NCBI GenBank assembly: GCA_028695445.1
Contig: JAQVIV010000001.1
Location: 6,028-70,027 of the forward strand
Source of the DNA: Candidatus Shapirobacteria bacterium
GTDB taxonomy: Bacteria; Patescibacteriota; Microgenomatia; 0-14-0-10-38-17
DNA: 64,000 bases
Direction of reading: 5' to 3'
Shown: piece after piece, positions 1 to 64,000 of the stretch
How the letters are laid out: the number at the start of each line of letters is the position of its first letter
Position numbering within the stretch: position 1 is the first letter of the stretch
Made by a program: the position numbers and the translations under genes
The notes under the pieces: model-generated
What the model saw: only the letters and a program-made list of their open reading frames with translations
The model's database searches: none
Told to the model about the DNA's origin: nothing

Positions 1-24
1 GAATCGCTTCTGACCTTTTTTTAT

Positions 25-1173
25 TTGGCCATCGCTTATTGTTCCCTAAAAATCTACCAAGAAATAAAATTAATTAATTTTATTGCCAGCGGCTTGTTTT
101 TGGGTCTGGCCCTAGCCACTAAAATATCGGCTGGTCTTTTTTTTCTTTTGCCCCTAGCCGCCGTTTCACTTAATTTAAAAAAAGAGGGGGGATTAATTAA
201 GAATCGAATCGTTGGACTTGTTCTTCTGAGTCTATTGGCCCTTACGATAACTCTTGTTTTCTCCCCTTTCCTGATTATTAATTTCTCCCAAAGCCTGTCA
301 ACCCTAAAATATGAAATTGCTGTCGCCAAAGGTAAAATCATTCCTTTCTACACCCGACAATTCTTAACCACCGCTCCTTTTTGGTTTCATATCAAAAAAA
401 TTCTCCCCTTTTTGCTTGGCTGGCCGGCTTTTATTGTTTCTATTCGGGGAATAATTGGTTTTATCCAAGAAAAAAAGGGCCGATCTCTTTGGTTAGTTGT
501 TCTTTTTCCCAGCTTGATCTTTTTTCTTTATCAGGGACAGCTATTTGCCAAGTGGACTCGTTTCTTGGTGCCGATTACGCCAATCTTTTCATTATTATTT
601 GCTCAGGCGACCAGTAAAATTTCCAAACCACTACAATATATTGTAGTAATAATTTCCTGCCTTCCGGGGGTTTTTTTCTTTGATCTGGTTTATAATCAAT
701 CCGATACCCGCTACCAATTTTCTTCCTGGGCCAAAGAAAATCTTCCCCAAGCCTCTATTATCCTTTCTGAATCGGGTAATGTGGTCAATTTACCTATCGA
801 CGCCGATCGCCAAATAATTAATTTTGACTTTTATCAACTGGAAGAAGAGGGAAACCTGGATCTTCTCTGTCAACATCTTAAAATGGTCGACTATATTATA
901 GTCCCCAGCCGAAGAGTTTTTGCTAATCACCCCTCAAGTTCCTTTCCCGCTACTGCCAATTATTACCAAAAACTTTTTTCTGATCAATTGGGCTTTTCTC
1001 TAATAAAAATCTTTTCCCCTAATAGTCGTTATTATTGGGCTAATTATTATTACCGAAAAAGCGAACTTGAGGCTGAAGAAACCTGGACTGTTTTTGACCA
1101 CCCAACAATCAGGCTATACCAAAAAACTATTCCTTTTTCTACTAAAGACTATCAGAATATTCTTTCTCAATGA
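25..1173 (+). CDS. polytopic membrane protein, PMT/ArnT-like (GT39/GT83-type) glycosyltransferase family; possibly 5'-truncated at the window edge
   Basis: Many hydrophobic segments. C-terminal motif ANYYQKLFSDQLGF is shared with the downstream paralog. Stop overlaps the next start (ATGA). Confidence 0.45.
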   Translation: MAIAYCSLKIYQEIKLINFIASGLFLGLALATKISAGLFFLLPLAAVSLNLKKEGGLIKNRIVGLVLLSLLALTITLVFSPFLIINFSQSLSTLKYEIAVAKGKIIPFYTRQFLTTAPFWFHIKKILPFLLGWPAFIVSIRGIIGFIQEKKGRSLWLVVLFPSLIFFLYQGQLFAKWTRFLVPITPIFSLLFAQATSKISKPLQYIVVIISCLPGVFFFDLVYNQSDTRYQFSSWAKENLPQASIILSESGNVVNLPIDADRQIINFDFYQLEEEGNLDLLCQHLKMVDYIIVPSRRVFANHPSSSFPATANYYQKLFSDQLGFSLIKIFSPNSRYYWANYYYRKSELEAEETWTVFDHPTIRLYQKTIPFSTKDYQNILSQ

Positions 1174-2831
1174 AAATAAAAAAGAAACCGGGCCGTTATT
1201 CACCTCTTTTTTTAATAATAATCTTCGGGGCTGTCGCAATTCGTTTATTCGGTATTAACTGGGACCAAGGCTATTATCTTCACCCTGACGAAAGAATGAT
1301 TTTTTTTGTTGCCCATCGGCTCGATTGGCCTAAAGACTTAGCAGAATTTTTTCAAAAACAAAGTCCTTTAAACCCAAAATTTTTTGCCTATGGTTCCTGG
1401 CCGATTTATTTATTGAGAGGAGCCTTTTCTTTGGCCGGACTCTTCAATCCCAATTTAGCCACTTATTCCAAAAGCTATCTGGTTGGCCGAATCTTATCCG
1501 TCACTTTTGAATTAGGAATAATTATTTTCCTAATGAAGCTTGGTGCTCAGATGGCTAATAAAAAAGCGGCTCTATGGTCTGGTTTCTTTTACACCCTAAC
1601 CATCCTACCGGTTCAATTGGCTCACTTCTACACCGTCGACACACCACTAACATTCTTTATTATTGGTGCCATCTTTTTTTCTTGCCGTTTTATTGATCAA
1701 CCCAAGAAAAAATTCCTAATTTGGTCGGGAGTTTTTTTTGGTATGGCTCTGGCCAGTAAAATTGCCGCTCTCCCTTTTGGCTTGGTGGCTTTAGGGGCCA
1801 GCTTATTGGCTTACCAGCCAATTGGCAAAATAGCTTGGAGAAAAATTATTATTAGCCTCTTTGCCTTTGGCGGAACAGCTGTCCTAGTCTTTGTTTTCTT
1901 GTCTCCCTATGCCCTAATTGACGCCGATACTTTTATAAAACAAGTAAAAGAACAGCAGGTAATGACCAAAGACCCTTTTGTTTTTCCCTATACCCTGCAA
2001 TATGTTAATACTCCCCCCTATTGGTACCAATTAAAAAATTATTTCCTTTGGGGGGCGGGGCCATTTTTAGCCGGAGCCGCATGCTTTTCTTGGTTACTGC
2101 TGGCCGACAGAATGCTAAGAAAAAGAAAAACCCAAGCGAATCAAAACAAAAAAATTGCTCTTCTTCTGGGAATTAGTTTAATTTATTTTCTAATTGTCGG
2201 TCGTTTCAGCGTTAAATTTATGCGCTACTTATTACCCCTTTATCCGTTGATGGCACTTTTAACTGGCCTTTTTTTCTCAAAACAAAAACCCTGGACTCGC
2301 TGGCTGGTTAGCTTACCGTCAATGATTTGGCTTTTGGCTTTTTTATCAATTTATGCCAAACCCCATTCTCGAATTGAAGCTTCTTCTTGGATTAATCAAT
2401 CTATTCCTGCCGGCTCAACCATTGCCATTGAACACTGGGATGATCACCTGCCTCTTTTCGGCCAGGAAAATTATCAATTCCAAGTTTTGGAACTTTACCA
2501 GCCGGAAAGTTTTGCCAAGTGGGAAAAAATCGACCAACAGCTAGAAAGGGCCGATTATCTTATTATTGCCAGTCATCGTCTCTACCAACCCTTATCAAGG
2601 CTAACTGATTGTGCTCGCCTGCCAGCCAACCGCTGTTATTCCGAAACGGCTCAACATTACCAGAAATTATTCTCCGACCAATTACCCTTTCAGAAAGTGG
2701 CCGAGTTTTATCCCCAGCCAGAAATCAAAATTGGCTCCAAAACTATCCTCATCAATGATTTTGGCGCCGATGAATCTTTTATTGTTTATGATCACCCCCC
2801 AATAACAATCTTCAAAAAAAGCCTGCTATAA
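1170..2831 (+). CDS. ArnT/PMT-like membrane glycosyltransferase (GT39/GT83 family), tandem paralog of the upstream gene
   Basis: N-terminal loop motif 'YYLHPDER', >10 predicted TM helices, conserved C-terminal 'HYQKLFSDQLPF' block shared with ORF 25-1173. Confidence 0.5.
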   Translation: MKIKKKPGRYSPLFLIIIFGAVAIRLFGINWDQGYYLHPDERMIFFVAHRLDWPKDLAEFFQKQSPLNPKFFAYGSWPIYLLRGAFSLAGLFNPNLATYSKSYLVGRILSVTFELGIIIFLMKLGAQMANKKAALWSGFFYTLTILPVQLAHFYTVDTPLTFFIIGAIFFSCRFIDQPKKKFLIWSGVFFGMALASKIAALPFGLVALGASLLAYQPIGKIAWRKIIISLFAFGGTAVLVFVFLSPYALIDADTFIKQVKEQQVMTKDPFVFPYTLQYVNTPPYWYQLKNYFLWGAGPFLAGAACFSWLLLADRMLRKRKTQANQNKKIALLLGISLIYFLIVGRFSVKFMRYLLPLYPLMALLTGLFFSKQKPWTRWLVSLPSMIWLLAFLSIYAKPHSRIEASSWINQSIPAGSTIAIEHWDDHLPLFGQENYQFQVLELYQPESFAKWEKIDQQLERADYLIIASHRLYQPLSRLTDCARLPANRCYSETAQHYQKLFSDQLPFQKVAEFYPQPEIKIGSKTILINDFGADESFIVYDHPPITIFKKSLL

Positions 2832-2844
2832 TAAAATTCCAGCT

Positions 2845-3960
2845 ATGGCAACTGTTTTTATCAAAAAAGCCGCTCCTAAAACTGTTGTTGACGATTATCA
2901 AAATCTGTTGCGCCAATTCCGAAAACAACTTCCCTCGGGGGAGGCAATTATTATCAAGCTAAATTTATCCTGGACTAAGTTTTATCCGGCCTGCTCCTCG
3001 CCCCCTTGGCAATTAGAGGGAATAATTAAGGGTCTTTTATCACTGGGGTTTTCCCCAAAACAGATCATTCCAGTAGAAAATAAAACTGTCGTCACCAACG
3101 TTAAAAGGGGCGCCGTTAATCATGCTTGGAACAAGGTGTGCCAAAAATATGGGGTTCAAATTCACTTTTTAGACGATGAGCCATATCGTCTTTACCAACC
3201 CAAAGGTAAAATGTTAATCCTTGATAAAATCTTCCCTGCTGGTATTAGTCTACCAAAAATTGTTTTTAACAAACCCCTTATTAGTCTCTGCACACTAAAG
3301 ACCCATGTTTTTACCCAAAATACCGGAGCCATTAAAAATTATTTTGGTATGCTCGACACCAATCGCCACCACGCCCACCGTTTTATTCACCAGGCCATTA
3401 TCGATTTATTAACTATCCAAAAAGAGATTCACCCCCAAACAGTTGCCTTCATGGACGGAACAACCATTGGTTACGGCTCCGGCCCTCGAGCCATGAAACT
3501 AAAAAAAGCCGATCTTATTTTGGCTAGCACCGACCAGGTGGCTCTCGACTCAACAGCGGCCAAAATTATTGGCCTAAACAATAGCAAGATTAACTATCTT
3601 TGTTTAGGCGAAAAATTAAATCTTGGTGAAAACCGGTCCAAAAACATTCGCTTCCGCTTTTTTGGTCAAATCAATCAACTACCCAATTTTCGGCTCAAAG
3701 GAGCCGATAACGCCGCTTCTTGCGGACAAAAATTTATTTACCACCATTGCCCTTGGTGGCTAGAAAAATTATTATTACAAACTATTGTTGCCCCCTGGTC
3801 TTATCTGGCCTCACGTCTCTATTATGACTTCTATTGGTATCAGACAATAGGCAGAAAAAGGTTGAAAGCCTTTTTGGCATCCGATTGGGGAAAATTATTC
3901 CAAGAATACCAGCAAGAATCGCTTGGCAAAACTCAAAAATCTATTGGCCAATCAACTTGA
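2845..3960 (+). CDS. DUF362-family protein
   Basis: Recalled resemblance to DUF362 proteins (segment 'LCTLKTHVFTQNTGAIKNYFGML'). Family assignment from memory only. Confidence 0.4.
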   Translation: MATVFIKKAAPKTVVDDYQNLLRQFRKQLPSGEAIIIKLNLSWTKFYPACSSPPWQLEGIIKGLLSLGFSPKQIIPVENKTVVTNVKRGAVNHAWNKVCQKYGVQIHFLDDEPYRLYQPKGKMLILDKIFPAGISLPKIVFNKPLISLCTLKTHVFTQNTGAIKNYFGMLDTNRHHAHRFIHQAIIDLLTIQKEIHPQTVAFMDGTTIGYGSGPRAMKLKKADLILASTDQVALDSTAAKIIGLNNSKINYLCLGEKLNLGENRSKNIRFRFFGQINQLPNFRLKGADNAASCGQKFIYHHCPWWLEKLLLQTIVAPWSYLASRLYYDFYWYQTIGRKRLKAFLASDWGKLFQEYQQESLGKTQKSIGQST

Positions 3961-4477
3961 AGAAATCAAAATTTTTACTGTCCACCCGATAGATTTTAGT
4001 TTGGGGAATTTCTTTTCTTAAAAAGGAAACAATTTGGTTATCATCTTCAAAGTAAAAGTCTAACCCAAGCTTCTTAATTATTTTTTTCTTGAAAATATGA
4101 GGAAGCAAATCGGCCTCATTAATGAAAACCCCAGAAAGATTTCCCCCCAGCCCCTTTTTAGCCAGCCACTTGGCGGTTTCTTTTTCTAAAAAACTATAAC
4201 GGCCAGAAATTAAATAAACTTCAAAGTTGGGATCTTGGCTAATTTTTTTCAAGAAAGTCAAGTTTTTTCTTATCGGCGGACGAAAGAAAGAGTGATGCGA
4301 CAATTTCCTCAACCACTGGTGGCCTCTATTGGTAGGAAAATTGTAGACAAGGCCACAATCTTTTGTCCCCCGAAACAATCTTTCTAACCAAGTCTTTGGT
4401 ACCAAAGGCGGGCGATCAATAATCACCCCATCCAAATCAAAGCCAATTTTTATTCTTCTCTTTTTCATTAACTCCAA
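3941..4477 (-). CDS. HAD-superfamily hydrolase/phosphatase-like protein
   Basis: Motif I 'IGFDLDGVII' (DxDGV) near the N-terminus; acidic 'FEDD' motif IV near the C-terminus. Confidence 0.5.
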   Translation of the reverse strand: MELMKKRRIKIGFDLDGVIIDRPPLVPKTWLERLFRGTKDCGLVYNFPTNRGHQWLRKLSHHSFFRPPIRKNLTFLKKISQDPNFEVYLISGRYSFLEKETAKWLAKKGLGGNLSGVFINEADLLPHIFKKKIIKKLGLDFYFEDDNQIVSFLRKEIPQTKIYRVDSKNFDFFKLIGQ

Positions 4478-4680
4478 AACACTTTCAATAATTATAACAA
4501 GTTTCGGGGTCGCAGGCTGTTATCACTTTCACTTTTTTTAGCTTTCCAGGAGTCTATTAAATAACTGGCTCCATCAAAAGAACAACCATAAGGTTTTTCT
4601 GACTCAACAAAGATCCGGAACCGAAACTGTGAAAAAGGTTCCTCTTTATCTTGCCAGCCTAATCCACTAAAATAAAGCTC

Positions 4681-6699
4681 ATGATTAATCATTTTCTCAT
4701 AGTTTCCTACTGGTGGTTTTTATTGTTTTCTCTGGGGTTAATCTTTTTTCCTCTTAGTCAAAAATTATTTAAAAAATTTTTTGATCAAGGTTATCTATTG
4801 TCCAAAACCATCGCTTTGGCCTTGCTTTCTTGGCCAATATTTTTGCTTGCCCACCTTAGGCTTCTTCCTTTTACTCAAGCAGGGGCTTTATTTCTTTTAA
4901 TTTTGGCAATTCTGGTTAATGTTTTTTTGGCTAAAAGAAACCCCCTTTTAAAGAAAAGATTAGTCAAAGTAATTCTTCTTGAAGAAGCGCTTTTCTTAAT
5001 CGCTTTACTTTTGGGTTCTTATATCCGCGGTCTAAAACCCGATATTGCCGGCCTGGAAAAATTTATGGATTTTGGTTTTATGAAAAGCCTAGTCAATAGC
5101 CGCTTCTTGCCCCCGGCCGATATGTGGTTTGCCGGCCAAACAATCAACTACTATTACTATGGTCATTTTACAGCCGCCTTCTTGACTAAACTATCCGGCT
5201 TATCGCCCTTTATTACCTACAATCTAATGATTGCCACTCTCTTTGCTCTAACAACAACCGGAGTTTTCTCTTTAACGGCTAATCTGCTTTTAAAAACAAG
5301 CAAAAACAGCAAGGCAATTATCGCCGGTGCCCTAATTGGAGCCTTAATCATTGGTCTGGGAAGCAACCTTCATACTCCATATCATCTCCTAAAAGACGGT
5401 GGGCAAAATTATTGGTATCCCAACGCCACTCGCTATATTGGTTACGACCCGCCGACCAGTGATAAAACCATTCATGAATTTCCCGCCTATTCTTTTATCG
5501 TGGCTGACTTACACGGTCATGTTTCCGGATTGCCGCTGGTAATTTTATTTATCGGCACTGCCTGGTCGCTTTTTCAAAGGAAAAAAATTTCGTGGTTAAA
5601 AACAATTTTTTTGGGATTTTTTTTAGGATTGATCTATATGACTAACGCCTGGGATTTACCAATTTATCTATTGTTCCTGGGGCTAGTTCTGCTAATCAAA
5701 CAACTGGCCAATCAAAAAAACTGGCAAGGTAAAAAAACTCTTCTTGCTATCCTGTCAATCATATTACCCTTACTAATCATCATTGGTCTGTTTTTTTTGA
5801 CCTCCTTGCCATTTAATCTTAACTTTAACTCTATGTTTGGTGGTATCGACCTGGTCATTAGTCAAACACCGATCTTCCAGCTCGTTGTCCTGTGGGGAGC
5901 TTTTGGTTTTTGGGTAATCAGTTTTTTTATTTTTTTAAGAATTTTCCCCAATAAAAAACCAGGTGATCTTTTTGTTTTAGGGTTAATTTTAACTGCCGTT
6001 ATTCTAATCGCCCTGCCGGAAATAATTTACATCAAGGATATTTATGGGGCTGACTTCTATCGGGCCAATACGATGTTTAAATTCACCTTCCAGGCCTATT
6101 TGATTCTCACTATTGCCTCAGGTTACATTATTGTTCGTGTTGGTCAAAGATTAACTAAAATCGGTCGGTTTGCCTTTCTGATTGTCTGCTTTTTTTTGGT
6201 CTTGGGGATACTGGTTTATCCGGCCTTTTCTGTTTCCGGTTTTTACGGTTCGGTTCATCCCAAAAATTTTCAGGGCTTATCGGGGTTGGATTTTTGGGCC
6301 CAGCGCTATCCGGAAGATTATCAAGCCATTATCTTCGTCGATCAAAGCTTGCCCAAAGAAGCCATTGTTTTAGAAGCGGCTGGCGACAGTTATACTGATT
6401 ATGGCCGAGTTTCGGCCTTTACTGGCCGCCCAACCATTCAGGGCTGGCTCGTTCACGAATGGCTTTGGCGAAACGGTTATGATCTGCCGGCCAAAAGAGC
6501 CAACCAAGTCCAAACGGTTTATCAAGATACCGATCTTAACTTGGCCCGAGAGGTTTTAGACCAATATTCTGTTGACTATATTTTCTTTGGTAAATTAGAG
6601 AAAGAAAAATATCCTAACGCCAACCCCGAAAGACTTAGTCTTTTGGGAAGACCAATTTTTAAGGCCGGAGAAACAGTCGTCTTTGAAGTAGGAAAATAG
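4681..6699 (+). CDS. large polytopic membrane protein, Chlor_Arch_YYY/DUF2298-like (putative glycosyltransferase-like)
   Basis: 'DMWFAGQTINYYYYGHF' YYY motif; about 14 hydrophobic helices; soluble C-terminal domain. Confidence 0.45.
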   Translation: MINHFLIVSYWWFLLFSLGLIFFPLSQKLFKKFFDQGYLLSKTIALALLSWPIFLLAHLRLLPFTQAGALFLLILAILVNVFLAKRNPLLKKRLVKVILLEEALFLIALLLGSYIRGLKPDIAGLEKFMDFGFMKSLVNSRFLPPADMWFAGQTINYYYYGHFTAAFLTKLSGLSPFITYNLMIATLFALTTTGVFSLTANLLLKTSKNSKAIIAGALIGALIIGLGSNLHTPYHLLKDGGQNYWYPNATRYIGYDPPTSDKTIHEFPAYSFIVADLHGHVSGLPLVILFIGTAWSLFQRKKISWLKTIFLGFFLGLIYMTNAWDLPIYLLFLGLVLLIKQLANQKNWQGKKTLLAILSIILPLLIIIGLFFLTSLPFNLNFNSMFGGIDLVISQTPIFQLVVLWGAFGFWVISFFIFLRIFPNKKPGDLFVLGLILTAVILIALPEIIYIKDIYGADFYRANTMFKFTFQAYLILTIASGYIIVRVGQRLTKIGRFAFLIVCFFLVLGILVYPAFSVSGFYGSVHPKNFQGLSGLDFWAQRYPEDYQAIIFVDQSLPKEAIVLEAAGDSYTDYGRVSAFTGRPTIQGWLVHEWLWRNGYDLPAKRANQVQTVYQDTDLNLAREVLDQYSVDYIFFGKLEKEKYPNANPERLSLLGRPIFKAGETVVFEVGK

Positions 6700-6818
6700 T
6701 GTTCAAAATAAGTTCCGATTTCTAAACAAATCTTAAATCACAATTTATAAAAAATATTAGTCTGATTGGTCTTATTGGACCGATATTTATAAGAATTAAA
6801 AATTAGAAATTTATACCC

Positions 6819-8621
6819 GTGTCTTTGCTTGATTCTCTAAATCCCCAACAAAAGAAGGCCGTTTGCTTCAACCATGGTCCATTGTTAATTCTGGCTGGAG
6901 CCGGTTCGGGAAAAACTAGAGTCATCACCTACCGAACCGCCTACTTAATCAAAGAAAATTTAGCCAAACCCGAAGAAATCCTTTGTATTACCTTCACCAA
7001 TAAGGCCGCTCAAGAAATGAAGAGCCGACTAGAAGAACTGCTCTCCTTTTATCCCGGCCTTCCCTGGACCGGAACTTTCCACGCCTTCTGTGCTCGCCTT
7101 TTGCGCCTTGAGGGCCAGGCGATCGGGATCCCCTCAAATTATCTTATTTGGGACAGAACCGACCAACTATCAATCATTAAAAAAATCATATCAAGAAAAA
7201 GCAGTCAAAAACACTCTCCCACCACTATTATCAACAATATTTCTGGAGCCAAAAACGAACTTATCGGCCCGCTAGACTATGCTCGCTTTGCCCAAGGTTC
7301 TTTTCAGGAATTGGTCGCCGAAATTTACCTTGCCTACCAAAAAGAACTTCGTTTGTCGGGCGCTCTTGATTTCGATGATCTTTTGGTAAAGACGGTCAAC
7401 CTCTTTGACCAAATGCCAAAAATTCTAGAAAAATATCAGGAACACTATCGCTATCTTTTTGTTGATGAATATCAAGACACCAATCGAGCCCAATACCAAC
7501 TAACCAAAGGCTTAGCGCAAAAACATCACAATCTCTGTGTTGTTGCCGATGCCTCCCAGTCAATTTATAGTTGGCGAGGAGCCGATTATCGCAACATTAG
7601 CCGAATTCAGAAAGATTTTCCTGAAATTGGGGTAATTAATTTGGAACAAAATTATCGCTCTAGTCAAAATATCCTCGATACCGCCTATCATGTTATCAGC
7701 CAAAACCGATCTCACCCAATTCTTAACCTCTGGACAAAGAATAGCCGGGGCGAAAAAATTACCACCTATCAAGCTGAAAGCGCCCAAGATGAGGCCCAAT
7801 TCATTATCAAACATATTATTACCAGTAAAAATCAGGGCCGACCACTAAACGATTTCGCTATTCTCTATCGAACCAATGCTCAGTCAAGAATCTTAGAAGA
7901 AGCCCTGCTTCACTATAATATACCGTACCAGTTAGTTGGCGGTTTTCGTTTTTATGAGCGAAAAGAAATTAAAGATATCTTGGCGTTTTTAAAAATTATT
8001 GCCAACCCCAAAGATCTGGCCTCAACAGAGCGGGTGAGGAAAATTGGCAAAAAAATCCTAGCCACCGTAAAGACTTTAACCAAAAATAAAAAAAATCAAT
8101 CCTTAAAAACCCTTGAGGTTATTAATCTTGTTTTAAACAAAACCGGTTATCTGTCTCGTTTTCGGGTAGAAAACGAAGAAGACATGAGCCGACTAGAAAA
8201 CATCAGAGAACTTAAAAGTGTCGCCCTGGAGCTTCCCGACTTAAATCAATTTTTAGAAAATATCGCCCTAATGGAGCAAGAATATTTTCCTCAAGGAAAA
8301 ATAACCAAAGAGGGGCAAAAAAAGGAAAAAATTACCCTAATGACTCTTCACGCCGCCAAAGGAACAGAGTTTGGGGTGGTTTTCTTGGCCGGATTTGAAG
8401 AGGGTTTACTGCCCCACTCAAGATCCCTGTTTGATAAAGAATCCTTAGAAGAAGAAAGAAGACTGGCCTACGTGGGTATTACCCGAGCCAAAAATAAACT
8501 GTTTTTAACCTATGCTTCTTCCCGATTAATTTTTGGCCAAAATCAAACCAATGGATCATCAAGGTTTTTGGCTGATATTCCTGAAAATTTAATCGATCAA
8601 CAAACTATTTCGTGGCTTTAA
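6819..8621 (+). CDS. pcrA: ATP-dependent DNA helicase UvrD/PcrA (compact, 600 aa), GTG start
   Basis: Walker A 'AGAGSGKTRVIT', 'DEYQDTN' Walker B, UvrD motifs (YRSSQNIL, LMTLHAAKGTEF, VGITRAK). Confidence 0.85.
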   Translation: MSLLDSLNPQQKKAVCFNHGPLLILAGAGSGKTRVITYRTAYLIKENLAKPEEILCITFTNKAAQEMKSRLEELLSFYPGLPWTGTFHAFCARLLRLEGQAIGIPSNYLIWDRTDQLSIIKKIISRKSSQKHSPTTIINNISGAKNELIGPLDYARFAQGSFQELVAEIYLAYQKELRLSGALDFDDLLVKTVNLFDQMPKILEKYQEHYRYLFVDEYQDTNRAQYQLTKGLAQKHHNLCVVADASQSIYSWRGADYRNISRIQKDFPEIGVINLEQNYRSSQNILDTAYHVISQNRSHPILNLWTKNSRGEKITTYQAESAQDEAQFIIKHIITSKNQGRPLNDFAILYRTNAQSRILEEALLHYNIPYQLVGGFRFYERKEIKDILAFLKIIANPKDLASTERVRKIGKKILATVKTLTKNKKNQSLKTLEVINLVLNKTGYLSRFRVENEEDMSRLENIRELKSVALELPDLNQFLENIALMEQEYFPQGKITKEGQKKEKITLMTLHAAKGTEFGVVFLAGFEEGLLPHSRSLFDKESLEEERRLAYVGITRAKNKLFLTYASSRLIFGQNQTNGSSRFLADIPENLIDQQTISWL

Positions 8622-8889
8622 TTTGAAAATCGGTTAAAGAAACCTTTTTTATTTTAGACCGATCAACCACCTCAACATCATCAACTCTGGCCAGCGGTGA
8701 ACCTTGGTGAAACCAGACGAGCAGCTTGGCAATTTTTTCTTCCTCGCCGAAAACTTCAGTTTCGACTCGACCATCAAGACGGTTTCTAACCCAGCCAATC
8801 AAGCCCAACCGCTGGGCCTTTTGTTGAGCAAAAAAACGAAAACCAACCTTTTGTACTCGACCAGAAATAAAGACATGAACCCTAATCAT
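8605..8889 (-). CDS. acyP: acylphosphatase
   Basis: 'VHVFISGRVQKVGFRFF...GWVRNRLDGRVE' acylphosphatase signatures. Convergent with pcrA, 17-nt overlap. Confidence 0.7.
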   Translation of the reverse strand: MIRVHVFISGRVQKVGFRFFAQQKAQRLGLIGWVRNRLDGRVETEVFGEEEKIAKLLVWFHQGSPLARVDDVEVVDRSKIKKVSLTDFQIKATK

Positions 8890-9023
8890 CTAAAAAAAAT
8901 AAAATTAATTGCTATATTGCTAAGTTACTAATAAGTATTTCTTTCAAAAATAGGCCCAAAAGAACAATATAACAATTACTCTTTTTTTGAGTTTCTTTCA
9001 TCAGTAAGTTATTATAACAATTA

Positions 9024-10013
9024 ATGAGCCCTCAATTAAATTCTAATCCTCGACAGCAAGAATACGACCCGCTGGTTAATCATCCGATTCAGTCCTGGGC
9101 CTGGGGGGAGTTTAGAAAAAAAATGACCGCCCAGGTTGACCGTTTTATTATCAATCAAGAAGCGGGTCAAATTTTTTTTTATCAATTACCACTGTTTCCT
9201 TTTACTATTGGTCACTGCCCAAAAATTAATTTTATCAACCGACAACTAATCGATCATCTCACCCTCCTTGGCCAAAAAAGACAAGCCTTATTTATTAAAA
9301 TTGAGCCTCATATTCTGGCTAATCCCAAAAAAGAGAAAGAACTATCAGCTCTTGGCCTACACCGAGGAAGAGAAAATTTTTCCCAATACACTATGGTAAT
9401 TAACCTTAATCAAAGTCCCGATCAACTTCTGGCCAGCTTTGCCTCTAAAACCCGCTACAATATTCGCTTGGCCAAAAGAAAGGGAGTAAGGGTTATCAAA
9501 GACAATTCTACCGCCGCTTTTAACATTTACTGGCGATTGACAAAAAAAACCACTGCCCGACAGGGTTTCTACGCCCATAATCAAGACTATCATGAAAAAA
9601 TGTGGCAAACCATGAGCCGGGCCGGTATTGCTCATCTTTTTCGAGCCGAATACCAAAAAGAAACTCTGGCCGCCTGGATTCTTTTCAAGTTTGGGAACAC
9701 CCTTTACTACCCCTATGGGGCCTCATCCCGAAAACATCGCCAAGTTATGGCTTCCAATTTATTAATGTGGGAGGCAATTTTGTTTGGTCAAAAAAGTGGC
9801 TGTCAACAATTTGATCTTTGGGGAACGCCAGGACCAAACCCCGAAAAAACCAATCCCTGGTATGGTTTTCATCGTTTCAAAGCCGGCTATAATCCAGAAA
9901 CTATAAAGCTTCTGGGAGCCCACGACTTGATCATCAAACCAAGCCTATACCCCTTCTACCAAGCCCTTGACAGTCTTCGCCGCCAATATTTAAAGTTTAA
10001 AACTAAACTTTAG
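9024..10013 (+). CDS. FemAB-family peptidoglycan interpeptide-bridge aminoacyltransferase (FemX-like)
   Basis: N-terminal 'IQSWAWGEF' resembles the FemAB signature 'LQSWEWGEF'; 'KTRYNIRLAKRKGV' block; ~330 aa. Confidence 0.6.
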   Translation: MSPQLNSNPRQQEYDPLVNHPIQSWAWGEFRKKMTAQVDRFIINQEAGQIFFYQLPLFPFTIGHCPKINFINRQLIDHLTLLGQKRQALFIKIEPHILANPKKEKELSALGLHRGRENFSQYTMVINLNQSPDQLLASFASKTRYNIRLAKRKGVRVIKDNSTAAFNIYWRLTKKTTARQGFYAHNQDYHEKMWQTMSRAGIAHLFRAEYQKETLAAWILFKFGNTLYYPYGASSRKHRQVMASNLLMWEAILFGQKSGCQQFDLWGTPGPNPEKTNPWYGFHRFKAGYNPETIKLLGAHDLIIKPSLYPFYQALDSLRRQYLKFKTKL

Positions 10014-10107
10014 TTTTAAACAAAAAACCGATTTTGGACATTGATAATATCAATTCCGCTTGCGGTTTTGAGAGTGGCGATTTTCTTCTGCCTTGGTATA
10101 ATTGGTC

Positions 10108-10137
10108 AACACGGGCAAGAGGTGCCCGTGTTTTTTT
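10108..10137 (+). terminator. rho-independent terminator-like hairpin (CACGGGCA-agagg-TGCCCGTG + T7)
   Basis: Perfect 8-bp GC-rich stem followed by TTTTTTT. Member of the CACGGGC hairpin repeat family. Confidence 0.5.
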
Positions 10138-10160
10138 AGTCTAAAAAAATTTAAAAAATA

Positions 10161-10973
10161 ATGAAAATTGGCGTTTTTGATTCTGGCTTGGGAGGATTAT
10201 CAATTTTGAAATCCTTGAAAAAGTCTCTCCCTCAATACGACTATCTTTATTTGGGTGATAGCCTTCACGTCCCCTATGGCGATAAAGACCCTGAAAAAAT
10301 CACTACCTGGGCGAAAAAAATTATTCCCTTCTTTATTGAAAAAAACTGTTGTTTGATAATCTTTGCCTGCAACACCATCACTGCCACCTCGCTATCCCAA
10401 ATCCAAGAAAAATTTGACCACCAAATTAAGGTTTTGGGCATTATCAGGCCAACCAGCGAATTTTTGCTTGCCAATCCGGCCAGGAAAATCGGTATTATCG
10501 GCACTACCAATACCATTGTCTCAAACATTTTCACTCACGATCTTGAAAAGATTAGCCCCAAAAAAAGAATTAATTACCATCAACAAGCCTGTCCCGGCCT
10601 AGTAGAAGAAATCGAAAAGGGTCCACCCTATTCCAAAAAGATGAAAACGATTCTCTCTTCTTGCCTTGCTCTCTTAACAGAAAAAAAAGTTGACGTTCTG
10701 GTTTTGGGATGTACTCATTACAACTTAATTGCCGACCAAATCCAAACTCTACTTCCTAAAACTAAAATTATTACCCAAGGCGATATTGCCGCTCAAAAAC
10801 TGGCTGCCTATCTAAACCGTCATCTGGACTTGGCCCAAAAAATTACCTGCCAATCAAAACTAGAACTTTACTTTACTAAAATAAAGGTAAATTATTCTTT
10901 TCTGGTTAATTTCTTTCTGGATAACCGCGAACAATCAGTTGAGTTAAAATTAGCTAAAATCAACTTTTCTTAA
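10161..10973 (+). CDS. murI: glutamate racemase
   Basis: 'KIGVFDSGLGGLSI', 'ACNT', 'LGCTHY' catalytic motifs. Confidence 0.8.
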   Translation: MKIGVFDSGLGGLSILKSLKKSLPQYDYLYLGDSLHVPYGDKDPEKITTWAKKIIPFFIEKNCCLIIFACNTITATSLSQIQEKFDHQIKVLGIIRPTSEFLLANPARKIGIIGTTNTIVSNIFTHDLEKISPKKRINYHQQACPGLVEEIEKGPPYSKKMKTILSSCLALLTEKKVDVLVLGCTHYNLIADQIQTLLPKTKIITQGDIAAQKLAAYLNRHLDLAQKITCQSKLELYFTKIKVNYSFLVNFFLDNREQSVELKLAKINFS

Positions 10974-10983
10974 ACAAGAAGGC

Positions 10984-12021
10984 TTATTCTCCCAACAGGA
11001 TAATATTGGCCTGATAGTCCAAAGAAACCCTTTCGGCTGAAGTTACCAGAGTTTGGTGGTCAATAAAGCTGGCTACGACCAGTTTTTTATGCTCCCGATC
11101 AAGCTCAGAAAAAATATCATCCAACAATAAAACCGGCCGGCGGTTAGCCGCTTGCTCCAAAAACCTTAACTGGGCTAATTTCAACCATAAAACACTCAGG
11201 CGCTGTTCCCCTCGAGAACCAAAAATAGCTAAATCTTGATTATTGGCAAAAACTAGAAAATCATCGCGGTGAGGACCGGAAAGAGTTTGGCCGGCGGCAA
11301 CTTCAACTGCCTGCTGATCAGCTAATTTTTGAGGCGAAATAATGTTGGGCTGATAACTAATCTCGTATCCGGCCGCCGATTCCTGACAATTAATAAACTC
11401 TATTAGTTTTCTTCTTTTTTGACTAATTTCCTGGCCATTATCAAGCAAAAGCCGGTCCCAAAAAAACAGGGCTTTGGGGGTGGTCTGGCCGCTCCTGATC
11501 TGTTCCAAAACTTTATTTCGAGAGCGAAGACCTTTCTGGTAAGACCGTCTGGCCCGATAGTAGTCTTGATCGGCCTGGTCTAAAACATCATCCAAAAATC
11601 GCCGCCGAAAAGAGGGGGAATCAGTAACAATATCTAAATCTTGAGGAGCAAAAAGAACCGTCAGCAAACAACCAATAAATTTAGCCTGGCTTCTTTTTAT
11701 GCCATCAAGAGAAAACTGCCTTAGGGGCGTTTTCTTACCATTAATTTCTCCCCTTGATAAAGCTGATGCCAGTTTTTGTTGTTCTTGACCCTGCTCTATT
11801 AACCCTCCAATATGAGCAACAGGAGATTGGTAATTAATCATCTGGCTAATCTTGCTAGCCCGAAAGCTTCTTCCAGTAGAAAGCAAAACTATGGCTTCTA
11901 AAAGGTTGGTTTTTCCAGAAGCATTGGGACCCAAAATGAGATTAATACCATCAGAAAAAGAAAAGCTTCTTTCTTCTTCATAATTGCGAAAACCGGTTAA
12001 AGATAATTCCTTTAAAAACAC
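10984..12021 (-). CDS. recF: DNA replication and repair protein RecF
   Basis: 'LTGFRNYEE', Walker A 'GPNASGKTNLLEAI', C-terminal 'LLLDDIFSELD' signature. Confidence 0.85.
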   Translation of the reverse strand: MFLKELSLTGFRNYEEERSFSFSDGINLILGPNASGKTNLLEAIVLLSTGRSFRASKISQMINYQSPVAHIGGLIEQGQEQQKLASALSRGEINGKKTPLRQFSLDGIKRSQAKFIGCLLTVLFAPQDLDIVTDSPSFRRRFLDDVLDQADQDYYRARRSYQKGLRSRNKVLEQIRSGQTTPKALFFWDRLLLDNGQEISQKRRKLIEFINCQESAAGYEISYQPNIISPQKLADQQAVEVAAGQTLSGPHRDDFLVFANNQDLAIFGSRGEQRLSVLWLKLAQLRFLEQAANRRPVLLLDDIFSELDREHKKLVVASFIDHQTLVTSAERVSLDYQANIILLGE

Positions 12022-12120
12022 CCTGTTTAATTCCTAATTGTTCTAATTGATCTAAATAAACCCCAATTTTCAATTTTTAACTTTTAATTTTGAATTTTGA
12101 ATTTTGAATTGTTAATTATT

Positions 12121-12972
12121 CTATTTCTGGCACCCGGGACACCAAAAGGTACTACGATTATTTTGTTTGATTTTTTTTACTATCCCCCCACAGGAATAAC
12201 AAGGCTTGCCCTCTCTTTGATAAACCCCAAGCTTGTTCTGATATCGGCCCGGGGAGGCGTCAGGCCTAACATAGGCCTGATCGGCGGCGCTAGTGCCGCC
12301 ATAATCAATGGCTTCGGATAAAATTTCTTTTATGGCCCGATACAGCCTGCTAATCTCTTGGTCTGAGAGTGAGTTGGCCTGGCGGCGGGGGCTAACTCTT
12401 GCCGCAAATAAAACCTCGCTAGCATAGATATTGCCAATCCCCGCCACCAATCTTTGATCTAAAAGAGCCATTTTCACAACTCGCCTGGTCCGACCCAGAC
12501 TGTTAATAAAATACCTTAAAGTAAAATCTTTTCCTAATGGCTCCGGACCAAAGTCTGCCAGTTCTACCTCCGCCTGTTTTTTAGTTAAAAGCTTGAACCA
12601 GCCAAACTTTCTCAAGTCATTAAAAAATAGCCTTGAACTATCATCAAGGTTAATAACCAGCCTGGTTGTTTTGTTGGGCAATTGATTAAGAATAAACGGC
12701 AAGGGATGACCAACACTGACCAACCTCTTCTTGTTCGATAAATAGATAATCTGGCCGGTCATTTTAAGATGAACCAGCAAGATCAGACCGTTAATATCAA
12801 TAACCAATACTTTGGCCCGCCGCCAAATTGATTTAATCTCCCGGCCAACGACCTTTTTAGGATCACCCAAAAATTGTTTTTTTTCTAAGACCTCGATCTT
12901 GGCAATCTTTTTGCCAACAATTCTTTTTTCAAGTTCTCGCCTAACTGTTTCTACTTCCGGTAATTCGGGCAC
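12121..12972 (-). CDS. mutM: formamidopyrimidine-DNA glycosylase
   Basis: N-terminal 'MPELPEVETVRR', C-terminal zinc finger 'CYSCGG...FWCPGCQ'. Confidence 0.85.
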   Translation of the reverse strand: MPELPEVETVRRELEKRIVGKKIAKIEVLEKKQFLGDPKKVVGREIKSIWRRAKVLVIDINGLILLVHLKMTGQIIYLSNKKRLVSVGHPLPFILNQLPNKTTRLVINLDDSSRLFFNDLRKFGWFKLLTKKQAEVELADFGPEPLGKDFTLRYFINSLGRTRRVVKMALLDQRLVAGIGNIYASEVLFAARVSPRRQANSLSDQEISRLYRAIKEILSEAIDYGGTSAADQAYVRPDASPGRYQNKLGVYQREGKPCYSCGGIVKKIKQNNRSTFWCPGCQK

Positions 12973-13090
12973 AATGACAATTAAAAATTGATAATTAAAA
13001 GTTAAAAGTCGAAAATCAATTGACAGTTAAAAATTCAAAGTCCAAAGTAGGGGCACTCCCATGTGAGCGCCCGAATTCCAAAATTTTGGT

Positions 13091-13141
13091 CATTAAATCA
13101 TTAGGAATTGAATAGAAATTAAGAATTAGAAATTAGAAATT
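13091..13141. repeat. copy of dispersed AT-rich intergenic repeat (cattaaatcatta-gaatt-gaatagaaattaagaattagaaatt)
   Basis: About 90% identical to 51171-51213, and matches the reverse complement of 41451-41495. Confidence 0.5.
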
Positions 13142-13164
13142 TTTTATATTGTTTGGGAATTAGG

Positions 13165-14298
13165 TCAATTGGAAATTGGTAGCTTTGAAGAATTTATTTT
13201 TAAAATAAATTCTTCAATCTCTTTTTTGAACCTTTCTTCGCTAAAATTTTTGGCCCAAGATTGAAGGATTTTTTTATCCCAGTTTATTTTATTGAAACGC
13301 TCTATTGCTTGGCTGATGGTATCAACATCGGTATCGTTGATCAAAATCCCCGTTTTGCCATCCTTAACCGACTCTCTAAAACCGCCGCCATTAAAGGCAA
13401 TTACCGGCGTACCGGCCGCTTGAGCCTCAACCACAGTAATACCAAAATCTTCATCCCGGGCTAAGGCCAAAAAGCCCCTGCTTTCAGCATAATAAGAAGC
13501 CAGTTCCTCGTCAGAAACTCGACCTAAAAATTCAACCCTCCCCTGACCAATTTTTTCTAAACGCTTCTTAAGCGTTTCATATCCTGCCGTACCGCCAATA
13601 ATTTTTAGGCAAAAACCTAAGTTCTTGGCGGCCGCAACTGCCTCTTCCAAACCCTTGGCTCCAACCAAGCGGGAAACAATTAAAAAATAGGCCTCTTTTT
13701 TAGCTTTTTGGCTGGCCTTAATAAGGCGATCTACCGCTACCGGAGGATAAATAATCTTTGACTGGACCCGATAAAATTTTTCCACTCGTCTGGCAACATT
13801 GCCTGAATTAACCAGCCAATAATTAATCTGTTGGGCTGAACGATAATCAAACTGGCGCAAAAAATGATTAACAATCAAGGCGTAGAGCCGAACCGGCCAA
13901 TATTTTTGCCAGTCTCGACTAGTTTGATAGCCATATAAAAACCTGGGCGGGGTATGACAATAGGCCACCACCTTAGTTTTCCTCCCAACCCGAAAACCCC
14001 GAGCAAAATAACCCGAACAGGAAGTAATCACTAAATCATAATCCGATAAATCCAAACTTCCCCAAATTTGAGGCATCAAAAAACGCAGCGGGCTATAAAG
14101 ATTCTTTTTCTTCAACAGGGGTCCCCAGGCGCTTTCAATGACTTTTCGATCAACAAAAGCCTGAGCAGCATCAGAATTTGGATCAATAAAGGCAGTATAA
14201 ATCGGCGCCTGAGGAAAAATATCGGCCAAAGCTCGCAAAACCCTTTCCGCTCCACCAAACTCTTTTAAATAATCATGAACTAGGGCAATCTTAACCAT
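13165..14298 (-). CDS. glycosyltransferase family 4 (GT4)
   Basis: N-terminal 'KIALVHDYLKEFGGAERV' and 'EDFGITVVEAQAAGTPVIA' GT4 motifs. Confidence 0.7.
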   Translation of the reverse strand: MVKIALVHDYLKEFGGAERVLRALADIFPQAPIYTAFIDPNSDAAQAFVDRKVIESAWGPLLKKKNLYSPLRFLMPQIWGSLDLSDYDLVITSCSGYFARGFRVGRKTKVVAYCHTPPRFLYGYQTSRDWQKYWPVRLYALIVNHFLRQFDYRSAQQINYWLVNSGNVARRVEKFYRVQSKIIYPPVAVDRLIKASQKAKKEAYFLIVSRLVGAKGLEEAVAAAKNLGFCLKIIGGTAGYETLKKRLEKIGQGRVEFLGRVSDEELASYYAESRGFLALARDEDFGITVVEAQAAGTPVIAFNGGGFRESVKDGKTGILINDTDVDTISQAIERFNKINWDKKILQSWAKNFSEERFKKEIEEFILKINSSKLPISN

Positions 14299-14310
14299 AC
14301 CGTGATAACT

Positions 14311-15195
14311 TTAAAATAAATTCATCTGTTCGTTCTTCCTTTCCAGATCCGCCATAAGAGAGCGAAATCCCAAAGAAGAAAAGGCTGATTTCAACTCCTG
14401 GGCATTGACCCGATCAAGACGGTAATTGGTTAAATCAACCTTAATGGGTACCTGGCAGTTAATTTTAGCCAAATCGGCCGACAGGAAAACATCATCCTGA
14501 TAGGAAACCAGCTTTTCTCTTATCGCACAAGAATCAATTTTAGCCAGATTATCATAAATCGCCCCCAAGGTCCCAAAGCAATTTAATAACTTAACTCCGG
14601 TCTTGGGGCCAATTCCCAAAGCGCCTGGATAATTATCCGAATTGTCCCCCACCAACCCCTTATAATCAACTACCTGACCGGGCTTAATGCCCAGATCTTT
14701 TTTAACAAAGACAGAGTCAACAATTTGGCCGCCAGACAAACCGTTCCTTGGTAAAAATAAATTAATCCTCTCATCAACTAACTGCATTAAATCTCTATCG
14801 CCGGTAACAATTAACACCGGCAGTTTTTTGCTAACTCTTTTGGCTACCGTACCAATAACATCATCGGCCTCAAAGCCGGTTTTTTGCTTATTGGCGATTT
14901 TGGCTCGATTTAAAATCTCTCTTACCAAACCAATCTGGCTAGCCAATTTCGGGTCGGTTTTGGGCCTTTTGGCTTGGTAACCGACAAATTTTTCGTGACG
15001 AAAATTGGGCCCGGGGGCATCAAGAGCAACAAGAAAGTAGTCGGGAGAAAAATCGGCCCAAAGTTTAAAAATCATTTTGAAAAACCCATAAACGGCTCCG
15101 GTTGGCTGACCGCCGGGAGCCGTTAAGGCCGGTAGGGCGTGAAAGGCACGGTGCAAAACAGCATGGCCATCAACAATAATCAACTGCTTATTCAT
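14311..15195 (-). CDS. stand-alone 5'-3' exonuclease (Pol I N-terminal domain/FEN-like)
   Basis: 'LIIVDGHAVLHRAFHALP' with acidic metal-binding clusters; H3TH region 'GDNSDNYPGALGIGPKTG'. Start placed at the internal Met to avoid overlapping ftsH. Confidence 0.7.
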   Translation of the reverse strand: MNKQLIIVDGHAVLHRAFHALPALTAPGGQPTGAVYGFFKMIFKLWADFSPDYFLVALDAPGPNFRHEKFVGYQAKRPKTDPKLASQIGLVREILNRAKIANKQKTGFEADDVIGTVAKRVSKKLPVLIVTGDRDLMQLVDERINLFLPRNGLSGGQIVDSVFVKKDLGIKPGQVVDYKGLVGDNSDNYPGALGIGPKTGVKLLNCFGTLGAIYDNLAKIDSCAIREKLVSYQDDVFLSADLAKINCQVPIKVDLTNYRLDRVNAQELKSAFSSLGFRSLMADLERKNEQMNLF

Positions 15196-17056
15196 TGGAT
15201 TTCCTTTTTTTGCCAACCACCCTCTCAAACTCCGCCTGATCAAGAGTTTCTTTAACCAGCAGCTCTTTGGCCAATCTGATTAGGATTTTCTTATTCTCCT
15301 TTAATATTGTCTTGGCCTGACGATAAGCTTTTTTAATAATGGCTTCTATTTCTCCATCAATCCTGGCTTTCATTTTGGCCGATACTGAATCAACAACCAA
15401 CCATTCTTCTTCCCCGTCCTGACCATCCCAAGTAACTGGTCCCAAAGAACTCATACCAAAATCAACTACCATACTTCGGGCCAGCCGATTAGCCTTTTTA
15501 ATATCATCAGAAGCCCCGGTTGTCATCTCTGAAAAAACCAATTCTTCAGCGGCTCGTCCGCCCAATAGAACCGACAATCTTTCCATGAGTCGAGTTTTAG
15601 TCTCCTGGGTTCGATCTTGAATTGGAGAAATCATCGTATGACCCAGGGTTAAACCTCGGGCAACAATAGAAACTCGACCAATAGGATCAACATTAGGCAA
15701 AAGATGAGCAATTAAGGCATGTCCCGATTCGTGATAGGCGGCAATTTTCCGTTCTTGTTCTGATTGTAATCTTTTCTTTTGCGGTCCTAGTTTTACTTTA
15801 GTGGCCGCCTCTTCTAAATCCTCCATTTCGATTGCCTTTTTGTTAGCTCTGGCCGCCAAAATTGCTGCTTCATTGAGCATATTCTCTAGATCAGCCCCAG
15901 AAAAACCGACTGTTTGCTTGGCCGCCTTTTCCCAGTCAACGGATTTATCAAAAGGTTTCCCCTGAGCATGAATTTTCAAAATCGCCCCCCGCCCCTGAAT
16001 ATCAGGCATATCCAAAACCACCCGCCGGTCAAAACGACCAGGCCGAAGCAGAGCCGAATCCAAAAGATCGGGGCGATTTGAAGCTCCAATGACAATCACG
16101 TTATCGTTGGGGGAAAAACCATCCATCTCTACCAGCATCTGGTTTAAGGTTTGTTCTCTTTCGTCATGACCGCTGCTAACAGTCCGAGATCGCGATCGGC
16201 CAATGCTTTCAATTTCATCAATAAAAATAATGGCCGGGGCGTTCTTTTTGGCTGTTTCAAATAAATCGCGCATTCGGGCCGAACCAACCCCGACCAACAT
16301 TTCCATAAATTCTGAACCGGCCATAGAATAAAAGGGGACATTAGCTTCTCCGGCTACTGCCCGAGCCAACAGGGTCTTACCGGTTCCCGGCGGCCCAACT
16401 AACAGCACTCCTTTGGGTGTTCTGGCCCCTAAGCGGCGATATTTAGCAGGATGTTTCAAGAAATCTACCACTTCTTCCAGTTCATTTTTGGCCTCATCAA
16501 CACCAGCCACGTCCGCAAAAGTAGCATCTTGCTTGCCCTTAAAAAATTGCCTTGCTTTGGATTTGCCAAAAGAAAAAATCGAGTCTTGAGCTCCTCGGGC
16601 CTGTTTAAAAGTAAAGTAAAAAAAGGCTCCAATCAAAACGAGCGGAATAATGGTTAACAAAATGTCAATCCAAATTTGCGATAGGCTTTCGTCTTTAACC
16701 TTAATTTCTAATTCTGATGGATCAATCCCCTCCTGTTGCAAAAGACTCACCAGACTATCGCCAGATTCTTTTCTGGTGGTGGTAAAAGATTGATCTTGAT
16801 AGTAAAGATCAATCTGGTTGCCGGAAATTTCAATTTTCTCGACTTTTTCGTTTTTTATATCAGAAAGGGCCTGAGAGAAGGAAATCTCTTCTGGTGAAAT
16901 AGCAAAATTTGCCAAAGCCCCTAAAAGCCAAAAGATTAAAAAAATCGCCAAAACCCAAGTCAAAATCTTTTTAAGATCTATCTTTATCTCTACTTTTTTA
17001 AACTTCTTTTGGGATAATTCGGAGAAGGGGTTGGTTTTTTTGTCTTTTTCAGGCAT
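15188..17056 (-). CDS. ftsH: ATP-dependent zinc metalloprotease FtsH
   Basis: N-terminal TM, AAA Walker A '[17 protein letters not shown]', SRH region, 'HESGHAL' zinc site. Confidence 0.9.
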
Positions 17057-17259
17057 GGGTATATTGTATCAAATCAGCCACTAATAAAGTAGGGTTTCTC
17101 CCAAATATCTAATTCCAAGGGTCCGAAGCTATCCGACCCCAGGGGTCGAACGGCTTCGGACCTCTAAAAAATCTTAAAAAATGATAGGCATAAGCGTAAT
17201 TTACCCAAAAGTCGGATTTTCTCCTAAATACTGCATTATGCTATAATATTTTTTAAACG

Positions 17260-17329
17260 TGCGGGGTAGTGTACGGTGGCACGTGAGGCTCATAATCTCA
17301 CAGATCAGGTTCAACTCCTGACCCCGCAA
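17260..17329 (+). tRNA. tRNA with CAT anticodon (Met elongator or Ile2/lysidine type); no encoded CCA
   Basis: Hand-folded cloverleaf. Acceptor tgcgggg/ccccgca; D stem gtgt/gcac; anticodon stem tgagg/tctca; loop ctCATaa; T arm tcagg-ttcaact-cctga. A TATAAT -10 sits at 17242-17247. Confidence 0.55.
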
Positions 17330-17366
17330 CATTGGCCGTTAATTTTTAGCCATTGGTCGTTGGCAA
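17305..17366 (+). repeat. direct repeat copy 1 (tRNA 3' end plus ~35 nt downstream)
   Basis: 'ttcaactcctgaccccgcaacatt' plus 'gg/ccgtta..tttagcc.ttggtcgttgg' repeats at 17512-17567. Confidence 0.6.
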
Positions 17367-17511
17367 TTTGAAAAATAAATAATTAAAGACTGTTTGAGAT
17401 CTGGGGGGGTTGGGTGGTGAACCTGATAAAAGATTCCTCATTGATGATGCATCAACCGACAATCGTGGTGTTGTTACACCAACCAACAAAACAAGAAAAA
17501 GGCTGGTGTCA

Positions 17512-17567
17512 TCTTCAACTCCTGACCCCGCAACATTAGTCGTTAGTCTTTAGTCCTTGGTCGTTGG
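17512..17567 (+). repeat. direct repeat copy 2 (orphan tRNA 3'-end fragment + gtcgttag/ttggtcgttgg repeat); left arm of the inverted repeat flanking the 4HB gene
   Basis: 24/24 identity to the 3' end of tRNA 17260-17329. Reverse complement of 17537-17567 recurs at 17946-17979. Confidence 0.6.
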
Positions 17568-17594
17568 TTCCTGATACTTTTTCTCTTTCCGAAA

Positions 17595-17963
17595 ATGTAT
17601 AAATTCGAAAAATTAAGGGTTTGGCAATCGGCGATGGATTTGGTAGTTGAAGTTTACAAATTCACAAAACAGCTACCCAAAGAGGAAACTTATGGCCTAA
17701 GAGACCAAATAAGAAGAGCAAGCGTTTCTATTGCTTTAAACATTGCCGAAGGGACGGGAGATAAAAGCGACAAAGAATTAATAAGATATCTTTATTTATC
17801 TAAAAAGTCTCTTTTTGAAACAATAACCGGATTAAAGCTTACTCAAAGAATTTATCAACTAAAGCCAGAACAAATTTTAAAAAATTGCGATAACCTTGGT
17901 AGATCGCTTCAAGCTTTAATAAACTCTTTATCTAAAAGCCAAAAACTAAAGACTAACGACTAA
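17595..17963 (+). CDS. four-helix-bundle protein (TIGR02436-like, '23S rRNA intervening-sequence protein' family)
   Basis: 'KFEKLRVWQSAMDLVVEVYKFTKQLPKEE..GLRDQIRRASVSIALNIAEG' hallmark. Its C-terminal codons lie in the right inverted repeat. Confidence 0.7.
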   Translation: MYKFEKLRVWQSAMDLVVEVYKFTKQLPKEETYGLRDQIRRASVSIALNIAEGTGDKSDKELIRYLYLSKKSLFETITGLKLTQRIYQLKPEQILKNCDNLGRSLQALINSLSKSQKLKTND

Positions 17964-17979
17964 AGACCAAGGACTAACC
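17946..17979 (+). repeat. right arm of inverted repeat (gactaaagactaacgactaaagaccaaggactaac) bracketing the 4HB gene
   Basis: Shares 19-nt and 13-nt blocks with the reverse complement of 17537-17567, and directly abuts the second tRNA. Confidence 0.5.
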
Positions 17980-17980
17980 T

Positions 17981-18054
17981 GGCAGGGTAGCTCAGGTGGT
18001 TAGAGCAGGCGAATCATAACCGTCAGGTCGTCGGTTCAAATCCGACCCCTGCCA
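17981..18054 (+). tRNA. tRNA with CAT anticodon (D arm/anticodon stem 'gctcaggtggttagagcaggcga' resembles bacterial tRNA-Ile2 and elongator Met); no encoded CCA
   Basis: Acceptor ggcaggg/ccctgcc; D gctc/gagc; loop atCATaa; T arm gtcgg-ttcaaat-ccgac. Confidence 0.65.
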
Positions 18055-18166
18055 CTTTAGGCTATCAAAGAAATCGGGTTATTAAAGAAAAAAGTTATTT
18101 CTTCTTCCAGCCCGATCTCGTTTTTTAGCTTATAGGGATGGTGTGAACGATGTTCACACCATAGCC

Positions 18167-18529
18167 CTAAAAGATAATTCCCCTAAAAAATAATTCCCAC
18201 CATTGCCGCCAGGGGGGCAGCCAATCTTTAGAGTCAGCGGTCACTTTTTCTATTCCAAAAATATCTTCTGGCAAGATCAAGACTGTTTCGTCCTTAGTCA
18301 AGCCCAAGCTATTACGCGCTTCTTGTTCTAAAAATTGCTCCGTCTTAACATAATCGAGCTGTGCCCTGAGCTGTTCATTGCTTTCTCTTAGAGCTTCCAG
18401 ATCCTGTTTTTCTTTTCTGACTACCAGACCCCGATTGACAAGATTAACGGTGTTGCTGGATAAAGAAACAATAGCAAAAAGCAAAAACAACAATAGCAGA
18501 ATTTTAAAGACTTTCCCCATGGTTGACAT
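18167..18529 (-). CDS. FtsB/DivIC-like septum formation initiator (short TM + coiled coil)
   Basis: N-terminal TM 'ILLLLFLLFAIV', followed by a coiled-coil 'KQDLEALRESNEQLRAQLDYVKTEQFLEQEAR'. Start chosen at an internal Met. Confidence 0.4.
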   Translation of the reverse strand: MSTMGKVFKILLLLFLLFAIVSLSSNTVNLVNRGLVVRKEKQDLEALRESNEQLRAQLDYVKTEQFLEQEARNSLGLTKDETVLILPEDIFGIEKVTADSKDWLPPWRQWWELFFRGIIF

Positions 18530-18647
18530 AGAGGCCGATCCGGTGTTATTATAAGCTATAAATGAGCTTAATTTCTTCACTGGCAAGCTTTTCCTTAAAT
18601 AAAAAGGCTCCCACAATCAATAAAGTAGGCTATTTTTAAACAAACAA

Positions 18648-19520
18648 ATGAACAACAACCTAACCTCTCTTGATGGGGCCATAAGTAAATTCCTAACTCG
18701 CTTGAAAAACGAGAACCGTTCCAGCAACACTATCATAGCATACGAAAACGACCTTAAACAGCTAGTCGAATTCATTGGCCAAGATAATGTTGTCAACGCC
18801 AATCAAATCGGTACCGACCATATTAAAAATTTTAAAAATTACCTCCTAAAAGAAAAAAAATACACTAACAAAACCGTTTCCCGAAAATTAAATTCTATTA
18901 AGTCTCTTTTTCGTTTTTTGACCGCTTCCGGGGTGATTAGCCAAGATCCCGCCAACAATATCACTCATCCAAAAATCAGTCAAAAACCACCACGAATTCT
19001 TTCTCCCCTAGAATACCGCGCCCTAAGAGATGTTTGTCGAGACGACCCAAGAAGCTATGCCATTATCGAGCTTATGCTTCAAGCGGGTTTGCGAATTTCT
19101 GAGGCGGCCAACCTAGAAGTAACCGATATCCAAGAAGATAAAATTATTGTCCGCCCCTACGAATCCCACGGAGGGCGAGTCATTCCCTTAAATAGAGCGG
19201 CCAAAAAGGCGATTGAAGATTACTTGGAAGAACGACCCAAAACCAAAAAATCAACCAACTTGTTTATTACCAAAAACGGCAATCCTTTGCTGGTAAGAAA
19301 CATCAGAAACAGCATCAATCGCTATTTCAAAATTGCTGAAATTGCCGATGTTTATGTTAATAACCTGCGCGATACTTTTGTTGTCCAGCAATTAAAAGCC
19401 GGCGTTCCTCTAAACATTGTCTCCCAAATTATCGGCCATAAGCGAGTTTCTTCAACTGAAAAATATTTAGAGCTAGTCGAAGAAAGAGAAACTGATAATA
19501 TCAAACTAAAAGAGCTCTAG
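18648..19520 (+). CDS. tyrosine-type site-specific recombinase (XerC/XerD-like)
   Basis: N-terminal SAM-like core-binding domain; C-terminal 'GLRISE', 'IIGHKRVSSTEKYLEL' (HxxR...Y) catalytic motifs. Confidence 0.75.
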   Translation: MNNNLTSLDGAISKFLTRLKNENRSSNTIIAYENDLKQLVEFIGQDNVVNANQIGTDHIKNFKNYLLKEKKYTNKTVSRKLNSIKSLFRFLTASGVISQDPANNITHPKISQKPPRILSPLEYRALRDVCRDDPRSYAIIELMLQAGLRISEAANLEVTDIQEDKIIVRPYESHGGRVIPLNRAAKKAIEDYLEERPKTKKSTNLFITKNGNPLLVRNIRNSINRYFKIAEIADVYVNNLRDTFVVQQLKAGVPLNIVSQIIGHKRVSSTEKYLELVEERETDNIKLKEL

Positions 19521-20261
19521 CGCTATCCCTACCGGACAATGATCAGAGCCTAAAACTTTGGGTAAAATAAACGCTTCCTTAACTTTTTCTTTTAGGTCTT
19601 GGCTAACAAAACAATAGTCGATCCGCCAACCAATGTTTCTTTCTCTGGCCCTGGCAAAATAAGCCCAAAAAGAGTAATTGCCTCCCTCCTTATTAAAAAG
19701 TCGAAAAGTATCAACAAATCCTAAATCCAACAGCTGGTCGATCTTTTCTCTTTCTTTCGGGGTGAAACCGGTGTTATTTTTGTTCTCCACCGGCCTGGCC
19801 AAATCGATTGGCTGGTGGGCAATATTAAAATCGCCAATTAAAACTAAACTCTTCTTGTCCTTAATGTAAGAAAAAAGCCTATCATAAACTTTGAGCTTAT
19901 AGCCCATATCCTGCTTTTGCCGACCGCCGTTGGGTAAATATAAATTCATTATATTAAAGTTTTCAAATTCCAACTCTATTAACCGTCCCTCATTATCAAA
20001 ACGATCAAGGCCCAAGCTTTTGTTTGTTGACTTTGGCTCTTTTTTAGAATAAACGGCTGTACCGCTATAGCCGGCTCTTTTGGCCGGATTTAAAATTAAC
20101 TGATAGCCGGCCATTCGGAGAAGATTAGCTGGCAATTGATTTTCTTTGGCTTTAATTTCCTGAAGACCAATAATGTCTGGATTAATCGTCTTCAGGTTAG
20201 TTAAGAAGTCTTTTTGATAAATCGCCCGAAAACCATTAATGTTCCAAGAAATAATTTTCAT
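19506..20261 (-). CDS. xth: exodeoxyribonuclease III (AP endonuclease)
   Basis: 'MKIISWNINGFRA', 'LQEIK', C-terminal 'SDHCPV'. Confidence 0.85.
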   Translation of the reverse strand: MKIISWNINGFRAIYQKDFLTNLKTINPDIIGLQEIKAKENQLPANLLRMAGYQLILNPAKRAGYSGTAVYSKKEPKSTNKSLGLDRFDNEGRLIELEFENFNIMNLYLPNGGRQKQDMGYKLKVYDRLFSYIKDKKSLVLIGDFNIAHQPIDLARPVENKNNTGFTPKEREKIDQLLDLGFVDTFRLFNKEGGNYSFWAYFARARERNIGWRIDYCFVSQDLKEKVKEAFILPKVLGSDHCPVGIALELF

Positions 20262-20412
20262 GGGGATATTATATTCTCAGGATATTATGTTCGCTACGCT
20301 CATACCAGCCCCATCAGGCTGGAAGAAAATCAGTTACGATTTTCTTTGATGGCCTGAGTGGGTCAGGGTAGATTCGAACCGCCAAAACCTCGATTTTACC
20401 TGCCCGCCGTAC

Positions 20413-20487
20413 TGGTGCGCCTGCTTGGATTCGAACCAAGGACATCTACTTTATAAGAGTAGCGCTCTACCATTGAGCTACAGGCGC
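20413..20487 (-). tRNA. tRNA with TAT anticodon (predicted tRNA-Ile decoding AUA), CCA encoded
   Basis: Reverse-complement cloverleaf. Acceptor gcgcctg/caggcgc; D gctc/gagc; anticodon stem ctact/agtag; loop ctTATaa; T arm cttgg-ttcgaat-ccaag; terminal CCA. Confidence 0.6.
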
Positions 20488-20554
20488 GCTCTTGCCAACT
20501 AAAGTTACTGATCCCAAAAGATTAGTCCTTTATATTATACTCCACAAGATTGGA

Positions 20555-22897
20555 TCACAGCTTCGCCCGCCTGGCTACCTGGGCCTCTATTAGGGCCCTG
20601 TCTTGAGCATATTTGAGCCGAGATAACTCAGTAATATTTTTGGCCAATTCCCAATTATCAAGAGCCTTTTCTTTGGCCATATCTTTGGTCAAATCAAGAG
20701 AAAATGGCGGCACCGGCTCATTATTAACAATAGTTTTAACATAGGCATTAAATCTTTCGATATTTAAAAGGTCGTTTTCAGAAAAATCCGGTTGGAGCTC
20801 GTGTTGAAGATAAGAAGCATCGGCCACCCCTACTCGAAAAGAAACCAGAGTGCCGACATTGCCAAAAACAGCATTTTTAACCTCTTCGTCCATCTGGCCA
20901 ATAAATTGGTTGGCTACTGTCAGATTAAGGTGATACTTTCTAGCCTCAGATAAAATTTGGGCAAAATCGGGAGTAGCAAAATTCTGAAATTCATCAACAT
21001 AAAGATAAAAATCACGCCGGTTGTCTTCAGGAATATCCTGCCGACTCATGGCGGCAATTAACAATTTAGGAATTAATACCAAGCCCAAAAAGCTTGAATT
21101 TTCCTCACCGATTTTACCCTTAGCTAAATTAATCAACAAGATTTTACCCTCATCCATCACCTTTCTAAAATCAAAGGCTGATTGTGATTGGCCGATAATG
21201 TTGCGCATCATGCTGTCGGTAACAAAACGGCCAAATTTGGAAACAATATAATCTAAAACTTCACTCTTGTGAAAATCGCTAGTTTGGGCAATTTGATCAG
21301 TCCAATAGCGGCGAACCATCGGATCCTTAAGTTTGGGCAGTAATTCCCGAACATAAGAAGCGTCAGTCAGAGCACGAACCACCTCAACAAAAGTCGCTCC
21401 TGGCTCAGTCATCACCGTTAACATGGCATTTCTAATGGCATGTTCAAACCGAGGGCCAATAATACCAGTCTTATAAGGATCATAAAGCTTGTACATTAGG
21501 TTAATAATTGAAGAAACCACAAAGTTTTTTTGCTCCTCGGTGTAGGCCTCTAAAAGATTAAGGCCCATAGGGCGGCTGGTATCGGAAGGATCAAAATAAA
21601 TAACATCTTCTGCTCGTTCAGCCGGGATTCTCGGCAAAATCTTTTCGATAGTATCATGAGGATCAATAAAACAAACCCCCTTGCCTTCTTCGATGTCCTG
21701 AACGATCATTTGTTTTAATAACTCCGACTTACCGGTGCCGGTTTTACCAATAATATAAACATGGCGGCGGCGATCGTCTTCAGAAAGACAAACCGACCGG
21801 ATTTCGCCCCGATGAACGCTTTTCCCCAGATAAAGACCGCTTTTAGGTACTTCGGGCGGCACTGGAGCTCTTTTGGCATTAAGCCAAGCGATATTGGGTG
21901 TTTCCACCGTCTTATTGGGTAGATGAAAAATTGTTGCTAATTCTGCCGAATTAAGAATAATTCTATTTTTATTTAACGGCCAAAGCGGCCGATAGCGGTA
22001 AATAAAATCAATCATAAAGGTTCTTTTCCACCAAATTTTCTTACTGCTAAAACCGTTTTGATCAGAGCTAAACTGAGACAAGGCGCTTTTAATCGAAGAC
22101 AAATGAGCCTTGGCCTGCTCAATACTTTTCGAACAAACCACCACCCTTAACTCAACTTCAAAACCGGGCCTAGAACATTTTTCATCAATCTGCTCCAGGG
22201 TTTTACTATCAACTTTAAATTCGGCTTTTTCAGGATCAGCTTCCTTTTTCTTGGTCGATGATAAAAAAGACCGGCCCAGCTTTTGCCACTTGCTCCCGGT
22301 AGGGGCAATCAAAATTTGAATAGCAACCCCCTCCCCCTCAATAAGCTTGGATAGGGTTGAGGCTAAAGAAGAAAGAGGATCAACAGAAAAATCCTGATAG
22401 GTTTTAATGGGATAAAAGGGTGAATTTTTAAACTCAAAAACGGCATAGGCGACCTTACTGTCTTTGCTAAAAATATTGTATTCGTCTACCCTCTTAATCA
22501 CTGCCGTCGGGTAAAGACCATAAATCTGGCGCTCTAAAAGATCAACTTTTTTTTGAGGAATAGCAAAATAAAAGCGAATGCTGTCCTGAGTACCAACAAT
22601 TTCGGCGGTAAAAAAAAATTTAGGCTTTAAAAAGGCCAATTTGCCGCCAACTTTTAAGGAGTGTAGGTTGGTAAAGAGTTGTTCGGCGGCATCAATTTTA
22701 ATTTCATTGTCACGGGGCAAGATTACTTGCAGTAAAACCAAATCCAAGGAGTGTTGTTCCCGATTCCTTTCTCGCCAAAGCAAAAACAAGAAATAGATTA
22801 AAAATCCCAATAGAAACAAGAAAAAAACCGCCGCTCCTCCCAAGACAAAATAACGAATTAACAAATAAAATAAATCATTAAGGCTGTTAATAATCAT
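20555..22897 (-). CDS. membrane-anchored P-loop ATPase of the VirD4/TraD coupling-protein / HerA-FtsK (DUF87-like) type
   Basis: N-terminal TM segment. Walker A 'IIGKTGTGKSELL', Walker B 'FYLYVDEFQNF', and 'ARKYHLNLTVANQ' arginine-finger region typical of T4SS coupling ATPases. Confidence 0.5.
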   Translation of the reverse strand: MIINSLNDLFYLLIRYFVLGGAAVFFLFLLGFLIYFLFLLWRERNREQHSLDLVLLQVILPRDNEIKIDAAEQLFTNLHSLKVGGKLAFLKPKFFFTAEIVGTQDSIRFYFAIPQKKVDLLERQIYGLYPTAVIKRVDEYNIFSKDSKVAYAVFEFKNSPFYPIKTYQDFSVDPLSSLASTLSKLIEGEGVAIQILIAPTGSKWQKLGRSFLSSTKKKEADPEKAEFKVDSKTLEQIDEKCSRPGFEVELRVVVCSKSIEQAKAHLSSIKSALSQFSSDQNGFSSKKIWWKRTFMIDFIYRYRPLWPLNKNRIILNSAELATIFHLPNKTVETPNIAWLNAKRAPVPPEVPKSGLYLGKSVHRGEIRSVCLSEDDRRRHVYIIGKTGTGKSELLKQMIVQDIEEGKGVCFIDPHDTIEKILPRIPAERAEDVIYFDPSDTSRPMGLNLLEAYTEEQKNFVVSSIINLMYKLYDPYKTGIIGPRFEHAIRNAMLTVMTEPGATFVEVVRALTDASYVRELLPKLKDPMVRRYWTDQIAQTSDFHKSEVLDYIVSKFGRFVTDSMMRNIIGQSQSAFDFRKVMDEGKILLINLAKGKIGEENSSFLGLVLIPKLLIAAMSRQDIPEDNRRDFYLYVDEFQNFATPDFAQILSEARKYHLNLTVANQFIGQMDEEVKNAVFGNVGTLVSFRVGVADASYLQHELQPDFSENDLLNIERFNAYVKTIVNNEPVPPFSLDLTKDMAKEKALDNWELAKNITELSRLKYAQDRALIEAQVARRAKL

Positions 22898-23289
22898 AGC
22901 TCGCTTTTGAAATTAACCTGATGGCCTAACATTTTAGTTACCCTCTTTGACCATTCTGATAACCAGCGCCAAGCCGACTCAATTGATTCTTTTAAACCGG
23001 CTCGATATTCAGTTAAAGTTAGGGGCAAAATAATCTTGGGGGGTTGGGCCTGAGGAGAAGTTACTATAATTTGGCCGGTTTGGTCATCCAAAACTTGATT
23101 AGTCAAAAAGTGATCTTCTTTTTCAATTTTTTCTAAATAACCATCCAGCTCTGGGGAGAGTTTTGGAAAATGACCAATTTCAATAATATTGGCCTTCTCC
23201 TCCCCAAGACTTTCTTGAGACAATCTTTGAGGCTCTCTTTCCTTGCTGGCAAAACCGGTTGGGCTAGTATCACCTGATGCCATCTTCAC
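22894..23289 (-). CDS. small acidic hypothetical protein, translationally coupled to the downstream ATPase
   Basis: 131-aa ORF. Its stop overlaps the ATPase start (ATGA). No recognizable motifs. Confidence 0.35.
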   Translation of the reverse strand: MKMASGDTSPTGFASKEREPQRLSQESLGEEKANIIEIGHFPKLSPELDGYLEKIEKEDHFLTNQVLDDQTGQIIVTSPQAQPPKIILPLTLTEYRAGLKESIESAWRWLSEWSKRVTKMLGHQVNFKSEL

Positions 23290-23330
23290 CTCATTGTAGC
23301 TTATCTTCCCAAGAAGATAAAGGGAAGGGG

Positions 23331-24059
23331 TTAAAAATCACCGCCTGCCTGAGGAATAATTGACTGGGCCGCCGCCAGCAAAGATCCAAGTTCTTGACCG
23401 GTAAAGGGAGGCAAACGATTAAACTTCTCGTCAAGACAATTTTGAGGAAGAAATTTTTGCAAACGCCAAACCAGGCTCTTGGGATTAATCTTATTTTTTA
23501 AAGCAAGACTTTTTATCTCTTTGGCCAAAAGGGTCAAATTTTTTGAATTATGAATTGTCGGCACCAGAGTCGTTCGCAATTGATAATCAAGACCGCTGGT
23601 GATAATTAAAGCCAAAGATTGAATAATTCTTTCATAACTAATTTTAGTTAACAAGGAATAATTTTTTTTATCTACTTTAATATCCATGGCAATAAAATCA
23701 ATCAACCTTTTACTGATTAAATCCTCTACCACCTCAGGCCTTCCGCCATTGGTATCCAGTTTTATTAAAAGGCCTTTATTTTTAATTTTTTGGCAAAAAG
23801 AAGCTAAATCCGGTTGAATGGTTGGTTCCCCACCGGTTAGGCAAACCCCATCTAAAATTTTTTGCCGTTTGTCTAAAAAATTAAAAAAATCCTTTTCCTT
23901 AATTTCTGATAAGGAAGACTTTTTAAATTTTTTTTTGAGAACCAGATCTTTATTATGGCAATAAGGACAAGAGAAGTTGCAGCCAACCGTAAAAATAGTG
24001 CAAGCCACCTTGCCGGGATAGTCGATTAAGGTTGTTTTCTGAAGACCACCTAGTAGCAT
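23331..24059 (-). CDS. nrdG: anaerobic ribonucleoside-triphosphate reductase activating protein (radical SAM)
   Basis: 'GCNFSCPYCHNKD' CxxxCxxC, 'LTGGEPT'. Confidence 0.8.
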   Translation of the reverse strand: MLLGGLQKTTLIDYPGKVACTIFTVGCNFSCPYCHNKDLVLKKKFKKSSLSEIKEKDFFNFLDKRQKILDGVCLTGGEPTIQPDLASFCQKIKNKGLLIKLDTNGGRPEVVEDLISKRLIDFIAMDIKVDKKNYSLLTKISYERIIQSLALIITSGLDYQLRTTLVPTIHNSKNLTLLAKEIKSLALKNKINPKSLVWRLQKFLPQNCLDEKFNRLPPFTGQELGSLLAAAQSIIPQAGGDF

Positions 24060-24085
24060 GAATAGAATTTCTAATTAGAACAATT

Positions 24086-24235
24086 TTATTTTCCGCTGTA
24101 CTCTTTCCTCATCTGATACTCGGACGCTTTGCCTTCGTTCCATTGGCTAACCGGACGCAAATAACCAACAATCCGGGAATAAACCTCGCAGGGGGTGCGA
24201 TCTTTTGGAGTTGCCTTGTTTTTCTTTTTAACCAT
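24086..24235 (-). CDS. 49-aa ORF encoding the NrdD C-terminal glycyl-radical domain (MVKKKNKATPKDRTPCEVYSRIVGYLRPVSQWNEGKASEYQMRKEYSGK)
   Basis: Hand-translated; not in the ORF track (<60 aa). 'RIVGYL...WN.GK..E...R' matches the class III RNR glycyl-radical loop (E. coli 'RVCGYLG..WNKGK'). SD 'GGAGG' 7 nt upstream of the ATG. Lies between truncated nrdD and nrdG. Confidence 0.55.
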   Translation of the reverse strand: MVKKKNKATPKDRTPCEVYSRIVGYLRPVSQWNEGKASEYQMRKEYSGK

Positions 24236-24484
24236 AATTTCACCTCCTCGAAATTAGTATTTAGTATTTAGAATATAGTATATAGAGTTAAAAAAATTTT
24301 AATTTTTAATTCCTAATCTCTAACTTTCTGCCCAAAAAGAACAGGTGGTTCGCGCGATAAATTGCGCTATTCTATTAGAGAAAGATAAAATAGCGAATTT
24401 TAATTCGCGCATTTGACACGAACCGGAAATCCGCTACTACAAAACAATAAAGCAATTCAGCAATTTAACAGTTTAGCAATTTAG

Positions 24485-26545
24485 CTACTTCTCCTTATAC
24501 CCTATTTCTTCGTCGCACCTAGGACAAAATTGCCACTCGCCTGACAAATAACCATGCTTTGGACAAACAGAAAAGGTTGGGGTAATGGAAAAATAAGGCA
24601 GTTTATAATTGGCTGTTACTTTTTGGAGCAGATTTTTAACGCTTTCGGTATCAGGCAAACTTTCCCCTAAAAAGCCATGGATGACAGTGCCACCCGTATA
24701 CTTACATTGTAATTCATCCTGATGATCCAGGGCCTCAAAAAGGTCGGTGGTGTAATCGACCGGCAAATGAGTCGAGTTGGTATAAAAAGGCGCTTCTTTC
24801 TTTTCTTGGTAATTTTTTTCATTAGCACAAATAATTTTGGGAAATTGCTCTTTATCCAGCCTGGCGAAACGATAGGCGGTGCTTTCCGCCGGTGTGGCTT
24901 CAAGATTAAACATTTCCCCAGTTTCTTGCTGGTAAATTAAAATTTTTTCCCGCATATAATCCATTACCTCTAAAGCAAAAGCTTGCCCTTCGGGGTCGGC
25001 AATATTTTTCCCCATCAAGTTAACCAAGGCCTCATTCATACCGTTTAAGCCAATGGTGTTAAAGTGGTTGCGCCAGTAAACTTTATTGCGCTGATAAATA
25101 TCAGATAAATAATGGCGGCAGTAGGGGTACAGGCCGTCGTGGGTAAATTTTTCCACCGCCTCTCTTTTAATTATCAGCGAATCTTTGGCCAAATCCATTA
25201 GACGGCCAAGGAGAGTAAAGAATTTTCTTTTGGCAAATCCCTCGGTTTTAGAGCTTGCTTTGGCCAAATAACCAATTCGAGGCAAGTTGATGGTAACCAC
25301 CCCCAAGGAACCGGTTAGGGGATTGGCAGCAAACAACCCGCCTCGCCGCCTTAATTCCCGATTATCTAAGCGCAAACGACAACACATACTTCGAGCATCG
25401 TCAGGATCCATATCAGAATTAACAAAATTAGAAAAATAGGGAATACCATATTTTCTGGTCATTTCCCAAACCGGCTCCAAATTTTTATTATTCCAATCGA
25501 AGTCCTTGGTAATTGAATAGGTTGGAATTGGGAAGGTAAAGACTCGCCCTTGAGCATCGCCCTCCATCATGGTTTCGGCAAAAGCTCGATTAATCATATC
25601 CATTTCTTTTTGAAAATCTTCATACTTATCTTGGGTTGGCTGGCCGGCAATAACAACCGTTTCCTCGCCGACCATTTTGGTAGGATGAATATCCAAAGAA
25701 ATATTGGAAAAGGGGGTTTGGAAGCCCACTCTGGTAGGAACATTCATATTAAAAACAAACTCTTGAAGAGCCTGTTTAACCTGTTTATAGGTTAGGTTGT
25801 CATAACGAACAAAAGGAGCCAAATAGGTATCAAAATTGGAGACTGCTACTGCTCCAGCCACCTCGCCTTGAATGGTATACATAAAATTAACAATCTGCCC
25901 TAGAGCCGAAGAAAGGTGCCTTGGAGGAGCACTGTTAACCTTGCCGGAAACGCCGCCAAATCCCTTAATTAAAAAGTCTTTTAAGTCCCAGCCGGTACAA
26001 TAGGCCGAAAGGGAAGACAAATCATGAATGTGAAGATCGCCTTGGCGATGAGCCTTTCTTACCTCTCGAGAATAAATTTTATTAAGCCAAAAATTGGCCG
26101 AAATTATACTGGCCACATGATTATTCAAGCCCTGTAAAGAATAGGTCATGTTGGCATTCTCCTTTACTCGCCAGTCGCCCTGATTAAGATATTTTTCTGT
26201 TAACTCATCGGCATCGACCAAACTGCTAACGCTTCTTAATTTTTGGTGAAGCTGACGATAAAGGGTGTAGGCGCTATGGACTTCTTCGTGAGCACGCCTT
26301 AATAGAGTCTGCTCAACAATATCTTGAACCTGTTCTACCTCGGGAGTAATGGAAGAATTAAACCGCTTCTCAAGTTCTAAAACCACCTCTTTGGTTAGGC
26401 GGCGAACCTCTTGAACATCATCTTTACCGGCAGCCTTAAAAGCGGCCTTAATCGCCCTTCCAATCTTATTAGGACTAAAGGCCACTATCCGGCCATTTCT
26501 TTTTTTGATCCTGGTAATTTTTGATTTTATTCCTCCTCTAACCAT
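24485..26545 (-). CDS. nrdD: anaerobic ribonucleoside-triphosphate reductase large subunit (class III RNR), ending right after the Zn ribbon
   Basis: N-terminal ATP-cone ('KITRIKKRNGRIVAFSPNKIGRAIKAA'), conserved class III core, C-terminal 'CPKH...CPRC' Zn site; stops 9 residues later, before the 'RxxGY' glycyl-radical loop. Confidence 0.85.
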   Translation of the reverse strand: MVRGGIKSKITRIKKRNGRIVAFSPNKIGRAIKAAFKAAGKDDVQEVRRLTKEVVLELEKRFNSSITPEVEQVQDIVEQTLLRRAHEEVHSAYTLYRQLHQKLRSVSSLVDADELTEKYLNQGDWRVKENANMTYSLQGLNNHVASIISANFWLNKIYSREVRKAHRQGDLHIHDLSSLSAYCTGWDLKDFLIKGFGGVSGKVNSAPPRHLSSALGQIVNFMYTIQGEVAGAVAVSNFDTYLAPFVRYDNLTYKQVKQALQEFVFNMNVPTRVGFQTPFSNISLDIHPTKMVGEETVVIAGQPTQDKYEDFQKEMDMINRAFAETMMEGDAQGRVFTFPIPTYSITKDFDWNNKNLEPVWEMTRKYGIPYFSNFVNSDMDPDDARSMCCRLRLDNRELRRRGGLFAANPLTGSLGVVTINLPRIGYLAKASSKTEGFAKRKFFTLLGRLMDLAKDSLIIKREAVEKFTHDGLYPYCRHYLSDIYQRNKVYWRNHFNTIGLNGMNEALVNLMGKNIADPEGQAFALEVMDYMREKILIYQQETGEMFNLEATPAESTAYRFARLDKEQFPKIICANEKNYQEKKEAPFYTNSTHLPVDYTTDLFEALDHQDELQCKYTGGTVIHGFLGESLPDTESVKNLLQKVTANYKLPYFSITPTFSVCPKHGYLSGEWQFCPRCDEEIGYKEK

Positions 26546-26738
26546 CTATACCACCAAAAACACCCTTTCCAAAAATTAATAAGATAAAAAGGGCCAATTT
26601 ATGGCCTATTTTGCCGGGGCAGGCAACCTCTTGTCAGTTCCATTTACTAGCAGGAACTGATCTTTTGGGGTCTTTGATAATAATCATTAAAGATCATCTT
26701 CACCTCTTGTGTCAACCACCAATTTCTGTATCAAAATA

Positions 26739-29666
26739 TTACTCCCACTGATCACAAACCATCTTAAAAGGACAAAAGTCGCACCAAAAACCAGGCTTGG
26801 GGGTAAAGTCACTTTGATTAATTTGTTCTATTGTTTTAACCAAGTTTTTTCTTGCTTGGGCTAGCTCCTGTCGAGTTTTTTTAACCGAAACCTTTTGACC
26901 GGTGGCTAAAAAATAAAAAGTTCCGGTTAAATTCTTAGGATCGGCTCCTAAAATGCCCCGATCGGCCGCCGCTAAAAGGTAAAGGTTCATCTGAAGGCTT
27001 TTGTTGGCTTGTTTTTGATCCAAAGGCTGACCAGTTTTATAGTCAATAATTTCCCAAGCATTTTGCCTCTTGTCAACCCGGTCAAAAACACCAGCAATTT
27101 TAATTTTTTCTGTTAAGAAAAAATTGAATTTCCTTTCTAAAAAATGAGGAAGATTATCTTGATTAAAATCTTCCTGATAAAAACGCTCTAGCATTGCTCG
27201 GCCCTCTTTAAAAAGGCGCTTTTCATGATGGAAAGAAGCGTAGCCAAAGGAAAGCCAATTAGCCTGATACAAATTCAATAAATCTTTCAGACCAGTCTTT
27301 CCCTTTGGGGCAGTTTTAAAAAATTGATGCAGGGTCTGATGAATAGTAATACCAAAGCTCTGAACTCCGCTAGGAGCAATGGGAATTTTTTGTAAATACT
27401 GATGGCGATATTGGGCCGGACAGTGCTCAAAAGCAGTGATTTGAGAAAAGGAAAAATGATCAATTGGCTGTTTGGCAACAAGAGGAGTCTCCGGCTCGAT
27501 TTTGACTGTTTTAAACTTCAACAAGGATAATTGATTGGTTTTGGGCGGCTGATGATCAACCGCCTCCCGACCCAAAGATTCATAAACAAAGGGGGAAATT
27601 CTCAAAGAGCGCTTCCCTTCGCCATAAACCCGGGAGGCGGTTAAAAAAAGCCTTTCTTTGGCCCGGGTCATACCAACATAAAAAAGCCGCCGTTCCTCTT
27701 GCTGGTGATAGTCTCCCTGAGGCAAGATTTCTCGAATTAGTTGATCTGGAATAGGAATTTGCTCCCTTCGACGATGGGTGGGAAAACGGCCAGAAACCAA
27801 ATTAACCAGAAAAACCACCCCAAACTCTAACCCCTTAGCTGAATGAACAGTCAAAATGTTAACTTTATCTTCTAGAAACCAATCGTCATTATTGGCCGCT
27901 GGCGACTCGCCCAAATCAAGAGCCAACCTTAACCAGCTAACAACCGAACGAAGACTGGCATCATCATGGTTCATCTCATAGACAGATAAACGGTCAAAAA
28001 ACTTGGCAATGTTGGCTACCCTCTTTTCCTCTCGAGGAGAATTAGCCTGAGTCAAACTTTTGAGCAAGCCGGAATCTTCCAAAAAATAAAAAAGGAGCTG
28101 ACCGGCACTTTTTTCTTTCGCTAACTCCCAATGACGATTAACCATTGTCAATAACTGGTCCAGTTTTTCTTGGGTTTCAAGAGAAAGAGAGGGCAGTCTG
28201 ACCTTATTAGCCTTGTTTTCATCCTGATCCAAAACCAGGTTAACCGCCTTAAACAAACTAACGGCGGTTTTTCGGGAAAAACTACCCAAAAGAGCCAAAT
28301 CTCGGCCAGACAAATTAATCGGCTGATGAGCCAGCAGGCGATAAAAAGAGGCATCATCCCCCGGATCAGCTAAAAAAAATAGATAAGCGATCAAATTTTT
28401 AATTTCTTCCTGGCGAAAAAGCTGGCCCGGTCCCAAAAACTGATAGGGAATCCCCATCCAGGAAAGAGCTTTCATAAAAGGACCGGCATGGTTATTGGCC
28501 CGAACCAAAATGGCAAAATCTGACCAGGCAAGCTTTGGCCTTTTTTCCTTTAAGGACTCAATAATTTTAGCCACTTCTTCTGCCTCAGAATTAACTTGAG
28601 CAGTATAAACAAATTCGACTCCCTCCCCTGAACCGGTAAGACTTTGCAGATTTTTATCAATGCCAAGCCTTGCTTCTAGAGTATCGGGGTTATTGTGCTG
28701 AATCAGTCGATAGGCGGCGTCTAAAATCTTTTGACCTGACCGATAATTTTTAGTTAAAACTATTGACTTGGCCTGTTTATAGTCGGCCATAAACTGCAAA
28801 ACATTAGACACCGCCGCACCTCGAAACCGATAAATCGACTGAGAGTCATCAGCCACCACCGAAAGGCCGGAGTTTTTATCGGGCGGAACCAAAAGTTTAA
28901 TTAGATGGTATTGGGCGATGTTGGTATCCTGAAACTCGTCAACCAAAAAAAATTTAAACTTATTTTGATAACCGGCCAAAACATTGGGCCGCCGACGAAA
29001 TAGTTTTAATGTTTGGGTAATTAAATCACCAAAATCCATTAAGCTTTCTTTTTGCTTTAAAGATTCATAATCCCAATAAGCCTGAGCCAACTCCAGGTGT
29101 TTTTTACTTTCTATTTTCACTTCTTTTTCTTTTAATTTTAAATTTTTAGCTTCGAATTGTTTGGCCCAAGCAAAATATTGCTTGGGGGTAATATCCTCAT
29201 CTTGCAGCCGAGAAAAATGATTTAAAAGACCAGTGATGAATCGATTGGGGTTGCCAAGGGGACGAAAGTAATCTAGATTCAAGTCGAATAGGTGATCGGT
29301 TAAAAATTGGACAGTTTCCGATTGACTCATCAAAACAAAGCCCGGGTCTAAACCTATAGCGGCCGCCTCATCTTTTAAGATGCGATCACAAAAGGCATGA
29401 AAAGTCATAATCCAGGCATCGGTATAACCATAGGGAAGGGCAATATCAACTCGCTCTTCCATCTCAAGAGCAGCCTTTTCAGTGAAAGTAAGAGCTAAAA
29501 TTTCTTCGGGAGAAGCTTGCTTTTTAGCAATTAAATATTTAATTTTTTCAGTAATAACAGTGGTTTTTCCTGTTCCGGCCCCCGCCACGATCAGCAAGGG
29601 CGAAGACAAATGTTCAACTGCTTGTTTTTGAGCCGAATTTAATTTCTTCGCTTCTTTTAACATCAC
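26739..29666 (-). CDS. UvrD-family helicase fused to a C-terminal RecB/Cas4-like PD-(D/E)XK nuclease with Fe-S cysteines (AddA-like helicase-nuclease)
   Basis: Walker A 'AGAGTGKTTVIT', 'VDEFQDTN'. C-terminal 'HCPAQYRHQYL', 'IIDYKTGQ', 'WCDFCPFKMVCD' nuclease/4-Cys motifs. No addB partner in the window. Confidence 0.7.
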   Translation of the reverse strand: MMLKEAKKLNSAQKQAVEHLSSPLLIVAGAGTGKTTVITEKIKYLIAKKQASPEEILALTFTEKAALEMEERVDIALPYGYTDAWIMTFHAFCDRILKDEAAAIGLDPGFVLMSQSETVQFLTDHLFDLNLDYFRPLGNPNRFITGLLNHFSRLQDEDITPKQYFAWAKQFEAKNLKLKEKEVKIESKKHLELAQAYWDYESLKQKESLMDFGDLITQTLKLFRRRPNVLAGYQNKFKFFLVDEFQDTNIAQYHLIKLLVPPDKNSGLSVVADDSQSIYRFRGAAVSNVLQFMADYKQAKSIVLTKNYRSGQKILDAAYRLIQHNNPDTLEARLGIDKNLQSLTGSGEGVEFVYTAQVNSEAEEVAKIIESLKEKRPKLAWSDFAILVRANNHAGPFMKALSWMGIPYQFLGPGQLFRQEEIKNLIAYLFFLADPGDDASFYRLLAHQPINLSGRDLALLGSFSRKTAVSLFKAVNLVLDQDENKANKVRLPSLSLETQEKLDQLLTMVNRHWELAKEKSAGQLLFYFLEDSGLLKSLTQANSPREEKRVANIAKFFDRLSVYEMNHDDASLRSVVSWLRLALDLGESPAANNDDWFLEDKVNILTVHSAKGLEFGVVFLVNLVSGRFPTHRRREQIPIPDQLIREILPQGDYHQQEERRLFYVGMTRAKERLFLTASRVYGEGKRSLRISPFVYESLGREAVDHQPPKTNQLSLLKFKTVKIEPETPLVAKQPIDHFSFSQITAFEHCPAQYRHQYLQKIPIAPSGVQSFGITIHQTLHQFFKTAPKGKTGLKDLLNLYQANWLSFGYASFHHEKRLFKEGRAMLERFYQEDFNQDNLPHFLERKFNFFLTEKIKIAGVFDRVDKRQNAWEIIDYKTGQPLDQKQANKSLQMNLYLLAAADRGILGADPKNLTGTFYFLATGQKVSVKKTRQELAQARKNLVKTIEQINQSDFTPKPGFWCDFCPFKMVCDQWE

Positions 29667-29881
29667 AGTCTAAATTATAACAAGAAGGCCAAACAAATTT
29701 GTAATCCAAAAAAAGACAGTCTTAAACCGGCGCTTCTCTTCTTTTGTTTTCTTGGAATAAATACGGTAAAGTATTTATTGCCCAAAACATCTGGACAAAG
29801 TAAGCTTTTATTCTTTTTTTAAAAAATACGATATCGTATTTTTTAAGACAAAAAACAAGGAAATCGAAAAAAGAGATTAAA

Positions 29882-30646
29882 TTAAAGAAGAAAAAAGGCG
29901 GCCAATCCTAAAATAAGGCAATAAAAAGACAAATACCACATTTTATTGCTCAACAATAAGCGGTGAAGAGTTTTTAGAGCCACCAAGCCAGACAAAAAGG
30001 CAACTAATACCACCACTAAAGCCTCTCTAATTTGTCCATTATTAAAACGAACAATTTGGGGTGCTTCATAAATTACTGCCCCACCAATGGAGATTAACCC
30101 CAAGAAAAAAGAAAACTTAAAGGCCCCCTCCCTGCTTTCACCCAAGATTCGACCTGAGGCGATGGTGGTGGCTGAACGGGAAATTCCCGGAACAATCGCC
30201 AGAGCCTGACAAACACCGATCAAAAAAAACCGGCCTCGGTCAACCGGAAAACGCCAAAATCTTCCTAAAACAAGCAATAGGGCGGTACACCAAAAACCAA
30301 TCGCCAAAAACTTGGAATTAGCAAAAAACAAAGGCAACCGATGGCCCAAAAATAGCCCCACCACCATTATCGGCAAATTGGCCAAAATCAACCTAACTAA
30401 CAACCATCGCTGTTCTTTAGCAATCTTCTTGCTGGCTTTTCCCAATACCCCTCGAGCCAAAAAGAACAAATCGTGTCGAAAAAACCAAATAATTGCCATC
30501 AGGGTACCCAAATGAGCCAAAACATCAAGAGTTAAAACAGGATGATCCCCTAATAGCAGATGAAAAATAGCCAAATGGCCCGATGAAGAAATCGGTAAAA
30601 ATTCAGTAATTCCTTGAATAAAACCTAGTAGAATTATTTCCAACAT
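29882..30646 (-). CDS. uppP: undecaprenyl-diphosphatase
   Basis: 'GFIQGITEFLPISSSGHL' and 'PGISRSATTI' BacA/UppP motifs. Confidence 0.85.
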   Translation of the reverse strand: MLEIILLGFIQGITEFLPISSSGHLAIFHLLLGDHPVLTLDVLAHLGTLMAIIWFFRHDLFFLARGVLGKASKKIAKEQRWLLVRLILANLPIMVVGLFLGHRLPLFFANSKFLAIGFWCTALLLVLGRFWRFPVDRGRFFLIGVCQALAIVPGISRSATTIASGRILGESREGAFKFSFFLGLISIGGAVIYEAPQIVRFNNGQIREALVVVLVAFLSGLVALKTLHRLLLSNKMWYLSFYCLILGLAAFFLL

Positions 30647-30698
30647 TTGTTTTTAAAACAAAAATCATTTTGAAGCTAAAGAAAGCTTGTCCTAATTG

Positions 30699-31748
30699 TC
30701 ATTTTCCCTCCCCAAGAGCCTTACCATCAGAAGCCTCAATGCCAGACTCTAGTTGTTTAGCGCCAACTATTTTTTGGCCCAGCAAATTAAAACTGGCATT
30801 AACATTGTTCATCTGATTGTGAGCATTGGTTAAATGACGCGATAGGGTAGACAAATTATCAGCAATTTTCTCATAGTCTTTGCCAATTGCCCCAAGAGCG
30901 GCCAGAATTTGTTTAGCCCGCTCCTCAACTTTTTGCCCCTCAAAACTAGCCAAAATCGCCTTCATATAGGCATAAAAAGTGGTTGGTGACACTGGTAAAA
31001 CCTTGTTTTTACCAGCATAATCAAAAAGATCAGGATCATTGACAATCTCATAATAAACTGCTTCCGAGGGAATGTACATTAAAGCGTAATCGATTGTCCC
31101 CTCATCGGGAAGAATGTATTTTGCGGCAATAGTTCGAATGTGCTTCCGAACATCGTTAATAAAAATCTTTCGGACCGAATCCCTGTCCTTGTCTGTCTCG
31201 GCGGCTATCATTTTTCGAAAATTTTCCATAGGAAATTTTGAATCAATCGGCACTAAACCAGCCTCGGTTTGAATTGCCGCATCAACCGTCTCTCCGGATT
31301 TAAATGAATACTGCAAATTAAAAGTTTTTTTTGGCAGCATTTGACCTAATAATTCTTTCAAAATCATTTCTCCAATATTACCTCTTAATTTTGGAGAGCG
31401 TAAAAATTCTTGGATATCCTTCATGCCTCGACCAATTTCCGCCATCTGGCCAACCTCTTTCTTAACACCAGCAATAAATTCGGCCGCTTTATCTAGACGC
31501 TCATTCATGCTTTGCGTACTTTTTTGTAACGAATCAGCAACTGTTTTGTTAGATTCCCTCATGGCCTGATTTAGGCTTTCATTGGTTTTATCCAAAGACT
31601 GCTGCATAGACTTGAGCCATTCCGTCAAGGAATCGTCTTGTTTGCCGACAGACTCTAACCGATTTAGTTTTTGGACTAAAAAGTAACCTAAAACCGCCAT
31701 GACTAAAAATAAACTGCCAATCAAAAAATACAACATCATAAGAGTCAT
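30699..31748 (-). CDS. rmuC: DNA recombination protein RmuC-like
   Basis: N-terminal TM, long coiled coil, C-terminal RmuC-like region. Confidence 0.55.
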   Translation of the reverse strand: MTLMMLYFLIGSLFLVMAVLGYFLVQKLNRLESVGKQDDSLTEWLKSMQQSLDKTNESLNQAMRESNKTVADSLQKSTQSMNERLDKAAEFIAGVKKEVGQMAEIGRGMKDIQEFLRSPKLRGNIGEMILKELLGQMLPKKTFNLQYSFKSGETVDAAIQTEAGLVPIDSKFPMENFRKMIAAETDKDRDSVRKIFINDVRKHIRTIAAKYILPDEGTIDYALMYIPSEAVYYEIVNDPDLFDYAGKNKVLPVSPTTFYAYMKAILASFEGQKVEERAKQILAALGAIGKDYEKIADNLSTLSRHLTNAHNQMNNVNASFNLLGQKIVGAKQLESGIEASDGKALGEGK

Positions 31749-31806
31749 TATAAGACAAAACCCTCTGGTCCGCCAACAATTTTTACCAAATGATAAACTA
31801 TGAATA

Positions 31807-32178
31807 ATGACCAGGAGGTTAATTCGGATTCATCACCGGCCCCAAAAACTAAAACCAACCAGACAGGGACAAAAATCACCCATTAACCACTCCCTGTTAT
31901 TGCTAATTTTAGCCTGGATAACAGCAATCGGCTTTTTCTTAACGGTACCGCCGCAATTTTGGTGGCAAATAACCATCGGCCTATCTTTGGCTTTTGTCTG
32001 TTTTTTTTTAACTGCCAACATCACCAGCCACAAAACAACTCTTTCTTTGATTGCCGCTGGCCTGCTTACCATTTTACCAATCTTAAAAATAATCCGCTTT
32101 CTTACTTGGCCCATCGGTTTTTTGATTGGTTTTTTAATAATTCTTCTTGGCGCCTACTTTCTCCTAGAAAAAAAATAA
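31807..32178 (+). CDS. small hypothetical membrane protein
   Basis: 123-aa ORF with 3-4 hydrophobic helices. An antisense ORF on the opposite strand is non-hydrophobic, so the membrane-protein reading is preferred. Confidence 0.3.
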   Translation: MTRRLIRIHHRPQKLKPTRQGQKSPINHSLLLLILAWITAIGFFLTVPPQFWWQITIGLSLAFVCFFLTANITSHKTTLSLIAAGLLTILPILKIIRFLTWPIGFLIGFLIILLGAYFLLEKK

Positions 32179-32209
32179 CCCCTCGAAACAATCGTGTTAT
32201 TATAGTTTT

Positions 32210-33151
32210 ATGGAAAAGTACGATCTGATTATTATTGGTGCCGGCCCAGCTGGTTTGGCCGCCTCCATCTATGCCAGCCGTTACAATATCAACCATTTAG
32301 TCTTGGGGCAAAATTTAGGTGGTACTATTGCCTGGGCCCATAAGGTAGAAAACTATCCTGGTTTCCCCTCAATTTCCGGCTTCGAATTAGCTCAAAATTT
32401 CCTAAACCATGCCCAATCTCTGGGAGGAAAAATTGAAAACCAAGAGGTGGTTAACCTGGAGAAGATTAACGGTTTTCTAATCTTAACAGCCGGAAACCAA
32501 AAAAAATATCAGGCCAAAACATTGATTATTGCCACTGGCACTAAAAGAAGAAAGTTAAACGTTCCTGGCGAAAAAGATTATTTAGGCAAGGGTGTTTCGT
32601 ATTGCGCTACTTGCGACGCCGCCTTTTACAAAAATAAAGATGTTGTCGTTGTCGGCGGGGCTAACTCGGCCTGTTCCGGAGCTCTTCATTTGGCTCGTTT
32701 TGCTAATCGGGTTTATTTAATTTATCGAAAGGGCGACCTCAGGGCCGATCCTGCCTGGGTAACCGAAGCTAAACAAACCAAAAACATCACTATTATTTAT
32801 AATACTAATGTCACCGCCATTGAAGGTGATGGCCAAAAAGTAACCCTGGTCAAACTCGATCGGCCCTACCGGAAAAAAAACAATCTTAAAGCAGCCGGGG
32901 TTTTCGTTGAGATTGGCGGAGCTCCCATTATCGATCTGGCTAAAAAATTGGGCCTTAAAACTGACCGAGATGGTTTTGTTATCACCGACAACTTAATGGC
33001 CACCAATGTTTCGGGAGTGTTTTGTGCCGGCGATGTTAACGCCTGGCAAAAACAATGCCAACAGGCCATTATCGCCACCGCCGAAGGGGCCATTGCCACC
33101 CTGGGCGTTTATCAATACCTTGGCAAGGTTCCTCGTAAACCAGCTCCTTGA
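32210..33151 (+). CDS. trxB: thioredoxin-disulfide reductase
   Basis: FAD motif 'DLIIIGAGPAGLAA', redox 'CATCD', NADPH motif 'VVVGGANSA'. Confidence 0.85.
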   Translation: MEKYDLIIIGAGPAGLAASIYASRYNINHLVLGQNLGGTIAWAHKVENYPGFPSISGFELAQNFLNHAQSLGGKIENQEVVNLEKINGFLILTAGNQKKYQAKTLIIATGTKRRKLNVPGEKDYLGKGVSYCATCDAAFYKNKDVVVVGGANSACSGALHLARFANRVYLIYRKGDLRADPAWVTEAKQTKNITIIYNTNVTAIEGDGQKVTLVKLDRPYRKKNNLKAAGVFVEIGGAPIIDLAKKLGLKTDRDGFVITDNLMATNVSGVFCAGDVNAWQKQCQQAIIATAEGAIATLGVYQYLGKVPRKPAP

Positions 33152-33231
33152 CAAAACCAAAATTTTTTCTTATCCTTCTTGTCAGGAGCAAATGAAAACA
33201 ACTAAGTTTATTACCATTATTATTTCCTGAT

Positions 33232-33258
33232 AAAGAGCCGAAAGGCTCTTTTTTTTTG
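33232..33258 (+). terminator. rho-independent terminator (AGAGCC-gaaa-GGCTCT + T9)
   Basis: Perfect stem with a GNRA-like loop and a T-run, immediately after trxB. Confidence 0.6.
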
Positions 33259-33266
33259 CTTAAAAC

Positions 33267-34070
33267 ATGACTAAAATCATCAAAAGAGTCTTGCTTTGTC
33301 CGCCAGACTATTTCCAAATCCGCTATCAAATTAATCCTTGGATGAAAAATGGTCAAGTCAATAAGACCCGAGCCAAAAACCAGTGGCTAAATTTAGTCAA
33401 TCTTTGCCAAAAACTTTCTATCCGAACAGAAACCATTACCCCCCAAGCAAGTTTACCAGACATGGTTTTTGCCGCTGATCAGGGCTTGATTAAAGACAAC
33501 TCAGTAATTTTGGCCCGTTTTCACCACCAACAACGCCGGCCAGAAACAAAAATATATCAAGACTGGTTTAGAAAACAAGGGTTCCAGCTCCTAAGACTGC
33601 CTGCCAGTCTTTGCTTTGAAGGAGGAGATGCTCTCATAGTTAACAACAATATTTTTATCGGCCATGGTTTTCGTACCAGCCCTCAAAGCCCAAGAGCGAT
33701 AGAAAAATTAGCAAAATCACCCGTTATTGACCTTGGGCTAATTAATCCCCACTTTTACCACCTGGACACCTGTCTTTTCATTCTCAATCCTAAAACCGCT
33801 TTTTATTATCCACCGGCTTTTGATCAAACCTCCAGTGACAAGTTGGCTAAGTTCTTTTCTAAACTTATTCCCCTAACCAAAAAAGAAGCTTTTTCTTTGA
33901 CCGCCAACAGCCTCAACACCGATCACCAAGTCATTATCCAAAGAGGAGCGCCGATATTTGCCCAAAAACTAGCGCAACTTGGCTATCGGGTCCACCAGGT
34001 TAATGTTAGTGAATTTTTCCGATCTGGTGGCGGAATTCACTGCTTAACCTTAACTACTCAAACTAATTAA
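33267..34070 (+). CDS. amidinotransferase-superfamily hydrolase (DDAH / arginine deiminase-like, CtlX-like)
   Basis: 'LLCPPDYFQIRYQINPWM' N-terminus; C-terminal catalytic 'GGGIHCLTL' Cys motif. Confidence 0.5.
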   Translation: MTKIIKRVLLCPPDYFQIRYQINPWMKNGQVNKTRAKNQWLNLVNLCQKLSIRTETITPQASLPDMVFAADQGLIKDNSVILARFHHQQRRPETKIYQDWFRKQGFQLLRLPASLCFEGGDALIVNNNIFIGHGFRTSPQSPRAIEKLAKSPVIDLGLINPHFYHLDTCLFILNPKTAFYYPPAFDQTSSDKLAKFFSKLIPLTKKEAFSLTANSLNTDHQVIIQRGAPIFAQKLAQLGYRVHQVNVSEFFRSGGGIHCLTLTTQTN

Positions 34071-34149
34071 CCCAAATCCTATCGCTTCAGCGCTTACCCT
34101 CAAGGTCCCGGTAATTGAGAGTAAAATTATCCCAAAATCTGAGGTAATC

Positions 34150-34178
34150 TTGACATTATAGGCCTTCCGGGCTATAAT
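34150..34178 (+). promoter_or_regulatory. consensus sigma70-type promoter TTGACA-N17-TATAAT
   Basis: TTGACA at 34150-34155, 17-nt spacer, TATAAT at 34173-34178, upstream of the M23 peptidase gene. Confidence 0.5.
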
Positions 34179-34186
34179 AACTCTTA

Positions 34187-34218
34187 ATCTACACTAGTAA
34201 AGTGTAGATTTTTTAATG
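34187..34218 (+). promoter_or_regulatory. leader hairpin (ATCTACACT-agtaa-AGTGTAGAT) followed by TTTTTT, overlapping the first ATG of the M23 peptidase ORF
   Basis: Perfect 9-bp stem plus U-run between the promoter and the CDS; attenuator/terminator-like. Confidence 0.4.
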
Positions 34219-34911
34219 CCCGGGCCAATAACCCGTTTTATGATAAGTTTCAAAAACTTACTTGTTAAAGGCAAATTTTATTCTTCTCAACTCTCCCAGC
34301 ATAAGCTCATTGCGGGCTTTTTGCGGCTTAAAAACATCCGCAAAGGAAGTCGATTAAGTCGTATGGGACGGATTATTGCCCAAAAATTTCAGGCTAGTTT
34401 CTTGGCCGGAATGTTAATTGCCGGTCTTTCTTTGGGTGGCTTAAACAACCTGCCGATTCTCAATAATCGACCAGTAGAGGCCGCCTATAATCAAGTTGTC
34501 ATAGAAGAGCCGGTTAATATCACCGCCCACACTGAGACCACTACTCAACTGCCTTTGGCGGCGGATTCTTTTTCTCTAACTCAAAGGTTTCATCTTTTCC
34601 ACCCGGCTATTGATTTGGCTGCCCCAATCGGGACACCAGTAAAACCAATTGCGGCCGGAAAGGTGGTTCTTACCAACCACAACAGCTTTGGTTTGGGCAA
34701 TTATCTTGTTGTTAAACATGGGGCTGAATTTTACTCGGTTTATGCCCACTTAAACGAAATTCTAGTGAAGAAAGACCAGGAAATTACTAAAGAAGTCGTT
34801 ATCGGTACCGTTGGTAACACCGGTTTTTCCACTGGACCCCATTTACACCTAGAGGTAATTGTTGACAATCAAAAAATTAACCCTCTAACCATTTTGCCCG
34901 AAATCCACTAA
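34216..34911 (+). CDS. M23-family (LytM-domain) peptidoglycan endopeptidase; true start may be an internal Met (34363)
   Basis: 'HPAIDLAAPIGTPV', 'GNTGFSTGPHLHLEV' M23 motifs; signal-anchor-like TM. Confidence 0.75.
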   Translation: MPGPITRFMISFKNLLVKGKFYSSQLSQHKLIAGFLRLKNIRKGSRLSRMGRIIAQKFQASFLAGMLIAGLSLGGLNNLPILNNRPVEAAYNQVVIEEPVNITAHTETTTQLPLAADSFSLTQRFHLFHPAIDLAAPIGTPVKPIAAGKVVLTNHNSFGLGNYLVVKHGAEFYSVYAHLNEILVKKDQEITKEVVIGTVGNTGFSTGPHLHLEVIVDNQKINPLTILPEIH

Positions 34912-34936
34912 CCTCCTGGCTCCTGGCTCCTGGATA

Positions 34937-35000
34937 GATCCAGGATCCATCCAAAAATAGCTACACCTAAACTACTGATAGATCCTGGATCTATCTGGGC
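34937..35000. repeat. inverted repeat pair GATAGATCCAGGATCC ... GATAGATCCTGGATCTATC, between convergent gene ends (also 'TCCTGGCTCCTGGCTCCTGG' tandem)
   Basis: AGATCCnGGATC palindrome motif, also at 37213-37229 and 46664-46678. Confidence 0.5.
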
Positions 35001-35099
35001 CTAATCAATTAAAAAATAGCAAAACGGGGGGCTTACTTGGAATAAAAAGAAGGGGAGATTAACTACTAACGATCAACACCAAAAGACCAACAATTAATT

Positions 35100-36755
35100 T
35101 TACATTCCCATTCCGGACATATCACCCATACCGCCAGCACCAGGAGTGGCTTTTTCCTTTTCTTCCGGCTTGTCAACAATCATGGCTTCAGTAGTTAAGG
35201 CCATGATTCCCACTGAAACGGCATTTTGCAAGGCCAGGCGAGTAACTTTGAGAGGATCAATAATCCCGGCCCTAACCATATTAACAAACTCGCCGGTTAA
35301 AGCATTAAAACCATAATCGCCTTTCAGGCTCTTATCTTTAATCAATTCTTCTTCGGTTTTGGCCACCACGTAGCCGGCATCAGCTCCGGCGTTCTTGGCT
35401 AACCATCGGGCTGGTTGTTCCAGAGCCGAATAAAGAATTTTTACTCCCACTGCCTCTTCTTCATTGTCGGTTTTTAAATTATTTAAAACCTGCCGGGCAA
35501 AAATTAACGAAGAACCACCGCCCGGAATAACCCCTTCTTCAACTGCCGCCTTAGTCGCTTCCACCGCATCCTTAACTCGCTCTTTTTTCTCTGACAATTC
35601 AATCTCAGTGGCGGCGCCAACGTTAATCTGGGCTACTCCCCCGGCTAATTTTGCCAATCGCTCCTGCAATTTTTCTTTGTCAAAATCAGAGTCTGACTCT
35701 TCGATAGCTTGACGAATTTGGTTTACTCGTTTGGCAATATCAGCTTCTTTGCCTTGACCACCAATAATACGAGTATTTTCCTTATCGGCCCAAACCTTAT
35801 CGGCTCGGCCACAATCTTCAATATTAATTGAGTCTAGTTTGCGACCAGTTTCCTCAGAGATTACCGTCCCACCGGTTAAAATGGCAATATCAGATAACAT
35901 TTCTTTTTTTCGATCGCCAAAACCAGGCGCTTTAACAGCCAAGATATTAAAAGTACCGCGCAGTTTATTAACCACCAGCGTCGCCAGAGCTTCACCATCT
36001 AAATCATCGGCAATAATAACAATATTCTTAGAAGTCTGGATAATTCGCTCCAGCGAAGGCAAAATGTCAGCAATGGCCGAAATTTTTTGGTCGGTAATAA
36101 TAATGTAGGGCTCATCAATCTCGGCCTCCATCGCTTCTGAATCGGTGACAAAGTAAGGAGAAACGTAGCCCTCATCAAATTCCATGCCCTCTTTATACTC
36201 AATTTCCAGCTCTAAACCCTTCGATTCTTCCACGGTAACAATACCATCCGAACCAACCTTGTTTAACGCTTCAGCAATTTTTTGACCAATATCAGGATCG
36301 CCAGCGGAAATGGTAGCAATTTTTTCAATATCGGAGTTGTCTTTAATCTCTTTTTTAATCTTACCCAATTCTGCCACTACTGCAACCAAGCCCTTCTCCA
36401 GGCCCCGACGCAAAATCATCGGGTTAGTGCCGGCGGTAATATTTTTCATGCCTTCGGCGATAATGGAGTAAGCCAAAAGAGTAGCCGTAGTCGTACCATC
36501 ACCGGCATTATCATTAGTTTTTGAAGCCGCCTCTTTCACTAATTGAGCGCCCATGTTTTCAAACTTATCCTCTAACTCAACCTCCTTGGCAACTGTTACC
36601 CCATCGTGAACCACCTGTGGTGAACCCCAAGATTTTTCGATAGCGACATTGCGACCTCGAGGACCCAAGGTAGTCACCACCGCCTTTGAAAGAAGCTCGG
36701 CCCCTTTCAAAATTTTATTCCTGGCGTCTGATCCAAAAATAATTTGTTTGGCCAT
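35100..36755 (-). CDS. groL: chaperonin GroEL
   Basis: '[12 protein letters not shown]', C-terminal '[11 protein letters not shown]' tail, full-length similarity. Confidence 0.95.
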
Positions 36756-36791
36756 AATTTAATTAATTAAAAATTAAAGTAATAACAATTC

Positions 36792-37097
36792 TTATTTACC
36801 AACAACGGCAAGAATATCTTCAAACTTAATAAATAGATACTCTTCGTCGCCTTCCTTATACTCATTGCCGCCCCATTCTTTGTAAACGATTACATCACCC
36901 TTTTTGCAAGGAGCGCTAATTTTAACCCCTGATTCGCTAACTTGATCTGCCCCCACCGCCAAAACTTCGCCTTTTTGTGGTTTTTCCTCGTGAGAATCAG
37001 GCAAAACAATCCCCGAAGCGGTTTTTTTCTCACTTTCTTTTGGGAAAACTAAAACGTAACCAGGAGTGGGTTGCAGTTTAACAATTTTTGTTGTCAT
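36792..37097 (-). CDS. groS: co-chaperonin GroES
   Basis: 101 aa, 'KLQPTPGYVLV...EKTASGIVLPDS' mobile loop. Confidence 0.9.
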   Translation of the reverse strand: MTTKIVKLQPTPGYVLVFPKESEKKTASGIVLPDSHEEKPQKGEVLAVGADQVSESGVKISAPCKKGDVIVYKEWGGNEYKEGDEEYLFIKFEDILAVVGK

Positions 37098-37167
37098 AAT
37101 AATTGATTCGCTCTTTTCTTTCTAACTCCAAAAAAAATTATCACTTTTAAGAATGATAATTAATCAT

Positions 37168-37196
37168 ATTCTAACCACCGGGACTAGTCTTGTCAA
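37168..37196 (-). promoter_or_regulatory. candidate groES promoter (minus strand TTGACA-N17-TAGAAT), with the AGATCCGGGATCT palindrome just upstream of -35
   Basis: Reverse complement of 37191-37196 is TTGACA and of 37168-37173 is TAGAAT, spacer 17. No CIRCE element seen. Confidence 0.45.
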
Positions 37197-37227
37197 GGGG
37201 TTCTTCTGTTGACAGATCCGGGATCTA

Positions 37228-38118
37228 TCAAGACATTATTAGCTTTTGATAAGTTTTTTGAAAACGAACCAAAACTGGCTGTCGCTGATCTTGGGGATGA
37301 AAAAATAACTGCCGCTTATTATCGGCTACCAGTTGGCGTTGATGAGCCTTGGCATAAATCGACTGGCCAAACATGGCCATCCTTTCTAAAAAATCAACCT
37401 CATTTTTGAGAATCGGAGAAACAACAAGAGAGCCTTTTTCCAATCGCTTCCGATAGGCTTGGGGCAGATAATTAGCCAACCAGCTATTACTAAGCAAGAA
37501 CTGTTGATAAAGGTCATGATCGCCGGCAATTGGCAACAACTGTAGAGCCTCATGGGCAGTATAAAAGTCTTGTCTCGTTCGGGGCAGACTTAAGTTGTCT
37601 TTCTCCAAAAAAAGATTAAGGCAAATTTTATTGGCCGCCTCTTTTTCCCCGGGCCTTCGGCGCTGACCAAAAATTTCAGCTAATAAAACACTGGCTAACC
37701 TAGCCCGATAAAGACAGCCCGGTAAGGCGATGATGAAAAAATCAATATCGTCATTCTCTTCTGCCGCGCTAATAGCCAAGTTGCCGCTGATCGCCACCAG
37801 CCCCACCCAAGGAAGACAGGCTAGTTTTTGACCAAGCTTCTCAGCCCGAAACATTTTCTTTCTAGAAAAAGCCTGTTTCTTTTGACGCAAATCAATAACC
37901 GCCCGATCACTTAAAAAATAAAAGGGAGAAGAATAGTAAATTTTTCTTCTCTTAACTAATCGCGCCAACGACTGCCCTACTTCTTTTAGGGGCGCTTCTT
38001 TAGGCAACCAAAACCAAACCTCCTTAACCGTTAGGGGATGAGCAAAAAGATCAGAATAGGCTAGAGCCGCCAAAACCGCTTCTTCCAAGCTTAAGGCGGT
38101 GGGGATAAAGGGCTTCAT
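37228..38118 (-). CDS. hypothetical protein with nucleotidyltransferase-like motif
   Basis: 'GNLAISAAEENDDIDFFII' resembles the GS...DxD NTase signature. Start overlaps the stop of the upstream gene (ATGA). Confidence 0.3.
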   Translation of the reverse strand: MKPFIPTALSLEEAVLAALAYSDLFAHPLTVKEVWFWLPKEAPLKEVGQSLARLVKRRKIYYSSPFYFLSDRAVIDLRQKKQAFSRKKMFRAEKLGQKLACLPWVGLVAISGNLAISAAEENDDIDFFIIALPGCLYRARLASVLLAEIFGQRRRPGEKEAANKICLNLFLEKDNLSLPRTRQDFYTAHEALQLLPIAGDHDLYQQFLLSNSWLANYLPQAYRKRLEKGSLVVSPILKNEVDFLERMAMFGQSIYAKAHQRQLVADNKRQLFFHPQDQRQPVLVRFQKTYQKLIMS

Positions 38119-39587
38119 CGCTGACTGACTTGGTACTTGGACAAAACTGAGGCAACCCCCTGACTAACTGTGGTTTCCATTTCCGAATTTGCCCCCATTA
38201 GCGACCGATTCACTGCATCTTCGAAATATTTGATAATGGTATCGTTGAGACCATTATCGGCAGTTCGTGATGACAGATACCAGCTTCTGGCATAAGGCGC
38301 TTGCTCTAAAAATGGTGCCAGCAATGGGTCTTGTTTTAACTTGCCGGCCATATCAATTTTGGGATAAAGCTGACCAACATAATGAGCTTGTGAACCAGCT
38401 TTAAAAATCCGCTCCAAAGACTCTTCCTGAGACAAAAAATCCAAAAACTGCCAAGCGGCCGCCTGTTTTTCAGATCGAACCGAAACCCCCTCAACCCAAA
38501 ATGTCGCCCACGATATCGGCTCCCTTTCCGGCAATTGCGGCACCGGCACCACTCCAAAATCAAGGTTCGGATTAAGCTCATTGAGATTAATAATTCGCCA
38601 AGAAGGAGCAAAATAAAGAGCTAGCTTGCCGCCGGCAAAAGCCCGTGTTGACTCCGGTAAAGCCTGATCCCAAACTTGATCCTGTTTGGCAAAAATTAAG
38701 AAAAAATCCAAGGCTTGCTGAGCATCAATTCCATACGGACCCGCGATCGAGGCGCCATTTTGAATCGTCATCAAACCCAAAATATCACTCCAATGGTCAA
38801 CATTAGAAGCCGTTCCCATCGCCGCCCCTGATTGCAGAATTCGCCCCTTTTCATCGCGAATCGTTAACTGATTAGCCACCTGACGAAATTGATCCCAGTC
38901 TTGAGGTACCGACAATTGGTGCTGATTAAAAATTTCTTTATTATAAAATAGGGCCAAAGTATCAATCATCAAGGGGAGGCCGTAAAACCGGCCACCGACA
39001 AATAGAGACTCCTTAACCACCGGATAGTAGTTGGTCTCTAAAGATAATGATGAGGCCAATTCATTGGGCACGGGAGCTAGATCATTGGCAAACATTGGCA
39101 GCCAGGTATTGTGAATTCGAAAAATGTCCGGCCCTGAACCAGAAGCCAGGGCCGATTGAAGACGCTGACGATAATCAACGATATTTTGCTGAGTATAATT
39201 AACCTTAATTTTAGGATTTTCTTTCTCAAATTCTTCAATTAAACCAGCCATGACTGATTCTGGCTCCCATAAACCCCAATAGTCAATCCTCGTCTCTTGG
39301 CCCGGAGTAAATGAGGCGCTTTTATTTTGCCACCAATAATAACCAGCGCCAATCAAAAACAACAAGCCAACAACAATCAATAAAACCTTTTTTAGACCAA
39401 AGGAGCTTTTAGTAGCGGTTGGTTCATTGACCGGAATATCAACCGCCCGAGCCACAACGGCTCCTTCTTCCTGGGCAACAGGCTCAGGAGTAGTTGCTGG
39501 GGTTGGAATATCGCCAGCCGATTCTGAACGAGAAAAACTACCGGGCGAACGAGGCGGTCGATTGGGCAAAGACTCAGTGTCAACCAT
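38115..39587 (-). CDS. ABC transporter extracellular solute-binding protein (family 1, sugar/oligosaccharide type) with N-terminal disordered region and TM anchor
   Basis: TM 'VLLIVVGLLFLIGAGYYWW'; SBP-like fold motifs 'IDYWGLWE', 'LPMFANDLAPVP'. Confidence 0.6.
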   Translation of the reverse strand: MVDTESLPNRPPRSPGSFSRSESAGDIPTPATTPEPVAQEEGAVVARAVDIPVNEPTATKSSFGLKKVLLIVVGLLFLIGAGYYWWQNKSASFTPGQETRIDYWGLWEPESVMAGLIEEFEKENPKIKVNYTQQNIVDYRQRLQSALASGSGPDIFRIHNTWLPMFANDLAPVPNELASSLSLETNYYPVVKESLFVGGRFYGLPLMIDTLALFYNKEIFNQHQLSVPQDWDQFRQVANQLTIRDEKGRILQSGAAMGTASNVDHWSDILGLMTIQNGASIAGPYGIDAQQALDFFLIFAKQDQVWDQALPESTRAFAGGKLALYFAPSWRIINLNELNPNLDFGVVPVPQLPEREPISWATFWVEGVSVRSEKQAAAWQFLDFLSQEESLERIFKAGSQAHYVGQLYPKIDMAGKLKQDPLLAPFLEQAPYARSWYLSSRTADNGLNDTIIKYFEDAVNRSLMGANSEMETTVSQGVASVLSKYQVSQR

Positions 39588-39677
39588 AAAAATTTTCTAC
39601 TTTCTTCTATGGTTATCATATAATACAAACAAGCCAAGAGGCAAGAACAGATTTTTTAAGCTTGAAAAAATAAAAGA

Positions 39678-41441
39678 GTGACTAAAAAAATAAAAAAAAC
39701 TAAAACCGGTAAAAATTTTGGTTGGTTTATTTTTACTGGTCTAATAGCCTTGGGTCTGATGATTCCCGCCGTTTACGAACTGGCTTTTTATGGCCAAATT
39801 TATCCTGGCGTTAAAATTCAGGGAATAGTCTTGGGAAACCTAACTCCCCAAGAGGCCCAAAAAAAGTTGGAACAGCAAATCCGATCACAAACCCCAGAAA
39901 CAATCACTTTTCAATTCGAAGACCAACAATGGCGGCTGGCAATCATCGACCTCAATTTAAAATTCAGCGCCGACCAAGCCATTGCCGCCGCTTACCGAAT
40001 CGGCCGAAACGGAACAGCTATTAACCGACTAAAAGAAAAGATTACCGCTTGGCAAAAGGGTATTAATCTTAACCTTGATTGGTACTTCAACCAAGAGACA
40101 GTTGACAAACAAATTAATCTCATTGCCAAAAACCTTGATCGTCCAGGCCGGCCCACCCAGCTTCTCTACCAAGGAACCAATATCGTTGTTCACCCCGGCC
40201 AAGAAGGTTTGTCAGTTGATCAAAGAAGGCTAAAAGAACTGGCTATTAGCCAAATTGTCAATCTTGGCCAAGAACCAATTTTGATCCCAACTCGAACCAT
40301 CAATCCAGTTCCAAACCAAGAAACCATTACTAGGCTCCAAGAGCAATCCCAAAGCTTGCGGGGTAAAAAAATTATTTTAGAGCTAGAGGCAGAAAGCTTT
40401 GTTATCAACGATACTGATTTAGTTAGTTTTCTCCATTACAATCCGGCCGCCAGCCAAAATAACATTGCCAAATGGGTAGCCGATTTTGCCAACCAAGTTA
40501 ACCGTTCACCCAAGAATGCTCGTTTTTCATTCCAAAACGAAACCCTGCTGGTAACCGAACCCTCTTGGTCAGGACAAAAAGTAGAAGAAAAAGAGTTAAT
40601 TAACCTAATCGAAAAAAACTTAATTAGTCTTGCCGCTGGCAATGACAAAGAAATTATCTTTGATTTACCAGCCCAAATTGTCCCCGCCAAAACCAGGGCC
40701 GAAGATGCCAACTCTCTGGGTATTAAAGAAAGAATTGGTCAAGGCGAGTCTCACTATCGCGGTTCTTCTACCTCAAGAGTAAACAATATCAAAGTAGCCG
40801 CCCAAGAATTAAACGGCCAATTAGTGGCTCCGGAAGAAATTTTCTCTTTCAATAACGCTCTGGGCGAAGTCACTTTTCAGGCCGGTTATCAAACCGGCTA
40901 CATTATTAAGAACGGGCAAACTATTCCCGGTATCGGCGGCGGGGTTTGTCAAGTTTCAACCACCCTGTTTCGGGCGATTCTTGATGCCGGCTTGCCGGTT
41001 GAAGAAAGACACCCTCATGCCTATCGAGTTGGCGTTTATGAACAAGAATCTCAACCAGGTTTAGATGCCACCGTTTTTGCTCCTAGCCCAGATTTAAAAT
41101 TTAAAAATGATACCGGCCACTACCTATTGGTCCAAACTGTTTTCTTGCCCCAAGAATGGCGATTAATTATCGATTTTTACGGTACCAATGATGGCCGCCT
41201 TAGTAGTTTATCAAATTTTCGCCTTTGGGATGTTACTCCACCGCCACCCCCTCTTTACATTGACGATCCCTCTCTGCCAAAAGATGAAATCAAGCAAATT
41301 GACTGGGCCGCTTACGGAGCTAAGGCCGCCTTTGATTGGGAGGTTGTTCGTGATGGTAAAATCCTACAAAAGGAAACTTTCTATTCTTATTATCAACCCT
41401 GGCAAGCCAAATATCTGAAAGGTACCGGAGGAAACAATTGA
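39678..41441 (+). CDS. VanW-family protein
   Basis: 'GGGVCQVSTTLFRAILDAGLPVEERHPHAY' VanW signature; N-terminal TM. Confidence 0.7.
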   Translation: MTKKIKKTKTGKNFGWFIFTGLIALGLMIPAVYELAFYGQIYPGVKIQGIVLGNLTPQEAQKKLEQQIRSQTPETITFQFEDQQWRLAIIDLNLKFSADQAIAAAYRIGRNGTAINRLKEKITAWQKGINLNLDWYFNQETVDKQINLIAKNLDRPGRPTQLLYQGTNIVVHPGQEGLSVDQRRLKELAISQIVNLGQEPILIPTRTINPVPNQETITRLQEQSQSLRGKKIILELEAESFVINDTDLVSFLHYNPAASQNNIAKWVADFANQVNRSPKNARFSFQNETLLVTEPSWSGQKVEEKELINLIEKNLISLAAGNDKEIIFDLPAQIVPAKTRAEDANSLGIKERIGQGESHYRGSSTSRVNNIKVAAQELNGQLVAPEEIFSFNNALGEVTFQAGYQTGYIIKNGQTIPGIGGGVCQVSTTLFRAILDAGLPVEERHPHAYRVGVYEQESQPGLDATVFAPSPDLKFKNDTGHYLLVQTVFLPQEWRLIIDFYGTNDGRLSSLSNFRLWDVTPPPPPLYIDDPSLPKDEIKQIDWAAYGAKAAFDWEVVRDGKILQKETFYSYYQPWQAKYLKGTGGNN

Positions 41442-41450
41442 TAAAATTTC

Positions 41451-41553
41451 AAATTTCTAATTTTTAATTCTTATTGAATTTCTAATGATTTAATGTTTTA
41501 AGCATTTAGACAATAAAAATTGAATAGAAATTAGAAATTAAGAATTAGAAATT
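41451..41553. repeat. inverted pair of the dispersed AT-rich intergenic repeat (reverse-complement copy 41451-41495, ~25-nt spacer, direct copy 41520-41553)
   Basis: Reverse complement of 41451-41495 is 'cattaaatcattagaaattcaataagaattaaaaattagaaattt', near-identical to 51171-51213. Confidence 0.55.
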
Positions 41554-41573
41554 ATTTACCTAGATACTATACT

Positions 41574-42626
41574 ATGATTATCCTTGGTATCGAAACCTCT
41601 TGCGATGAAACCTCGGTGGCTATCGTTGAGAATGGCCGCCGGGTGCTATCGGTAGCCACGGCTTCATCAGAGGAACTGCACCAAAAAACCGGTGGTATTG
41701 TCCCGGAATCGGCCGCTCGAGAACAACTCTCCTGTATGATTCCGGTTCTAGAAGAAACTCTAATCCAATTCCAACCTAAAATAAAACCGCAAAAAGCTTT
41801 GGAAAAAATTGATGCTTTGGCAGTCACTTATGGGCCCGGATTAATCGGCTCGTTATTAGTCGGAATCGAAACCGCCAAAGCCCTAAGCTTGGTTACCGGT
41901 AAACCATTAGTGCCGGTTAATCACCTAGAAGCCCATATTTTTGGCAATTGGCTGGAGAAAAGACCTGATCAATTTCCGAATCTGCCAGGCTTGGCCTTAA
42001 TCGCCTCCGGCGGTCACACCGAACTGATTTTAGTCAATAAAAAGGATAAAAAATACCAGTTTACCTTCCTTGGCGGCACCAGAGACGACGCCTCAGGCGA
42101 ATGTTTTGATAAGTGTGCCCGTGTTTTGGGCTTGGACTATCCGGGAGGGCCGGCCATCGCCCAAAGCGCTCAAGGGGCTCCGGAAAAACTGATTGGTAAT
42201 CCTCCCCTTAGTCTGCCTCGGCCAATGGTTGATCAAAAAAATCTTGACTTTTCTTTTTCCGGATTAAAAACGGCCGTTATTAACCAGGTCCGGAAACTTA
42301 GAGAAGAGGGCTTTTTAAACGAGGAGACGAAAAACTTTTTTGCTTGGGAAATTCAAGAGGCCATTACCGACTGTTTGGTCAAAAAAACTATTCAGGCGGC
42401 GAAAAAATACCCGGTTGGGTCACTGCTCTTGGGCGGTGGGGTAACCGCTAATCAAGTATTGCGAGAAAAGCTTCAGGAAGAAGCCAATAAATTAAATTTT
42501 AATCTTTTTATCCCCGGAATTCGTTATTGCACCGATAATGCCACCATTGTTGCCGCCGCCGCTTATTTTAACTACCAACCCATCCCCTGGTCAAAAATTA
42601 CCCCCCAGCCAAGTCTTTCATTTTAA
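41574..42626 (+). CDS. tsaD: tRNA N6-adenosine threonylcarbamoyltransferase
   Basis: 'ILGIETSCDETSVAIV', 'HLEAHI', Kae1/TsaD family. Confidence 0.85.
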   Translation: MIILGIETSCDETSVAIVENGRRVLSVATASSEELHQKTGGIVPESAAREQLSCMIPVLEETLIQFQPKIKPQKALEKIDALAVTYGPGLIGSLLVGIETAKALSLVTGKPLVPVNHLEAHIFGNWLEKRPDQFPNLPGLALIASGGHTELILVNKKDKKYQFTFLGGTRDDASGECFDKCARVLGLDYPGGPAIAQSAQGAPEKLIGNPPLSLPRPMVDQKNLDFSFSGLKTAVINQVRKLREEGFLNEETKNFFAWEIQEAITDCLVKKTIQAAKKYPVGSLLLGGGVTANQVLREKLQEEANKLNFNLFIPGIRYCTDNATIVAAAAYFNYQPIPWSKITPQPSLSF

Positions 42627-42655
42627 CCACCTCGAGGGTGGAACACCCTAAGGTG

Positions 42656-43684
42656 TCACCAAACACCGCTAATTTCCTGACCGCAATTTGGGCATTGACC
42701 CTCTTTTAGGCTCGACCTAACCAAAAAATAACCGTCTCTTTTAACCAACTCTTGGCCACAGCCAGGACAATAAGTTGAGGCGTTTTTGGTGCTGGCAATA
42801 TTCCCCAAGTATACATAATTTAGACCAGCCTTTTGGCCAATTTGATAGGCTTTGATTAATTTTTCCCGAGAGGTTGGCTTCCTGTCCATCATCTGATAAT
42901 CGGGATGAAAGGCCGACAAGTGCCAGGGAATATCAGGCGAAACTTTTTTAATAAACTTGGCCATTTGGGTTAATTCTTTGACCGAATCATTTTCTCCCGA
43001 AATTACTAAGGTTGTCACCTCTGTCCAAATCCCGGCCTGATGATATTTTTTAATATTTTCCAAAACCGGAGCCAGTTTTGCCCCACCGCAAACTTCCCGA
43101 TAAAAATCATCTCGAAAACTCTTTAAGTCAATATTGACCGCATCAAGATGGTCTTTAGTTAACCGAAATGATTCCGGTGATTGATAACCGTTGGTAACGA
43201 AAATATTTTTTAAGCCCTTTAGGTGGGCTAGTCTCATCGTATCAAGAGCATAGTCAATAAAAACAGCCGGTTCATTATAGGTGTAGGCAATCGAGGCGCA
43301 ATTTTTCTTCAGGGCCAGGCTAGCCAATTGCTTGGGGGTAAATTTTTTTGAATATTGTTTAATTTGCCGTAGTGGTTCTTTTTCTTGTTTTACCCCCTGC
43401 GATTGAAACCAGTTCTGGCAAAACTGGCAGGCAAAGTTACACCCCAGGGTGCCAAAAGACAAGGCCTTACTTCCAGGCAAAAAATGAAATAAGGGCTTTT
43501 TTTCCACCGGATCAAGGCTTGGCCCAACCGCCCAACCATAAACCAAAGAATAAAGCTGACCATCTTTATTTTCCCTAACCGAACAAGCCCCTCTTTGACC
43601 ATTGGTAATTTGACAATAGCGCCAACAAGCCTGGCAAAGAACCCGATTATCTTCTAGCTTTTTAAATAGCTTTGCTTTTCTCAT
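42656..43684 (-). CDS. radical SAM enzyme of the AmmeMemoRadiSam system type (PflA-like) with C-terminal Zn ribbon
   Basis: 'GCNFACQFCQNW' CxxxCxxC, N-terminal Cys cluster, C-terminal 'CPGCG...CPNCG'. Confidence 0.6.
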   Translation of the reverse strand: MRKAKLFKKLEDNRVLCQACWRYCQITNGQRGACSVRENKDGQLYSLVYGWAVGPSLDPVEKKPLFHFLPGSKALSFGTLGCNFACQFCQNWFQSQGVKQEKEPLRQIKQYSKKFTPKQLASLALKKNCASIAYTYNEPAVFIDYALDTMRLAHLKGLKNIFVTNGYQSPESFRLTKDHLDAVNIDLKSFRDDFYREVCGGAKLAPVLENIKKYHQAGIWTEVTTLVISGENDSVKELTQMAKFIKKVSPDIPWHLSAFHPDYQMMDRKPTSREKLIKAYQIGQKAGLNYVYLGNIASTKNASTYCPGCGQELVKRDGYFLVRSSLKEGQCPNCGQEISGVW

Positions 43685-43697
43685 ACTAACAATGATT

Positions 43698-45095
43698 TCA
43701 AATATTTTTAACTGTTATTTTCGGCTTCCCTTGCCGCCAAGCTTTAATAATCGGCTCAACAAAACGCCATTGGGCCATGACTTCATCAGTGCTAACAAAC
43801 AAAGTTTGGTCACCGATTAAAATATCTAAAAGAAGTTTTTCATAGTCGCTAGCAAATTTTTCACCGTTAAAATTAGCCCGATAATCAAAGCTCATCTTGG
43901 CCTCTGAAAGACGATCGACCAGGCCTGGTTTTTTAACCAACAGCGTCAAAAAGATCGTTTCTTTAGGTTTGACTCGATAAACTAGAACATTCTGGCAAGA
44001 CGAACTTTGGTGAAAACACTTAGACGGTTGTTTAAAAAAAATTTTGGCTTCAACTAAATTTTTCTTCATTGCCTTGCCGGCCTCCAAAATTAAAGGAACA
44101 CCAGCTAAATTACCATCAGAAAAAGAAGTACTAATTTTAAAATAGGTTTCGGTCGAAGAATTCTTCTTTACCCCCAGCTGGTTCCGATAACCATCGTATT
44201 GGGCTCGAACGGTTTTTTTCTCTACTTGACCAGGAGACAAAATCGCCAAATTTTTTAAAGCCTTGGCTCGGGTTTTTCTGATTGCCCCTGAAGAAGAATC
44301 TTGGGGTTGATCCATCGTCAAAAGGGCCAAAAATTGCAGTAAATGGTTTTGGCCCACGTCCCTCAGGGCCCCCAAACCGTCATAAAAAGCCGTCCTGCCA
44401 TCGGCTACTTTTTCTTTCTCCCAAAGCCTAACCTCAACTTTATCAATAAATTGCTTATTCCAAATTGGGGTTAAAAAAGTATTATCAAACCTTAAAGCCA
44501 AAATATTTCTCAAGTTCTCTTTGGCCAAGTAGTGATCAATTCGATAAACCTGATTTTCGGCAAAAAGACTACCTAATAGTTGATCTAGCTTTTTAGCGGT
44601 AGGCAAATCCTGGCCAAAAGGTTTTTCTAGAGCTATCCTAGTCCAAGAACTATTATTACAAGTAACCACCAAATTATTCTCTTTTAAACCGACCAAAATT
44701 GTCTGATAAAAATGGGGGGAAACGGCCAAATAATAAAGTTTGTTGGTGCAACTACTTGCCTGTCGATCAATTTTTCTTACTCTCTTGGCCAAATCAACAA
44801 ATGAGGAAGGACAAGTAAAATCGGCCTTAAAATAAGAAAAAATGGCTAAAAAATCATTCCAAAGACTCTTTCGGGGGAAACCCTCTTCGATCATAATTTT
44901 TTCCAAATGAGCCCGCAGGTCGTTATCATCCCAATCACGCCGGGAAAGACCAAGAACCAAAAAATCTTTTTTGGGTAATTTCCCCTGGAGAAACAAATTA
45001 AATAAAGCCCATAATAATTTAGTTTTAACTAAATCACCGGTAATACCAAAAACAATCAAGGTGGTTGGTCTTTTAGTCATCAAATTATTCGGCAA
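43698..45095 (-). CDS. zwf: glucose-6-phosphate 1-dehydrogenase-like
   Basis: 'VFGITGDLVKTKL' NADP motif, 'RIDHYLAKE' G6PD active-site signature, 'EKPFG'. Confidence 0.65.
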   Translation of the reverse strand: MPNNLMTKRPTTLIVFGITGDLVKTKLLWALFNLFLQGKLPKKDFLVLGLSRRDWDDNDLRAHLEKIMIEEGFPRKSLWNDFLAIFSYFKADFTCPSSFVDLAKRVRKIDRQASSCTNKLYYLAVSPHFYQTILVGLKENNLVVTCNNSSWTRIALEKPFGQDLPTAKKLDQLLGSLFAENQVYRIDHYLAKENLRNILALRFDNTFLTPIWNKQFIDKVEVRLWEKEKVADGRTAFYDGLGALRDVGQNHLLQFLALLTMDQPQDSSSGAIRKTRAKALKNLAILSPGQVEKKTVRAQYDGYRNQLGVKKNSSTETYFKISTSFSDGNLAGVPLILEAGKAMKKNLVEAKIFFKQPSKCFHQSSSCQNVLVYRVKPKETIFLTLLVKKPGLVDRLSEAKMSFDYRANFNGEKFASDYEKLLLDILIGDQTLFVSTDEVMAQWRFVEPIIKAWRQGKPKITVKNI

Positions 45096-46602
45096 AAGAT
45101 TCCACAGTATAAATGAAAATTTCTGTCGCTGGATCTAAATAACAATCTCTATTAAGGCCCATTTTTTGAGCGCAAATCTCTCCCAAAAAGTCCTCTTTAG
45201 TCCAATCGCCTTCTTGGGCCACTTGAGGAAGAAATGTCCCCGTTAAGGTATCCTGCTTTAAATAAACACCATGCTTGCCAAGTTCAACTTCTTCCCAAGA
45301 GGTCACTTTTTTAAGCGGAGAAAGAAGAGAAATTTCAATAGTAATTTCTTCTAATTCATCTTTGGTAACGGGCGAAAAGCGGGGATCATTGGCGGCCGCG
45401 GCAATAGCCATATTGGCCACTGCTTGCCAAACCGGCTCCTTAGCCTCAAAACCGCCAAGACAACCCCGAAGCTGACCATTTTTTTTGAGAGTAACAAAAA
45501 CAGCCCTTTTGGTTTCCAAAGAAGCCTTGGGGGCTTTTTTTAGGGGGATTTGGCCGGTAGCCAAATAACCAGTTAAAGCTTCTCTGGCCCAAGAGAGTAA
45601 TATTTGTTTCTCTTCCTGGTCAATTCCAACAAAGTCTTGTTCCTGTTTTAGCCAAAAAGCCACTGCCCCATAACCAACCACCTGTTCTGTCTGACCAGAA
45701 ACTACCCCCGAATCGCCTTGAGCCAAAATTTTGGCCTCTTTTAGACCAATTTTACTGGCAACCAACAAACCCACTCTAATGGCATCAGCCCCGCAGGCAA
45801 AAGTATCAACCGCCGGATATTGATTGGCCAAATTGGCCAGTGTTTGGCCAAACCTTTCCCTACTACCGGAGGCAATCGCCGCCAGGGTTTTAGTATCAAC
45901 CTTTTGGGCCGTGATTTGATCGGGATAATGAGACAAATCAGAAGAAATTACCAGCAAGGTTTTTGGGTCATTGGCCAAAACTTGAGTTAATTTTTGAGCC
46001 AAAGCCAAAAGATCAGAATCTTTAACCTGACCGATTAAAATTGGAACAATGCTAAAATCAGATAAAACCGTTTGTAAAAAAGGCAACTCCACTTCAAGAA
46101 CATGATCATCCTGATGAGTCCGACGATTAACAACAATTACTCCTTGATCAACCAAATTAGCAATCAAATTTTTATCTGTCGACACCTGACCCAAGGGGGT
46201 CTGCCAAAAATCATGATCATCCAAAACAATTTTGTCAGTTGATGATCGGTGAGTGGTTCCCAATAAAATTACCCGATTAAAACCGCTACTTTTGAGAAGA
46301 TTAAAACCGTAAGCGGCCACTGGGCCAGAATACGACCAGCCGGCATGAGGGACAATAATTATTTGCGGTGGCAAAGAAAAGGCAAAGTTAGCCTCAGCCA
46401 AAAAAGTCTTTATTTGTTTCCTGGCTTCCCCCTCTTCTTCAGGATAAAATTGTCCGGCTACTGCCGGCAAGCGAACCAAAAAATCTTTCTCATTATTCAT
46501 GATGGCACCCTTCTCTAATTTTAGCAAAACTGCCAAAGTTACCAAAAACAAAGCCACGGCCCCGAAAACAAAGAAACCCAACACTCTTCGCTTATTTTTC
46601 AT
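45085..46602 (-). CDS. fused MEMO1-family / AMMECR1-domain protein with N-terminal TM
   Basis: MEMO1 'AGQFYPEEE...IIVPHAGWSYSGPVAAYGF'; AMMECR1 'RAVFVTLKKNGQLRGCLGGF...NDPRFSPV'. Confidence 0.65.
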   Translation of the reverse strand: MKNKRRVLGFFVFGAVALFLVTLAVLLKLEKGAIMNNEKDFLVRLPAVAGQFYPEEEGEARKQIKTFLAEANFAFSLPPQIIIVPHAGWSYSGPVAAYGFNLLKSSGFNRVILLGTTHRSSTDKIVLDDHDFWQTPLGQVSTDKNLIANLVDQGVIVVNRRTHQDDHVLEVELPFLQTVLSDFSIVPILIGQVKDSDLLALAQKLTQVLANDPKTLLVISSDLSHYPDQITAQKVDTKTLAAIASGSRERFGQTLANLANQYPAVDTFACGADAIRVGLLVASKIGLKEAKILAQGDSGVVSGQTEQVVGYGAVAFWLKQEQDFVGIDQEEKQILLSWAREALTGYLATGQIPLKKAPKASLETKRAVFVTLKKNGQLRGCLGGFEAKEPVWQAVANMAIAAAANDPRFSPVTKDELEEITIEISLLSPLKKVTSWEEVELGKHGVYLKQDTLTGTFLPQVAQEGDWTKEDFLGEICAQKMGLNRDCYLDPATEIFIYTVESFAE

Positions 46603-46718
46603 AAACCAATTTTAACAGTTCTTGCCTTCCAGCACCGGAATCTAGAGGATAATAATAGTTTATCGTTCTGTTGGATCCCGGATCCGGCAGAAGCTGATTT
46701 TCCGATCAATTTATTTGT

Positions 46719-46724
46719 TGCTAT
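46719..46724 (+). promoter_or_regulatory. candidate extended -10 (TGcTATAAT) for valS
   Basis: TATAAT 16 nt upstream of the valS ATG, preceded by TG. Confidence 0.35.
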
Positions 46725-46739
46725 AATAAATTAATTATC

Positions 46740-48836
46740 ATGGATAAACGCTACCAACCCGAAAAAACTGAAAAAGAGATTAGCGCTCTTTGGGAAAAGA
46801 GTGATTGCTTTACTCCTAAAGTTGATCCCAAAAAAGAGCCTTTTGTTATTACCCTGCCTCCCCCCAATGTTACCGGCGGCCTTCACGCCGGCCATGCTAT
46901 GTACACAATTGAGGATATTATGGCCCGCTTTAATCGAATGAAAGGAATACCAACCCTGTTTCTGCCCGGTTTTGACCATGCCTCAATTGCAGTAGAATAT
47001 TTAGTTAGTAAACAGATTAGAAAAAAAGGAAAGACAAAGTTTGATCTTGGCAAAGAAGAATTCCTAAAACAGGCCCACCAATTTGCCGATCAGTCTCGGG
47101 ATTACATAAAAAAACAGTTAAAACTGTTAGGCTTTTCTTTAGACTGGTCGCGAGAGGCCTACACCATGAGCCAGGATTACTCTGAAGCAGTCAAGACTGC
47201 TTTTAATCACCTAAAAGAAAGGGGGCTGATTTATCAGGGGGAAACTATTGTCAATTGGTGCCCCGATTGTCAAACGGTTCTTTCCGATCTAGAAAATGAA
47301 CATCTTGAAAAAAGAGGTCAACTTTATTACCTTAAATACGGCCCCGTTACCATCGCTACCACCCGACCAGAAACCATGTTTGCCGATGTGGCGGTGGCCG
47401 TTCATCCTGATAACAAGCAATATAAATCCCTGATTGGCCAAAAAATTCCCCTTCCTTTAACAAAACGAAAGATTCCGATTATTACTGATGAGACAGTTGA
47501 CCCGGAATTTGGCACCGGGGCCTTAAAAATTACCCCCGCCCATGACGAGTTAGATTTTCAAATCGGCAAGCGCCACCACCTCAAAACCCTAATTGCCATC
47601 GACAAAGAGGGCAGACTAACTAAAATCACCGGTCCCTTCCAGGGCTTGACTGCTCAAGAAGCCAGAAAGAGGGTGATCGAAAAGCTAGAGAAACAAGGCC
47701 TGTTGGTTAAAACCGAAACCATCACCCACTCGGTTGGCCATTGCCAGCGTTGCGGAACAACAACCGAACCGCAAATTTCCCTTCAGTGGTTTGTCAGGAC
47801 CAAGCCTTTGGCCAAAAGGGCTATTCAAGCGGTTAAAAAAGGCCAGATTAAAATCGTTCCCGATCATTTTGCTAAAATTTATTTTCATTGGCTAGGAAAT
47901 ATTCATGATTGGTGTATTTCCCGACAGCTCTGGTGGGGCCACCCAATTCCGGTTAAGGGGGAATCGGCCATTTTAGACACTTGGTTTTCTTCTTCTCTTT
48001 GGCCAATGGCTACCTTGGGCTGGCCAAAAAAAACAGCTGATTTTGCCTACTTTTATCCCAATACTATTCGAGAAACCGGTTACGACATCATCTTCTTTTG
48101 GGTCGCCCGAGAAATTATGATGTGTCTGGAATTAACAGGTAAGATCCCTTTCAAAACCGTTTATCTTCACGGTTTGGTCCGCGATGAAAAAGGCCGTAAA
48201 TTTTCCAAAACCAAAGGCATTGGTTTTGATCCGGTAGAAACCATTGCTAAAAACGGGGCCGACGCCCTAAGAATGGCCTTGGTTTTAGGCAATGCTCCCG
48301 GAGCCGACGTCTCCCTGCCGGAAGAAAAAGTAATCAGCATGCGCAATTTTACCAACAAAATTTGGAATGCCACCCGATTCATTATAATGAACCAGAACAA
48401 TTTTAATTTAAAGATTAAAAGTCCGAAGTTAAATTTGCCTTCTTTTGGTAAAAATAATGAGGATGATCAAAAAATTTTAAAATCACTGGAAAAAACTATT
48501 GACAGCGTTACCAACCATATTGATAACTATCGTTTTGGCCAAGCCGCCGAAGATATTTACGGCTTTTTCTGGCATAAATTTTGTGATATTTATATTGAAC
48601 AAACCAAAGACCGGCTTTATGATCAAGATAATCCTGGTGGCCAGCAAGAAGCTCTATTAGTATTGCTCTTCGTCTTAAAAAAAAGCCTAAAACTACTTCA
48701 TCCTTTTATGCCCTTTGTCACCGAGGAGATTTGGACTAATCAGCTAGGAGAAAAAACCCCTTTAGCAATTTCACCCTGGCCGAAAATAACAGTTAAAAAT
48801 TCAAAGTCAAAAATTAAAAATCCTAATAGAAATTAG
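46740..48836 (+). CDS. valS: valine--tRNA ligase (compact form, 698 aa, no long C-terminal coiled coil)
   Basis: 'PPPNVTGGLHAGHA' HIGH motif, editing-domain 'TTRPETMFADVAVAVHP', 'KFSKTKG' KMSKS. Confidence 0.8.
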   Translation: MDKRYQPEKTEKEISALWEKSDCFTPKVDPKKEPFVITLPPPNVTGGLHAGHAMYTIEDIMARFNRMKGIPTLFLPGFDHASIAVEYLVSKQIRKKGKTKFDLGKEEFLKQAHQFADQSRDYIKKQLKLLGFSLDWSREAYTMSQDYSEAVKTAFNHLKERGLIYQGETIVNWCPDCQTVLSDLENEHLEKRGQLYYLKYGPVTIATTRPETMFADVAVAVHPDNKQYKSLIGQKIPLPLTKRKIPIITDETVDPEFGTGALKITPAHDELDFQIGKRHHLKTLIAIDKEGRLTKITGPFQGLTAQEARKRVIEKLEKQGLLVKTETITHSVGHCQRCGTTTEPQISLQWFVRTKPLAKRAIQAVKKGQIKIVPDHFAKIYFHWLGNIHDWCISRQLWWGHPIPVKGESAILDTWFSSSLWPMATLGWPKKTADFAYFYPNTIRETGYDIIFFWVAREIMMCLELTGKIPFKTVYLHGLVRDEKGRKFSKTKGIGFDPVETIAKNGADALRMALVLGNAPGADVSLPEEKVISMRNFTNKIWNATRFIIMNQNNFNLKIKSPKLNLPSFGKNNEDDQKILKSLEKTIDSVTNHIDNYRFGQAAEDIYGFFWHKFCDIYIEQTKDRLYDQDNPGGQQEALLVLLFVLKKSLKLLHPFMPFVTEEIWTNQLGEKTPLAISPWPKITVKNSKSKIKNPNRN

Positions 48837-48992
48837 AAATTAAAAACAAATTGCTAAATTGCTACATTGTCTAATTGCTTTTTTAGGCTTGTTTTTAATA
48901 GCAAAAACATCGCCAACAATTTAACAATTCAGCAGTGTAACAATGTTCTTTTCATTAAAAATTAGAAATTAGAAATTTTTAAGGAAAGGGGG

Positions 48993-49262
48993 GTGAGGAA
49001 AATGAAAAAGGTCAAAATTCAAAAAAAAGATGGCCGCATCGAAGATTTTGATAAGGAGAAATTAGAAAGAAGCGTTTTTTCTGCCGGAGCCACTAAGGGT
49101 CAATCCCAACTAGTTACTCAAGAGGTAGAAGAGTGGCTTTACAACGTTGCCCTAGAAGAAATCGTTAACACTCAGGAAATTCGTAATAAGATCATTGGCT
49201 CTCTAACAGAAAAAAACCCCAGGGCGGCTAAGAGCTACCAAGAGTACCAAAAAAAAGGTTAA
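48993..49262 (+). CDS. stand-alone ATP-cone domain protein
   Basis: 'VKIQKKDGRIEDFDKEKLERSV' matches the ATP-cone N-terminal signature; 89 aa. Strong RBS 'AAGGAAAGGGGGGTGAGG'. Confidence 0.5.
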   Translation: MRKMKKVKIQKKDGRIEDFDKEKLERSVFSAGATKGQSQLVTQEVEEWLYNVALEEIVNTQEIRNKIIGSLTEKNPRAAKSYQEYQKKG

Positions 49263-49323
49263 ACCGGTTTTCCGTTCTCAAAAAATAGTTGCCTAAAATC
49301 CTTAAGTATTAGGTAATATTGTT

Positions 49324-50034
49324 TTGTTTCTTATTGGGCGAATATTAAAGTCAAAACTTATGATTAAGGTAAACGTTTTCTCTCAAATTATTGTTACTAT
49401 TGAAGAAAAAAAGAAAACTCTCCAGCAATTGTTTTGCCAAAAACAAAAACAACTCCAAATTAAAATTGGTTGTTGGGTTTCTTCGGGAAAACAAGGTTTC
49501 AAAAAGCTTAGAAAATTACCGCAAAATTACCGCAATATCGCCGCAAAGATTGTTGATCCGGTAATGCTGGTAATTTTTACGACTGCATTCACCATCAGCC
49601 TCATCCTCCCCACCAATCAAGCCGAAAAAATAAGGCAGGTCTTTTTGGCTTCTCCTAAAAACTTCAACAACCAAATGAACATTGTCCAGGTTCTTATTGC
49701 CAATGGCTATTTAAAAACCGCTAAAAAGGAACTGGATAAAATTGGCAATCCGGAGTTCTTGACTAAAGAAGAAAAAGAAGTTTGGCAGAAAAATTACCTA
49801 ACTTGGGGTCTGCACTCGCCGGAAGGCCAAGACAGATTAATTGACAACTGGGAAAAATTTTTAGAAAAATTTTCTAATTACAAAATCGGCTGGGTCTATT
49901 TGGGCTATTTCCAATCGTTGCGAAACAAAGAGCAAGAAGCCCAAGAATCTTTCCATAAAGCTGAAAAAATCGACCCAGGATTAGAAGAAGAGATAAAAAA
50001 AATTACCAATTTTCAAATTCCAATTAACCAATAA
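49324..50034 (+). CDS. hypothetical membrane-anchored protein with TPR-like helical region (start probably internal)
   Basis: TM 'VMLVIFTTAFTISLIL'; helical repeats. No catalytic motifs. Confidence 0.3.
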   Translation: MFLIGRILKSKLMIKVNVFSQIIVTIEEKKKTLQQLFCQKQKQLQIKIGCWVSSGKQGFKKLRKLPQNYRNIAAKIVDPVMLVIFTTAFTISLILPTNQAEKIRQVFLASPKNFNNQMNIVQVLIANGYLKTAKKELDKIGNPEFLTKEEKEVWQKNYLTWGLHSPEGQDRLIDNWEKFLEKFSNYKIGWVYLGYFQSLRNKEQEAQESFHKAEKIDPGLEEEIKKITNFQIPINQ

Positions 50035-50102
50035 AACTTTTAACGTCAATTCACCCAAAACATTTCAGTTATTTCAATAAATCCAATTCCTAAAATAGAT
50101 AC

Positions 50103-50200
50103 CCACGGGCAAAGCCCGTGGTCCTCGCGTTTCGCCCCGTTCACTCGCCTACGGCGAGTGAGCTATTAATATCGGTTTCATCCACGGCCTACGGCCGTGG
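50103..50200. repeat. three consecutive GC-rich perfect hairpins (CCACGGGC-aaa-GCCCGTGG; TCACTCGCC-tac-GGCGAGTGA; CCACGGCC-tac-GGCCGTGG)
   Basis: GC-rich palindromes in an AT-rich intergenic region. The first is near-identical to the hairpin at 10108-10130. Confidence 0.55.
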
Positions 50201-50361
50201 TTTTCACCTATCTTGAAATAAAGCACCTTCTTTACCCCAACAAATTCTAATTATTTTTCTAAAGGTCTGAGGCTGTTTCACGCTAGGGGTCCGGGTTTAT
50301 GGCAAAGTCTGAGCGTCCGATGAACGGGTTGGGAACTGGGTTAATTGAAAATTGGAAATTT

Positions 50362-51063
50362 TTATTTGTCTTCTTTTGAAGCGGCTTCCTTTGGTTTTGT
50401 TTCGGACTGACCTTCTTTGGATTGTTCTTCTTGGCCCTCTTCTTCCTTACCCTCCTTACCAATAACCTCCGGTTCTTCAGCCAGAGCCGGTTTTTCCTCC
50501 TCCTCGGCTGGAGCTTCAAGTTTGGCTACAACTTCTTCTTTATCTGCCATGATAACGACTCCATCATTGACCTTAAGATCGGCCACCCTAATAACATCAC
50601 TTATTTCTTTTAATGAAGAGACATCGGCCTCTAGATGATCAGGTAATTCTTCCGGCAGAGCCTCAACCTCAATTTCTAATAAAGGCTGAATCAGAATTCC
50701 TTCCCCACTTTCGGCCCCTGGAGCCTCGCCAACCAACTCAATTGGCACTGAAACTTGAGTTTTTTTGGCCAAATCAACCTGGCGGAAATCAACATGAAGA
50801 ATTTTATCGGTCACCGGGTCAACTTGGATATCGCCAACCAAAACCGGATGAGAGGTTTTAGTCTTGCCAATGACCAAATCAATCAAACCGCTTTCGCCAG
50901 TTTTTTCAAAAACGGATAAAAAATCTTGGTAACCAAGCTGAAGAGCCTGTGATTTAATAGCTTGACCGTAGAGGTTGACCGGCAATAAACCTTCACGGCG
51001 CAAATTTTTAACCTTGCGGCCAGTAACCGTTCTTTTATCAACGACTAATTTTGGTCTTGCCAT
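50362..51063 (-). CDS. rplY: 50S ribosomal protein L25 (general stress protein Ctc form) with acidic/lysine-rich C-terminal tail
   Basis: 'RTVTGRKVKNLRREGLLPVNLYGQ' L25 N-terminus; beta-barrel domain; low-complexity tail. Confidence 0.8.
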   Translation of the reverse strand: MARPKLVVDKRTVTGRKVKNLRREGLLPVNLYGQAIKSQALQLGYQDFLSVFEKTGESGLIDLVIGKTKTSHPVLVGDIQVDPVTDKILHVDFRQVDLAKKTQVSVPIELVGEAPGAESGEGILIQPLLEIEVEALPEELPDHLEADVSSLKEISDVIRVADLKVNDGVVIMADKEEVVAKLEAPAEEEEKPALAEEPEVIGKEGKEEEGQEEQSKEGQSETKPKEAASKEDK

Positions 51064-51125
51064 AACGAAAGTATTTTAACTAAAAAGGTTAAAGAAAGCA
51101 AATACTAATAAAATTTTTAATTCTC

Positions 51126-51213
51126 AATTCCCAATTTCTATTCAATTTTTAATTATCTAAATTTTTAGAACATTAAATCATTAGAAATTCAATAAGAATT
51201 AAGAATTAGAAAT
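51126..51213. repeat. inverted pair of the dispersed AT-rich repeat (partial reverse-complement copy 51126-51165 + direct copy 51171-51213)
   Basis: 51171-51213 'cattaaatcattagaaattcaataagaattaagaattagaaatt'. Matches 13091-13141 and the reverse complement of 41451-41495. Confidence 0.55.
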
Positions 51214-51240
51214 TTAAAATTCCTTGTCTTTTAGACAAGG

Positions 51241-54183
51241 TCAGGGTTCTCCCCACTCAAACTCAAACAGGCGATCCTGGTTTAAAACGTTGCGGTAGGT
51301 AATCGCCCCTGAGGCAATATCTGTTTCCGGAGAAACTATTAAAGGCAACCAATTGGCCGGATAAGAAACTAGAGTTACATCCTCATCCCAAACTGATCCC
51401 GCCTGTTTTTGAATCAAAAAAATCAGTCTTTTACGACCTTTGCTAAACTGATTCTTAATCTGATAATTGATTTCTAAAGTAACTTGAGAGTTAATTGGAA
51501 CCTCAATTAAATAGCTCCAGACCGTTTTCCCCATTTCCTGATTAACAGCCAAATTAATTGCTTGTCTTTGGCCGGCATTATTTTCTAAAAAGGCTTCTTG
51601 CAAAATCGCCGAACCAGGTACATAAAGACGCCAGTAATTCTTATAGGTTCCGGCGGGCCAGCTTTGGGTTTGGGCAGTATTTTGCCAAGTCAATCTCAGA
51701 GAATGATTAACCTGGGTATCGCTTACCCCCAGTCGCTGAATCAGTCTTTTTTTAACAAAAAAATTGGCTTTATTAGCACCAATATTGGTATCAATCGCCC
51801 AAAGATAAGAGGATAAACAACTTTCCTTTTGGCAAACTGCCTCTTTAATGCCACCATCAAAACCTAGGGCCATCACTTGCCCTTCTAGTTTGGGATCAGT
51901 AAAGTACATCATTATTTCTCCTTCCAGAAAAGACTGCTGAAAAGCCGTTAATAGCGAAACCGGCAGATTATTTTCCCGTTTTAAAACCGCTAAAATCTCA
52001 AAAACCAGGCTCCCCAAGAAATCCTTCTTCTGAGTTGAACCGGGGAAAAAACCAACTTCAGAATGATATTCGGCTCGTTCAAACAAATTTTGAGCCGTAA
52101 TTTTTTCCTGATAATCGGGTAAATAAATTTCGCCCAAAGCTGATAAAATTTCTTGGGCTACCCGAAGATTAATTGCCACCACGGCATCGGCATCTTGATC
52201 TAATTGTTTTTGCCAAAACCACAACACCTGACGAGCCGTAGTAGGAAAATCCGGCGACCAATTAGAGTCTCTCAAATACCAGGTTTCCTCACCTAAATAT
52301 TCCTTCAGGTCTTGAGGGGGATCAACCTGGCCTTTTAACTGACCATCGGCTTCGTAAACATCTTTGACAGTAAAATCAACTAATCGACCGGAAGAAAAGT
52401 TCATCAGAGCCAAAGAACCAATAAAACCACCGGTAGGGCGCAATTCCATATTATTTTGTAAGAGCAAAATTATCTTTTGCTCATCGTGGCTTAAAAAATT
52501 AGCCAAAAAAGGTAGAGAATCTAGTGTTAGTTTGGTTGCCTCGACAATTGCTGGTAATTGACTTAGGGCTTGTTTAGCAAAACTACCCGACAGGCTTTTA
52601 CCAGTAGCAGAAACATTAGTCAGTTTAAAATAGGCTCTTTGAGCGGTTTGCTCACTAGTCTCAATTAAGCTAGAAAAATTTGCCTCTTTCTCCGCTTCTG
52701 GGTTAATAACAGCGCCAAAAACCCGATTTAGTTGATAAGCAGAATCAGAAAAATAACTCAAAGCTTCAGCCGCCTCCTGACCCAAGACAGCCATTTTGAC
52801 AATTTCAGAAAGGTTATTATGACCCACCAGGGGCAGCAATATAGGAGTTAACTTTTCTATTGTGTTCTTGGCCAAATAAAAATGACTCTGGGCACTTTCC
52901 GCCTGTTTCCGACAAAAAGATAGCTGGCCGGACAAGCAGGATTCTTGACTTTTATTAAGGTTAATAAACGCCCAAGCCAAATCCTTAACCAAAAAAAGAA
53001 ACGGTGATAAGAAAAAAAACAAAACCAGCAAAATTAAACCAAACCGGTGCTTATTTTTACTAACCAGCTGGGGTTTTTTCGGAGAAGATTGAGATGGCAA
53101 GTTGGTTTGGGGCAAACGGCTATCCTGAAGCAACCGACTAATATTAATTTTGTGAATCAGCAGTTCACGATCTTCCTTTGGCTGATCTTGGGGAGATCGT
53201 GACAACCATAAACCCTCATTTGGGGTTTTTAAATTTCTCTTACTATCGTCTTTGGATTTTCCCAAAGAGGGGGCGACAAAAGAAGCCTTTTCCAAGTCAG
53301 AAATCTGTTCATCGGGCGTTAGTTTGTCAGGTTTATCAGCCGGTTTAATTGTAGTCTCATCAGAAACTACCCCAGCACTAGATAATAAGCGGCTAACATC
53401 GGGGCGATTCAGCCAATTCATTGTTATTTCAACTGCCTCAGAAGAAGAAAAATTCACCTTCCAACCCAGTTCTTTTCCAGATAATTCAATTTCCCTTTGG
53501 TAGTTAATCGTTGGCGAATTTTTCTGTTCATCAAATTCAATCTTGACTTGTCCGACCTGGTCAGACCATAATTTAGCAAAAGAAAAGAGGGTAATTTCCT
53601 CACCGGCAAAATAAAAAACCCGACCCTCTGATTGAGGCATAAACAGGGCCGAAGTCAAACCAGTGGTCAAATCTTTAACAAACAAGGGATAAACTAAACT
53701 GGAACCATCACCAGCCAACCTTATTCGCCGACGGAAAAAAACATCGCTTATTAATTTGGCCGTCCAAGAATCGGAGTCTAAATTCATCCGCGGACCAAAA
53801 ACGCCATCGGCACAAACAAAACGACAATTAACACCCAACTCTTGAGCCTTATCAAAAACCATATCACTAAATTTCGATCCCAAAAACAACCAGCGGGCGT
53901 TTTGAAGCTGATTATTATCCAAATAATCAAACCATTTGGCGTCTAAGCAAAAAACATAATCCACTTCGCCGAAGTTGTCGGGAAGCTTTTCCACCATCTC
54001 AAAATTACGGTTGCCAACAAGATGAGCAATGTTATTCTCTTTTAGAGGGCTTGGTTGATCAAAACAAACCACTCGACAATCTTGGGCCAAGAGCGAATCG
54101 GCTAAATACGAGCCAACAGCGCCGGCGCCAGCCAAAATTACCGCTAAAGGGTTGTTAGGAGTTTGGGAAGATAACAGGCTCAT
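51241..54183 (-). CDS. fusion of an N-terminal NAD-dependent epimerase/dehydratase-like Rossmann domain, Ser/Pro-rich linker, TM helix and a C-terminal DUF4012-like domain
   Basis: 'VILAGAGAVGSYLADSLL' GxGxxG; central TM 'FGLILLVLFFFLSPFLFLV'; 'ELRPTGGFIGSLALMNFSSGRL' block recalled as DUF4012-like. Confidence 0.45.
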   Translation of the reverse strand: MSLLSSQTPNNPLAVILAGAGAVGSYLADSLLAQDCRVVCFDQPSPLKENNIAHLVGNRNFEMVEKLPDNFGEVDYVFCLDAKWFDYLDNNQLQNARWLFLGSKFSDMVFDKAQELGVNCRFVCADGVFGPRMNLDSDSWTAKLISDVFFRRRIRLAGDGSSLVYPLFVKDLTTGLTSALFMPQSEGRVFYFAGEEITLFSFAKLWSDQVGQVKIEFDEQKNSPTINYQREIELSGKELGWKVNFSSSEAVEITMNWLNRPDVSRLLSSAGVVSDETTIKPADKPDKLTPDEQISDLEKASFVAPSLGKSKDDSKRNLKTPNEGLWLSRSPQDQPKEDRELLIHKINISRLLQDSRLPQTNLPSQSSPKKPQLVSKNKHRFGLILLVLFFFLSPFLFLVKDLAWAFINLNKSQESCLSGQLSFCRKQAESAQSHFYLAKNTIEKLTPILLPLVGHNNLSEIVKMAVLGQEAAEALSYFSDSAYQLNRVFGAVINPEAEKEANFSSLIETSEQTAQRAYFKLTNVSATGKSLSGSFAKQALSQLPAIVEATKLTLDSLPFLANFLSHDEQKIILLLQNNMELRPTGGFIGSLALMNFSSGRLVDFTVKDVYEADGQLKGQVDPPQDLKEYLGEETWYLRDSNWSPDFPTTARQVLWFWQKQLDQDADAVVAINLRVAQEILSALGEIYLPDYQEKITAQNLFERAEYHSEVGFFPGSTQKKDFLGSLVFEILAVLKRENNLPVSLLTAFQQSFLEGEIMMYFTDPKLEGQVMALGFDGGIKEAVCQKESCLSSYLWAIDTNIGANKANFFVKKRLIQRLGVSDTQVNHSLRLTWQNTAQTQSWPAGTYKNYWRLYVPGSAILQEAFLENNAGQRQAINLAVNQEMGKTVWSYLIEVPINSQVTLEINYQIKNQFSKGRKRLIFLIQKQAGSVWDEDVTLVSYPANWLPLIVSPETDIASGAITYRNVLNQDRLFEFEWGEP

Positions 54184-54354
54184 TAACCTTAATGATAACA
54201 GAAAAGGATAGTCTTTTTAATTTTCAATTAACCCAATTGATCCAAAAATGACCAATTTTCAAATATTGATCTTGTCAGGGTCAATCCAGGGTAACCAACG
54301 ATTCGGTAACTGAATCTAGCCATCACTATAAGGCAATTTAATCTTTGGTGTAAA

Positions 54355-55626
54355 ATGAAATCCATGAATAAGGAAACCGCTTCTTTGGCTAAAAACACCC
54401 TCTGGCAAGCCCTAGGACGAATAGTGATGTTGGCTTGCTCTTTGGCAACTGCTCATTTCCTGACTAGGTTTTTAGGCGTTGAGGCTTGGGGAAACTACAT
54501 TTTTATCACCACTGTTGTTTTAATGGTCTTTAACTTGGCCGACTTTGGCACTGGCACAATCACCGTTAAAAAGCTGGCCGGTAATCAAGTTAACTCCAAA
54601 GAAAAAAGGACTATTCTCAACCAGGCCTTGACTCTAAAGATAATCTTCTCGCTAATCACCCTGCTTCTTCTGGTCGGGCCGGTATTAACCCTAAATCAAT
54701 TCGAAAACATCAGGATTATAACTTTGTTGTCTAGTTTAGTAGTCATTTTTTTAAGCCTAAGAACCCTGGCCGAAGCCTTTTTTATGGCCAACCTTGATTT
54801 TATCGCCAAAACAATTTTCGAAACCGGCGCCTCATTAATATCGGTTTTGGGCATCGCCTTAATAATCTTGGTCAGCCAGCAAATAAGTCTATCTCAGGCT
54901 TTACTTATTTGGCTGTTGTCGGCAGCCATCAGCGCCGTATCAGCAATAATTTGCCTAAAAAAGAGGACAGCCTTTTCTTTTAAACCGGTCAGGGACGGAC
55001 TAAAAAGTTTTTTAAAACAATCGGCACCAGTGGGAGTCAGACAGCTAGTCTTTGCCCTTTATGATGCCGGCATTGATAGTTTTTTCTTAAAAACCATAAT
55101 TGGCTCAAATGCTGTGGGTCTTTACGGCCTGTCTTACAAAATCTATACCAATCTTATACTGGGAGCGGCTTTTTTCATGAACAGTCTCTTCCCGATTATC
55201 GTCAAAAAACCTTCTCGTCATTTACCAAATACCCTAAAACAAGGAGGGCTATTTTTGCTAGGTTTCGGAGTTGTTATTAGTTTAACCATGGTTATTTTAG
55301 CGCCAGTTATTATTAATCTAATTGGCGGCGAAGCTTTTGGTCCGGCGATTGAAGTTTTGCGGATATTATCGCTGGCGCTAATTTTTGGCTATTTAAATCA
55401 TTTAACCGGCTACACGATGATTGCTTTGGGAGCTCAAAAACAACTTCTTCATTTGTCTTTGCTGGCTCTGGCGATCAATTTGGCCGGCAACTGGTTGTTT
55501 ATTCCCAAGTTTGGTATTAGTGGTGCCGCCTGGGTAACTGTCGCCACTGAAGGATCAATTCTGATAACCACTGGTGTTTTTTTAATCAAAAGGCTAAAAT
55601 CAAACCCTGGCAAACAAATAACATGA
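54355..55626 (+). CDS. oligosaccharide/polysaccharide flippase (Wzx-like, MOP superfamily)
   Basis: About 12-14 TM helices. Composition and length match the Wzx/MOP family. Confidence 0.6.
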   Translation: MKSMNKETASLAKNTLWQALGRIVMLACSLATAHFLTRFLGVEAWGNYIFITTVVLMVFNLADFGTGTITVKKLAGNQVNSKEKRTILNQALTLKIIFSLITLLLLVGPVLTLNQFENIRIITLLSSLVVIFLSLRTLAEAFFMANLDFIAKTIFETGASLISVLGIALIILVSQQISLSQALLIWLLSAAISAVSAIICLKKRTAFSFKPVRDGLKSFLKQSAPVGVRQLVFALYDAGIDSFFLKTIIGSNAVGLYGLSYKIYTNLILGAAFFMNSLFPIIVKKPSRHLPNTLKQGGLFLLGFGVVISLTMVILAPVIINLIGGEAFGPAIEVLRILSLALIFGYLNHLTGYTMIALGAQKQLLHLSLLALAINLAGNWLFIPKFGISGAAWVTVATEGSILITTGVFLIKRLKSNPGKQIT

Positions 55627-56045
55627 AAATTCTAAATATTTTTACTGATGGCGGAGCCCGTGGTAATCCCGGACCGGCGGGAATCGGCGTGGTTGTTAAA
55701 GATGGCAAAAAAACTATTTTTTCCTGCTCAACCTACCTTGGTCAAACCACCAATAATGAAGCCGAGTACCACGCCCTAAAAAGAGCTTTTGAATGGCTAA
55801 ATAAAAACCAGACTTTAGTTAAAAGCTTTGACCAGATTAATTGCTACCTTGACTCATTGCTGGTTGTTTCCCAAATGTCCGGCCGCTACAAGGTTAAGGC
55901 CGCCAACCTCATGGGCTTTATAACCAAAATCAAAAACACTGAAAAAATTTTACCTGTTAAAGTTGTCTATCATCATATTGGCCGAAACAAAAACCAAGAA
56001 GCCGACGCTTTAGTTAACCAAGCCCTAGATAGAGCCGCCGAATAG
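55623..56045 (+). CDS. rnhA: ribonuclease HI
   Basis: 'IFTDGGARGNPGPAGIGVVV', 'TNNEAEYHAL', C-terminal 'NQEADALVNQAL'. Confidence 0.8.
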   Translation: MKILNIFTDGGARGNPGPAGIGVVVKDGKKTIFSCSTYLGQTTNNEAEYHALKRAFEWLNKNQTLVKSFDQINCYLDSLLVVSQMSGRYKVKAANLMGFITKIKNTEKILPVKVVYHHIGRNKNQEADALVNQALDRAAE

Positions 56046-56052
56046 AAATTAT

Positions 56053-57321
56053 CTAACACCTTCCTCTTTTCACCTTAAGGGTGTAAGACGGGGAAGTGGA
56101 AAGAGCGATAGCCATTACCACTCCCAAAAGCAAAAAATTTTGTTGTAGTGTTAGCCAATAATGATCAAAAAATCCTAAAAAAATGATCACCAAAAATAAC
56201 TGGCGCCAATAACGGCCAACTAAAAACCACCACCTGGTCAGCCAATAAACAAGCCAGAATAATCCCAACAGGCCGGCTTCAGCCAAAATCAACAAAAAAA
56301 GATTATGAACCGGTTGATAAAAATTAAGACCGGCTCGAGAGAAACCTAATTGGCCCTGGGCCGGAATAAAGCTTCCCAAACCCCAACCCAAAAGTGGTCG
56401 CTCCATAAACAGCTGTCCAGCATTTCTAGTTAAAAAAAGCCGCTCACGAATTGACAATTCTTCAATTAAACCAAAGTGGCCAACAAGAAAAACAAAAACC
56501 CCAAAAAACAAGCCGGCCAAAACCAAACCCAAAAAACGATTGCTAAAATTTTTGACCAAATAGGCCAAGCCCAGCAAAAAGATTACCAGCCAAACGGCTC
56601 CTGAAAAAGTAATCACTAACACGGTCGACATCAGCGCCAAACCAAAATAAAAAAAAATCCCCAGCTTTTTGGCTAAAAACGGTTTGAAAAACCAAAAAAT
56701 AATTAAAGCAATCAACATGAAACCTGCCAAACTGTTGGGGTGAGAAAAAACGGCCATCGGCCGAACGAACAAACGACCAAAGAGACTCATTTTGGCCACC
56801 CCCAAAGTGCTGGAATTAAAAAAACGCTCACCGACCCACCAAAAGATGCCCTGAACAGAACCTTGAAGCAAGAACTGGCCCCAAGCTAAAAAAACCGTTA
56901 AGGTAAGACTAAAAAACAACGGTATTAATAAACCAGGAGAGAAATTAACGGAAAAGTAACCAATTAAGAAAGCCAACTGGCACCATTTTAGAGCTCGATA
57001 ACCAGACAAGGCGGGTAAAAAAGAAAACAGCAGGTTAATAGCAAAAAAAACCATTGTTCCCCCGATCAACCAAAACCAGGCCTTGTTTTCCCTAAAGGAC
57101 AAAGAATGGGGCAATCTGAAAAAATCAAAAAACCAAACCAACGCCAACGCCAGCAAAATAAGATCAGTTAAGAAAATAACCGGTGATAAAAAATCAATTT
57201 TTATCCCCCAAAAGTAAGACCAGGCGGGCCAAAAGAAATAACCTAATTGGGTGGGCAAAAAAAAGAAGAACAGTCCGGCAGGAATTTTTTTTATCTTACT
57301 TAAAGTAATAGGGGTTAACAC
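56053..57321 (-). CDS. O-antigen ligase/polymerase-like (Wzy/WaaL family) membrane protein
   Basis: About 10-12 TM helices with a large periplasmic loop, adjacent to the flippase. Confidence 0.45.
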   Translation of the reverse strand: MLTPITLSKIKKIPAGLFFFFLPTQLGYFFWPAWSYFWGIKIDFLSPVIFLTDLILLALALVWFFDFFRLPHSLSFRENKAWFWLIGGTMVFFAINLLFSFLPALSGYRALKWCQLAFLIGYFSVNFSPGLLIPLFFSLTLTVFLAWGQFLLQGSVQGIFWWVGERFFNSSTLGVAKMSLFGRLFVRPMAVFSHPNSLAGFMLIALIIFWFFKPFLAKKLGIFFYFGLALMSTVLVITFSGAVWLVIFLLGLAYLVKNFSNRFLGLVLAGLFFGVFVFLVGHFGLIEELSIRERLFLTRNAGQLFMERPLLGWGLGSFIPAQGQLGFSRAGLNFYQPVHNLFLLILAEAGLLGLFWLVYWLTRWWFLVGRYWRQLFLVIIFLGFFDHYWLTLQQNFLLLGVVMAIALSTSPSYTLKVKRGRC

Positions 57322-57354
57322 CTTCGCCTTACTATTAAAAACTCAAATCAATTC

Positions 57355-57816
57355 TTATTTGAGACTTATAATTAACTGACGGCCGCGACCTTCGCCCTCA
57401 GAATGGGTTTTAACATCGGAATCATCCTTAAAGAATAGGTGAACCTGGCGCCTTTCTCTGGAAGAAAGATTGGCAATGGCAATTGATTGACCGGTAGCTT
57501 TGGCTTGATCAAGAGCCCGACGAGCCATTTCTTCAACCTGAGCTTGACGTTTTTGACGATAACCGTCAACATCAATAATAATATGAAACCACTGACCGGT
57601 TTTTTTAAAAACCATTAGGCCCAAAATGGTCTGAAGAGCCGATAGGTTTTGACCATGATAACCAACCAGAAGGGCATTATCAGCCTCAGAGGACAGCTCA
57701 ACCAAAATGGCGGCTTCTTCTTCGCCGGGACCAATTTTAGCCTGAGCTAAAACACCCAAATTTTCCATTAATTCCTTCAGGGTTTTATCAATAATGGTTA
57801 GAATTTTTTTATCCAT
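57355..57816 (-). CDS. jag: Jag/KhpB-like RNA-binding protein (KH + R3H domains)
   Basis: C-terminal R3H 'RRQVHLFF'; conserved position next to yidC. Confidence 0.6.
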   Translation of the reverse strand: MDKKILTIIDKTLKELMENLGVLAQAKIGPGEEEAAILVELSSEADNALLVGYHGQNLSALQTILGLMVFKKTGQWFHIIIDVDGYRQKRQAQVEEMARRALDQAKATGQSIAIANLSSRERRQVHLFFKDDSDVKTHSEGEGRGRQLIISLK

Positions 57817-58582
57817 GCTTCACCTGCCTTTTGCTGGCTGTCAAATCGGTATTTCTTTTAATGATATATTGTTGAACTAGGCCGGCCAAAGAAAAAACAA
57901 ACCAATAGAGGGTTAGGCCAGAAGGAAAACGAAAACCAATAATAATGGTCATTAGGGGCATTAAAAAAGTCATCTGTTTCTGCATCGACACCATCATGTC
58001 ATCACCCTTTGAGGGGGTTTTTTGAGCACTAACTTTGGCCCCTTTAATGGTGGGAGACGATAGCCGGGCAGTTAAAATTTGAGCCACAGCCGACAAAGCC
58101 AAAAAGACCCCAGGCAAACGACCGGCGATGACGTCAGGACTGGTTAAATCAAGATACCAAAAGGAAAAATTGATTCCCCCTGGGGGTAGAGAGATCCCAG
58201 AATAGAGCATTTTGGCCAACTGATCGATTGACTCGGGATTAAGTACTCGATTAAAAACTTGAAATAAGGCCAGCAGGATTACCAACTGGATAATGGAAGG
58301 TAAACAACCAGCGGCCGGATTAACACCCTCAGATCGATAAAGAGCCATCTGGGCCTGGGCCAACTTTTCCTTGTCACCTTCATGTTTTTTCTTTAATTTT
58401 TCTAATTTCGGCGCCAACTGTTTCATTTTTTCACCCGATTTTAAACTCGGAATCATAACCGGAATCAGAAGAATTTTAATAAGCAGGGTAATAACAATTA
58501 TCCCCCAGCCTAAAGAACCAAAAATATTAGTGAATATAACTAGCAAATTAGCTAATGGCTGGATAAAAATTGTTTCGAACAT
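57809..58582 (-). CDS. yidC: membrane protein insertase YidC (short form)
   Basis: YidC/Oxa1 core TM helices, 257 aa, synteny with yidD-rnpA-rpmH. Confidence 0.8.
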   Translation of the reverse strand: MFETIFIQPLANLLVIFTNIFGSLGWGIIVITLLIKILLIPVMIPSLKSGEKMKQLAPKLEKLKKKHEGDKEKLAQAQMALYRSEGVNPAAGCLPSIIQLVILLALFQVFNRVLNPESIDQLAKMLYSGISLPPGGINFSFWYLDLTSPDVIAGRLPGVFLALSAVAQILTARLSSPTIKGAKVSAQKTPSKGDDMMVSMQKQMTFLMPLMTIIIGFRFPSGLTLYWFVFSLAGLVQQYIIKRNTDLTASKRQVKHG

Positions 58583-58701
58583 AATTAAAAACTCAAAACT
58601 TAAAGTTCAAAGCTCAAAACCAAAACTAAAAACCTTTAAGCCAAAAATTTTTTGACATTTATGCTTTGATTTTGAGTTTAAAAGACCCTTTTTGGGGGTT
58701 T

Positions 58702-58905
58702 TTAAGGTAAATCCACTCCTCCCTTACTAAAAGGATGGCAGCGAAAAACACGCCCCAATCCCATCAAACTGCCCTGTAGTATACCATGATCGCAAATTGC
58801 CTGATAACAGTATTCCGAACAAGAAGGAATAAATCGGCAGGGTCGACCCCAAAGGGCCGGCAGAGCCTGATAACAACGAATAATTTTAAGAATCAGCTTT
58901 TTCAT
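58702..58905 (-). CDS. yidD: membrane protein insertion efficiency factor YidD
   Basis: 'RFIPSCSEYCYQAICDHG', 'RCHPFSKGGVD' conserved YidD motifs. Confidence 0.8.
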   Translation of the reverse strand: MKKLILKIIRCYQALPALWGRPCRFIPSCSEYCYQAICDHGILQGSLMGLGRVFRCHPFSKGGVDLP

Positions 58906-59251
58906 CTTCGGTCAACAAGCCAACTTTATTAAAAGAGTCTCGAACCACCTCAGACAAAACTTCTTTGCCTTGGTCCAAAGCGGCTCTCTTAACTAAAAAA
59001 ACCGCCCAAAAACCACTCTTTAAATCAGTCATAATTTCACGAACCGATCCGGCAATTAAGCGTTTGGTTTTGTTTCTAATAGTGGCCTTTTTACTGACTC
59101 TTTTAGAGAGAACAAAAGCAAATTGACTGGCGGTTCTTCGCCCGGAAAGATAAACCAAAGTAAAAAACGGTGTTTGAAAGTAACGTCCGCCGCCCTTAAC
59201 TTGCTCAATCCTTTTTTTAGGCAATCGGTGCTTCTTAGTTAGCATAGCCAT
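58886..59251 (-). CDS. rnpA: ribonuclease P protein component
   Basis: Basic 121-aa protein 'KKHRLPKKRIEQV'; downstream of rpmH. Confidence 0.75.
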   Translation of the reverse strand: MAMLTKKHRLPKKRIEQVKGGGRYFQTPFFTLVYLSGRRTASQFAFVLSKRVSKKATIRNKTKRLIAGSVREIMTDLKSGFWAVFLVKRAALDQGKEVLSEVVRDSFNKVGLLTEDEKADS

Positions 59252-59279
59252 AGCGCTTCTTTTCCTTAAAAAGGGGTTT

Positions 59280-59426
59280 TTAAGAAGAAACTGTTAATTT
59301 GCTCCGTCCCTTTTTCCGTCGTCTCTTTAAGGTTTTCCGGCCAGAAACACTGCTGATTCTCTTTAAAAAACCATGTTTTCTAACTCGACGCTTCTTTTTC
59401 GGCTGGTAAGTTCTTTTTGTCGCCAT
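59280..59426 (-). CDS. rpmH: 50S ribosomal protein L34 ([48 protein letters not shown])
   Basis: Hand-translated; not in the ORF track. Classic L34 sequence, immediately upstream of rnpA. Confidence 0.8.
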
Positions 59427-59479
59427 ACCTTTTTCCAGTTTATACCACAGTTAAGGCTAAGACACAAGCAGGGTTCCTT

Positions 59480-60631
59480 CTAAAAACGACTTGCCCGACG
59501 AGCAAAGCTGGAAAAGTTCCCTCTTTTAATTGCCTGACGAATATCTTTCATCAGAGAGGCATAAAAGGTTAAATTGTGAATCGTTGCCAAGCGGAAAGCT
59601 AGGGGTTGGCCAACGGAAAAAAGATGTCTTAAATAGGCTCGAGAATAATTTTGACAGGCCAAGCAAGAACAACCAGCCTCAATCGGTCTAAAATCGGCGG
59701 CAAATTCTTTTTTGCGAAGATTAAGTCGTCCTTGACGAGTAAAAAGGCTGGCATGACGAGCATTACGAGTGGGAATAACGCAATCAAACAAATCAACCCC
59801 CTCAGAAACAGCTCTTAAAATTTCTTTCGGATAGCCAATTCCCAGCATATAGCGAGGTTTATCTTCGGGTAGGTGAGCCACTGAGTGGCCAATAACCTCA
59901 TGAAGCTTGGTTTTCTCTAAGCCAACCGCCACGCCGCCAAGAGCATAACCATCAAAACCAATGGCTACCGTTTCTTTAGCGCTTTTGGCTAGCAAATCAG
60001 GAAATATACCGCCCTGAACGATGCCAAAAAGCAGTCGGTCTTTCGTGGTATTTAATTTTAAAAACTGCGCCTTGGAACGAGCCGCCCAACGAACGGTTAA
60101 GGGCACTGATCGCTCAAAATAAGTTCGAGGCGCCGTAGCCGGAACGCTTTCATCCAAGGTCAACAAAATATCTGATCCCATTTGATACTGCATCCTAATC
60201 GACTCCTCTGGGGTTAACACTTTTCTGGCCCCATCAAGATGAGAATTAAAAAAAGCGCCTCTTTCCCTAATCTTGCCCCCCAACCTGCCTTTATGAATTA
60301 ATGAATACACTTGAAAACCGCCCGAATCAGTCACGATTGGCCCCGGCCAATTCATAAACTTATGCAAACCTCCAGCCTGAGAAATTATTTCAGACCCTGG
60401 CCGTAACCATAAATGATAAAGATTACCCAAAACAATTTGAATACCGGTAGCGGCCACCTCCTGGGCAGTTAAATGTTTTACCGAAGCTAGGGTGGCGTCA
60501 GGAATAAAAGCCGGGGTATCAATCTTACCGCAAGCAGTGCTTAAACAGCCCGCTCTGGCCCTAGACTTACTATCTTTTCCCAGGATAGAAAAATAAAAAA
60601 TCGGCCCAGGTACCGGAGTTTTTTGTTCCAT
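59480..60631 (-). CDS. tgt: queuine tRNA-ribosyltransferase
   Basis: 'ARAGCLSTACGKIDTPAFIP', 'DSGGFQV', Zn site 'CSCLACQNYSRAYLRHL'. Start set at the internal Met (ORF extends to 60685). Confidence 0.8.
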   Translation of the reverse strand: MEQKTPVPGPIFYFSILGKDSKSRARAGCLSTACGKIDTPAFIPDATLASVKHLTAQEVAATGIQIVLGNLYHLWLRPGSEIISQAGGLHKFMNWPGPIVTDSGGFQVYSLIHKGRLGGKIRERGAFFNSHLDGARKVLTPEESIRMQYQMGSDILLTLDESVPATAPRTYFERSVPLTVRWAARSKAQFLKLNTTKDRLLFGIVQGGIFPDLLAKSAKETVAIGFDGYALGGVAVGLEKTKLHEVIGHSVAHLPEDKPRYMLGIGYPKEILRAVSEGVDLFDCVIPTRNARHASLFTRQGRLNLRKKEFAADFRPIEAGCSCLACQNYSRAYLRHLFSVGQPLAFRLATIHNLTFYASLMKDIRQAIKRGNFSSFARRASRF

Positions 60632-60716
60632 TTTAACGGACTTCGTCCGACCATTACCACACTTCATTCTCAATTTAAAAATCAATAATTTTGTCTTTGT
60701 AAAATAAGAAGGAACA

Positions 60717-61250
60717 TCACTGGCTTTTCGAAGATTTACTTTCCTGAAGAACTGACCTTTTTAACAAATTTTCAATTCCGGTTAATTTATTAATTCCGCC
60801 TCGATAGTCAAAGGGAGAATTTTGACAAATTGCCCAAACATGACCTCTAAGCATCGTCTTTAGGGTTTTTTGCCAGCCGCCAGCCGCCGTTCCTTTGGCC
60901 TCGGTAGTTAAAAACCCGACCTGCTCTTCCAAAAGAGAACGTCTCTCTTCAAGCGGATAATTCTCTCTTGAGGAGGAACTGTTTCTTTCCGATTGAGTCT
61001 TGGCCGCCCAATCTAAGGCTATCACCGCCTGATCCAAAAAATCAGAGCCAATTTCTTCTTCTCTGGCTTCCATTTCCAGCAGTCGGACATAGGCGCTGGC
61101 CAATAATTCCTCCGTCGGTCGGGGGTTGTTGGGCAATAAAAAACCACCCGGCCGAGACAAGGCCTGACCATTTTTCGTTTGGGGTCGGAAAAACTCTTGA
61201 GCCTGATAAAGCTCCCAGGCACCAGTAAAAATATCCTTGCCTTTAATCAT
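60717..61250 (-). CDS. hypothetical protein
   Basis: 177-aa ORF with no recognizable motifs. Confidence 0.3.
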   Translation of the reverse strand: MIKGKDIFTGAWELYQAQEFFRPQTKNGQALSRPGGFLLPNNPRPTEELLASAYVRLLEMEAREEEIGSDFLDQAVIALDWAAKTQSERNSSSSRENYPLEERRSLLEEQVGFLTTEAKGTAAGGWQKTLKTMLRGHVWAICQNSPFDYRGGINKLTGIENLLKRSVLQESKSSKSQ

Positions 61251-61332
61251 AGCCTGTATTATACCCTTATTATATCTTAAAAATCACACTTATCCTCTTG
61301 AAGTGGCCAAGGCAATAATCTATTATTAGAAA

Positions 61333-62760
61333 ATGCCAGTGTTTGAATCAAAAGAAAAAAGCCCAAAGCCAAAAATCTTCAACCCAAAAAGAAGGTGGCC
61401 CATTAACCCAGTAATCTTTTTGGCTGTTATTATTACTGCTTTGGTTTTGGGCGGCCTAGGGGGCTATTATTTCCAAACCAAAAACCAATTCCAGCAATCG
61501 GCTATTTTAGGCGAAGAAAGCAATCCCTACTTAGTCTTTACCAGTGAAATTTATGACAAAATTAAAGAAAACCACTGGAAAAAAATCAGCGATGAAGATT
61601 TGGTCTCTCTATTCTTTCTGGCGACTGAAAAACTAACTGGCCAACCCCAAAACCCCAAAGAAAAAAACCGCCAAAGCCTGTTAGTTTCCTTAAGAGAAAT
61701 CTTAAAACAAATTGATGATCAGGAAACAAAAGAAGAATTTATCATCCAGCTTAATAATTTAGTTTTAAATAATCTAGAGCCGTTTGGACGCAGTCATCTT
61801 TATAGTCAAGCCGAAGAACAAGAGCTAAACGACATTGTTCGCAACGTAGCCGACCAAGATCACTACCAGATGTTGGGAATCGACCAAAAAGCCTCTCAAG
61901 AAAAGATTGCCCAGGTCTATCAAAGCCAGATTCAAGAACTGGCCCAAGACAACACTCCCCAGGCCCAAGAAAAACTTGACCAAATTAATCGAGCCTATGA
62001 AATATTAAAAGACGAAGAAGCCCGCCAGATTTACGATGTTTCAGGAATAGAGCCAACCATGAGTTATCGGTTAATCAATAACAGTATTTTTCATATTCAT
62101 TTAAAAAAATTCTCTCCTACCACGTTCGATGAATTACAAAGAATAACCCAAAAAGTCCAAGACCAGCCCGGAGTTGATACTCTGATTTTTGATCTTCGTG
62201 ATAATATCGGTGGCGCCATTGATGGTCTACCCTATTTTCTCGGCCCCTTTATCGGTCAGGATCAATATGCTTACCAATTTTTTCACCAAGACGAAAAGAG
62301 CGATTACAAAACTCGAACCGGCTGGCTGCCCAGTCTAGTTCAATATAAAAAAGTGGTAATTTTAATTAATGAAAATTCCCAAAGCTCGGCCGAAGTGATG
62401 GCTTCAGTTTTAAAAAAATATAATGTTGGTGTCTTGGTGGGCAACACTACCCGCGGTTGGGGAACAGTAGAAAAAGTCTTCAAGCTCGACAACCAAATTA
62501 ACCAAAACCAAACCTATTCCGCCTTTCTTGTTCATAGCCTCACTCTAAGAGAAGATGGTCAGCCTATCGAAGGCTTGGGGGTTGATCCCCACGTTTTTAT
62601 TGCCCAAAATAATTGGCAAAAAGAACTCTACTCTTATCTGCCCGACCAAAATATTATCGGCGTGGTAGCTAATTTATTTTCTGAGGATAAAAATAGTTTA
62701 ATTAACGAGTCTCAAGGCCAAGAGGCAGCCGAAAAATCCCAACCAGAAACAACACAGTAA
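61333..62760 (+). CDS. S41-family (C-terminal processing/tail-specific) peptidase with N-terminal TM and an internal degenerate J-like domain lacking HPD
   Basis: 'FDLRDNIGGAIDG' S41 motif and Ser nucleophile region. 'DHYQMLGIDQKASQEKIAQVYQ...INRAYEILKDEEARQIYDVSG' resembles DnaJ J-domain helices II-IV, with 'AQDNTP' in place of HPD. Confidence 0.55.
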   Translation: MPVFESKEKSPKPKIFNPKRRWPINPVIFLAVIITALVLGGLGGYYFQTKNQFQQSAILGEESNPYLVFTSEIYDKIKENHWKKISDEDLVSLFFLATEKLTGQPQNPKEKNRQSLLVSLREILKQIDDQETKEEFIIQLNNLVLNNLEPFGRSHLYSQAEEQELNDIVRNVADQDHYQMLGIDQKASQEKIAQVYQSQIQELAQDNTPQAQEKLDQINRAYEILKDEEARQIYDVSGIEPTMSYRLINNSIFHIHLKKFSPTTFDELQRITQKVQDQPGVDTLIFDLRDNIGGAIDGLPYFLGPFIGQDQYAYQFFHQDEKSDYKTRTGWLPSLVQYKKVVILINENSQSSAEVMASVLKKYNVGVLVGNTTRGWGTVEKVFKLDNQINQNQTYSAFLVHSLTLREDGQPIEGLGVDPHVFIAQNNWQKELYSYLPDQNIIGVVANLFSEDKNSLINESQGQEAAEKSQPETTQ

Positions 62761-62764
62761 GAAA

Positions 62765-63895
62765 CTAAATTAAAACTCTCCTGGTGATTGGAGCCAAACC
62801 AACCAAAAGGTCGTAAGGGATGGTTTTGGCCAGAGCCGATAAGCTAACCAGGTTGTTTTTGGCCTCCTGATTATCATCAATTACCACCACTTCCTGACCA
62901 ACCGCTGGGTTTTTAACATCAGACAAGTCAATCATGGCAATATTCATGCAAATATCGCCCACCAAAGGACAATATTGATCACCAACCAGAACTTTTCCCC
63001 GACCAGATAAGCGCCGATCAAGGCCATCATAATAGCCAATCGGCAAAACCCCCATCGTCATCTTCTTGGGGGCCCGAAACTGGCCGTTGTAACTGACAAT
63101 CTCGCCCCGGCTAACCGACTTAATCTGAGCAGTGTGGGTTATCAATTTCAGAGCCGGCCTAACAGCCGACGGGGCCGATCGAGAAGGAAAATAACCATAA
63201 AAGCCTAAACCTAATCGAATCAAATTAAACTCCGAATCTTTAACCGCCAAACCACCGGCGGTGGCAGCAATATGCTTCCAGGCAAAAGAAAAACCTGCCC
63301 GTTCAAACTGTTTAATAATTTTTTTAAAAAGTGTTACTTGCTTTTGGGTAAAGTTATCATTGCTATTGGCACAGGCCAAGTGAGAATAAATCCCGACTAT
63401 TTGGCTTTCCAGATGACGATCTTTTAAAAAAGTAATAAAGCGATTAACCTGGTTGGGTTTAATACCTAAGCGGTTCATGCCGGTGTCGATTTTAAGATGA
63501 AGCTTGGTTCGGGGCTGATAACGACCCAGGACCAGGGCCGTTTCTTGGTCAAAAACCGGTAAATGAAATTTTAACTTTTTTGGGTTTTTAAAATTCTCCG
63601 GCAAGGTATAACCAATCACCAAAATTGGTTTTCCCACTCCCGCTTTTTCTAGCTTCCAGGCCTCATACAAACTATCCACAGCTACGAAAGGAGCGGCAGA
63701 AAGCTTACGATCAACGAAGCGGCCAATCAACTCTAAACCATGACCATAGGCATTACTTTTCAAAACCGGGGCAATACCGGCCTGAGGATTTTCTTTTTGC
63801 CAAAAAGAAAAATTATCAATAAGAGCCTTAGAGTCAACAATAATTAGGTTTAGGGTCTGGTAAGAGTGGCGAAACAGTTTGAACATTTTTGTCAA
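62765..63895 (-). CDS. alr: alanine racemase
   Basis: PLP-lysine motif 'VLKSNAYGHGL', C-terminal catalytic region. Confidence 0.8.
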   Translation of the reverse strand: MTKMFKLFRHSYQTLNLIIVDSKALIDNFSFWQKENPQAGIAPVLKSNAYGHGLELIGRFVDRKLSAAPFVAVDSLYEAWKLEKAGVGKPILVIGYTLPENFKNPKKLKFHLPVFDQETALVLGRYQPRTKLHLKIDTGMNRLGIKPNQVNRFITFLKDRHLESQIVGIYSHLACANSNDNFTQKQVTLFKKIIKQFERAGFSFAWKHIAATAGGLAVKDSEFNLIRLGLGFYGYFPSRSAPSAVRPALKLITHTAQIKSVSRGEIVSYNGQFRAPKKMTMGVLPIGYYDGLDRRLSGRGKVLVGDQYCPLVGDICMNIAMIDLSDVKNPAVGQEVVVIDDNQEAKNNLVSLSALAKTIPYDLLVGLAPITRRVLI

Positions 63896-64000
63896 TAATT
63901 AAATTATATCAATAGTGATCATGGTCGTTATCAAATCATGAAAAACCTTGAAATTTTGGTCTAATTTTGTTTATAATAAAGACTGAGAAGAGGGGCCAAC

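Follow-up and report, generated by a model that had tools for sequence, protein, structure and literature searches.

A core two-gene module of Patescibacteria that pairs a membrane-anchored, coupling protein-like ATPase with a small partner protein

The locus in Candidatus Shapirobacteria

The window, i.e. the whole stretch of 64,000 nucleotides of a Candidatus Shapirobacteria contig that was analysed, carries on its minus strand a gene encoding an ATPase of 780 aa, preceded by a small gene that overlaps it (Table 1). The ATG of the ATPase gene (22897-22895) and the TGA of the small ORF (22896-22894) are interlocked in an ATGA sequence, an arrangement indicative of translational coupling. This agrees, in coordinates, with the ORF pair and overlap given in a preliminary description of the sequence. 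The small gene most likely starts at the ATG at position 23283, which is preceded by a GAGGTG Shine-Dalgarno sequence and is the choice of the gene callers. The less likely GTG start at position 23289 would lead to a protein of 131 aa.

The absence of nearby type IV secretion system (T4SS) genes, noted earlier, was found again among the annotated ORFs of the window: no T4SS, relaxase or pilin family appears among the matches listed for them, one of the searches giving the best 25 of 44 families. Likewise, the surroundings of the pair in about 170 related loci are free of T4SS, relaxase and pilin genes, no homolog of VirB3, VirB6 or VirB8 was found as a neighbour in the window or in the loci of relatives, and the annotated contexts of relatives include neither relaxase nor mating-pair-formation (MPF) genes, a relaxase adjoining only distant phage homologs. 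Promoter and terminator scans returned site counts that were not clearly above those of shuffled sequence. No clear promoter was seen between nrdG and the small ORF, and an Rfam search of the nrdD gap returned no credible family.

Table 1. Features of the ATPase gene and of its small partner gene in the window
Feature	Position	Strand	Residues	Details
ATPase gene	20555..22897	-		ORF, 780 aa, stop codon included
Small partner gene	22894..23283	-		ORF, 129 aa, ATG 23283
ATGA stop/start overlap of small ORF and ATPase gene (translational coupling)	22894..22897	-		sequence
N-terminal transmembrane helix	22775..22849	-	~17-41	Kyte-Doolittle maximum 2.84 at residue 22; model helix 2-42
DUF8128 domain, alpha/beta	21848..22762	-	46-350	Pfam PF26449; VirB4 N-terminal-domain fold
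RecA-like motor domain, VirB4/VirD4/HerA clade	20693..21847	-	351-735	
Walker A, GKTGTGKS	21725..21748	-	384-391	invariant in 44 homologs
All-alpha insertion	21188..21538	-	454-570	model helices 454-568, between Walker A and Walker B
Walker B, YLYVDE	20990..21007	-	631-636	D635 and E636 invariant in 44 homologs
ARKYHLNLTVANQ motif	20906..20944	-	652-664	R653, K654, N663 and Q664 invariant in 44 homologs

Anatomy of the ATPase

The 780-aa protein is identical to a protein from a Candidatus Shapirobacteria MAG (P0001) and has at least 6,838 homologs. Its AF2 model has a pLDDT of 81.9. The single transmembrane segment is the least conserved part of the protein (about 27% identity) and is directly followed by the positively charged sequence WRERNRE; the remainder of the protein is probably cytoplasmic. 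The next domain had been described as uncharacterized and about 400 aa long. It is rather about 305 aa long and corresponds to Pfam DUF8128, with a fold that resembles the N-terminal domain of VirB4. The PF26449 assignment is a precomputed annotation on the identical protein P0001 and is present in all 120 homologs listed. A literature search for 'DUF8128' found no papers.

The motor domain carries intact Walker A and Walker B motifs, which, together with the membrane anchor and the ARKYHLNLTVANQ region, confirms the motif content recognized earlier. Judging from what is known of the family, the latter region would provide a candidate arginine finger and a sensor glutamine, typical of FtsK/HerA/VirB4/VirD4 ATPases. 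In the model, the all-alpha insertion occupies the topological position of the all-alpha (substrate-binding) domain of type IV coupling proteins (T4CPs). No other segment of the ATPase is as conserved (median identity, 84.6%).

Relationships with known secretion and segregation ATPases

Profile searches, folds and motifs all support the earlier assignment of the protein, as a membrane-anchored ATPase, to the VirD4/VirB4/HerA-FtsK superfamily. The Pfam profiles of T4CPs match, barely above their cut-offs (T4SS-DNA_transf, 21.7 for 20.1; TrwB_AAD_bind, 23.0 for 20.5; TraG-D_C, 22.6 for 22), and the DUF87 central domain matches with 26.8 bits. The best NCBIfam matches are TraD/VirD4 families, with scores far below cut-offs (49.6 versus 366 and 32.3 versus 250), and weak NCBIfam matches were also obtained with CedB and CedD, the archaeal DNA-import ATPases. 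VirB4 profiles scored below their cut-offs (TIGR00929, 18.3 versus 643; AAA_10, 13.7 versus 27.5) and PF03135 (CagE_TrbE_VirB) did not match. The protein does not qualify as HerA either: NF040819 scored 11.8 versus 970, the N-terminal domain has the VirB4 fold and not a HAS-barrel, and no nuclease partner is present. Foldseek searches with the model retrieved TrwK/VirB4 as full-length matches, and TrwB, Cag-beta and HerA as matches to the ATPase domain only. Judged by its IDPHD, GLNLL and ARK...ANQ motifs and by the HMMs, the motor is closest to T4CPs (VirD4/TraD/TrwB). The two-domain plan of VirB4, i.e. a VirB4-type N-terminal fold followed by a C-terminal RecA-like ATPase, is nevertheless present in the protein. 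The label 'VirD4-like' given previously therefore suits the motor sequence but not the architecture, and the protein is better viewed as an ATPase of VirB4 architecture with a T4CP-like motor sequence.

The likeness to T4CPs (VirD4, TrwB, TraD, DotL and Cag-beta) includes a membrane-anchored RecA-type motor, the Walker motifs, DPxG-type, NPL-like and R...Q motifs, and an all-alpha insertion between Walker A and Walker B. Two transmembrane helices are usual in canonical T4CPs, whereas the window protein has only one. Moreover, its 305-aa domain with a VirB4-type fold lies between this helix and the motor; to our knowledge, conjugative T4CPs carry no such 300-aa domain at this position, and their all-alpha domain is variable. 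The all-alpha domain is the most variable part of T4CPs but the most conserved one of the window protein, which is also encoded by a chromosomal core gene devoid of linked relaxase or MPF genes.

VirB4/TrwK shares with the window protein the two-domain architecture. Furthermore, virB3-virB4 is an arrangement in which a small gene lies immediately upstream of the ATPase gene, VirB3 being a partner of VirB4, and the coupled small gene of the window resembles it. However, the window protein matches no VirB4 profile, is encoded outside any T4SS cluster and includes a T4CP-style all-alpha insertion; in addition, its small partner is devoid of a transmembrane helix, unlike VirB3.

The small partner protein

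The preliminary description reported an acidic ORF of 131 aa. The ORF exists, but its product is more likely 129 aa long, and its acidity is confined to the N-terminal half. Indeed, whereas the overall pI is 5.2, the N-terminal half is variable and has a pI of 4.5, and the C-terminal 54 aa are conserved and basic (pI 9.7). The conserved C-terminal region is rich in Trp (KIILPLT...GLK...WRWLSEWSKRVTKMLG). The protein matched no family in Pfam, NCBIfam, PHROG or PADLOC.

A homolog of the small ORF is found immediately upstream of the ATPase gene and on the same strand in 69 of 77 Microgenomates loci, and seven of the eight others carry a divergent small ORF. In other CPR lineages, a small ORF is immediately upstream in 64 of 75 loci. 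The junctions are tight: in Microgenomates, 59 of 72 fall within ±20 nt (-4 nt in nine, -1 nt in eight), and the -4 nt overlap recurs in 12 of the 64 loci from other CPR. Of more than 150 related loci, the large majority thus have the pair, so its arrangement is not due to chance, and the small ORF is, as had been proposed, a conserved and tightly coupled partner that is retained with the ATPase. The partners nevertheless belong to at least three sequence families without detectable homology. A single family for all of them was considered and rejected, since HMM and hhalign comparisons of the Microgenomates type with two Parcubacteria types revealed no homology (probability 0.2%).

Distribution, conservation and genomic context

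The genomes of at least 590 species contain close relatives, and the family is represented in Parcubacteria, Kazan and other CPR lineages. Across orders, the motor is about 80% identical and the all-alpha insertion about 85%, compared with 57% for FtsH. In Microgenomates, the surroundings of the pair (RNR, Xer, DivIC and FtsH) are kept in synteny. The locus encodes a core module of two genes that Patescibacteria (CPR) inherit vertically and that is under strong purifying selection. No other neighbour is conserved in more than about 15% of loci. Genes of DNA metabolism (RNR, RmuC, an AddA-like helicase-nuclease, ExoIII and DnaX) recur nearby, with a linkage that is inconsistent across classes.

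These data bear on the possibility that the pair is a two-gene anti-phage or defence cassette built on a HerA/DUF87-type ATPase. PADLOC does return a mad8 match (57.7 bits) over the ATPase domain, and toxin-antitoxin (PIN) genes lie near the pair in one relative. However, such matches are generic to the ATPase fold, the small partner matches nothing in PADLOC, and no effector partner (nuclease, Sir2 or similar) accompanies the ATPase. The conserved core synteny, a near-universal presence in the phylum (including those 590 or more species genomes) and a purifying selection stronger than that on FtsH are the opposite of what is seen in patchy, fast-evolving defence islands, and a look-alike pair is essential in Southlakia epibionticum (see below). 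No sign was seen of strain-level patchiness, of placement within a defence island or of a phage-resistance phenotype. This alternative, raised in the preliminary description, is thus very improbable.

An integrated conjugative or mobile element, or a prophage, could also have left the pair as a remnant or carry it as cargo; the T4CP-like sequence, a tyrosine recombinase gene located 1 kb away in the window and homologs in Bacillus phages (phrog_5156 match, 307 bits) might suggest so. The chance of this is slight. Indeed, GC content and skew are uniform, the flanks are housekeeping genes that are syntenic across orders, and the recombinase belongs to a conserved Xer-DivIC pair. Moreover, the phage homologs are only about 22% identical, and neither a relaxase nor repeats or attachment sites were noted.

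The Xer-DivIC pair raises another hypothesis, namely an FtsK-like motor for chromosome segregation or dimer resolution that would cooperate with divisome proteins and with the Xer recombinase encoded beside it. FtsK/SpoIIIE are membrane-anchored motors of the same superfamily, and the synteny is partial: an Xer-type recombinase gene is located downstream within 2.5 kb in 24 of 50 Microgenomates loci and within 7 kb in 31 of 50, with DivIC beside it, and FtsQ-like POTRA genes are found upstream in some Parcubacteria loci. However, most Gottesmanbacteria loci, and every Parcubacteria-type locus that was sampled, lack the linkage to Xer. Profile searches do not place the protein firmly in FtsK/SpoIIIE, PF01580 scoring 16.9 bits for a cut-off of 24, and it lacks the FtsK alpha, gamma and 4TM domains. 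Furthermore, an FtsK that is both complete and essential (SEML1_0096) is encoded separately in S. epibionticum. This hypothesis is largely refuted. A scan of 2.4 Mb of CPR DNA for FtsK-signature ORFs retrieved DUF8128 genes only and is hence uninformative.

Related systems in Southlakia epibionticum and in phages

In S. epibionticum, SEML1_0141 (139 aa) lies 12 nt upstream of SEML1_0142 on the same strand, and both genes were scored essential by Tn-seq, although they are not discussed in that paper (Wang et al. 2023). SEML1_0142 encodes a 1,019-aa ATPase with a TraM-recognition domain, whose P-loop domain begins near residue 381. This pair can be regarded as a look-alike of the window pair, matched by layout and annotation rather than by sequence: both consist of a small ORF preceding a large ATPase gene, but the ATPase is longer (1,019 versus 780 aa). 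The clade of the window protein itself includes a 1,024-aa member (P0271) with 45% identity to it. The same study found an essential T4SS cluster without a recognisable coupling protein (Wang et al. 2023). The T4CP homolog cited as dispensable in this species is probably the paralog SEML1_0293.

More distant relatives, found in Bacillus phages, are full-length homologs (DUF8128-like N-terminal domain plus motor), with about 22-24% identity over residues ~47-740. They include the ATPases of phage 'DNA translocation operons' (SPO1 gp27.4, 0305phi8-36 orf201 and phage G gp156; phrog_5156), which are devoid of a transmembrane helix; SPO1 gp27.4 and 0305phi8-36 orf201 adjoin a relaxase gene and were interpreted as coupling translocases (PMC3357382). 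More generally, the phage genes adjoin a Replic_Relax relaxase, an Alp7A-like actin or a VirB4-like ATPase, whereas the CPR genes have the small acidic partner instead. The phage homologs are dispensable in the laboratory.

Proposed function

Patescibacteria, which account for much of bacterial diversity, live on macromolecules taken from their hosts; their T4SS is essential yet has no recognised coupling protein or relaxase. Homologs of T4CPs are near-universal in the phylum (5,713 in 2,918 of 3,035 genomes), often located away from MPF genes and only 148 being near virB4 (PMC12102498). The window locus is a typical member of this 'orphan T4CP' class, to which an anatomy can now be given: a VirB4-like N-terminal domain, a T4CP-like motor, an unusually conserved all-alpha insertion and an obligatory small partner.

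The reading that we favour, with about an even chance (roughly 0.5), is that the pair is a coupling or translocation ATPase and its adaptor, serving as the orphan T4CP of a chromosomal T4SS; it may play a role in host interaction or translocation. The ATPase is anchored in the cytoplasmic membrane by its N-terminal helix, DUF8128 forming a platform that is followed by the RecA-type motor. Comparison with its structural relatives suggests that it most likely forms a membrane-associated ring, in which ATP hydrolysis would power the delivery of a macromolecular substrate (nucleic acid or unfolded protein) to a membrane channel or its passage through one. For the small protein translated with it, a role as adaptor or regulator is the most likely: it would dock through the amphipathic helix conserved at its C-terminus, and its N-terminal half, acidic and variable, would contact the cargo or mimic nucleic acid. 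Small dedicated partners are known for several T4CPs, such as CagZ for Cag-beta (cf. structure 8dol), IcmS/W for DotL and TraM for TraD; these, and VirB3 for VirB4, are comparable. Cargo and channel can only be proposed, the most economical channel being the relaxase-less MPF-FATA-type T4SS encoded elsewhere in the chromosome of about 80% of Patescibacteria, with which the DUF8128 ATPase would cooperate as 'orphan T4CP'.

Several lines of evidence point to such a coupling role: the T4CP and DUF87 Pfam matches (above cut-off but weak) and the TraD/VirD4 families as best NCBIfam matches; the invariant Walker, arginine and glutamine motifs and the Foldseek matches to TrwK/VirB4; the core-gene status and the upstream partner conserved with a tight junction; the relaxase beside phage relatives and the frequent location of T4CP genes away from MPF genes; and the essentiality of the S. 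epibionticum look-alike. Against it stand the lack of nearby T4SS, relaxase or pilin genes, both in the window and in the ~170 loci, and the 300-aa domain and conserved all-alpha insertion, which are unlike conjugative T4CPs. The essential T4SS cluster of S. epibionticum lacks a coupling protein, the dispensable T4CP homolog probably being SEML1_0293, and SEML1_0142, on which the essentiality argument is based, is tied to the window protein by layout and not by sequence. It would also be odd for a fixed adaptor to belong to at least three families without detectable homology. Finally, T4CP-like genes occur in more genomes than VirB4 (2,918 versus 2,417, i.e. ~96% versus ~80%), a separate canonical VirB4 being carried by CPR genomes (PMC12102498). 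Some genomes may therefore possess the ATPase without a T4SS, a comparison confounded by MAG incompleteness.

This excess of T4CP-like genes also fits a tentative and less probable alternative, a T4SS-independent housekeeping translocase, in which the ATPase ring and its partner would form their own inner-membrane machine. This machine would move nucleic acid, for example host RNA or DNA after import or DNA of the cell itself, across or along the membrane, an essential function that would be specific to CPR and independent of the VirB4 T4SS. The absence of linkage to T4SS genes in the ~170 loci is consistent with it, and so are the weak CedB/CedD matches, the phage relatives in DNA-translocation operons and the recurrence of DNA-metabolism genes nearby. 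The extreme conservation of motor and all-alpha insertion suggests a universal, invariant ligand, and the VirB4-like N-terminal domain and transmembrane anchor could suffice for docking to the membrane. In addition, a 2026 preprint describes the uptake of host RNA by a Patescibacterium, by a mechanism left unresolved there. However, no dedicated channel protein is conserved alongside the pair and a pore is unlikely to arise from a single transmembrane helix per subunit. Moreover, the linkage of the DNA-metabolism genes is not consistent from class to class, and nucleic-acid binding by the ATPase is only putative.

A bolder and rather unlikely version would make the DUF8128 ATPase and its partner an essential, T4SS-independent and CPR-specific inner-membrane motor, a hybrid of VirB4 N-terminal domain and T4CP motor derived from an ancestor of both T4SS ATPases, that drives the uptake or handling of host nucleic acids. 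If true, this motor would be the missing energy source of the parasitic nucleotide economy of Patescibacteria. Whatever its function, the hybrid architecture bears on the divergence of VirB4 and VirD4, and, since S. epibionticum, the only CPR species that is genetically tractable, has an essential look-alike pair, the function is directly testable.

Architecture of the ATPase

The start of the ATPase gene and the stop of the small upstream ORF share an ATGA overlap, as stated in the preliminary description. The most likely start of the small ORF is ATG 23283, which is preceded by GAGGTG and also used by gene callers, and from which it would encode 129 aa rather than the 131 aa proposed; the acidity attributed to its product is confined to the N-terminal half (pI 4.5), the conserved C-terminal 54 residues being basic (pI 9.7). 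The Walker motifs and the N-terminal transmembrane segment reported for the ATPase were also found: a single hydrophobic helix (about residues 17–41) is followed by WRERNRE, and the Walker A, IDPHD, Walker B and ARKYHLNLTVANQ motifs are invariant across 44 homologs.

HMM searches, proposed beforehand, gave marginal matches, each barely over its own Pfam cut-off, with DUF87 (26.8 bits), TrwB_AAD_bind (23.0), TraG-D_C (22.6) and T4SS-DNA_transf (21.7), whereas FtsK_SpoIIIE (16.9) remains under its cut-off of 24. The top NCBIfam matches are TraD/VirD4 families (SXT_TraD, 49.6 bits; CD1115 VirD4-like, 32.3 bits, spanning the whole NBD) and VirB4_CagE reaches 18.3, all these scores being far under the curated cut-offs. 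The protein is identical to one from a Candidatus Shapirobacteria MAG. Out of more than 6,838 scored homologs, 120 were listed, and in all of these PF26449 (DUF8128), a recent Pfam entry of which the literature search found no mention, occupies the N-terminus.

In Foldseek searches of the PDB with the AF2 model of the whole ATPase (pLDDT 81.9), TrwK/VirB4 ranks first with a full-length alignment (E about 1e-15), and TrwB, Cag-beta and HerA align with the C-terminal half only. Scores in the structure comparison are 27.9 for the VirB4 CTD (4ag5), 26.4 for DptH, 24.9 for TrwB, 23.7 for HerA, 22.0 for DotL, 20.1 for Cag-beta, 16.9 for EccC, 16.7 for TcpA and 16.3 for FtsK. According to these comparisons, DUF8128 has a predicted VirB4-NTD-like fold and the modelled protein a VirB4 architecture. 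By contrast, the motor motifs are of T4CP type. The initial view of a VirD4/TraD/HerA-like ATPase thus stands for the motor, whereas the N-domain, then uncharacterized, resembles that of VirB4.

An all-alpha insertion is located where T4CPs carry their all-alpha domain. When Microgenomates orders are compared with the window protein, the median identity is 27% for the TM helix, 56% for DUF8128, 80.5% for the motor and 84.6% for the insertion, with lower values for proteins of the same loci (FtsH 57%, NrdD 62%, Xer 49%, small partner 35%). In conjugative T4CPs, the all-alpha domain is a variable substrate-binding domain; its extreme conservation in the window family, unlike in these proteins, speaks for a ligand that does not vary and for a core function.

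Coordinates of the features discussed
Feature	Sequence	Position	Strand	Remark
780-aa ATPase	window	20555–22897	-	ORF listing
Small upstream ORF	window	22894–23283	-	
Walker A GKTGTGKS	ATPase	384–391		
IDPHD	ATPase	411		
All-alpha insertion	ATPase	454–570		
Walker B YLYVDE	ATPase	631–636		
ARKYHLNLTVANQ motif	ATPase	652–664		
FtsH/exonuclease overlap	window	15188–15243		56 nt
PF05635 protein, 122 aa	window	17595–17963	+	23S rRNA intervening-sequence family; as called on L002
DivIC	window	18167–18616	-	divergent to Xer
Xer-type tyrosine recombinase	window	18648–19520	+	divergent to DivIC
49-aa glycyl-radical ORF (..SRIVGYLRP..)	window	24086–24235	-	own GGAGGTG Shine-Dalgarno
nrdD, main ORF	window	24485–26545	-	ends inside Zn-ribbon
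SPO1 module	L091	3821–9331		
Phage G module	L092	3240–7382		
Tandem DUF8128 paralogs	L175	3558–11237		
Tandem DUF8128 paralogs	L176	4909–11216		
ANYASKSKLV.GD protein	L175	6230–6742		
ANYASKSKLV.GD protein	L176	7464–7988		

The small partner

A partner homolog lies immediately upstream on the same strand in 69/77 Microgenomates loci (iterated HMM), the stop-start distance being within ±20 nt in 59/72; seven of the eight exceptions carry instead a divergent small ORF whose product has a basic, Trp-containing C-terminus. Furthermore, 64 of 75 diverse loci, mostly Parcubacteria-type, have a small ORF immediately in front of the ATPase gene (median length 149 aa, median pI 5.5), with a 4-nt overlap in 12 of the 64. 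Of these ORFs, 34 belong to a main family and 13 to a second one, the others being singletons; homology of either family to the Microgenomates partner is undetectable (hhalign probability 0.2%). Partner proteins matched none of the profile libraries searched. They share an acidic, low-complexity N-terminal half and a short, helical C-terminal domain. Judging from these sequences, the partner is conserved in position and layout but not in sequence family.

Distribution of the family

Close relatives were confirmed in 590/600 matched stretches of a one-genome-per-species collection; the best 80 all belong to Microgenomates lineages and include complete chromosomes. A search with the N-domain alone yielded 2,363 clusters at 50% identity (1,090 with E <= 1e-10), full-length members measuring about 780–1,130 aa. 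The distant member P0214 opens into Parcubacteria (Portnoybacteria, Pacebacteria and others), and further members occur in candidate division Kazan. This distribution fits the survey of Quinonero-Coronel et al. 2025 (PMC12102498), which reports 5,713 VirD4-like T4CP homologs in 2,918/3,035 Patescibacteria genomes, only 148 of them near virB4, and for which exaptation 'cannot be ruled out'. Some lineages carry tandem paralogs of ~840 and ~1,075 aa, which accounts for the published figure of about two 'T4CP' genes in each CPR genome; the window protein clusters with the shorter type. The gene class already figures in catalogues, both in Pfam as a DUF and in this survey under 'T4CP homologues', and the window locus is a typical member.

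In two tandem loci (L175, L176), a ~170-aa ORF, and in L175 also a sigma-70 gene, separates the paralogs, and genes for SecDF, RmuC and a helicase-nuclease of AddA type are found downstream. Many clearly Microgenomates contigs (L007, L010, L014, L023 and others) are publicly titled 'uncultured Gammaproteobacteria', 'Pseudomonadales', 'Nevskiaceae' or 'Candidatus Bathyarchaeia', which are likely taxonomic mislabels of MAGs.

Relatives in phages and a probable counterpart in S. epibionticum

The window ATPase matches phrog_5156 at 307 bits, and SPO1-like Bacillus phages, CP-51 and phage G encode full-length homologs (~22–24% identity). In SPO1, the Alp7A-like actin gp27.9 lies upstream of the homolog gp27.4, and gp27.3, which belongs to the Replic_Relax relaxase family, comes after it; in phage G, the TraG-P-loop/AAA_10 ATPase gp155 precedes the homolog gp156, whose annotation as 'MsbA-like' looks wrong. 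Pathria et al. 2012 (PMC3357382) described this arrangement as a phage 'DNA translocation operon' whose coupling ATPase lacks TM helices and is dispensable in the laboratory.

In the Tn-seq data tabulated by Wang et al. 2023, four genes are relevant: SEML1_0096, a complete canonical FtsK (essential); SEML1_0141, which encodes a hypothetical protein of 139 aa and lies 12 nt ahead of SEML1_0142 in the same orientation (GD/ES/ES); SEML1_0142, a 1,019-aa TraM-recognition-domain protein with a P-loop domain at 381–800 (ES/ES/ES); and SEML1_0293, a 921-aa T4SS DNA-binding-domain protein after a sigma factor (non-essential). SEML1_0141/0142 receive no discussion in that paper. As the long paralog of L175 likewise follows a sigma-70 gene, and the window protein has its nearest match outside Microgenomates in the 1,024-aa P0271 (45% identity), we infer that SEML1_0141/0142 are a putative window-type pair and SEML1_0293 a putative long paralog, the one cited as dispensable.

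Genomic context and proposed role

The remaining window genes have housekeeping functions, and GC content and skew are uniform. In agreement with the reported absence of VirB4, relaxase and pilin nearby, the window ORF matches include none of the T4SS, relaxase, pilin or FtsK families (one scan covering the best 25 of 44 families). Readings of the pair as a mobile element or as the defence-like cassette first envisaged are poorly supported. In Microgenomates, the pair is flanked by ribonucleotide reductase genes and the Xer-DivIC pair, FtsH and a 5'-3' exonuclease lying farther out. Xer is, however, within 2.5 kb in only 24/50 loci (31/50 within 7 kb) and absent from the Parcubacteria contexts examined; its linkage is therefore lineage synteny, no functional signature. 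An FtsK reading, at odds with the Pfam score, is also poorly supported. Apart from the -1 ORF, no neighbour family exceeds about 15% of Parcubacteria-type loci, DnaX, PMT-type glycosyltransferases, a GtrA-like protein and a ~170–200-aa ANYASKSKLV-motif protein remaining below.

A core, pan-CPR module combining a membrane-anchored ATPase (VirB4-NTD-like domain and T4CP-like motor) with a co-translated small partner is well supported. By analogy with relatives, it most likely acts as a membrane-associated ring ATPase that would supply a channel with a conserved macromolecular substrate, the small protein being a probable adaptor or regulator. The most economical choice of channel would be the chromosomal, relaxase-less T4SS of Patescibacteria. 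T4SS-independent nucleic-acid handling is a serious rival, as T4SS genes never accompany the pair in about 170 loci, and as it is commoner than VirB4 and includes an ATPase with a docking domain of its own. To our knowledge, the literature searched does not describe the resemblance of DUF8128 to VirB4, a small partner that keeps its position without being homologous between lineages, or an all-alpha insertion under such extreme conservation; nor does it mention the relation to phage coupling ATPases or the probable essential counterpart in S. epibionticum.

Other observations on the locus

About half of the Microgenomates loci have the Xer/DivIC pair conserved downstream of the ATPase, and Parcubacteria-type loci lack it. 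In 14 loci from outside Microgenomates (including L138, L140, L118, L127, L141, L175 and L176), the short paralog is directly followed by the ANYASKSKLV.GD protein, which has no Pfam match and is absent from the window and Microgenomates loci. RNase P protein, YidC, R3H (Jag-like) and RecF/SMC-type ATPase genes, typical near replication origins, are among the ORFs at 25–12972 and 31807–63895; the cumulative GC skew is monotonic, and therefore no origin lies inside the window. With its listed TTG start at 15243, the exonuclease ORF runs over the ftsH 3' end; its true start is probably an internal ATG (MNKQL...), which would make the overlap an ORF-listing artefact. The PF05635 protein lies between FtsH and DivIC, with homologs near the ATPase at a few other loci (L029, L065, L071). 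A 249-nt AT-rich gap, with no credible Rfam family, separates the two nrdD ORFs, and this split has the same gene calls on the near-identical contigs L001 and L002.

Follow-up and report, generated by a model that had tools for sequence, protein, structure and literature searches.

Must the glycyl-radical domain of an anaerobic ribonucleotide reductase (RNR) be part of the same polypeptide as the catalytic core? This question is raised by a locus (referred to as WIN) within a stretch of 64,000 nucleotides of Candidatus Shapirobacteria DNA, which was analysed as a whole (the 64-kb window) and in which nrdD, the gene for the class III RNR, ends before the glycyl-radical loop and a small separate ORF encodes that loop. 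Class III RNRs are oxygen-sensitive and produce the building blocks of DNA. Glycyl-radical enzymes (GREs) are viewed as single chains, whose radical domain swings out to the activase and back in for catalysis; the GrcA/YfiD spare part of pyruvate formate-lyase is the only exception known to the rule of one radical domain per chain. Their glycyl radicals are destroyed by O2, with cleavage of the chain at the glycine. A preliminary description of the locus proposed that the small ORF encodes an autonomous radical domain comparable to GrcA/YfiD or, alternatively, that an intron or insertion interrupts nrdD. As judged from sequence comparisons, the locus very probably encodes a functional class III RNR, the catalytic protein of which is made up of two separately translated polypeptides.

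The large ORF, referred to as nrdD-L, has the following features:

24485 to 26545, minus strand: nrdD-L, class III RNR large subunit, 686 aa (Pfam, NCBIfam and homologue alignments)
26243 to 26512, minus strand: ATP-cone domain, nrdD-L residues 12-101 (Pfam PF03477, E 3e-20)
25379 to 25384, minus strand: Cys388-Cys389 in the 'RSMCCRLRLD' loop, presumed thiyl-radical site (identical motif in the intact homologue P0252)
24515 to 24565, minus strand: Zn-ribbon ligand motif CPKH...CPRC, residues 661-677 (read from the sequence and alignments)
24488 to 24514, minus strand: C-terminal tail DEEIGYKEK of nrdD-L (clade-specific motif C-D-x-E-I-G-[YWF])

The profile searches agree with the initial reading of this ORF as an nrdD with an ATP-cone, core and Zn site and a stop shortly thereafter: nrdD-L is composed of an ATP-cone, a catalytic barrel and a Zn ribbon, and is without a glycyl-radical domain. 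The NRDD core model (PF13597) matches residues 129-679 with its positions 1-529 of 562 (E 1e-182), NF006126 of NCBIfam matches over positions 3-651 of 684 (993 bits, cutoff 548) and TIGR02487 scores 515 bits (cutoff 326); matches in the PDB include 8p23, 9d3x, 4coi and 1h78. An intact homologue of 711 aa (P0252) is colinear with residues 6-677 at 53% identity. Cys388-Cys389 is presumably the finger-loop cysteine that faces the glycyl radical, and match boundaries at residues 387-389 in long relatives suggest that inteins insert at this point. The CPKH...CPRC motif, which aligns with CPTH...CPKC of P0252 and with the CxxH/CxxC patterns of 60 intact loci, is the last conserved element of nrdD-L, and the predicted Zn ligands precede the position of the radical domain. 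The protein ends with '...VCPKHGYLSGEWQFCPRCDEEIGYKEK', its stop codon being located 9 residues past CPRC. The C-D-x-E-I-G-[YWF] motif of the tail was seen only in split large subunits, the same tail being present at nine other loci (L001, L004, L007, L015, L022, L036, L042, L054 and L073) and in five cluster representatives (P0241, P0245, P0247, P0248 and P0297), whereas intact relatives have a linker of 3-5 residues at this position. It is within this short linker, between Zn ribbon and radical loop, that the gene is broken.

The second ORF, nrdD-S, its start signals and the adjoining activase gene are found downstream on the same strand:

24241 to 24247, minus strand: Shine-Dalgarno (SD) sequence GGAGGTG, 5 nt upstream of the nrdD-S ATG (read from the sequence; conserved in relatives)
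24086 to 24235, minus strand: nrdD-S, predicted glycyl-radical subunit, 49 aa, MVKKKNKATPKDRTPCEVYSRIVGYLRPVSQWNEGKASEYQMRKEYSGK (Pfam, Thermotoga maritima alignment and homologues)
24164 to 24166, minus strand: codon of Gly24, the predicted radical-bearing glycine in RIVGY (invariant column and T. maritima alignment)
23331 to 24059, minus strand: nrdG, radical-SAM activase, 242 aa, CNFSCPYC (TIGR02495, Pfam and synteny)

The preliminary description was correct in reporting a separate 49-aa loop ORF with its own GGAGG ribosome-binding site some 250 bp downstream (the exact distance is 249 nt), followed by nrdG. The small protein consists of a Lys-rich N-terminal extension and an invariant core, R-T-x-CEVYSRIVGYLRPVSQWNxGK..E...R. 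It matches positions 531-562 of 562 of the Pfam NRDD model (E 5.5e-10), that is, the part left over by nrdD-L, as well as positions 639-682 of 684 of NF006126, so that, judged by these matches, the two proteins together account for complete NrdD models, including the closest NCBIfam equivalog. An alignment to full-length NrdD from T. maritima, a kind of comparison suggested at the outset, runs up to residue 609 with nrdD-L (4coi) and covers residues 613-644 with nrdD-S. Gly24 pairs with the glycine of 'RIVGYL' in T. maritima NrdD and is invariant in alignment A1; 15 columns are invariant in a 32-sequence alignment of nrdD-S homologues. The 120 best of 199 homologues are all 39-86 aa in length, and among those listed nearly all begin with Met and a variable hydrophilic extension followed by the invariant core; a small number are C-terminal pieces of intact NrdD. 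Stand-alone homologues are found in more than 100 database clusters, bacterial as well as archaeal, and neither Pfam nor NCBIfam contains a dedicated model for such radical-domain ORFs of 40-60 aa. In most split loci, an equivalent AGGAGG/GAGGTG is found ahead of the small ORF. The nrdG gene, located 26 nt downstream of nrdD-S and co-oriented, encodes the CxxxCxxC motif and is recognised by TIGR02495 (NrdG2; 185 bits, cutoff 131) and by Pfam Radical_SAM and Fer4_12; it is syntenic in the relatives L081-L091. Canonical single-chain NrdD/NrdG systems (Escherichia coli, phage T4 1h78, T. maritima 4coi/4u3e and Prevotella copri 8p23) share with WIN the domain order, the RxxGY motif and an adjoining radical-SAM activase. 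In contrast to these, the RIVGY motif of WIN lies on a separate 49-aa ORF, 249 nt downstream of nrdD-L, the large chain has a CDxEIGY tail and the small chain has gained a hydrophilic N-terminus, a start codon and a ribosome-binding site of its own.

A gene in two pieces might be a decaying, non-functional nrdD (a pseudogene following a nonsense mutation or an insertion) or an error of assembly, the latter having been considered from the beginning. Reduced symbiotic genomes do accumulate broken genes, and tandem repeats and a hairpin such as those present at the junction are typical of insertions. However, the same junction is present in one NCBI metagenome-assembled genome and in three independent Logan assemblies, with 0-1 mismatches over 600 nt, which disposes of an assembly artefact. 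As for decay, dN/dS between WIN and its relative L081 is 0.039 for nrdD-L, 0.052 for nrdD-S and 0.060 for nrdG, at saturating dS (about 1 or more); purifying selection on nrdD-S is as strong as on nrdD-L. In addition, the nrdD-S core is invariant across the more than 100 clusters in bacteria and archaea, and large clades with a split gene exist. Decay or misassembly is, in our view, highly improbable, and the occurrence of stand-alone homologues in so many clusters, together with the junction in four assemblies, places the observation far beyond chance.

The two ORFs are separated by a single element:

24236 to 24484, no strand: non-coding spacer, 249 nt (no Rfam family; identity at shuffled level)

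It contains an 8-mer tandem array of the AAATTGCT type (24451-24485), a 7-mer tandem array (24254-24285) and the long imperfect hairpin noted earlier, whose best stem spans approximately 24389-24438, with an alternative pairing at 24351-24409. Folding of 24340-24440 gives z = -3.2. A terminator-like stem within the hairpin (24393-24408) could lower, rather than raise, nrdD-S expression. Arrays of the same kinds occur in another intergenic region (48848-48977); a blastn search of the spacer against the window for a repeated mobile element returned just the AAATTGCT array at 48848-48879, and this candidate was rejected. The spacer has no ORF of 60 aa or more (its sole ORF, of 30 aa, is without homology evidence), and no convincing palindrome resembling an NrdR box was seen in it by eye.

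Could this spacer be a small self-splicing intron or another RNA-level intervening sequence, the mature mRNA encoding a single-chain NrdD? A group I intron is present in phage T4 nrdD, and among the RNR genes of phages it is nrdD that is split most frequently (PMC2988022, PMC3653736); moreover, the spacer folds somewhat better than shuffled sequences (z = -2.4), and both ORFs happen to share a frame. Against this, Rfam cmscan of 23900-24800 matched no intron or RNA family, including the group I and II models, at E <= 10, and returned only sub-threshold noise (e.g. Ysr35 with 24 bits versus a gathering score of 428). The spacer cannot be aligned between close relatives, in which it measures 249, 304 and 123 nt: identity between WIN and L081 is 0.48 (shuffles 0.50), compared with 0.83-0.85 for both ORFs, and only its two ends align. 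The block of ribosome-binding site and ATG is the sole part of the spacer conserved among WIN, L081 and L085, the clade-specific tail of nrdD-L being conserved too, and both would be pointless if the spacer were spliced out. Long spacers of relatives have hairpins and arrays of their own, unrelated in sequence (z = -5.2 in L036, -3.2 in L081 and +0.4 in L085); alignment and folding revealed no structure common to them, which is why no covariance model was built. Finally, the two ORFs overlap or abut in 8 related split loci and therefore leave no room for an intron. Taken together, the intron proposed earlier is exceedingly unlikely, and the spacer has the appearance of normal intergenic DNA of this genome in which short tandem arrays and a hairpin have built up.

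Similarly, the two products might be joined into one chain by recoding (frameshift, readthrough or ribosomal bypass) or by protein trans-splicing. In some relatives the ORFs overlap in an ATGA sequence, which could in principle allow frameshifting, and the conserved core of the small subunit starts with Cys, as a C-extein would. Recoding at WIN would, however, have to deal with 249 nt containing 7 stops in the frame of nrdD-L (which is also that of nrdD-S) and several stops in both other frames, and every small ORF of the split loci starts with an ATG of its own, which an SD sequence accompanies in nearly all cases. The non-homologous extensions, of just 9 and 15 residues, are far too short for a split intein, and neither ORF has a Pfam intein domain, whereas real inteins were readily detected in relatives. 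Joining of the products by any of these routes is exceedingly unlikely.

The same split was indeed found in related genomes, and it is widespread. In all 17 split loci examined, a large ORF without a radical domain is accompanied by an adjoining small ORF. The two overlap or abut in 8 of these (with ATGA in L001, L012 and L020), are separated by 13-18 nt in 3 and by 70-304 nt in the remaining 6; in syntenic relatives of WIN the split persists, with spacer lengths of 304 and 123 nt. Among the 150 nearest NrdD cluster representatives (50% identity), at least 65 stop just past the Zn ribbon without a radical motif, some of which may be ORFs truncated at contig ends; these make up about 40% of the nearest representatives and belong mostly to the Patescibacteria/CPR and to DPANN archaea. 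One representative with a different type of tail has an adjoining radical-domain ORF of 57 aa. On a tree built from hmmalign match columns (a first neighbour-joining tree was distorted by inteins), the split state clusters, with 24 changes compared with 62.8 after shuffling, and occurs in more than a single clade, pure split clades having 9-10 members and reaching down to 65% identity. L006, L011 and L043 are intact, with T or V replacing Cys; L018, unmatched by the relaxed motif pattern, was scored intact for the tree, and the class of L003 is ambiguous due to Ns in its assembly.

Is nrdD-S then a spare part? GrcA/YfiD of E. coli and Y06I of phage T4 are autonomous spare parts for pyruvate formate-lyase (PFL) (PMC8683613, PMC13450708), and a 2026 review of GREs lists spare parts for formate-lyases only, the other GREs still being open in this respect (PMC13450708). 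Like these, nrdD-S is a small, separately encoded protein with a glycyl-radical motif, presumably activated by its partner's activase and completing a partner without a working radical domain. In contrast to GrcA, a homologue of the PFL C-terminus, nrdD-S is of the NrdD type: PFL/GrcA-type models of Pfam and NCBIfam did not match it and NrdD models alone did, so that the analogy drawn earlier holds for a small separate radical protein and fails for homology. The proteins also differ in size (49 aa versus 127 aa for YfiD), and GrcA serves as a reserve for an enzyme already equipped with a radical domain, whereas nrdD-S is the sole radical domain of a truncated partner. A true GrcA-like spare would rescue an O2-cleaved, intact NrdD encoded elsewhere in the genome. 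The portion of the genome examined is 64 kb, and a second intact nrdD or another RNR class could lie elsewhere; the concept itself is biologically real, as a related stand-alone radical-domain family occurs in oxidative-stress operons and viruses. On the other hand, nrdD-L lacks nothing but the radical domain, is subject to strong purifying selection (dN/dS 0.039) and would be useless without the peptide, and the pairing of a radical-domain-less large ORF with a small one is seen in 17 of 17 split loci. No second radical motif was found in the 64-kb window, and small Patescibacteria genomes typically carry one RNR. We consider a spare of this kind very unlikely. What stands of the earlier proposal is a separately translated, conserved and selected radical domain; what does not is its role as a spare, since nrdD-L has no radical domain to be replaced. 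The best reading of nrdD-S is that of an obligate radical-bearing small subunit, because nrdD-L lacks this domain and nrdD-S carries the only radical motif in the window.

The related family just mentioned consists of stand-alone proteins of 86-146 aa with a Zn ribbon and an NrdD-type radical domain, found in other genomes and in viruses. They share the core CEVYSR(I/V)VGY(L/I)RPVxQWNxGK with nrdD-S, but, unlike nrdD-S, possess a Zn ribbon of their own (CHDC...KCxxC) and are located away from nrdD in every context inspected. In five bacterial loci, they are part of Fur-SOD or Fur-rubrerythrin gene clusters; other copies are found on phage-like contigs, in the ANMV-1 virus and in contexts without oxidative-stress genes (L005). 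The 64-kb window encodes no such protein. Members of this family may be true spare parts and are better candidates for GrcA analogues than nrdD-S.

For the two-subunit enzyme, we infer non-covalent assembly, activation of the peptide by NrdG, an order of activation and docking, and an advantage in oxygen repair, as follows. The ATP-cone, the Zn ribbon and the catalytic barrel that bears the cysteine loop would come from the large subunit; the small subunit would contribute only the glycyl-radical loop (RIVG24Y) and a short C-terminal segment, which in single-chain enzymes sits inside the barrel. The small subunit would be translated from its own strong ribosome-binding site, at WIN downstream of an ordinary intergenic region and in most relatives probably by stop/start coupling. 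The adjoining activase NrdG would abstract a hydrogen from Gly24, and nrdD-S would sit non-covalently in the barrel of nrdD-L, where the glycyl radical would generate a thiyl radical on the cysteine loop. Cleavage by O2 would cost just the 49-residue peptide, and its replacement by a fresh copy is plausible, with indirect support from the related but distinct stand-alone family in Fur-SOD and Fur-rubrerythrin operons and in viruses. To our knowledge, no NrdD has ever been shown to take up into its barrel a 49-aa peptide that lacks the covalent tether to the Zn ribbon. Complementation of a GRE by a radical domain synthesised on its own is known from YfiD and PFL (PMC8683613, PMC13450708), and a split RNR gene can give an active enzyme in the case of phage Aeh1 nrdA (PMC2988022).

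Aeh1 nrdA, which is split by the homing endonuclease gene mobE and whose pieces form the active enzyme, belongs to the phage genes-in-pieces, as does the fragmented nrdD of Aeromonas phage phiAS4 (PMC2988022, PMC3653736). As in these, the catalytic gene at WIN is divided into separate coding regions with separate translation signals, whose products must reassemble. In contrast to these, no endonuclease gene is found between the pieces, in the spacer of WIN or in the other split loci examined, there is no intron, and the break lies exactly at the boundary of the radical domain. Moreover, the phage splits are sporadic, whereas the split described here is found in cells, has been inherited by many lineages of CPR and DPANN and, in most cases, goes with translational coupling. 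No earlier description of a cellular split NrdD or of an RNR spare part was found in the literature covered, mostly open-access journals, and this two-gene layout of the anaerobic RNR of an uncultured bacterium, common to many of its relatives, appears to be undescribed.

It is possible, though we hold this only tentatively, that the split represents an adaptation and not a neutral break, with the radical placed on a cheap, exchangeable 'cofactor peptide' of 40-60 residues. If so, NrdG would activate the free peptide in solution, with no tethered domain having to swing out of the barrel first, and peptide exchange after O2 cleavage would provide a built-in repair cycle for what would be the only RNR of ultra-small anaerobes (CPR and DPANN). 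The peptide would then be a natural minimal substrate for studies of glycyl-radical installation, and, together with the Zn-ribbon family, it would mean that the 'spare part' principle, known from pyruvate formate-lyase, applies to class III RNR as well. The latter family is pointed to here as a second one, possibly true RNR spare parts under oxidative-stress control. For genome annotation, ORFs of 40-60 aa labelled 'anaerobic ribonucleoside-triphosphate reductase' or 'hypothetical', and the 'truncated' NrdDs beside them, should be regarded as real genes and not as fragments. More generally, a separate protein of 5-6 kDa can serve, or is at least maintained, as the radical domain of an RNR, and the split RNR is a minimal system, provided by nature, in which radical installation, docking, and damage by O2 and its repair can be studied. 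It also hints at a means by which strict anaerobes living as episymbionts with a single RNR might withstand transient oxygen.

The class III ribonucleotide reductase (RNR) encoded in the window is very probably a genuine two-polypeptide enzyme, made up of a large chain that ends without a glycyl-radical domain (NrdD-L) and a 49-residue protein consisting of that domain only (NrdD-S), in which Gly24 is the predicted radical glycine. All the parts of the split nrdD given in the preliminary description were found in place, including a hairpin in the spacer, and the locus is composed as follows:

24485-26545, - strand: NrdD-L, 686 aa, with an ATP-cone plus the full NrdD core, which ends in the CPKH...CPRC Zn ribbon
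24236-24484: spacer between NrdD-L and NrdD-S, 249 nt
24451-24485: 8-mer tandem array in the spacer
about 24389-24438: imperfect hairpin in the spacer, with a terminator-like stem at 24393-24408
24254-24285: 7-mer array just before the ribosome-binding site
24086-24235, - strand: NrdD-S, 49 aa, with GGAGGTG 5 bases upstream of the ATG
23331-24059, - strand: nrdG, a radical-SAM gene, 242 aa, 26 nt past NrdD-S, with a TIGR02495 match

NrdD-L stops nine residues (DEEIGYKEK) beyond its Zn ribbon, and family models are shared between the two proteins: the Pfam NRDD model (562 positions) is divided cleanly, into positions 1-529 in NrdD-L and 531-562 in NrdD-S, and of the 684 positions of NCBIfam NF006126, NrdD-L covers 3-651 (993 bits) and NrdD-S 639-682. 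Both also align with the full-length NrdD of T. maritima, a comparison of the kind that the preliminary description had called for; NrdD-L reaches residue 609 of the structure and NrdD-S matches residues 613-644, a stretch that contains the RIVGY radical loop. The intact 711-aa homologue P0252, a protein cluster representative, is colinear with NrdD-L through the Zn ribbon (53% identity) and then continues into '...QPCEVYSRVVGYLRPVSQWNEGK...'. The break falls in the 3-5-residue linker that joins Zn ribbon and radical loop in intact relatives, and NrdD-S therefore corresponds to the whole element that lies inside the barrel of single-chain enzymes. The nrdG product passes the NrdG2 equivalog TIGR02495 (185 bits; cutoff 131), and a model for the small protein is absent from both Pfam and NCBIfam (release of June 2026). 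The gene upstream of the nrd set codes for a UvrD/PcrA-like helicase that also has a PD-(D/E)XK nuclease domain; on the downstream side are an ORF of 131 aa without annotation and a DUF8128/DUF87 ATPase of 780 aa. This synteny is conserved in relatives (window 20555-23289 and 26739-29666).

An assembly artefact, in which the split would be missing from independent assemblies, had been raised as an alternative. An NCBI MAG contig (GCA_028715945.1, annotated as Candidatus Shapirobacteria) and three Logan contigs from independent assemblies all carry an identical NrdD-S, with 1, 0, 0 and 0 mismatches over window positions 24000-24600. Two more distant relatives have the gene order UvrD-like helicase, nrdD-L, nrdD-S, nrdG, ~130-aa ORF and DUF8128 ATPase, and in both of them nrdD is split as well, the spacers measuring 304 and 123 nt. 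We reject an artefact on the strength of the junction shared by four independent assemblies and the split in both syntenic relatives.

The other reading put forward early on was an intron or insertion interrupting a continuous nrdD, of which the intron fares no better. A permissive Rfam scan of the spacer, including intron models, returned no intron and no credible family. Between the window and the syntenic relative L081, DNA identity is 83% in NrdD-L, 85% in NrdD-S and 74% in nrdG; in the spacer it is 48%, indistinguishable from the 50% of shuffled sequence, and only the last codons of NrdD-L and the block GGAGGTGgtGAtaATTATGG are conserved there. When one genome per GTDB species was scanned with the small-ORF alignment as query, 80 loci were recovered, ~63 with an intact NrdD and 13 split exactly at the window's break position. 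In all, 17 split loci were compared: in eight of them the stop codon of the large ORF overlaps or adjoins the ATG of the small one (ATGA in L001, L012 and L020), in three the gap is 13-18 nt and in six 70-304 nt, and an AGGAGG/GAGGTG ribosome-binding site nearly always precedes the small ORF. Since several of these junctions have no intervening sequence, they cannot be explained by an intron, and we regard this as the decisive evidence; judged by their arrangement, such overlapping or abutting junctions are the textbook hallmark of cistrons whose translation is coupled. Recoding, which would read through the spacer, is rejected on account of its seven stops in the NrdD-L frame (also that of NrdD-S) and further stops in both other frames. 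True inteins are readily detected in relatives, and a split intein is rejected here because the non-homologous stretches on either side of the break, 9 and 15 residues, are much shorter than a split intein would need and neither ORF shows an intein domain.

The junction is tight in most relatives but in the window has expanded to 249 nt, and we read this spacer as what appears to be ordinary fast-evolving intergenic DNA, possibly containing a terminator and/or promoter, and not as a functional part of the split. Arrays of the same kinds, AAATTGCT x4 among them, are also present in an intergenic region elsewhere in the window (48848-48977), and the hairpins in long spacers of other genomes are unrelated in sequence. 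Tandem arrays of 7-8 nt (AAATTGCT x4, TAGAAAT x4, TTAGTAT x4.6 and CAATTTT x9) are found in intergenic regions at 24451-24485, 48848-48879, 13113-13141, 41525-41554, 48954-48977, 24254-24285 and 12064-12126, often beside hairpins and just upstream of ribosome-binding sites, and may be promoter, terminator or binding-site modules. The L081 spacer (L081:3172-3290) holds a degenerate second copy of the segment coding for the large-ORF tail (EIGY...stop), ~55 nt past the functional one, which suggests a local duplication or insertion at that junction. The window further carries two CAU-anticodon tRNA genes (17260-17330 and 17981-18055) and a tRNA-Ile with anticodon UAU (20413-20487, - strand), which is uncommon in bacteria.

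Both pieces are maintained by selection: when the window is compared with L081, the dN/dS ratios are 0.039 for NrdD-L, 0.052 for NrdD-S and 0.060 for nrdG, with synonymous divergence close to saturation. Used as a query, the 49-aa NrdD-S gave 199 homologues, the best 120 of which are all 39-86 aa long; nearly all start with Met and a variable hydrophilic extension, a few being C-terminal fragments of intact NrdD, and the core R-T/Q-x-C-E-V-Y-S-R-I/V-V-G-Y-L-R-P-V-x-Q-W-N-x-G-K is practically invariant. Shapirobacteria, Azambacteria, Pacearchaeota and Nanoarchaeota are among the named sources. The same split in related genomes, which the preliminary description proposed to look for, is seen at the 17 loci and again in an exhaustive HMMER search with NrdD-L: among the 150 nearest 50%-identity cluster representatives, at least 65 stop just past the Zn ribbon without a radical motif, ~58 were scored intact and 27 were unscorable; one to four inteins are present in many of the representatives. 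The truncated proteins end in tails of the types CDxEIGY..., CDAELLAKK... and CPYPHTEEELxxFG..., and one member of the last type is followed, after 16 nt, by a 57-aa radical-domain ORF. In a neighbour-joining tree built from 198 NrdD cores with the inteins removed, the split state requires 24 changes, compared with 62.8 after shuffling (minimum 55), and forms pure clades whose 9-10 members are as far apart as 65% identity, which argues for a state that is heritable and long-lived, yet gained or reverted more than once.

Several features of related NrdD sequences deserve mention in their own right. A C-D-x-E-I-G-[YWF] tail (window 24488-24514) is conserved in the split large subunits of this clade (L001, L004, L007, L015, L022, L036, L042, L054 and L073) and absent from intact relatives; its 'EIGY' resembles the radical loop 'RIVGY', but out of register. 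In close relatives, NrdD is riddled with inteins (Intein_splicing and LAGLIDADG; L085:75-3377 in the second syntenic relative and representatives P0241-P0390), reaching 1879 aa and up to four matched stretches. Insertion recurs around residues 275/276 and 387-389 of NrdD-L, the second of these points being that of the catalytic CC motif. In a Moraniibacteriota MAG (L030:3650-4114 and upstream), nrdD is broken at another place, leaving a stand-alone C-terminal piece of ~150 aa that runs from 'EPFYTNSSQLPV...' through Zn ribbon and radical loop, and ~1 kb upstream of the radical motif is the end of an unrelated ORF of 351 aa; an intron, endonuclease or insertion may lie behind this arrangement. 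An intact NrdD at L008:~3900-4162 has an unusually long linker of 28 residues (CPRCEETERIFMTAGTGTEVKAGHFTGYRQPCEVYSR) between Zn ribbon and radical loop and may have arisen when the two parts of a split gene fused again.

In glycyl radical enzymes (GREs), the glycyl radical is the site at which O2 breaks the chain, so that damage to the split enzyme would cost only the 49-residue peptide; that this cheap loss is the reason why the split persists is a tentative and rather doubtful proposal. The most economical mechanism that we can infer, for assembly, activation and benefit alike, is that NrdD-S would be made separately from NrdD-L, activated by NrdG at Gly24 and bound non-covalently in the NrdD-L barrel, opposite the RSMCCRL cysteine loop. 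Such working in trans is credible because YfiD/GrcA completes O2-cleaved pyruvate formate-lyase (PFL) in trans (PMC8683613, PMC13450708) and the split NrdA of phage Aeh1 is a fully active class I RNR (PMC2988022). The preliminary description had likened the small protein to a GrcA-type spare part: a separate radical-domain protein does exist and a similar mode of working is proposed, but NrdD-S is an NrdD-type peptide outside the GrcA family and, in contrast to GrcA, has a partner without a radical domain of its own, so that it would be obligate, not spare. We therefore correct the spare-part reading: NrdD-S is most probably an obligate radical subunit of the split NrdD with a gene of its own, any repair advantage being hypothetical.

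A different stand-alone protein of 86-146 aa, with a CHDC...KCxxC Zn ribbon of its own ahead of the same NrdD-type radical core, is encoded at three of the 80 loci (L005, L049 and L069) and in ~60 database clusters, and no nrdD lies next to its gene in any context inspected. Cellular and viral or phage-like members were located on contigs from the scans:

L069:3821-4129, Parcubacteria/Pacebacteria: overlaps the stop of a Fur-family regulator gene, then rubrerythrin
L092:8001-8306 (also L093, L094), Parcubacteria/Pacebacteria: overlaps the stop of a Fur-family regulator gene, then Fe/Mn superoxide dismutase (SOD)
P0161 contigs: SOD after the gene, no Fur gene before it
L005:3752-4135: beside genes for pyruvate:ferredoxin oxidoreductase (PFOR) subunits and a PLP-dependent enzyme, no oxidative-stress gene nearby
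L049:~3761-4102: stand-alone family member
L101:12507-12941: archaeal virus ANMV-1 (38 kb; KP703175.1, CDS AJP62049.1), 144 aa
L095:8001-8441, L097:5001-5261 and L099:5001-5375: members on phage-like contigs

No large nrdD or nrdG was found among the 64 of 69 annotated ANMV-1 features inspected or in the ±5-8-kb flanks of the gene on the phage-like contigs. This cellular and viral distribution mirrors the pair of GrcA (cell) and Y06I (phage T4) for PFL, which makes the family a better candidate than NrdD-S for true class III RNR spare parts; the members linked to Fur and SOD or rubrerythrin are candidates for an RNR spare part under oxidative-stress control.

Compared with known class III RNRs, the locus is alike in every tested respect except that the defining radical motif is off the catalytic chain. 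Phage 'genes in pieces' are likewise split, but the window locus has no endonuclease or intron, and split nrdD is a stable, cellular, multi-phylum trait. According to a 2026 GRE review, spare parts are known only for formate-lyases (PMC13450708). The full-text literature that was searched, from which most subscription-journal papers are missing so that an earlier mention is possible, describes neither a split cellular NrdD nor an RNR spare part, and for research on RNRs and GREs the split NrdD is of great interest.

Follow-up and report, generated by a model that had tools for sequence, protein, structure and literature searches.

MEMO1 and AMMECR1 are linked to human disease, and the widespread bacterial three-gene AmmeMemoRadiSam system offers the main comparative route to their molecular function; the searchable literature reports no function for the system. 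In a genome of Candidatus Shapirobacteria, a gene for glucose-6-phosphate dehydrogenase (zwf) is located between the genes of such a system. Does this gene tell us anything about what the system does? A sequence-only reading had taken the membrane-anchored fusion protein and the tight linkage to an NADPH-generating enzyme as possible hints at the substrate or reductant. A conserved partner would have been highly informative here, so it matters that zwf proves not to be one. From the analysis of the whole stretch of 64,000 nucleotides (the 64-kb window) and of homologous loci, we consider it likely that an ordinary and complete AmmeMemoRadiSam system, in its fused and anchored form, received zwf in a single insertion.

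An ORF check placed three co-directional genes at 42656-46602 on the minus strand, encoding a fused Memo–AMMECR1 protein (protein B/protein A, hereafter B-A), Zwf and a radical SAM enzyme. The features are as follows.

45085..46602, minus strand: B-A fusion gene, 505 aa, hydrophobic helix plus Memo plus AMMECR1 (ORF, TIGR04336, TIGR04335, Pfam, AF2, Foldseek)
46501..46602, minus strand: codons 1-34, predicted uncleaved signal-anchor or TM helix (Kyte-Doolittle, AF2, conservation)
46498..46500, minus strand: Met35 internal ATG, possible alternative start (conserved in all close relatives)
45655..46473, minus strand: Memo (protein B) domain, residues 44-316 (TIGR04336 domain coordinates)
45094..45603, minus strand: AMMECR1 (protein A) domain, residues 334-503, with the LRGCLGG motif (TIGR04335)
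43698..45080, minus strand: zwf, glucose-6-phosphate dehydrogenase, 460 aa from ATG (TIGR00871, Pfam, motifs, PDB match)
42656..43684, minus strand: AmmeMemoRadiSam radical SAM enzyme, 342 aa (TIGR04337, Cys conservation, AF2, fold match)
within 42656..43684, minus strand: N-terminal Cys4 domain, CxxxCxxC core and C-terminal Cys4 zinc ribbon of the radical SAM enzyme
46603..46739, no strand assigned: intergenic region between the divergent B-A and class-I aaRS genes, likely promoter (sequence, conserved element)

The proposed identity of the system was confirmed by TIGRFAM models, all of which were passed well above cutoff: TIGR04336 (protein B; 238.5 bits against 26, full-length profile at residues 44-316), TIGR04335 (protein A; 171.5 against 99, residues 334-503) and TIGR04337 (radical SAM; 374.2 against 220). 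Pfam assigned Memo and AMMECR1, G6PD_N and G6PD_C, and Radical_SAM to the three genes, respectively. With both domain models passed and LRGCLGG at residues 378-384, the 505-aa protein is the MEMO1-AMMECR1 fusion that had been described. Across 26 homologs there is no variation at L378, R379, G380, C381 or G383, nor at the putative Memo metal ligands H86, H118, D222, H225 and C270, which in the alignment correspond to what we take to be H49, H81, D189, H192 and C244 of human MEMO1. The AMMECR1 domain aligns to PH0010 and MM0484. The AF2 model of B-A has a pLDDT of 90 and a pTM of 0.61, with a low-confidence interdomain linker.

The radical SAM enzyme had been described as cognate to the system, with a CxxxCxxC motif and two Zn-ribbon-like Cys clusters, and the match to the system-specific TIGR04337 agrees with this. 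The candidate that it is a generic PflA paralog was rejected, with 42.7 bits for TIGR02493 against a cutoff of 231.75; the activase models TIGR02494 (41 against 174.35) and YjjW (51.2 against 250.2) were failed as well. All the Cys clusters were found and are conserved: the core C82-x3-C86-x2-C89 in 28 of 29 sequences, and the clusters overall, including the N-terminal C17/C20/C24/C34 and the C-terminal C306/C309/C331/C334, in 22-28 of the 29 and invariantly in 28 further homologs. The AF2 model (pLDDT 95, pTM 0.93) has the PFL activating enzyme as its closest solved fold (TM 0.75-0.80, E ~1e-13). Since this fold and the activase HMMs are its closest relatives, the enzyme may be activase-like and directed at a protein or peptide; with its PFL-activase-like core, it could probably accommodate a large substrate or a protein. 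No glycyl-radical enzyme is encoded at the locus. An NrdD gene at 24485-26545 lies 18 kb away and is accompanied by an activase-like gene of its own at 23331-24059.

The gene between them is a glucose-6-phosphate dehydrogenase gene, as had been suggested from its RIDHYLAKE motif. It passes the zwf equivalog TIGR00871 (427.2 bits against 400.6), both G6PD_N and G6PD_C are present, and the motifs GITGDL, EKPFG, RIDHYLAKE and QNHLLQ are intact. RIDHYLAKE, the Ala variant of RIDHYLGKE, is carried by most Patescibacterial homologs (81 of 120), and the best PDB match is 9emm (4e-85). By these sequence features, and by a conservation above that of its neighbors, zwf looks like a gene for an ordinary working enzyme. 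A TrxB-like reductase, a housekeeping NADPH consumer, is encoded at 32210-33151.

The reported 11-nt overlap of zwf with the B-A gene stands with the mechanical ORF at 43698-45095 (minus strand, 465 aa from TTG) and probably not with the true start. The junction reads GAA TAA TTTG ATG ACT AAA; zwf of all clade relatives starts at the downstream Met (M-x-K-x-PTTL), and on an identical contig the gene caller gave 460 aa. Because the relatives start zwf at this ATG, zwf most likely begins at 45080, which leaves a gap of 4 nt. The spacers in this strain are thus 4 nt (B-A/zwf) and 13 nt (zwf/radical SAM), and no minus-strand terminator was called between the three genes. From this spacing, we infer that in this strain they are co-transcribed from a promoter upstream of B-A. 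The promoter region of the unit is likely 46603..46739, in which TGTTAAAAT, conserved in five relatives, ends 6 nt before the B-A ATG.

We then compared the locus across genomes. Both B-A domains aligned in each of the 80 genome loci that were retained, which belong to Patescibacteria, Omnitrophota, Bacteroidales, Planctomycetota and delta-proteobacteria; none of these 80 fused loci has zwf within 8 kb, so the adjacency is not conserved outside one narrow clade. A radical SAM gene is nearby in 30 of the 80 and was the only widely recurrent B-A partner in the neighbour census. The order B-A/zwf/radical SAM is confined to this Shapirobacteria-like clade, represented by 10 contigs from no fewer than 8 samples, in relatives with at least 73% identity in B-A and 69% in zwf. 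Beyond the clade, zwf is instead found next to gnd or fused to it. In the nearest outgroup locus (B-A 69%, aaRS 75% and radical SAM 76% identical), the synteny is ATP-cone/aaRS/B-A/radical SAM, with 22 nt from B-A to the radical SAM gene and no zwf. As the insertion is found only in a few close relatives, zwf says little about the function of the system. The suggestion that it hints at a substrate or reductant is therefore not sustained, the adjacency being absent from every one of the other 80 fused loci, the nearest outgroup among them; zwf is a single lineage-specific insertion that should not be used to infer either.

In the explanation that we favor, a canonical NADP-type zwf would have been inserted once between the B-A and radical SAM genes in the ancestor of this clade. 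Zwf would do housekeeping, converting glucose-6-phosphate and NADP+ into 6-phosphogluconolactone and NADPH, as a passenger that borrows the expression of the operon. The radical SAM enzyme, with its PFL-activase-like core and two extra Cys4 modules, would work in the cytoplasm, and B-A, which carries the Memo metal site and the Cys-containing cleft of AMMECR1, would be tethered to the membrane and probably face outward.

Several observations sit uneasily with a passenger and would suit a second explanation, in which Zwf is a dedicated source of NADPH, supplied via a flavodoxin/ferredoxin reductase to the [4Fe-4S] cluster or to the Memo/AMMECR1 chemistry, and selection retains the gene. Radical SAM enzymes need a low-potential reductant. 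The B-A/zwf junction is tight in every clade member (overlap, 4 nt or 11 nt), and at two loci (L093 and L094) the triad is intact though the flanking genes differ on both sides, so some selection may keep it together. The gene is under strong purifying selection; at one locus (L081) zwf is 97% identical against 95% for B-A and 83% for the radical SAM gene, and at another (L083) 90% against 79% and 82%. It also lacks gnd as a neighbor, whereas the two outgroup zwf genes examined overlap gnd in DUF6909-zwf-gnd-cyclase clusters; neither gnd (by tblastn or Pfam) nor pgl was found in the 64-kb window. However, besides the absence of zwf from the 80 other fused loci, no redox partner recurs across lineages, and no flavodoxin or ferredoxin-NADP reductase gene is present at the locus or in the window. 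Moreover, a stretch of 130-410 nt with paired palindromic boxes and a separate ribosome-binding site (strong SD) lies between zwf and the radical SAM gene in most clade relatives, and two relatives also have a hairpin followed by a T-run. These spacers suggest that the two genes are transcribed separately there, and their length makes the tight zwf-radical SAM linkage specific to this strain. The predicted outward orientation of B-A would also place it out of reach of NADPH, and the NrdG-like radical SAM gene at 23331-24059 has no such dedicated partner. On balance, we regard a dedicated NADPH supply as unlikely.

Far less probable is that zwf has been neofunctionalised, no longer oxidising glucose-6-phosphate and acting instead on a sugar-phosphate-like intermediate of the system. 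Its score only modestly above the equivalog cutoff (427 against 400.6), the loss of its usual gnd neighbor and its long branch could be read in this way: no match has an identity between 69% and 51%, and zwf-gnd fusions (~780-800 aa outside the clade) make up many of those below this gap. Yet the substrate, coenzyme and catalytic motifs are all conserved and of the same type as in gnd-linked Patescibacterial Zwf, and the protein aligns over its full length to solved G6PDs. A chimeric assembly or binning error, for which only the general risk of metagenome-assembled genomes speaks, is refuted for practical purposes by the same order in independent assemblies from four sources (JGI, NCBI, ENA and Logan) and by the uniform GC content across the region.

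With the housekeeping passenger as the preferred account of zwf, a more useful constraint emerges as a side result, namely the export or anchor signals of fused B-A across many phyla set against a radical SAM partner predicted to be cytoplasmic. The N-terminal hydrophobic helix, noticed from the sequence as an anchor, is real and conserved. It consists of MKNKRR, 21 hydrophobic residues and KLEKGAI (Kyte-Doolittle maximum 2.7), AF2 places a helix at residues 2-34, and the segment is conserved at the protein level in relatives at 73-94% identity. Fusion and anchor are nevertheless too common to be the distinctive clues for which they had been taken: all 120 best protein matches are fusions of ~500 aa with both domains, some of them already named ‘protein B/protein A’ by JGI, and 91 of the 120 have a hydrophobic N-terminus, as against 0 of 120 radical SAM homologs. 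As predicted from these sequences, the fused and anchored protein is the normal form in Patescibacteria and occurs in several other phyla.

A lipobox is found in nine B-A homologs, and cleavable signal peptides with AxA-like sites in those of Gram-negative type, which argues for export of B-A. The charges flanking the anchor are only mildly asymmetric (+2.8 against +1.4; N > C in 59 of 92 homologs). The predicted pattern is an anchored B-A in Patescibacteria and a lipoprotein or signal-peptide form in Omnitrophota, Bacteroidales, Planctomycetota and delta-proteobacteria, with catalytic domains that probably face outward; the radical SAM enzyme, with no signal in 120 homologs, is predicted to be cytoplasmic. 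A shorter product is also possible, as a start at Met35 would give an anchor-less B-A of 471 aa. Of 91 long-form homologs, 64 have a Met 4-20 aa ahead of the Memo motif, where ~12% would be expected to, and an SD-like GAGAAGGG is located 7 nt upstream of Met35; SD statistics gave no clear signal.

We therefore raise, as a tentative and somewhat doubtful proposal, that fused B-A proteins act outside the cytoplasm and their radical SAM partner inside. If so, either the PFL-activase-like radical SAM enzyme may modify B-A, or a precursor, before export, or the Met before the Memo domain may serve as a second start for a cytoplasmic B-A isoform that could encounter the radical SAM enzyme. The real clue to the substrate of the system would then lie in the compartment (cell envelope or lipid) rather than in zwf, and confirmation would narrow the hypotheses to an envelope- or lipid-directed reaction, pre-export maturation or dual isoforms. 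Nothing at this locus reveals the chemistry of the AmmeMemoRadiSam system itself.

Compared with known AmmeMemoRadiSam systems, the locus passes all three models, clusters all components on one strand at 42656-46602, and keeps the Memo ligands, the AMMECR1 LRGCxG, the CxxxCxxC and both accessory Cys4 clusters. It differs in having the two proteins joined, B before A, after an N-terminal hydrophobic anchor, a common sub-type, and in the interposed zwf, seen in this clade only. The Memo domain has the same fold as human MEMO1 (PDB 3bcz, 7kq8 and 7l5c; TM 0.81 to 3bcz by Foldseek), and the AMMECR1 domain that of the archaeal homologs PH0010 (1vaj; TM 0.84) and MM0484 (1zq7), with conserved site residues in common. 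The solved proteins, however, are separate and soluble and lack an N-terminal extension, the alignments starting at their residues 6-8, whereas B-A joins two domains in one chain behind an export-type N-terminus.

Among solved folds, PflA (PDB 3c8f, 3cb8 and 8fo0) comes closest to the radical SAM core, as activase families do among non-system HMMs, but the enzyme here carries in addition a Cys4 domain at its N-terminus and a zinc ribbon at its C-terminus. The zwf gene shares its family and motifs with Patescibacterial zwf-gnd pairs and fusions (~45-51% identity), and differs in standing apart from gnd, as a single gene within an operon to which it is unrelated. Finally, the anaerobic sulfatase-maturating enzyme is a cytoplasmic radical SAM enzyme genetically paired with an exported sulfatase. 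Likewise, B-A with an export signal is paired with a radical SAM gene at no fewer than 23 loci. The two systems have no sequence relationship, and the radical SAM enzyme here has no SPASM domain by TIGRFAM or Pfam. By analogy with the sulfatase system, modification of B-A by its radical SAM partner is one candidate for what the pair does.

The region 42656-46602 contains three co-directional ORFs, encoding a fused Memo-AMMECR1 protein (B-A), a glucose-6-phosphate dehydrogenase-like protein (Zwf) and a radical SAM protein (rSAM). GC content is uniform across this triad, and the ORF scan revealed no competing ORF of at least 80 aa on the opposite strand.

Genes of the region (triad from the ORF scan) and its flanks
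46740-48836, class-I aminoacyl-tRNA synthetase (aaRS), divergent flank
45085-46602, minus strand, B-A fusion, 505 aa
43698-45095, minus strand, G6PD-like protein (zwf), read from TTG
42656-43684, minus strand, radical SAM protein, 342 aa
41574-42626, tsaD, convergent flank

NCBIfam assignments of the triad proteins
radical SAM protein, TIGR04337, 374.2 bits (cutoff 220)
fusion residues 44-316, TIGR04336 (protein B), 238.5 bits (cutoff 26)
fusion residues 334-503, TIGR04335 (protein A), 171.5 bits (cutoff 99)
middle protein, TIGR00871 (zwf), 427.2 bits (cutoff 400.6)

The sequence-only reading had assigned the locus to the AmmeMemoRadiSam system, and matches above cutoff to TIGR04335, TIGR04336 and TIGR04337 confirm this; Pfam families agree with the NCBIfam assignments. 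The alternative of a generic PflA paralog is excluded, because rSAM falls far below the cutoffs of the PflA and activase models. rSAM carries C82/C86/C89 together with two further conserved cysteine sets, an N-terminal cluster (C17/C20/C24/C34) and a C-terminal ribbon (C306/C309/C331/C334). Zwf retains the motifs GITGDL, EKPFG, RIDHYLAKE and QNHLLQ and aligns over its full length to solved G6PDs; most Patescibacterial Zwf sequences (81/120) share the Ala that replaces Gly in RIDHYLGKE.

A fused, anchored B-A protein is indeed present, but it is not distinctive. Both domains occur, in about 500 aa, in all of the best 120 database matches, some already named "protein B/protein A" by JGI, and 91 of these 120 have a hydrophobic N-terminal stretch ahead of the Memo domain, as against 0/120 of the best rSAM matches (17 Zwf "hits" in the same scan are the Rossmann beta-1 strand). 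Fusion and anchor are thus not unusual. A species-representative genome scan with B-A returned at least 80 loci from Patescibacteria, Omnitrophota, Bacteroidales, Planctomycetota, delta-proteobacteria and others; those listed were analysed, and all 80 align over both domains.

The inserted zwf is likewise real, but its co-occurrence with the system across genomes did not hold up. Among the 80 fused loci listed, none has zwf within 8 kb, and an rSAM gene lies nearby in 30. Clustering of 1400 neighbouring ORFs from these loci showed the rSAM gene to be the sole widely recurrent partner; the other recurrent neighbours (a spermidine-synthase-like membrane protein, a MiaB-like rSAM, RsmE, a nitroreductase and a DsbA-like protein) each occur in at most 14 of the 80 and include no G6PD. 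The order B-A/zwf/rSAM was found in relatives with B-A identities of 94%, 79% and 74% and, from the zwf side, down to 69% identity, making 10 contigs from at least 8 samples in all. Thus the adjacency is confined to a narrow clade; beyond it, Zwf identity among the matches listed falls directly from 69% to 51%. The named relatives closest to the window among these matches carry the names "Patescibacteria group bacterium" or Candidatus Shapirobacteria. The nearest outgroup, a Shapirobacteria MAG (identities: B-A 69%, aaRS 75%, rSAM 76%), keeps the ATP-cone/aaRS/B-A/rSAM synteny with a gap of 22 nt between B-A and rSAM, so zwf most parsimoniously entered by a single insertion. The flanking genes within the clade are for the most part as syntenic as the triad, whose conservation there thus mostly reflects shared descent; as a counter-point, contigs L093 and L094 keep the triad intact while both flanks differ. 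Many distant Zwf matches are Zwf-Gnd fusions of about 780-800 aa, and in both outgroup loci that were inspected the Patescibacterial zwf overlaps its gnd neighbour within a conserved DUF6909-zwf-gnd-cyclase cluster. Contig L081, the 94%-identical relative, carries at 2624-7864 an insertion between its aaRS and B-A genes that resembles a diversity-generating retroelement and is missing from the window; it encodes a Laminin_G_3 protein of 775 aa, a bAvd-like protein, a reverse transcriptase (RVT_1) and an ORF of 182 aa.

We consider it probable that Zwf works as a housekeeping G6PD of the NADP type and that its gene, as a passenger, would be expressed from the promoter of B-A, since its motifs are intact and, in the clade comparison, it is more conserved than B-A and rSAM. 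That Zwf is a dedicated NADPH supply for the AmmeMemoRadiSam system is unlikely: the adjacency does not recur elsewhere, a reductase partner is absent from the window, and B-A probably faces outward. While the locus is real, with a common fusion and anchor, the zwf link, which had been proposed as a possible hint to the substrate or reductant, is lineage-specific and unlikely to reflect functional coupling. Neither gnd nor pgl was detected in the 64-kb window by tblastn or Pfam; a weak tblastn match at 33615-33806 proved to be an ADI/DDAH-family protein. The window also encodes NrdD, the anaerobic ribonucleotide reductase (24485-26545), accompanied by a small activase-like gene of the radical SAM type (23331-24059); this points to anaerobic life and to another radical SAM enzyme needing reductant.

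The 11-nt overlap of zwf with the fusion gene did not survive, as it arises solely when zwf is read mechanically from its TTG. The sequence at the junction is TAA-TTTG-ATG, all clade relatives start Zwf at this ATG, and a gene caller gives a Zwf of 460 aa on an identical contig; a 4-nt gap is therefore most likely. The zwf-to-rSAM spacer is 13 nt in the window, and a terminator scan of the locus called no minus-strand terminator between the triad genes; co-transcription is plausible in this strain. This tight linkage is specific to it: in most clade relatives the spacer measures 130-410 nt and holds a pair of AAATAC-N6-GTATTT palindromes as well as a strong Shine-Dalgarno (SD) sequence before the rSAM start, and in the window the box-bearing stretch is deleted.

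AAATAC-N6-GTATTT boxes upstream of the rSAM gene in clade contigs
L081, 10977 and 11040
L083, 10938 and 11002
L084, 6665
L093, 5688 and 5953

In L081 and L083 the spacer holds a hairpin followed by a T-run that folds well; that of L084 does not fold well, and the terminator scan called no terminator in box-bearing spacers. A mobile element or structured RNA was rejected, as the sites have only boxes and spacing in common, with one compensatory pair; an Rfam search of box-bearing sequence gave 0 matches. The boxes look like candidate operators for a regulator. The same 18-bp palindrome pair occurs in the window at 29759-29776 and 29824-29841, about 65 nt apart, upstream of an AddA-like helicase-nuclease gene (26739-29666, minus strand).

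Several Gram-negative-type lineages among the listed loci (Omnitrophota, Bacteroidales, Planctomycetota) carry classical cleavable signal peptides directly before Memo, for example ...LGASSWA|SDMIKEPNVAGAFY, and nine Patescibacteria-type homologs among the best matches have a canonical lipobox (such as LSGC or LAGC). The remaining long forms, including the window protein, have an uncleaved hydrophobic anchor (46501-46602 in the window), whose flank charges alone leave the orientation unfixed. Judging from the signal-peptide and lipobox variants, B-A probably has its catalytic domains outside the cytoplasm. Moreover, at least 23 loci with a B-A export signal have a signal-less rSAM gene next door. 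Such export-type N-termini across phyla, against 0/120 in rSAM homologs, imply that the two partners may work in different compartments.

A second B-A start, giving an anchor-less isoform, is conceivable, because 64 of 91 long forms carry a Met 4-20 residues ahead of the Memo motif (about 12% expected), Met35 (46498-46500) is kept in all close relatives, and 26 database entries start at the Met preceding the motif. SD statistics (long-form start 20%, internal ATG 23%, background 13%) and a synonymous-site test lent dual starts no support. A candidate internal promoter before Met35 (TTGGTA-16-TGyTAAAAT) gained no significant support, with synonymous conservation at 7/12 codons versus 40% gene-wide (P = 0.15). 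Upstream, an extended -10-like element, TGTTAAAAT (46603-46625), stops 6 nt short of the long-form ATG; it is conserved across five relatives and could give rise to a leaderless mRNA encoding the anchored isoform. A 27-nt near-perfect palindrome in the B-A/aaRS intergenic region, TTCTGCCGGATCCGGGATCCAACAGAA (46666-46692, minus-strand reading), was rejected as an operator; missing from all relatives, it represents a strain-specific insertion.

The remaining content of the window is that of a typical small Patescibacterial genome (FtsH, TGT, YidC, RNase P, GroEL, cell-wall genes, NrdD and its activase-like neighbour). Within 17260-20487, a 23S-rRNA-IVP/bAvd-like gene (17595-17963) lies between tRNA-Met genes (17260-17330 and 17981-18055), adjoined by a tyrosine recombinase (18648-19520) and tRNA-Ile with anticodon TAT (20413-20487). 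The stretch 20555-23289, encoding a protein of 780 aa whose matches, of STAND-NTPase/HerA-like type, are weak, and a 131-aa ORF without family match, may be a defence-type module.

Burroughs et al. 2019 (JBC 294:10211) reportedly describe Memo-AMMECR1-rSAM contexts and are said to tie AmmeMemoRadiSam to the modification of nucleotide bases or isoprenoids. In the searchable literature, a scope outside which that work falls, we found nothing mechanistic on AmmeMemoRadiSam and nothing on a compartment split or dual starts.

The AF2 model of B-A (pLDDT 90, pTM 0.61) shows a helix at residues 2-34 followed by two confident domains with low-confidence linkers; with this pTM and these linkers, a fixed Memo/AMMECR1 interface is unsupported. 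In a 26-sequence alignment, H86, H118, D222, H225 and C270 of the Memo part and L378, R379, G380, C381 and G383 of the AMMECR1 part are invariant. The former five, putative metal ligands, align with the MEMO1 metal site. The rSAM model is confident (pLDDT 95, pTM 0.93), and no sequence match to rSAM was found among solved structures. Compared with solved folds, the modelled B-A domains resemble MEMO1 (TM 0.81) and PH0010 (TM 0.84), and the nearest solved fold to rSAM is the PFL activating enzyme (TM 0.75-0.80).
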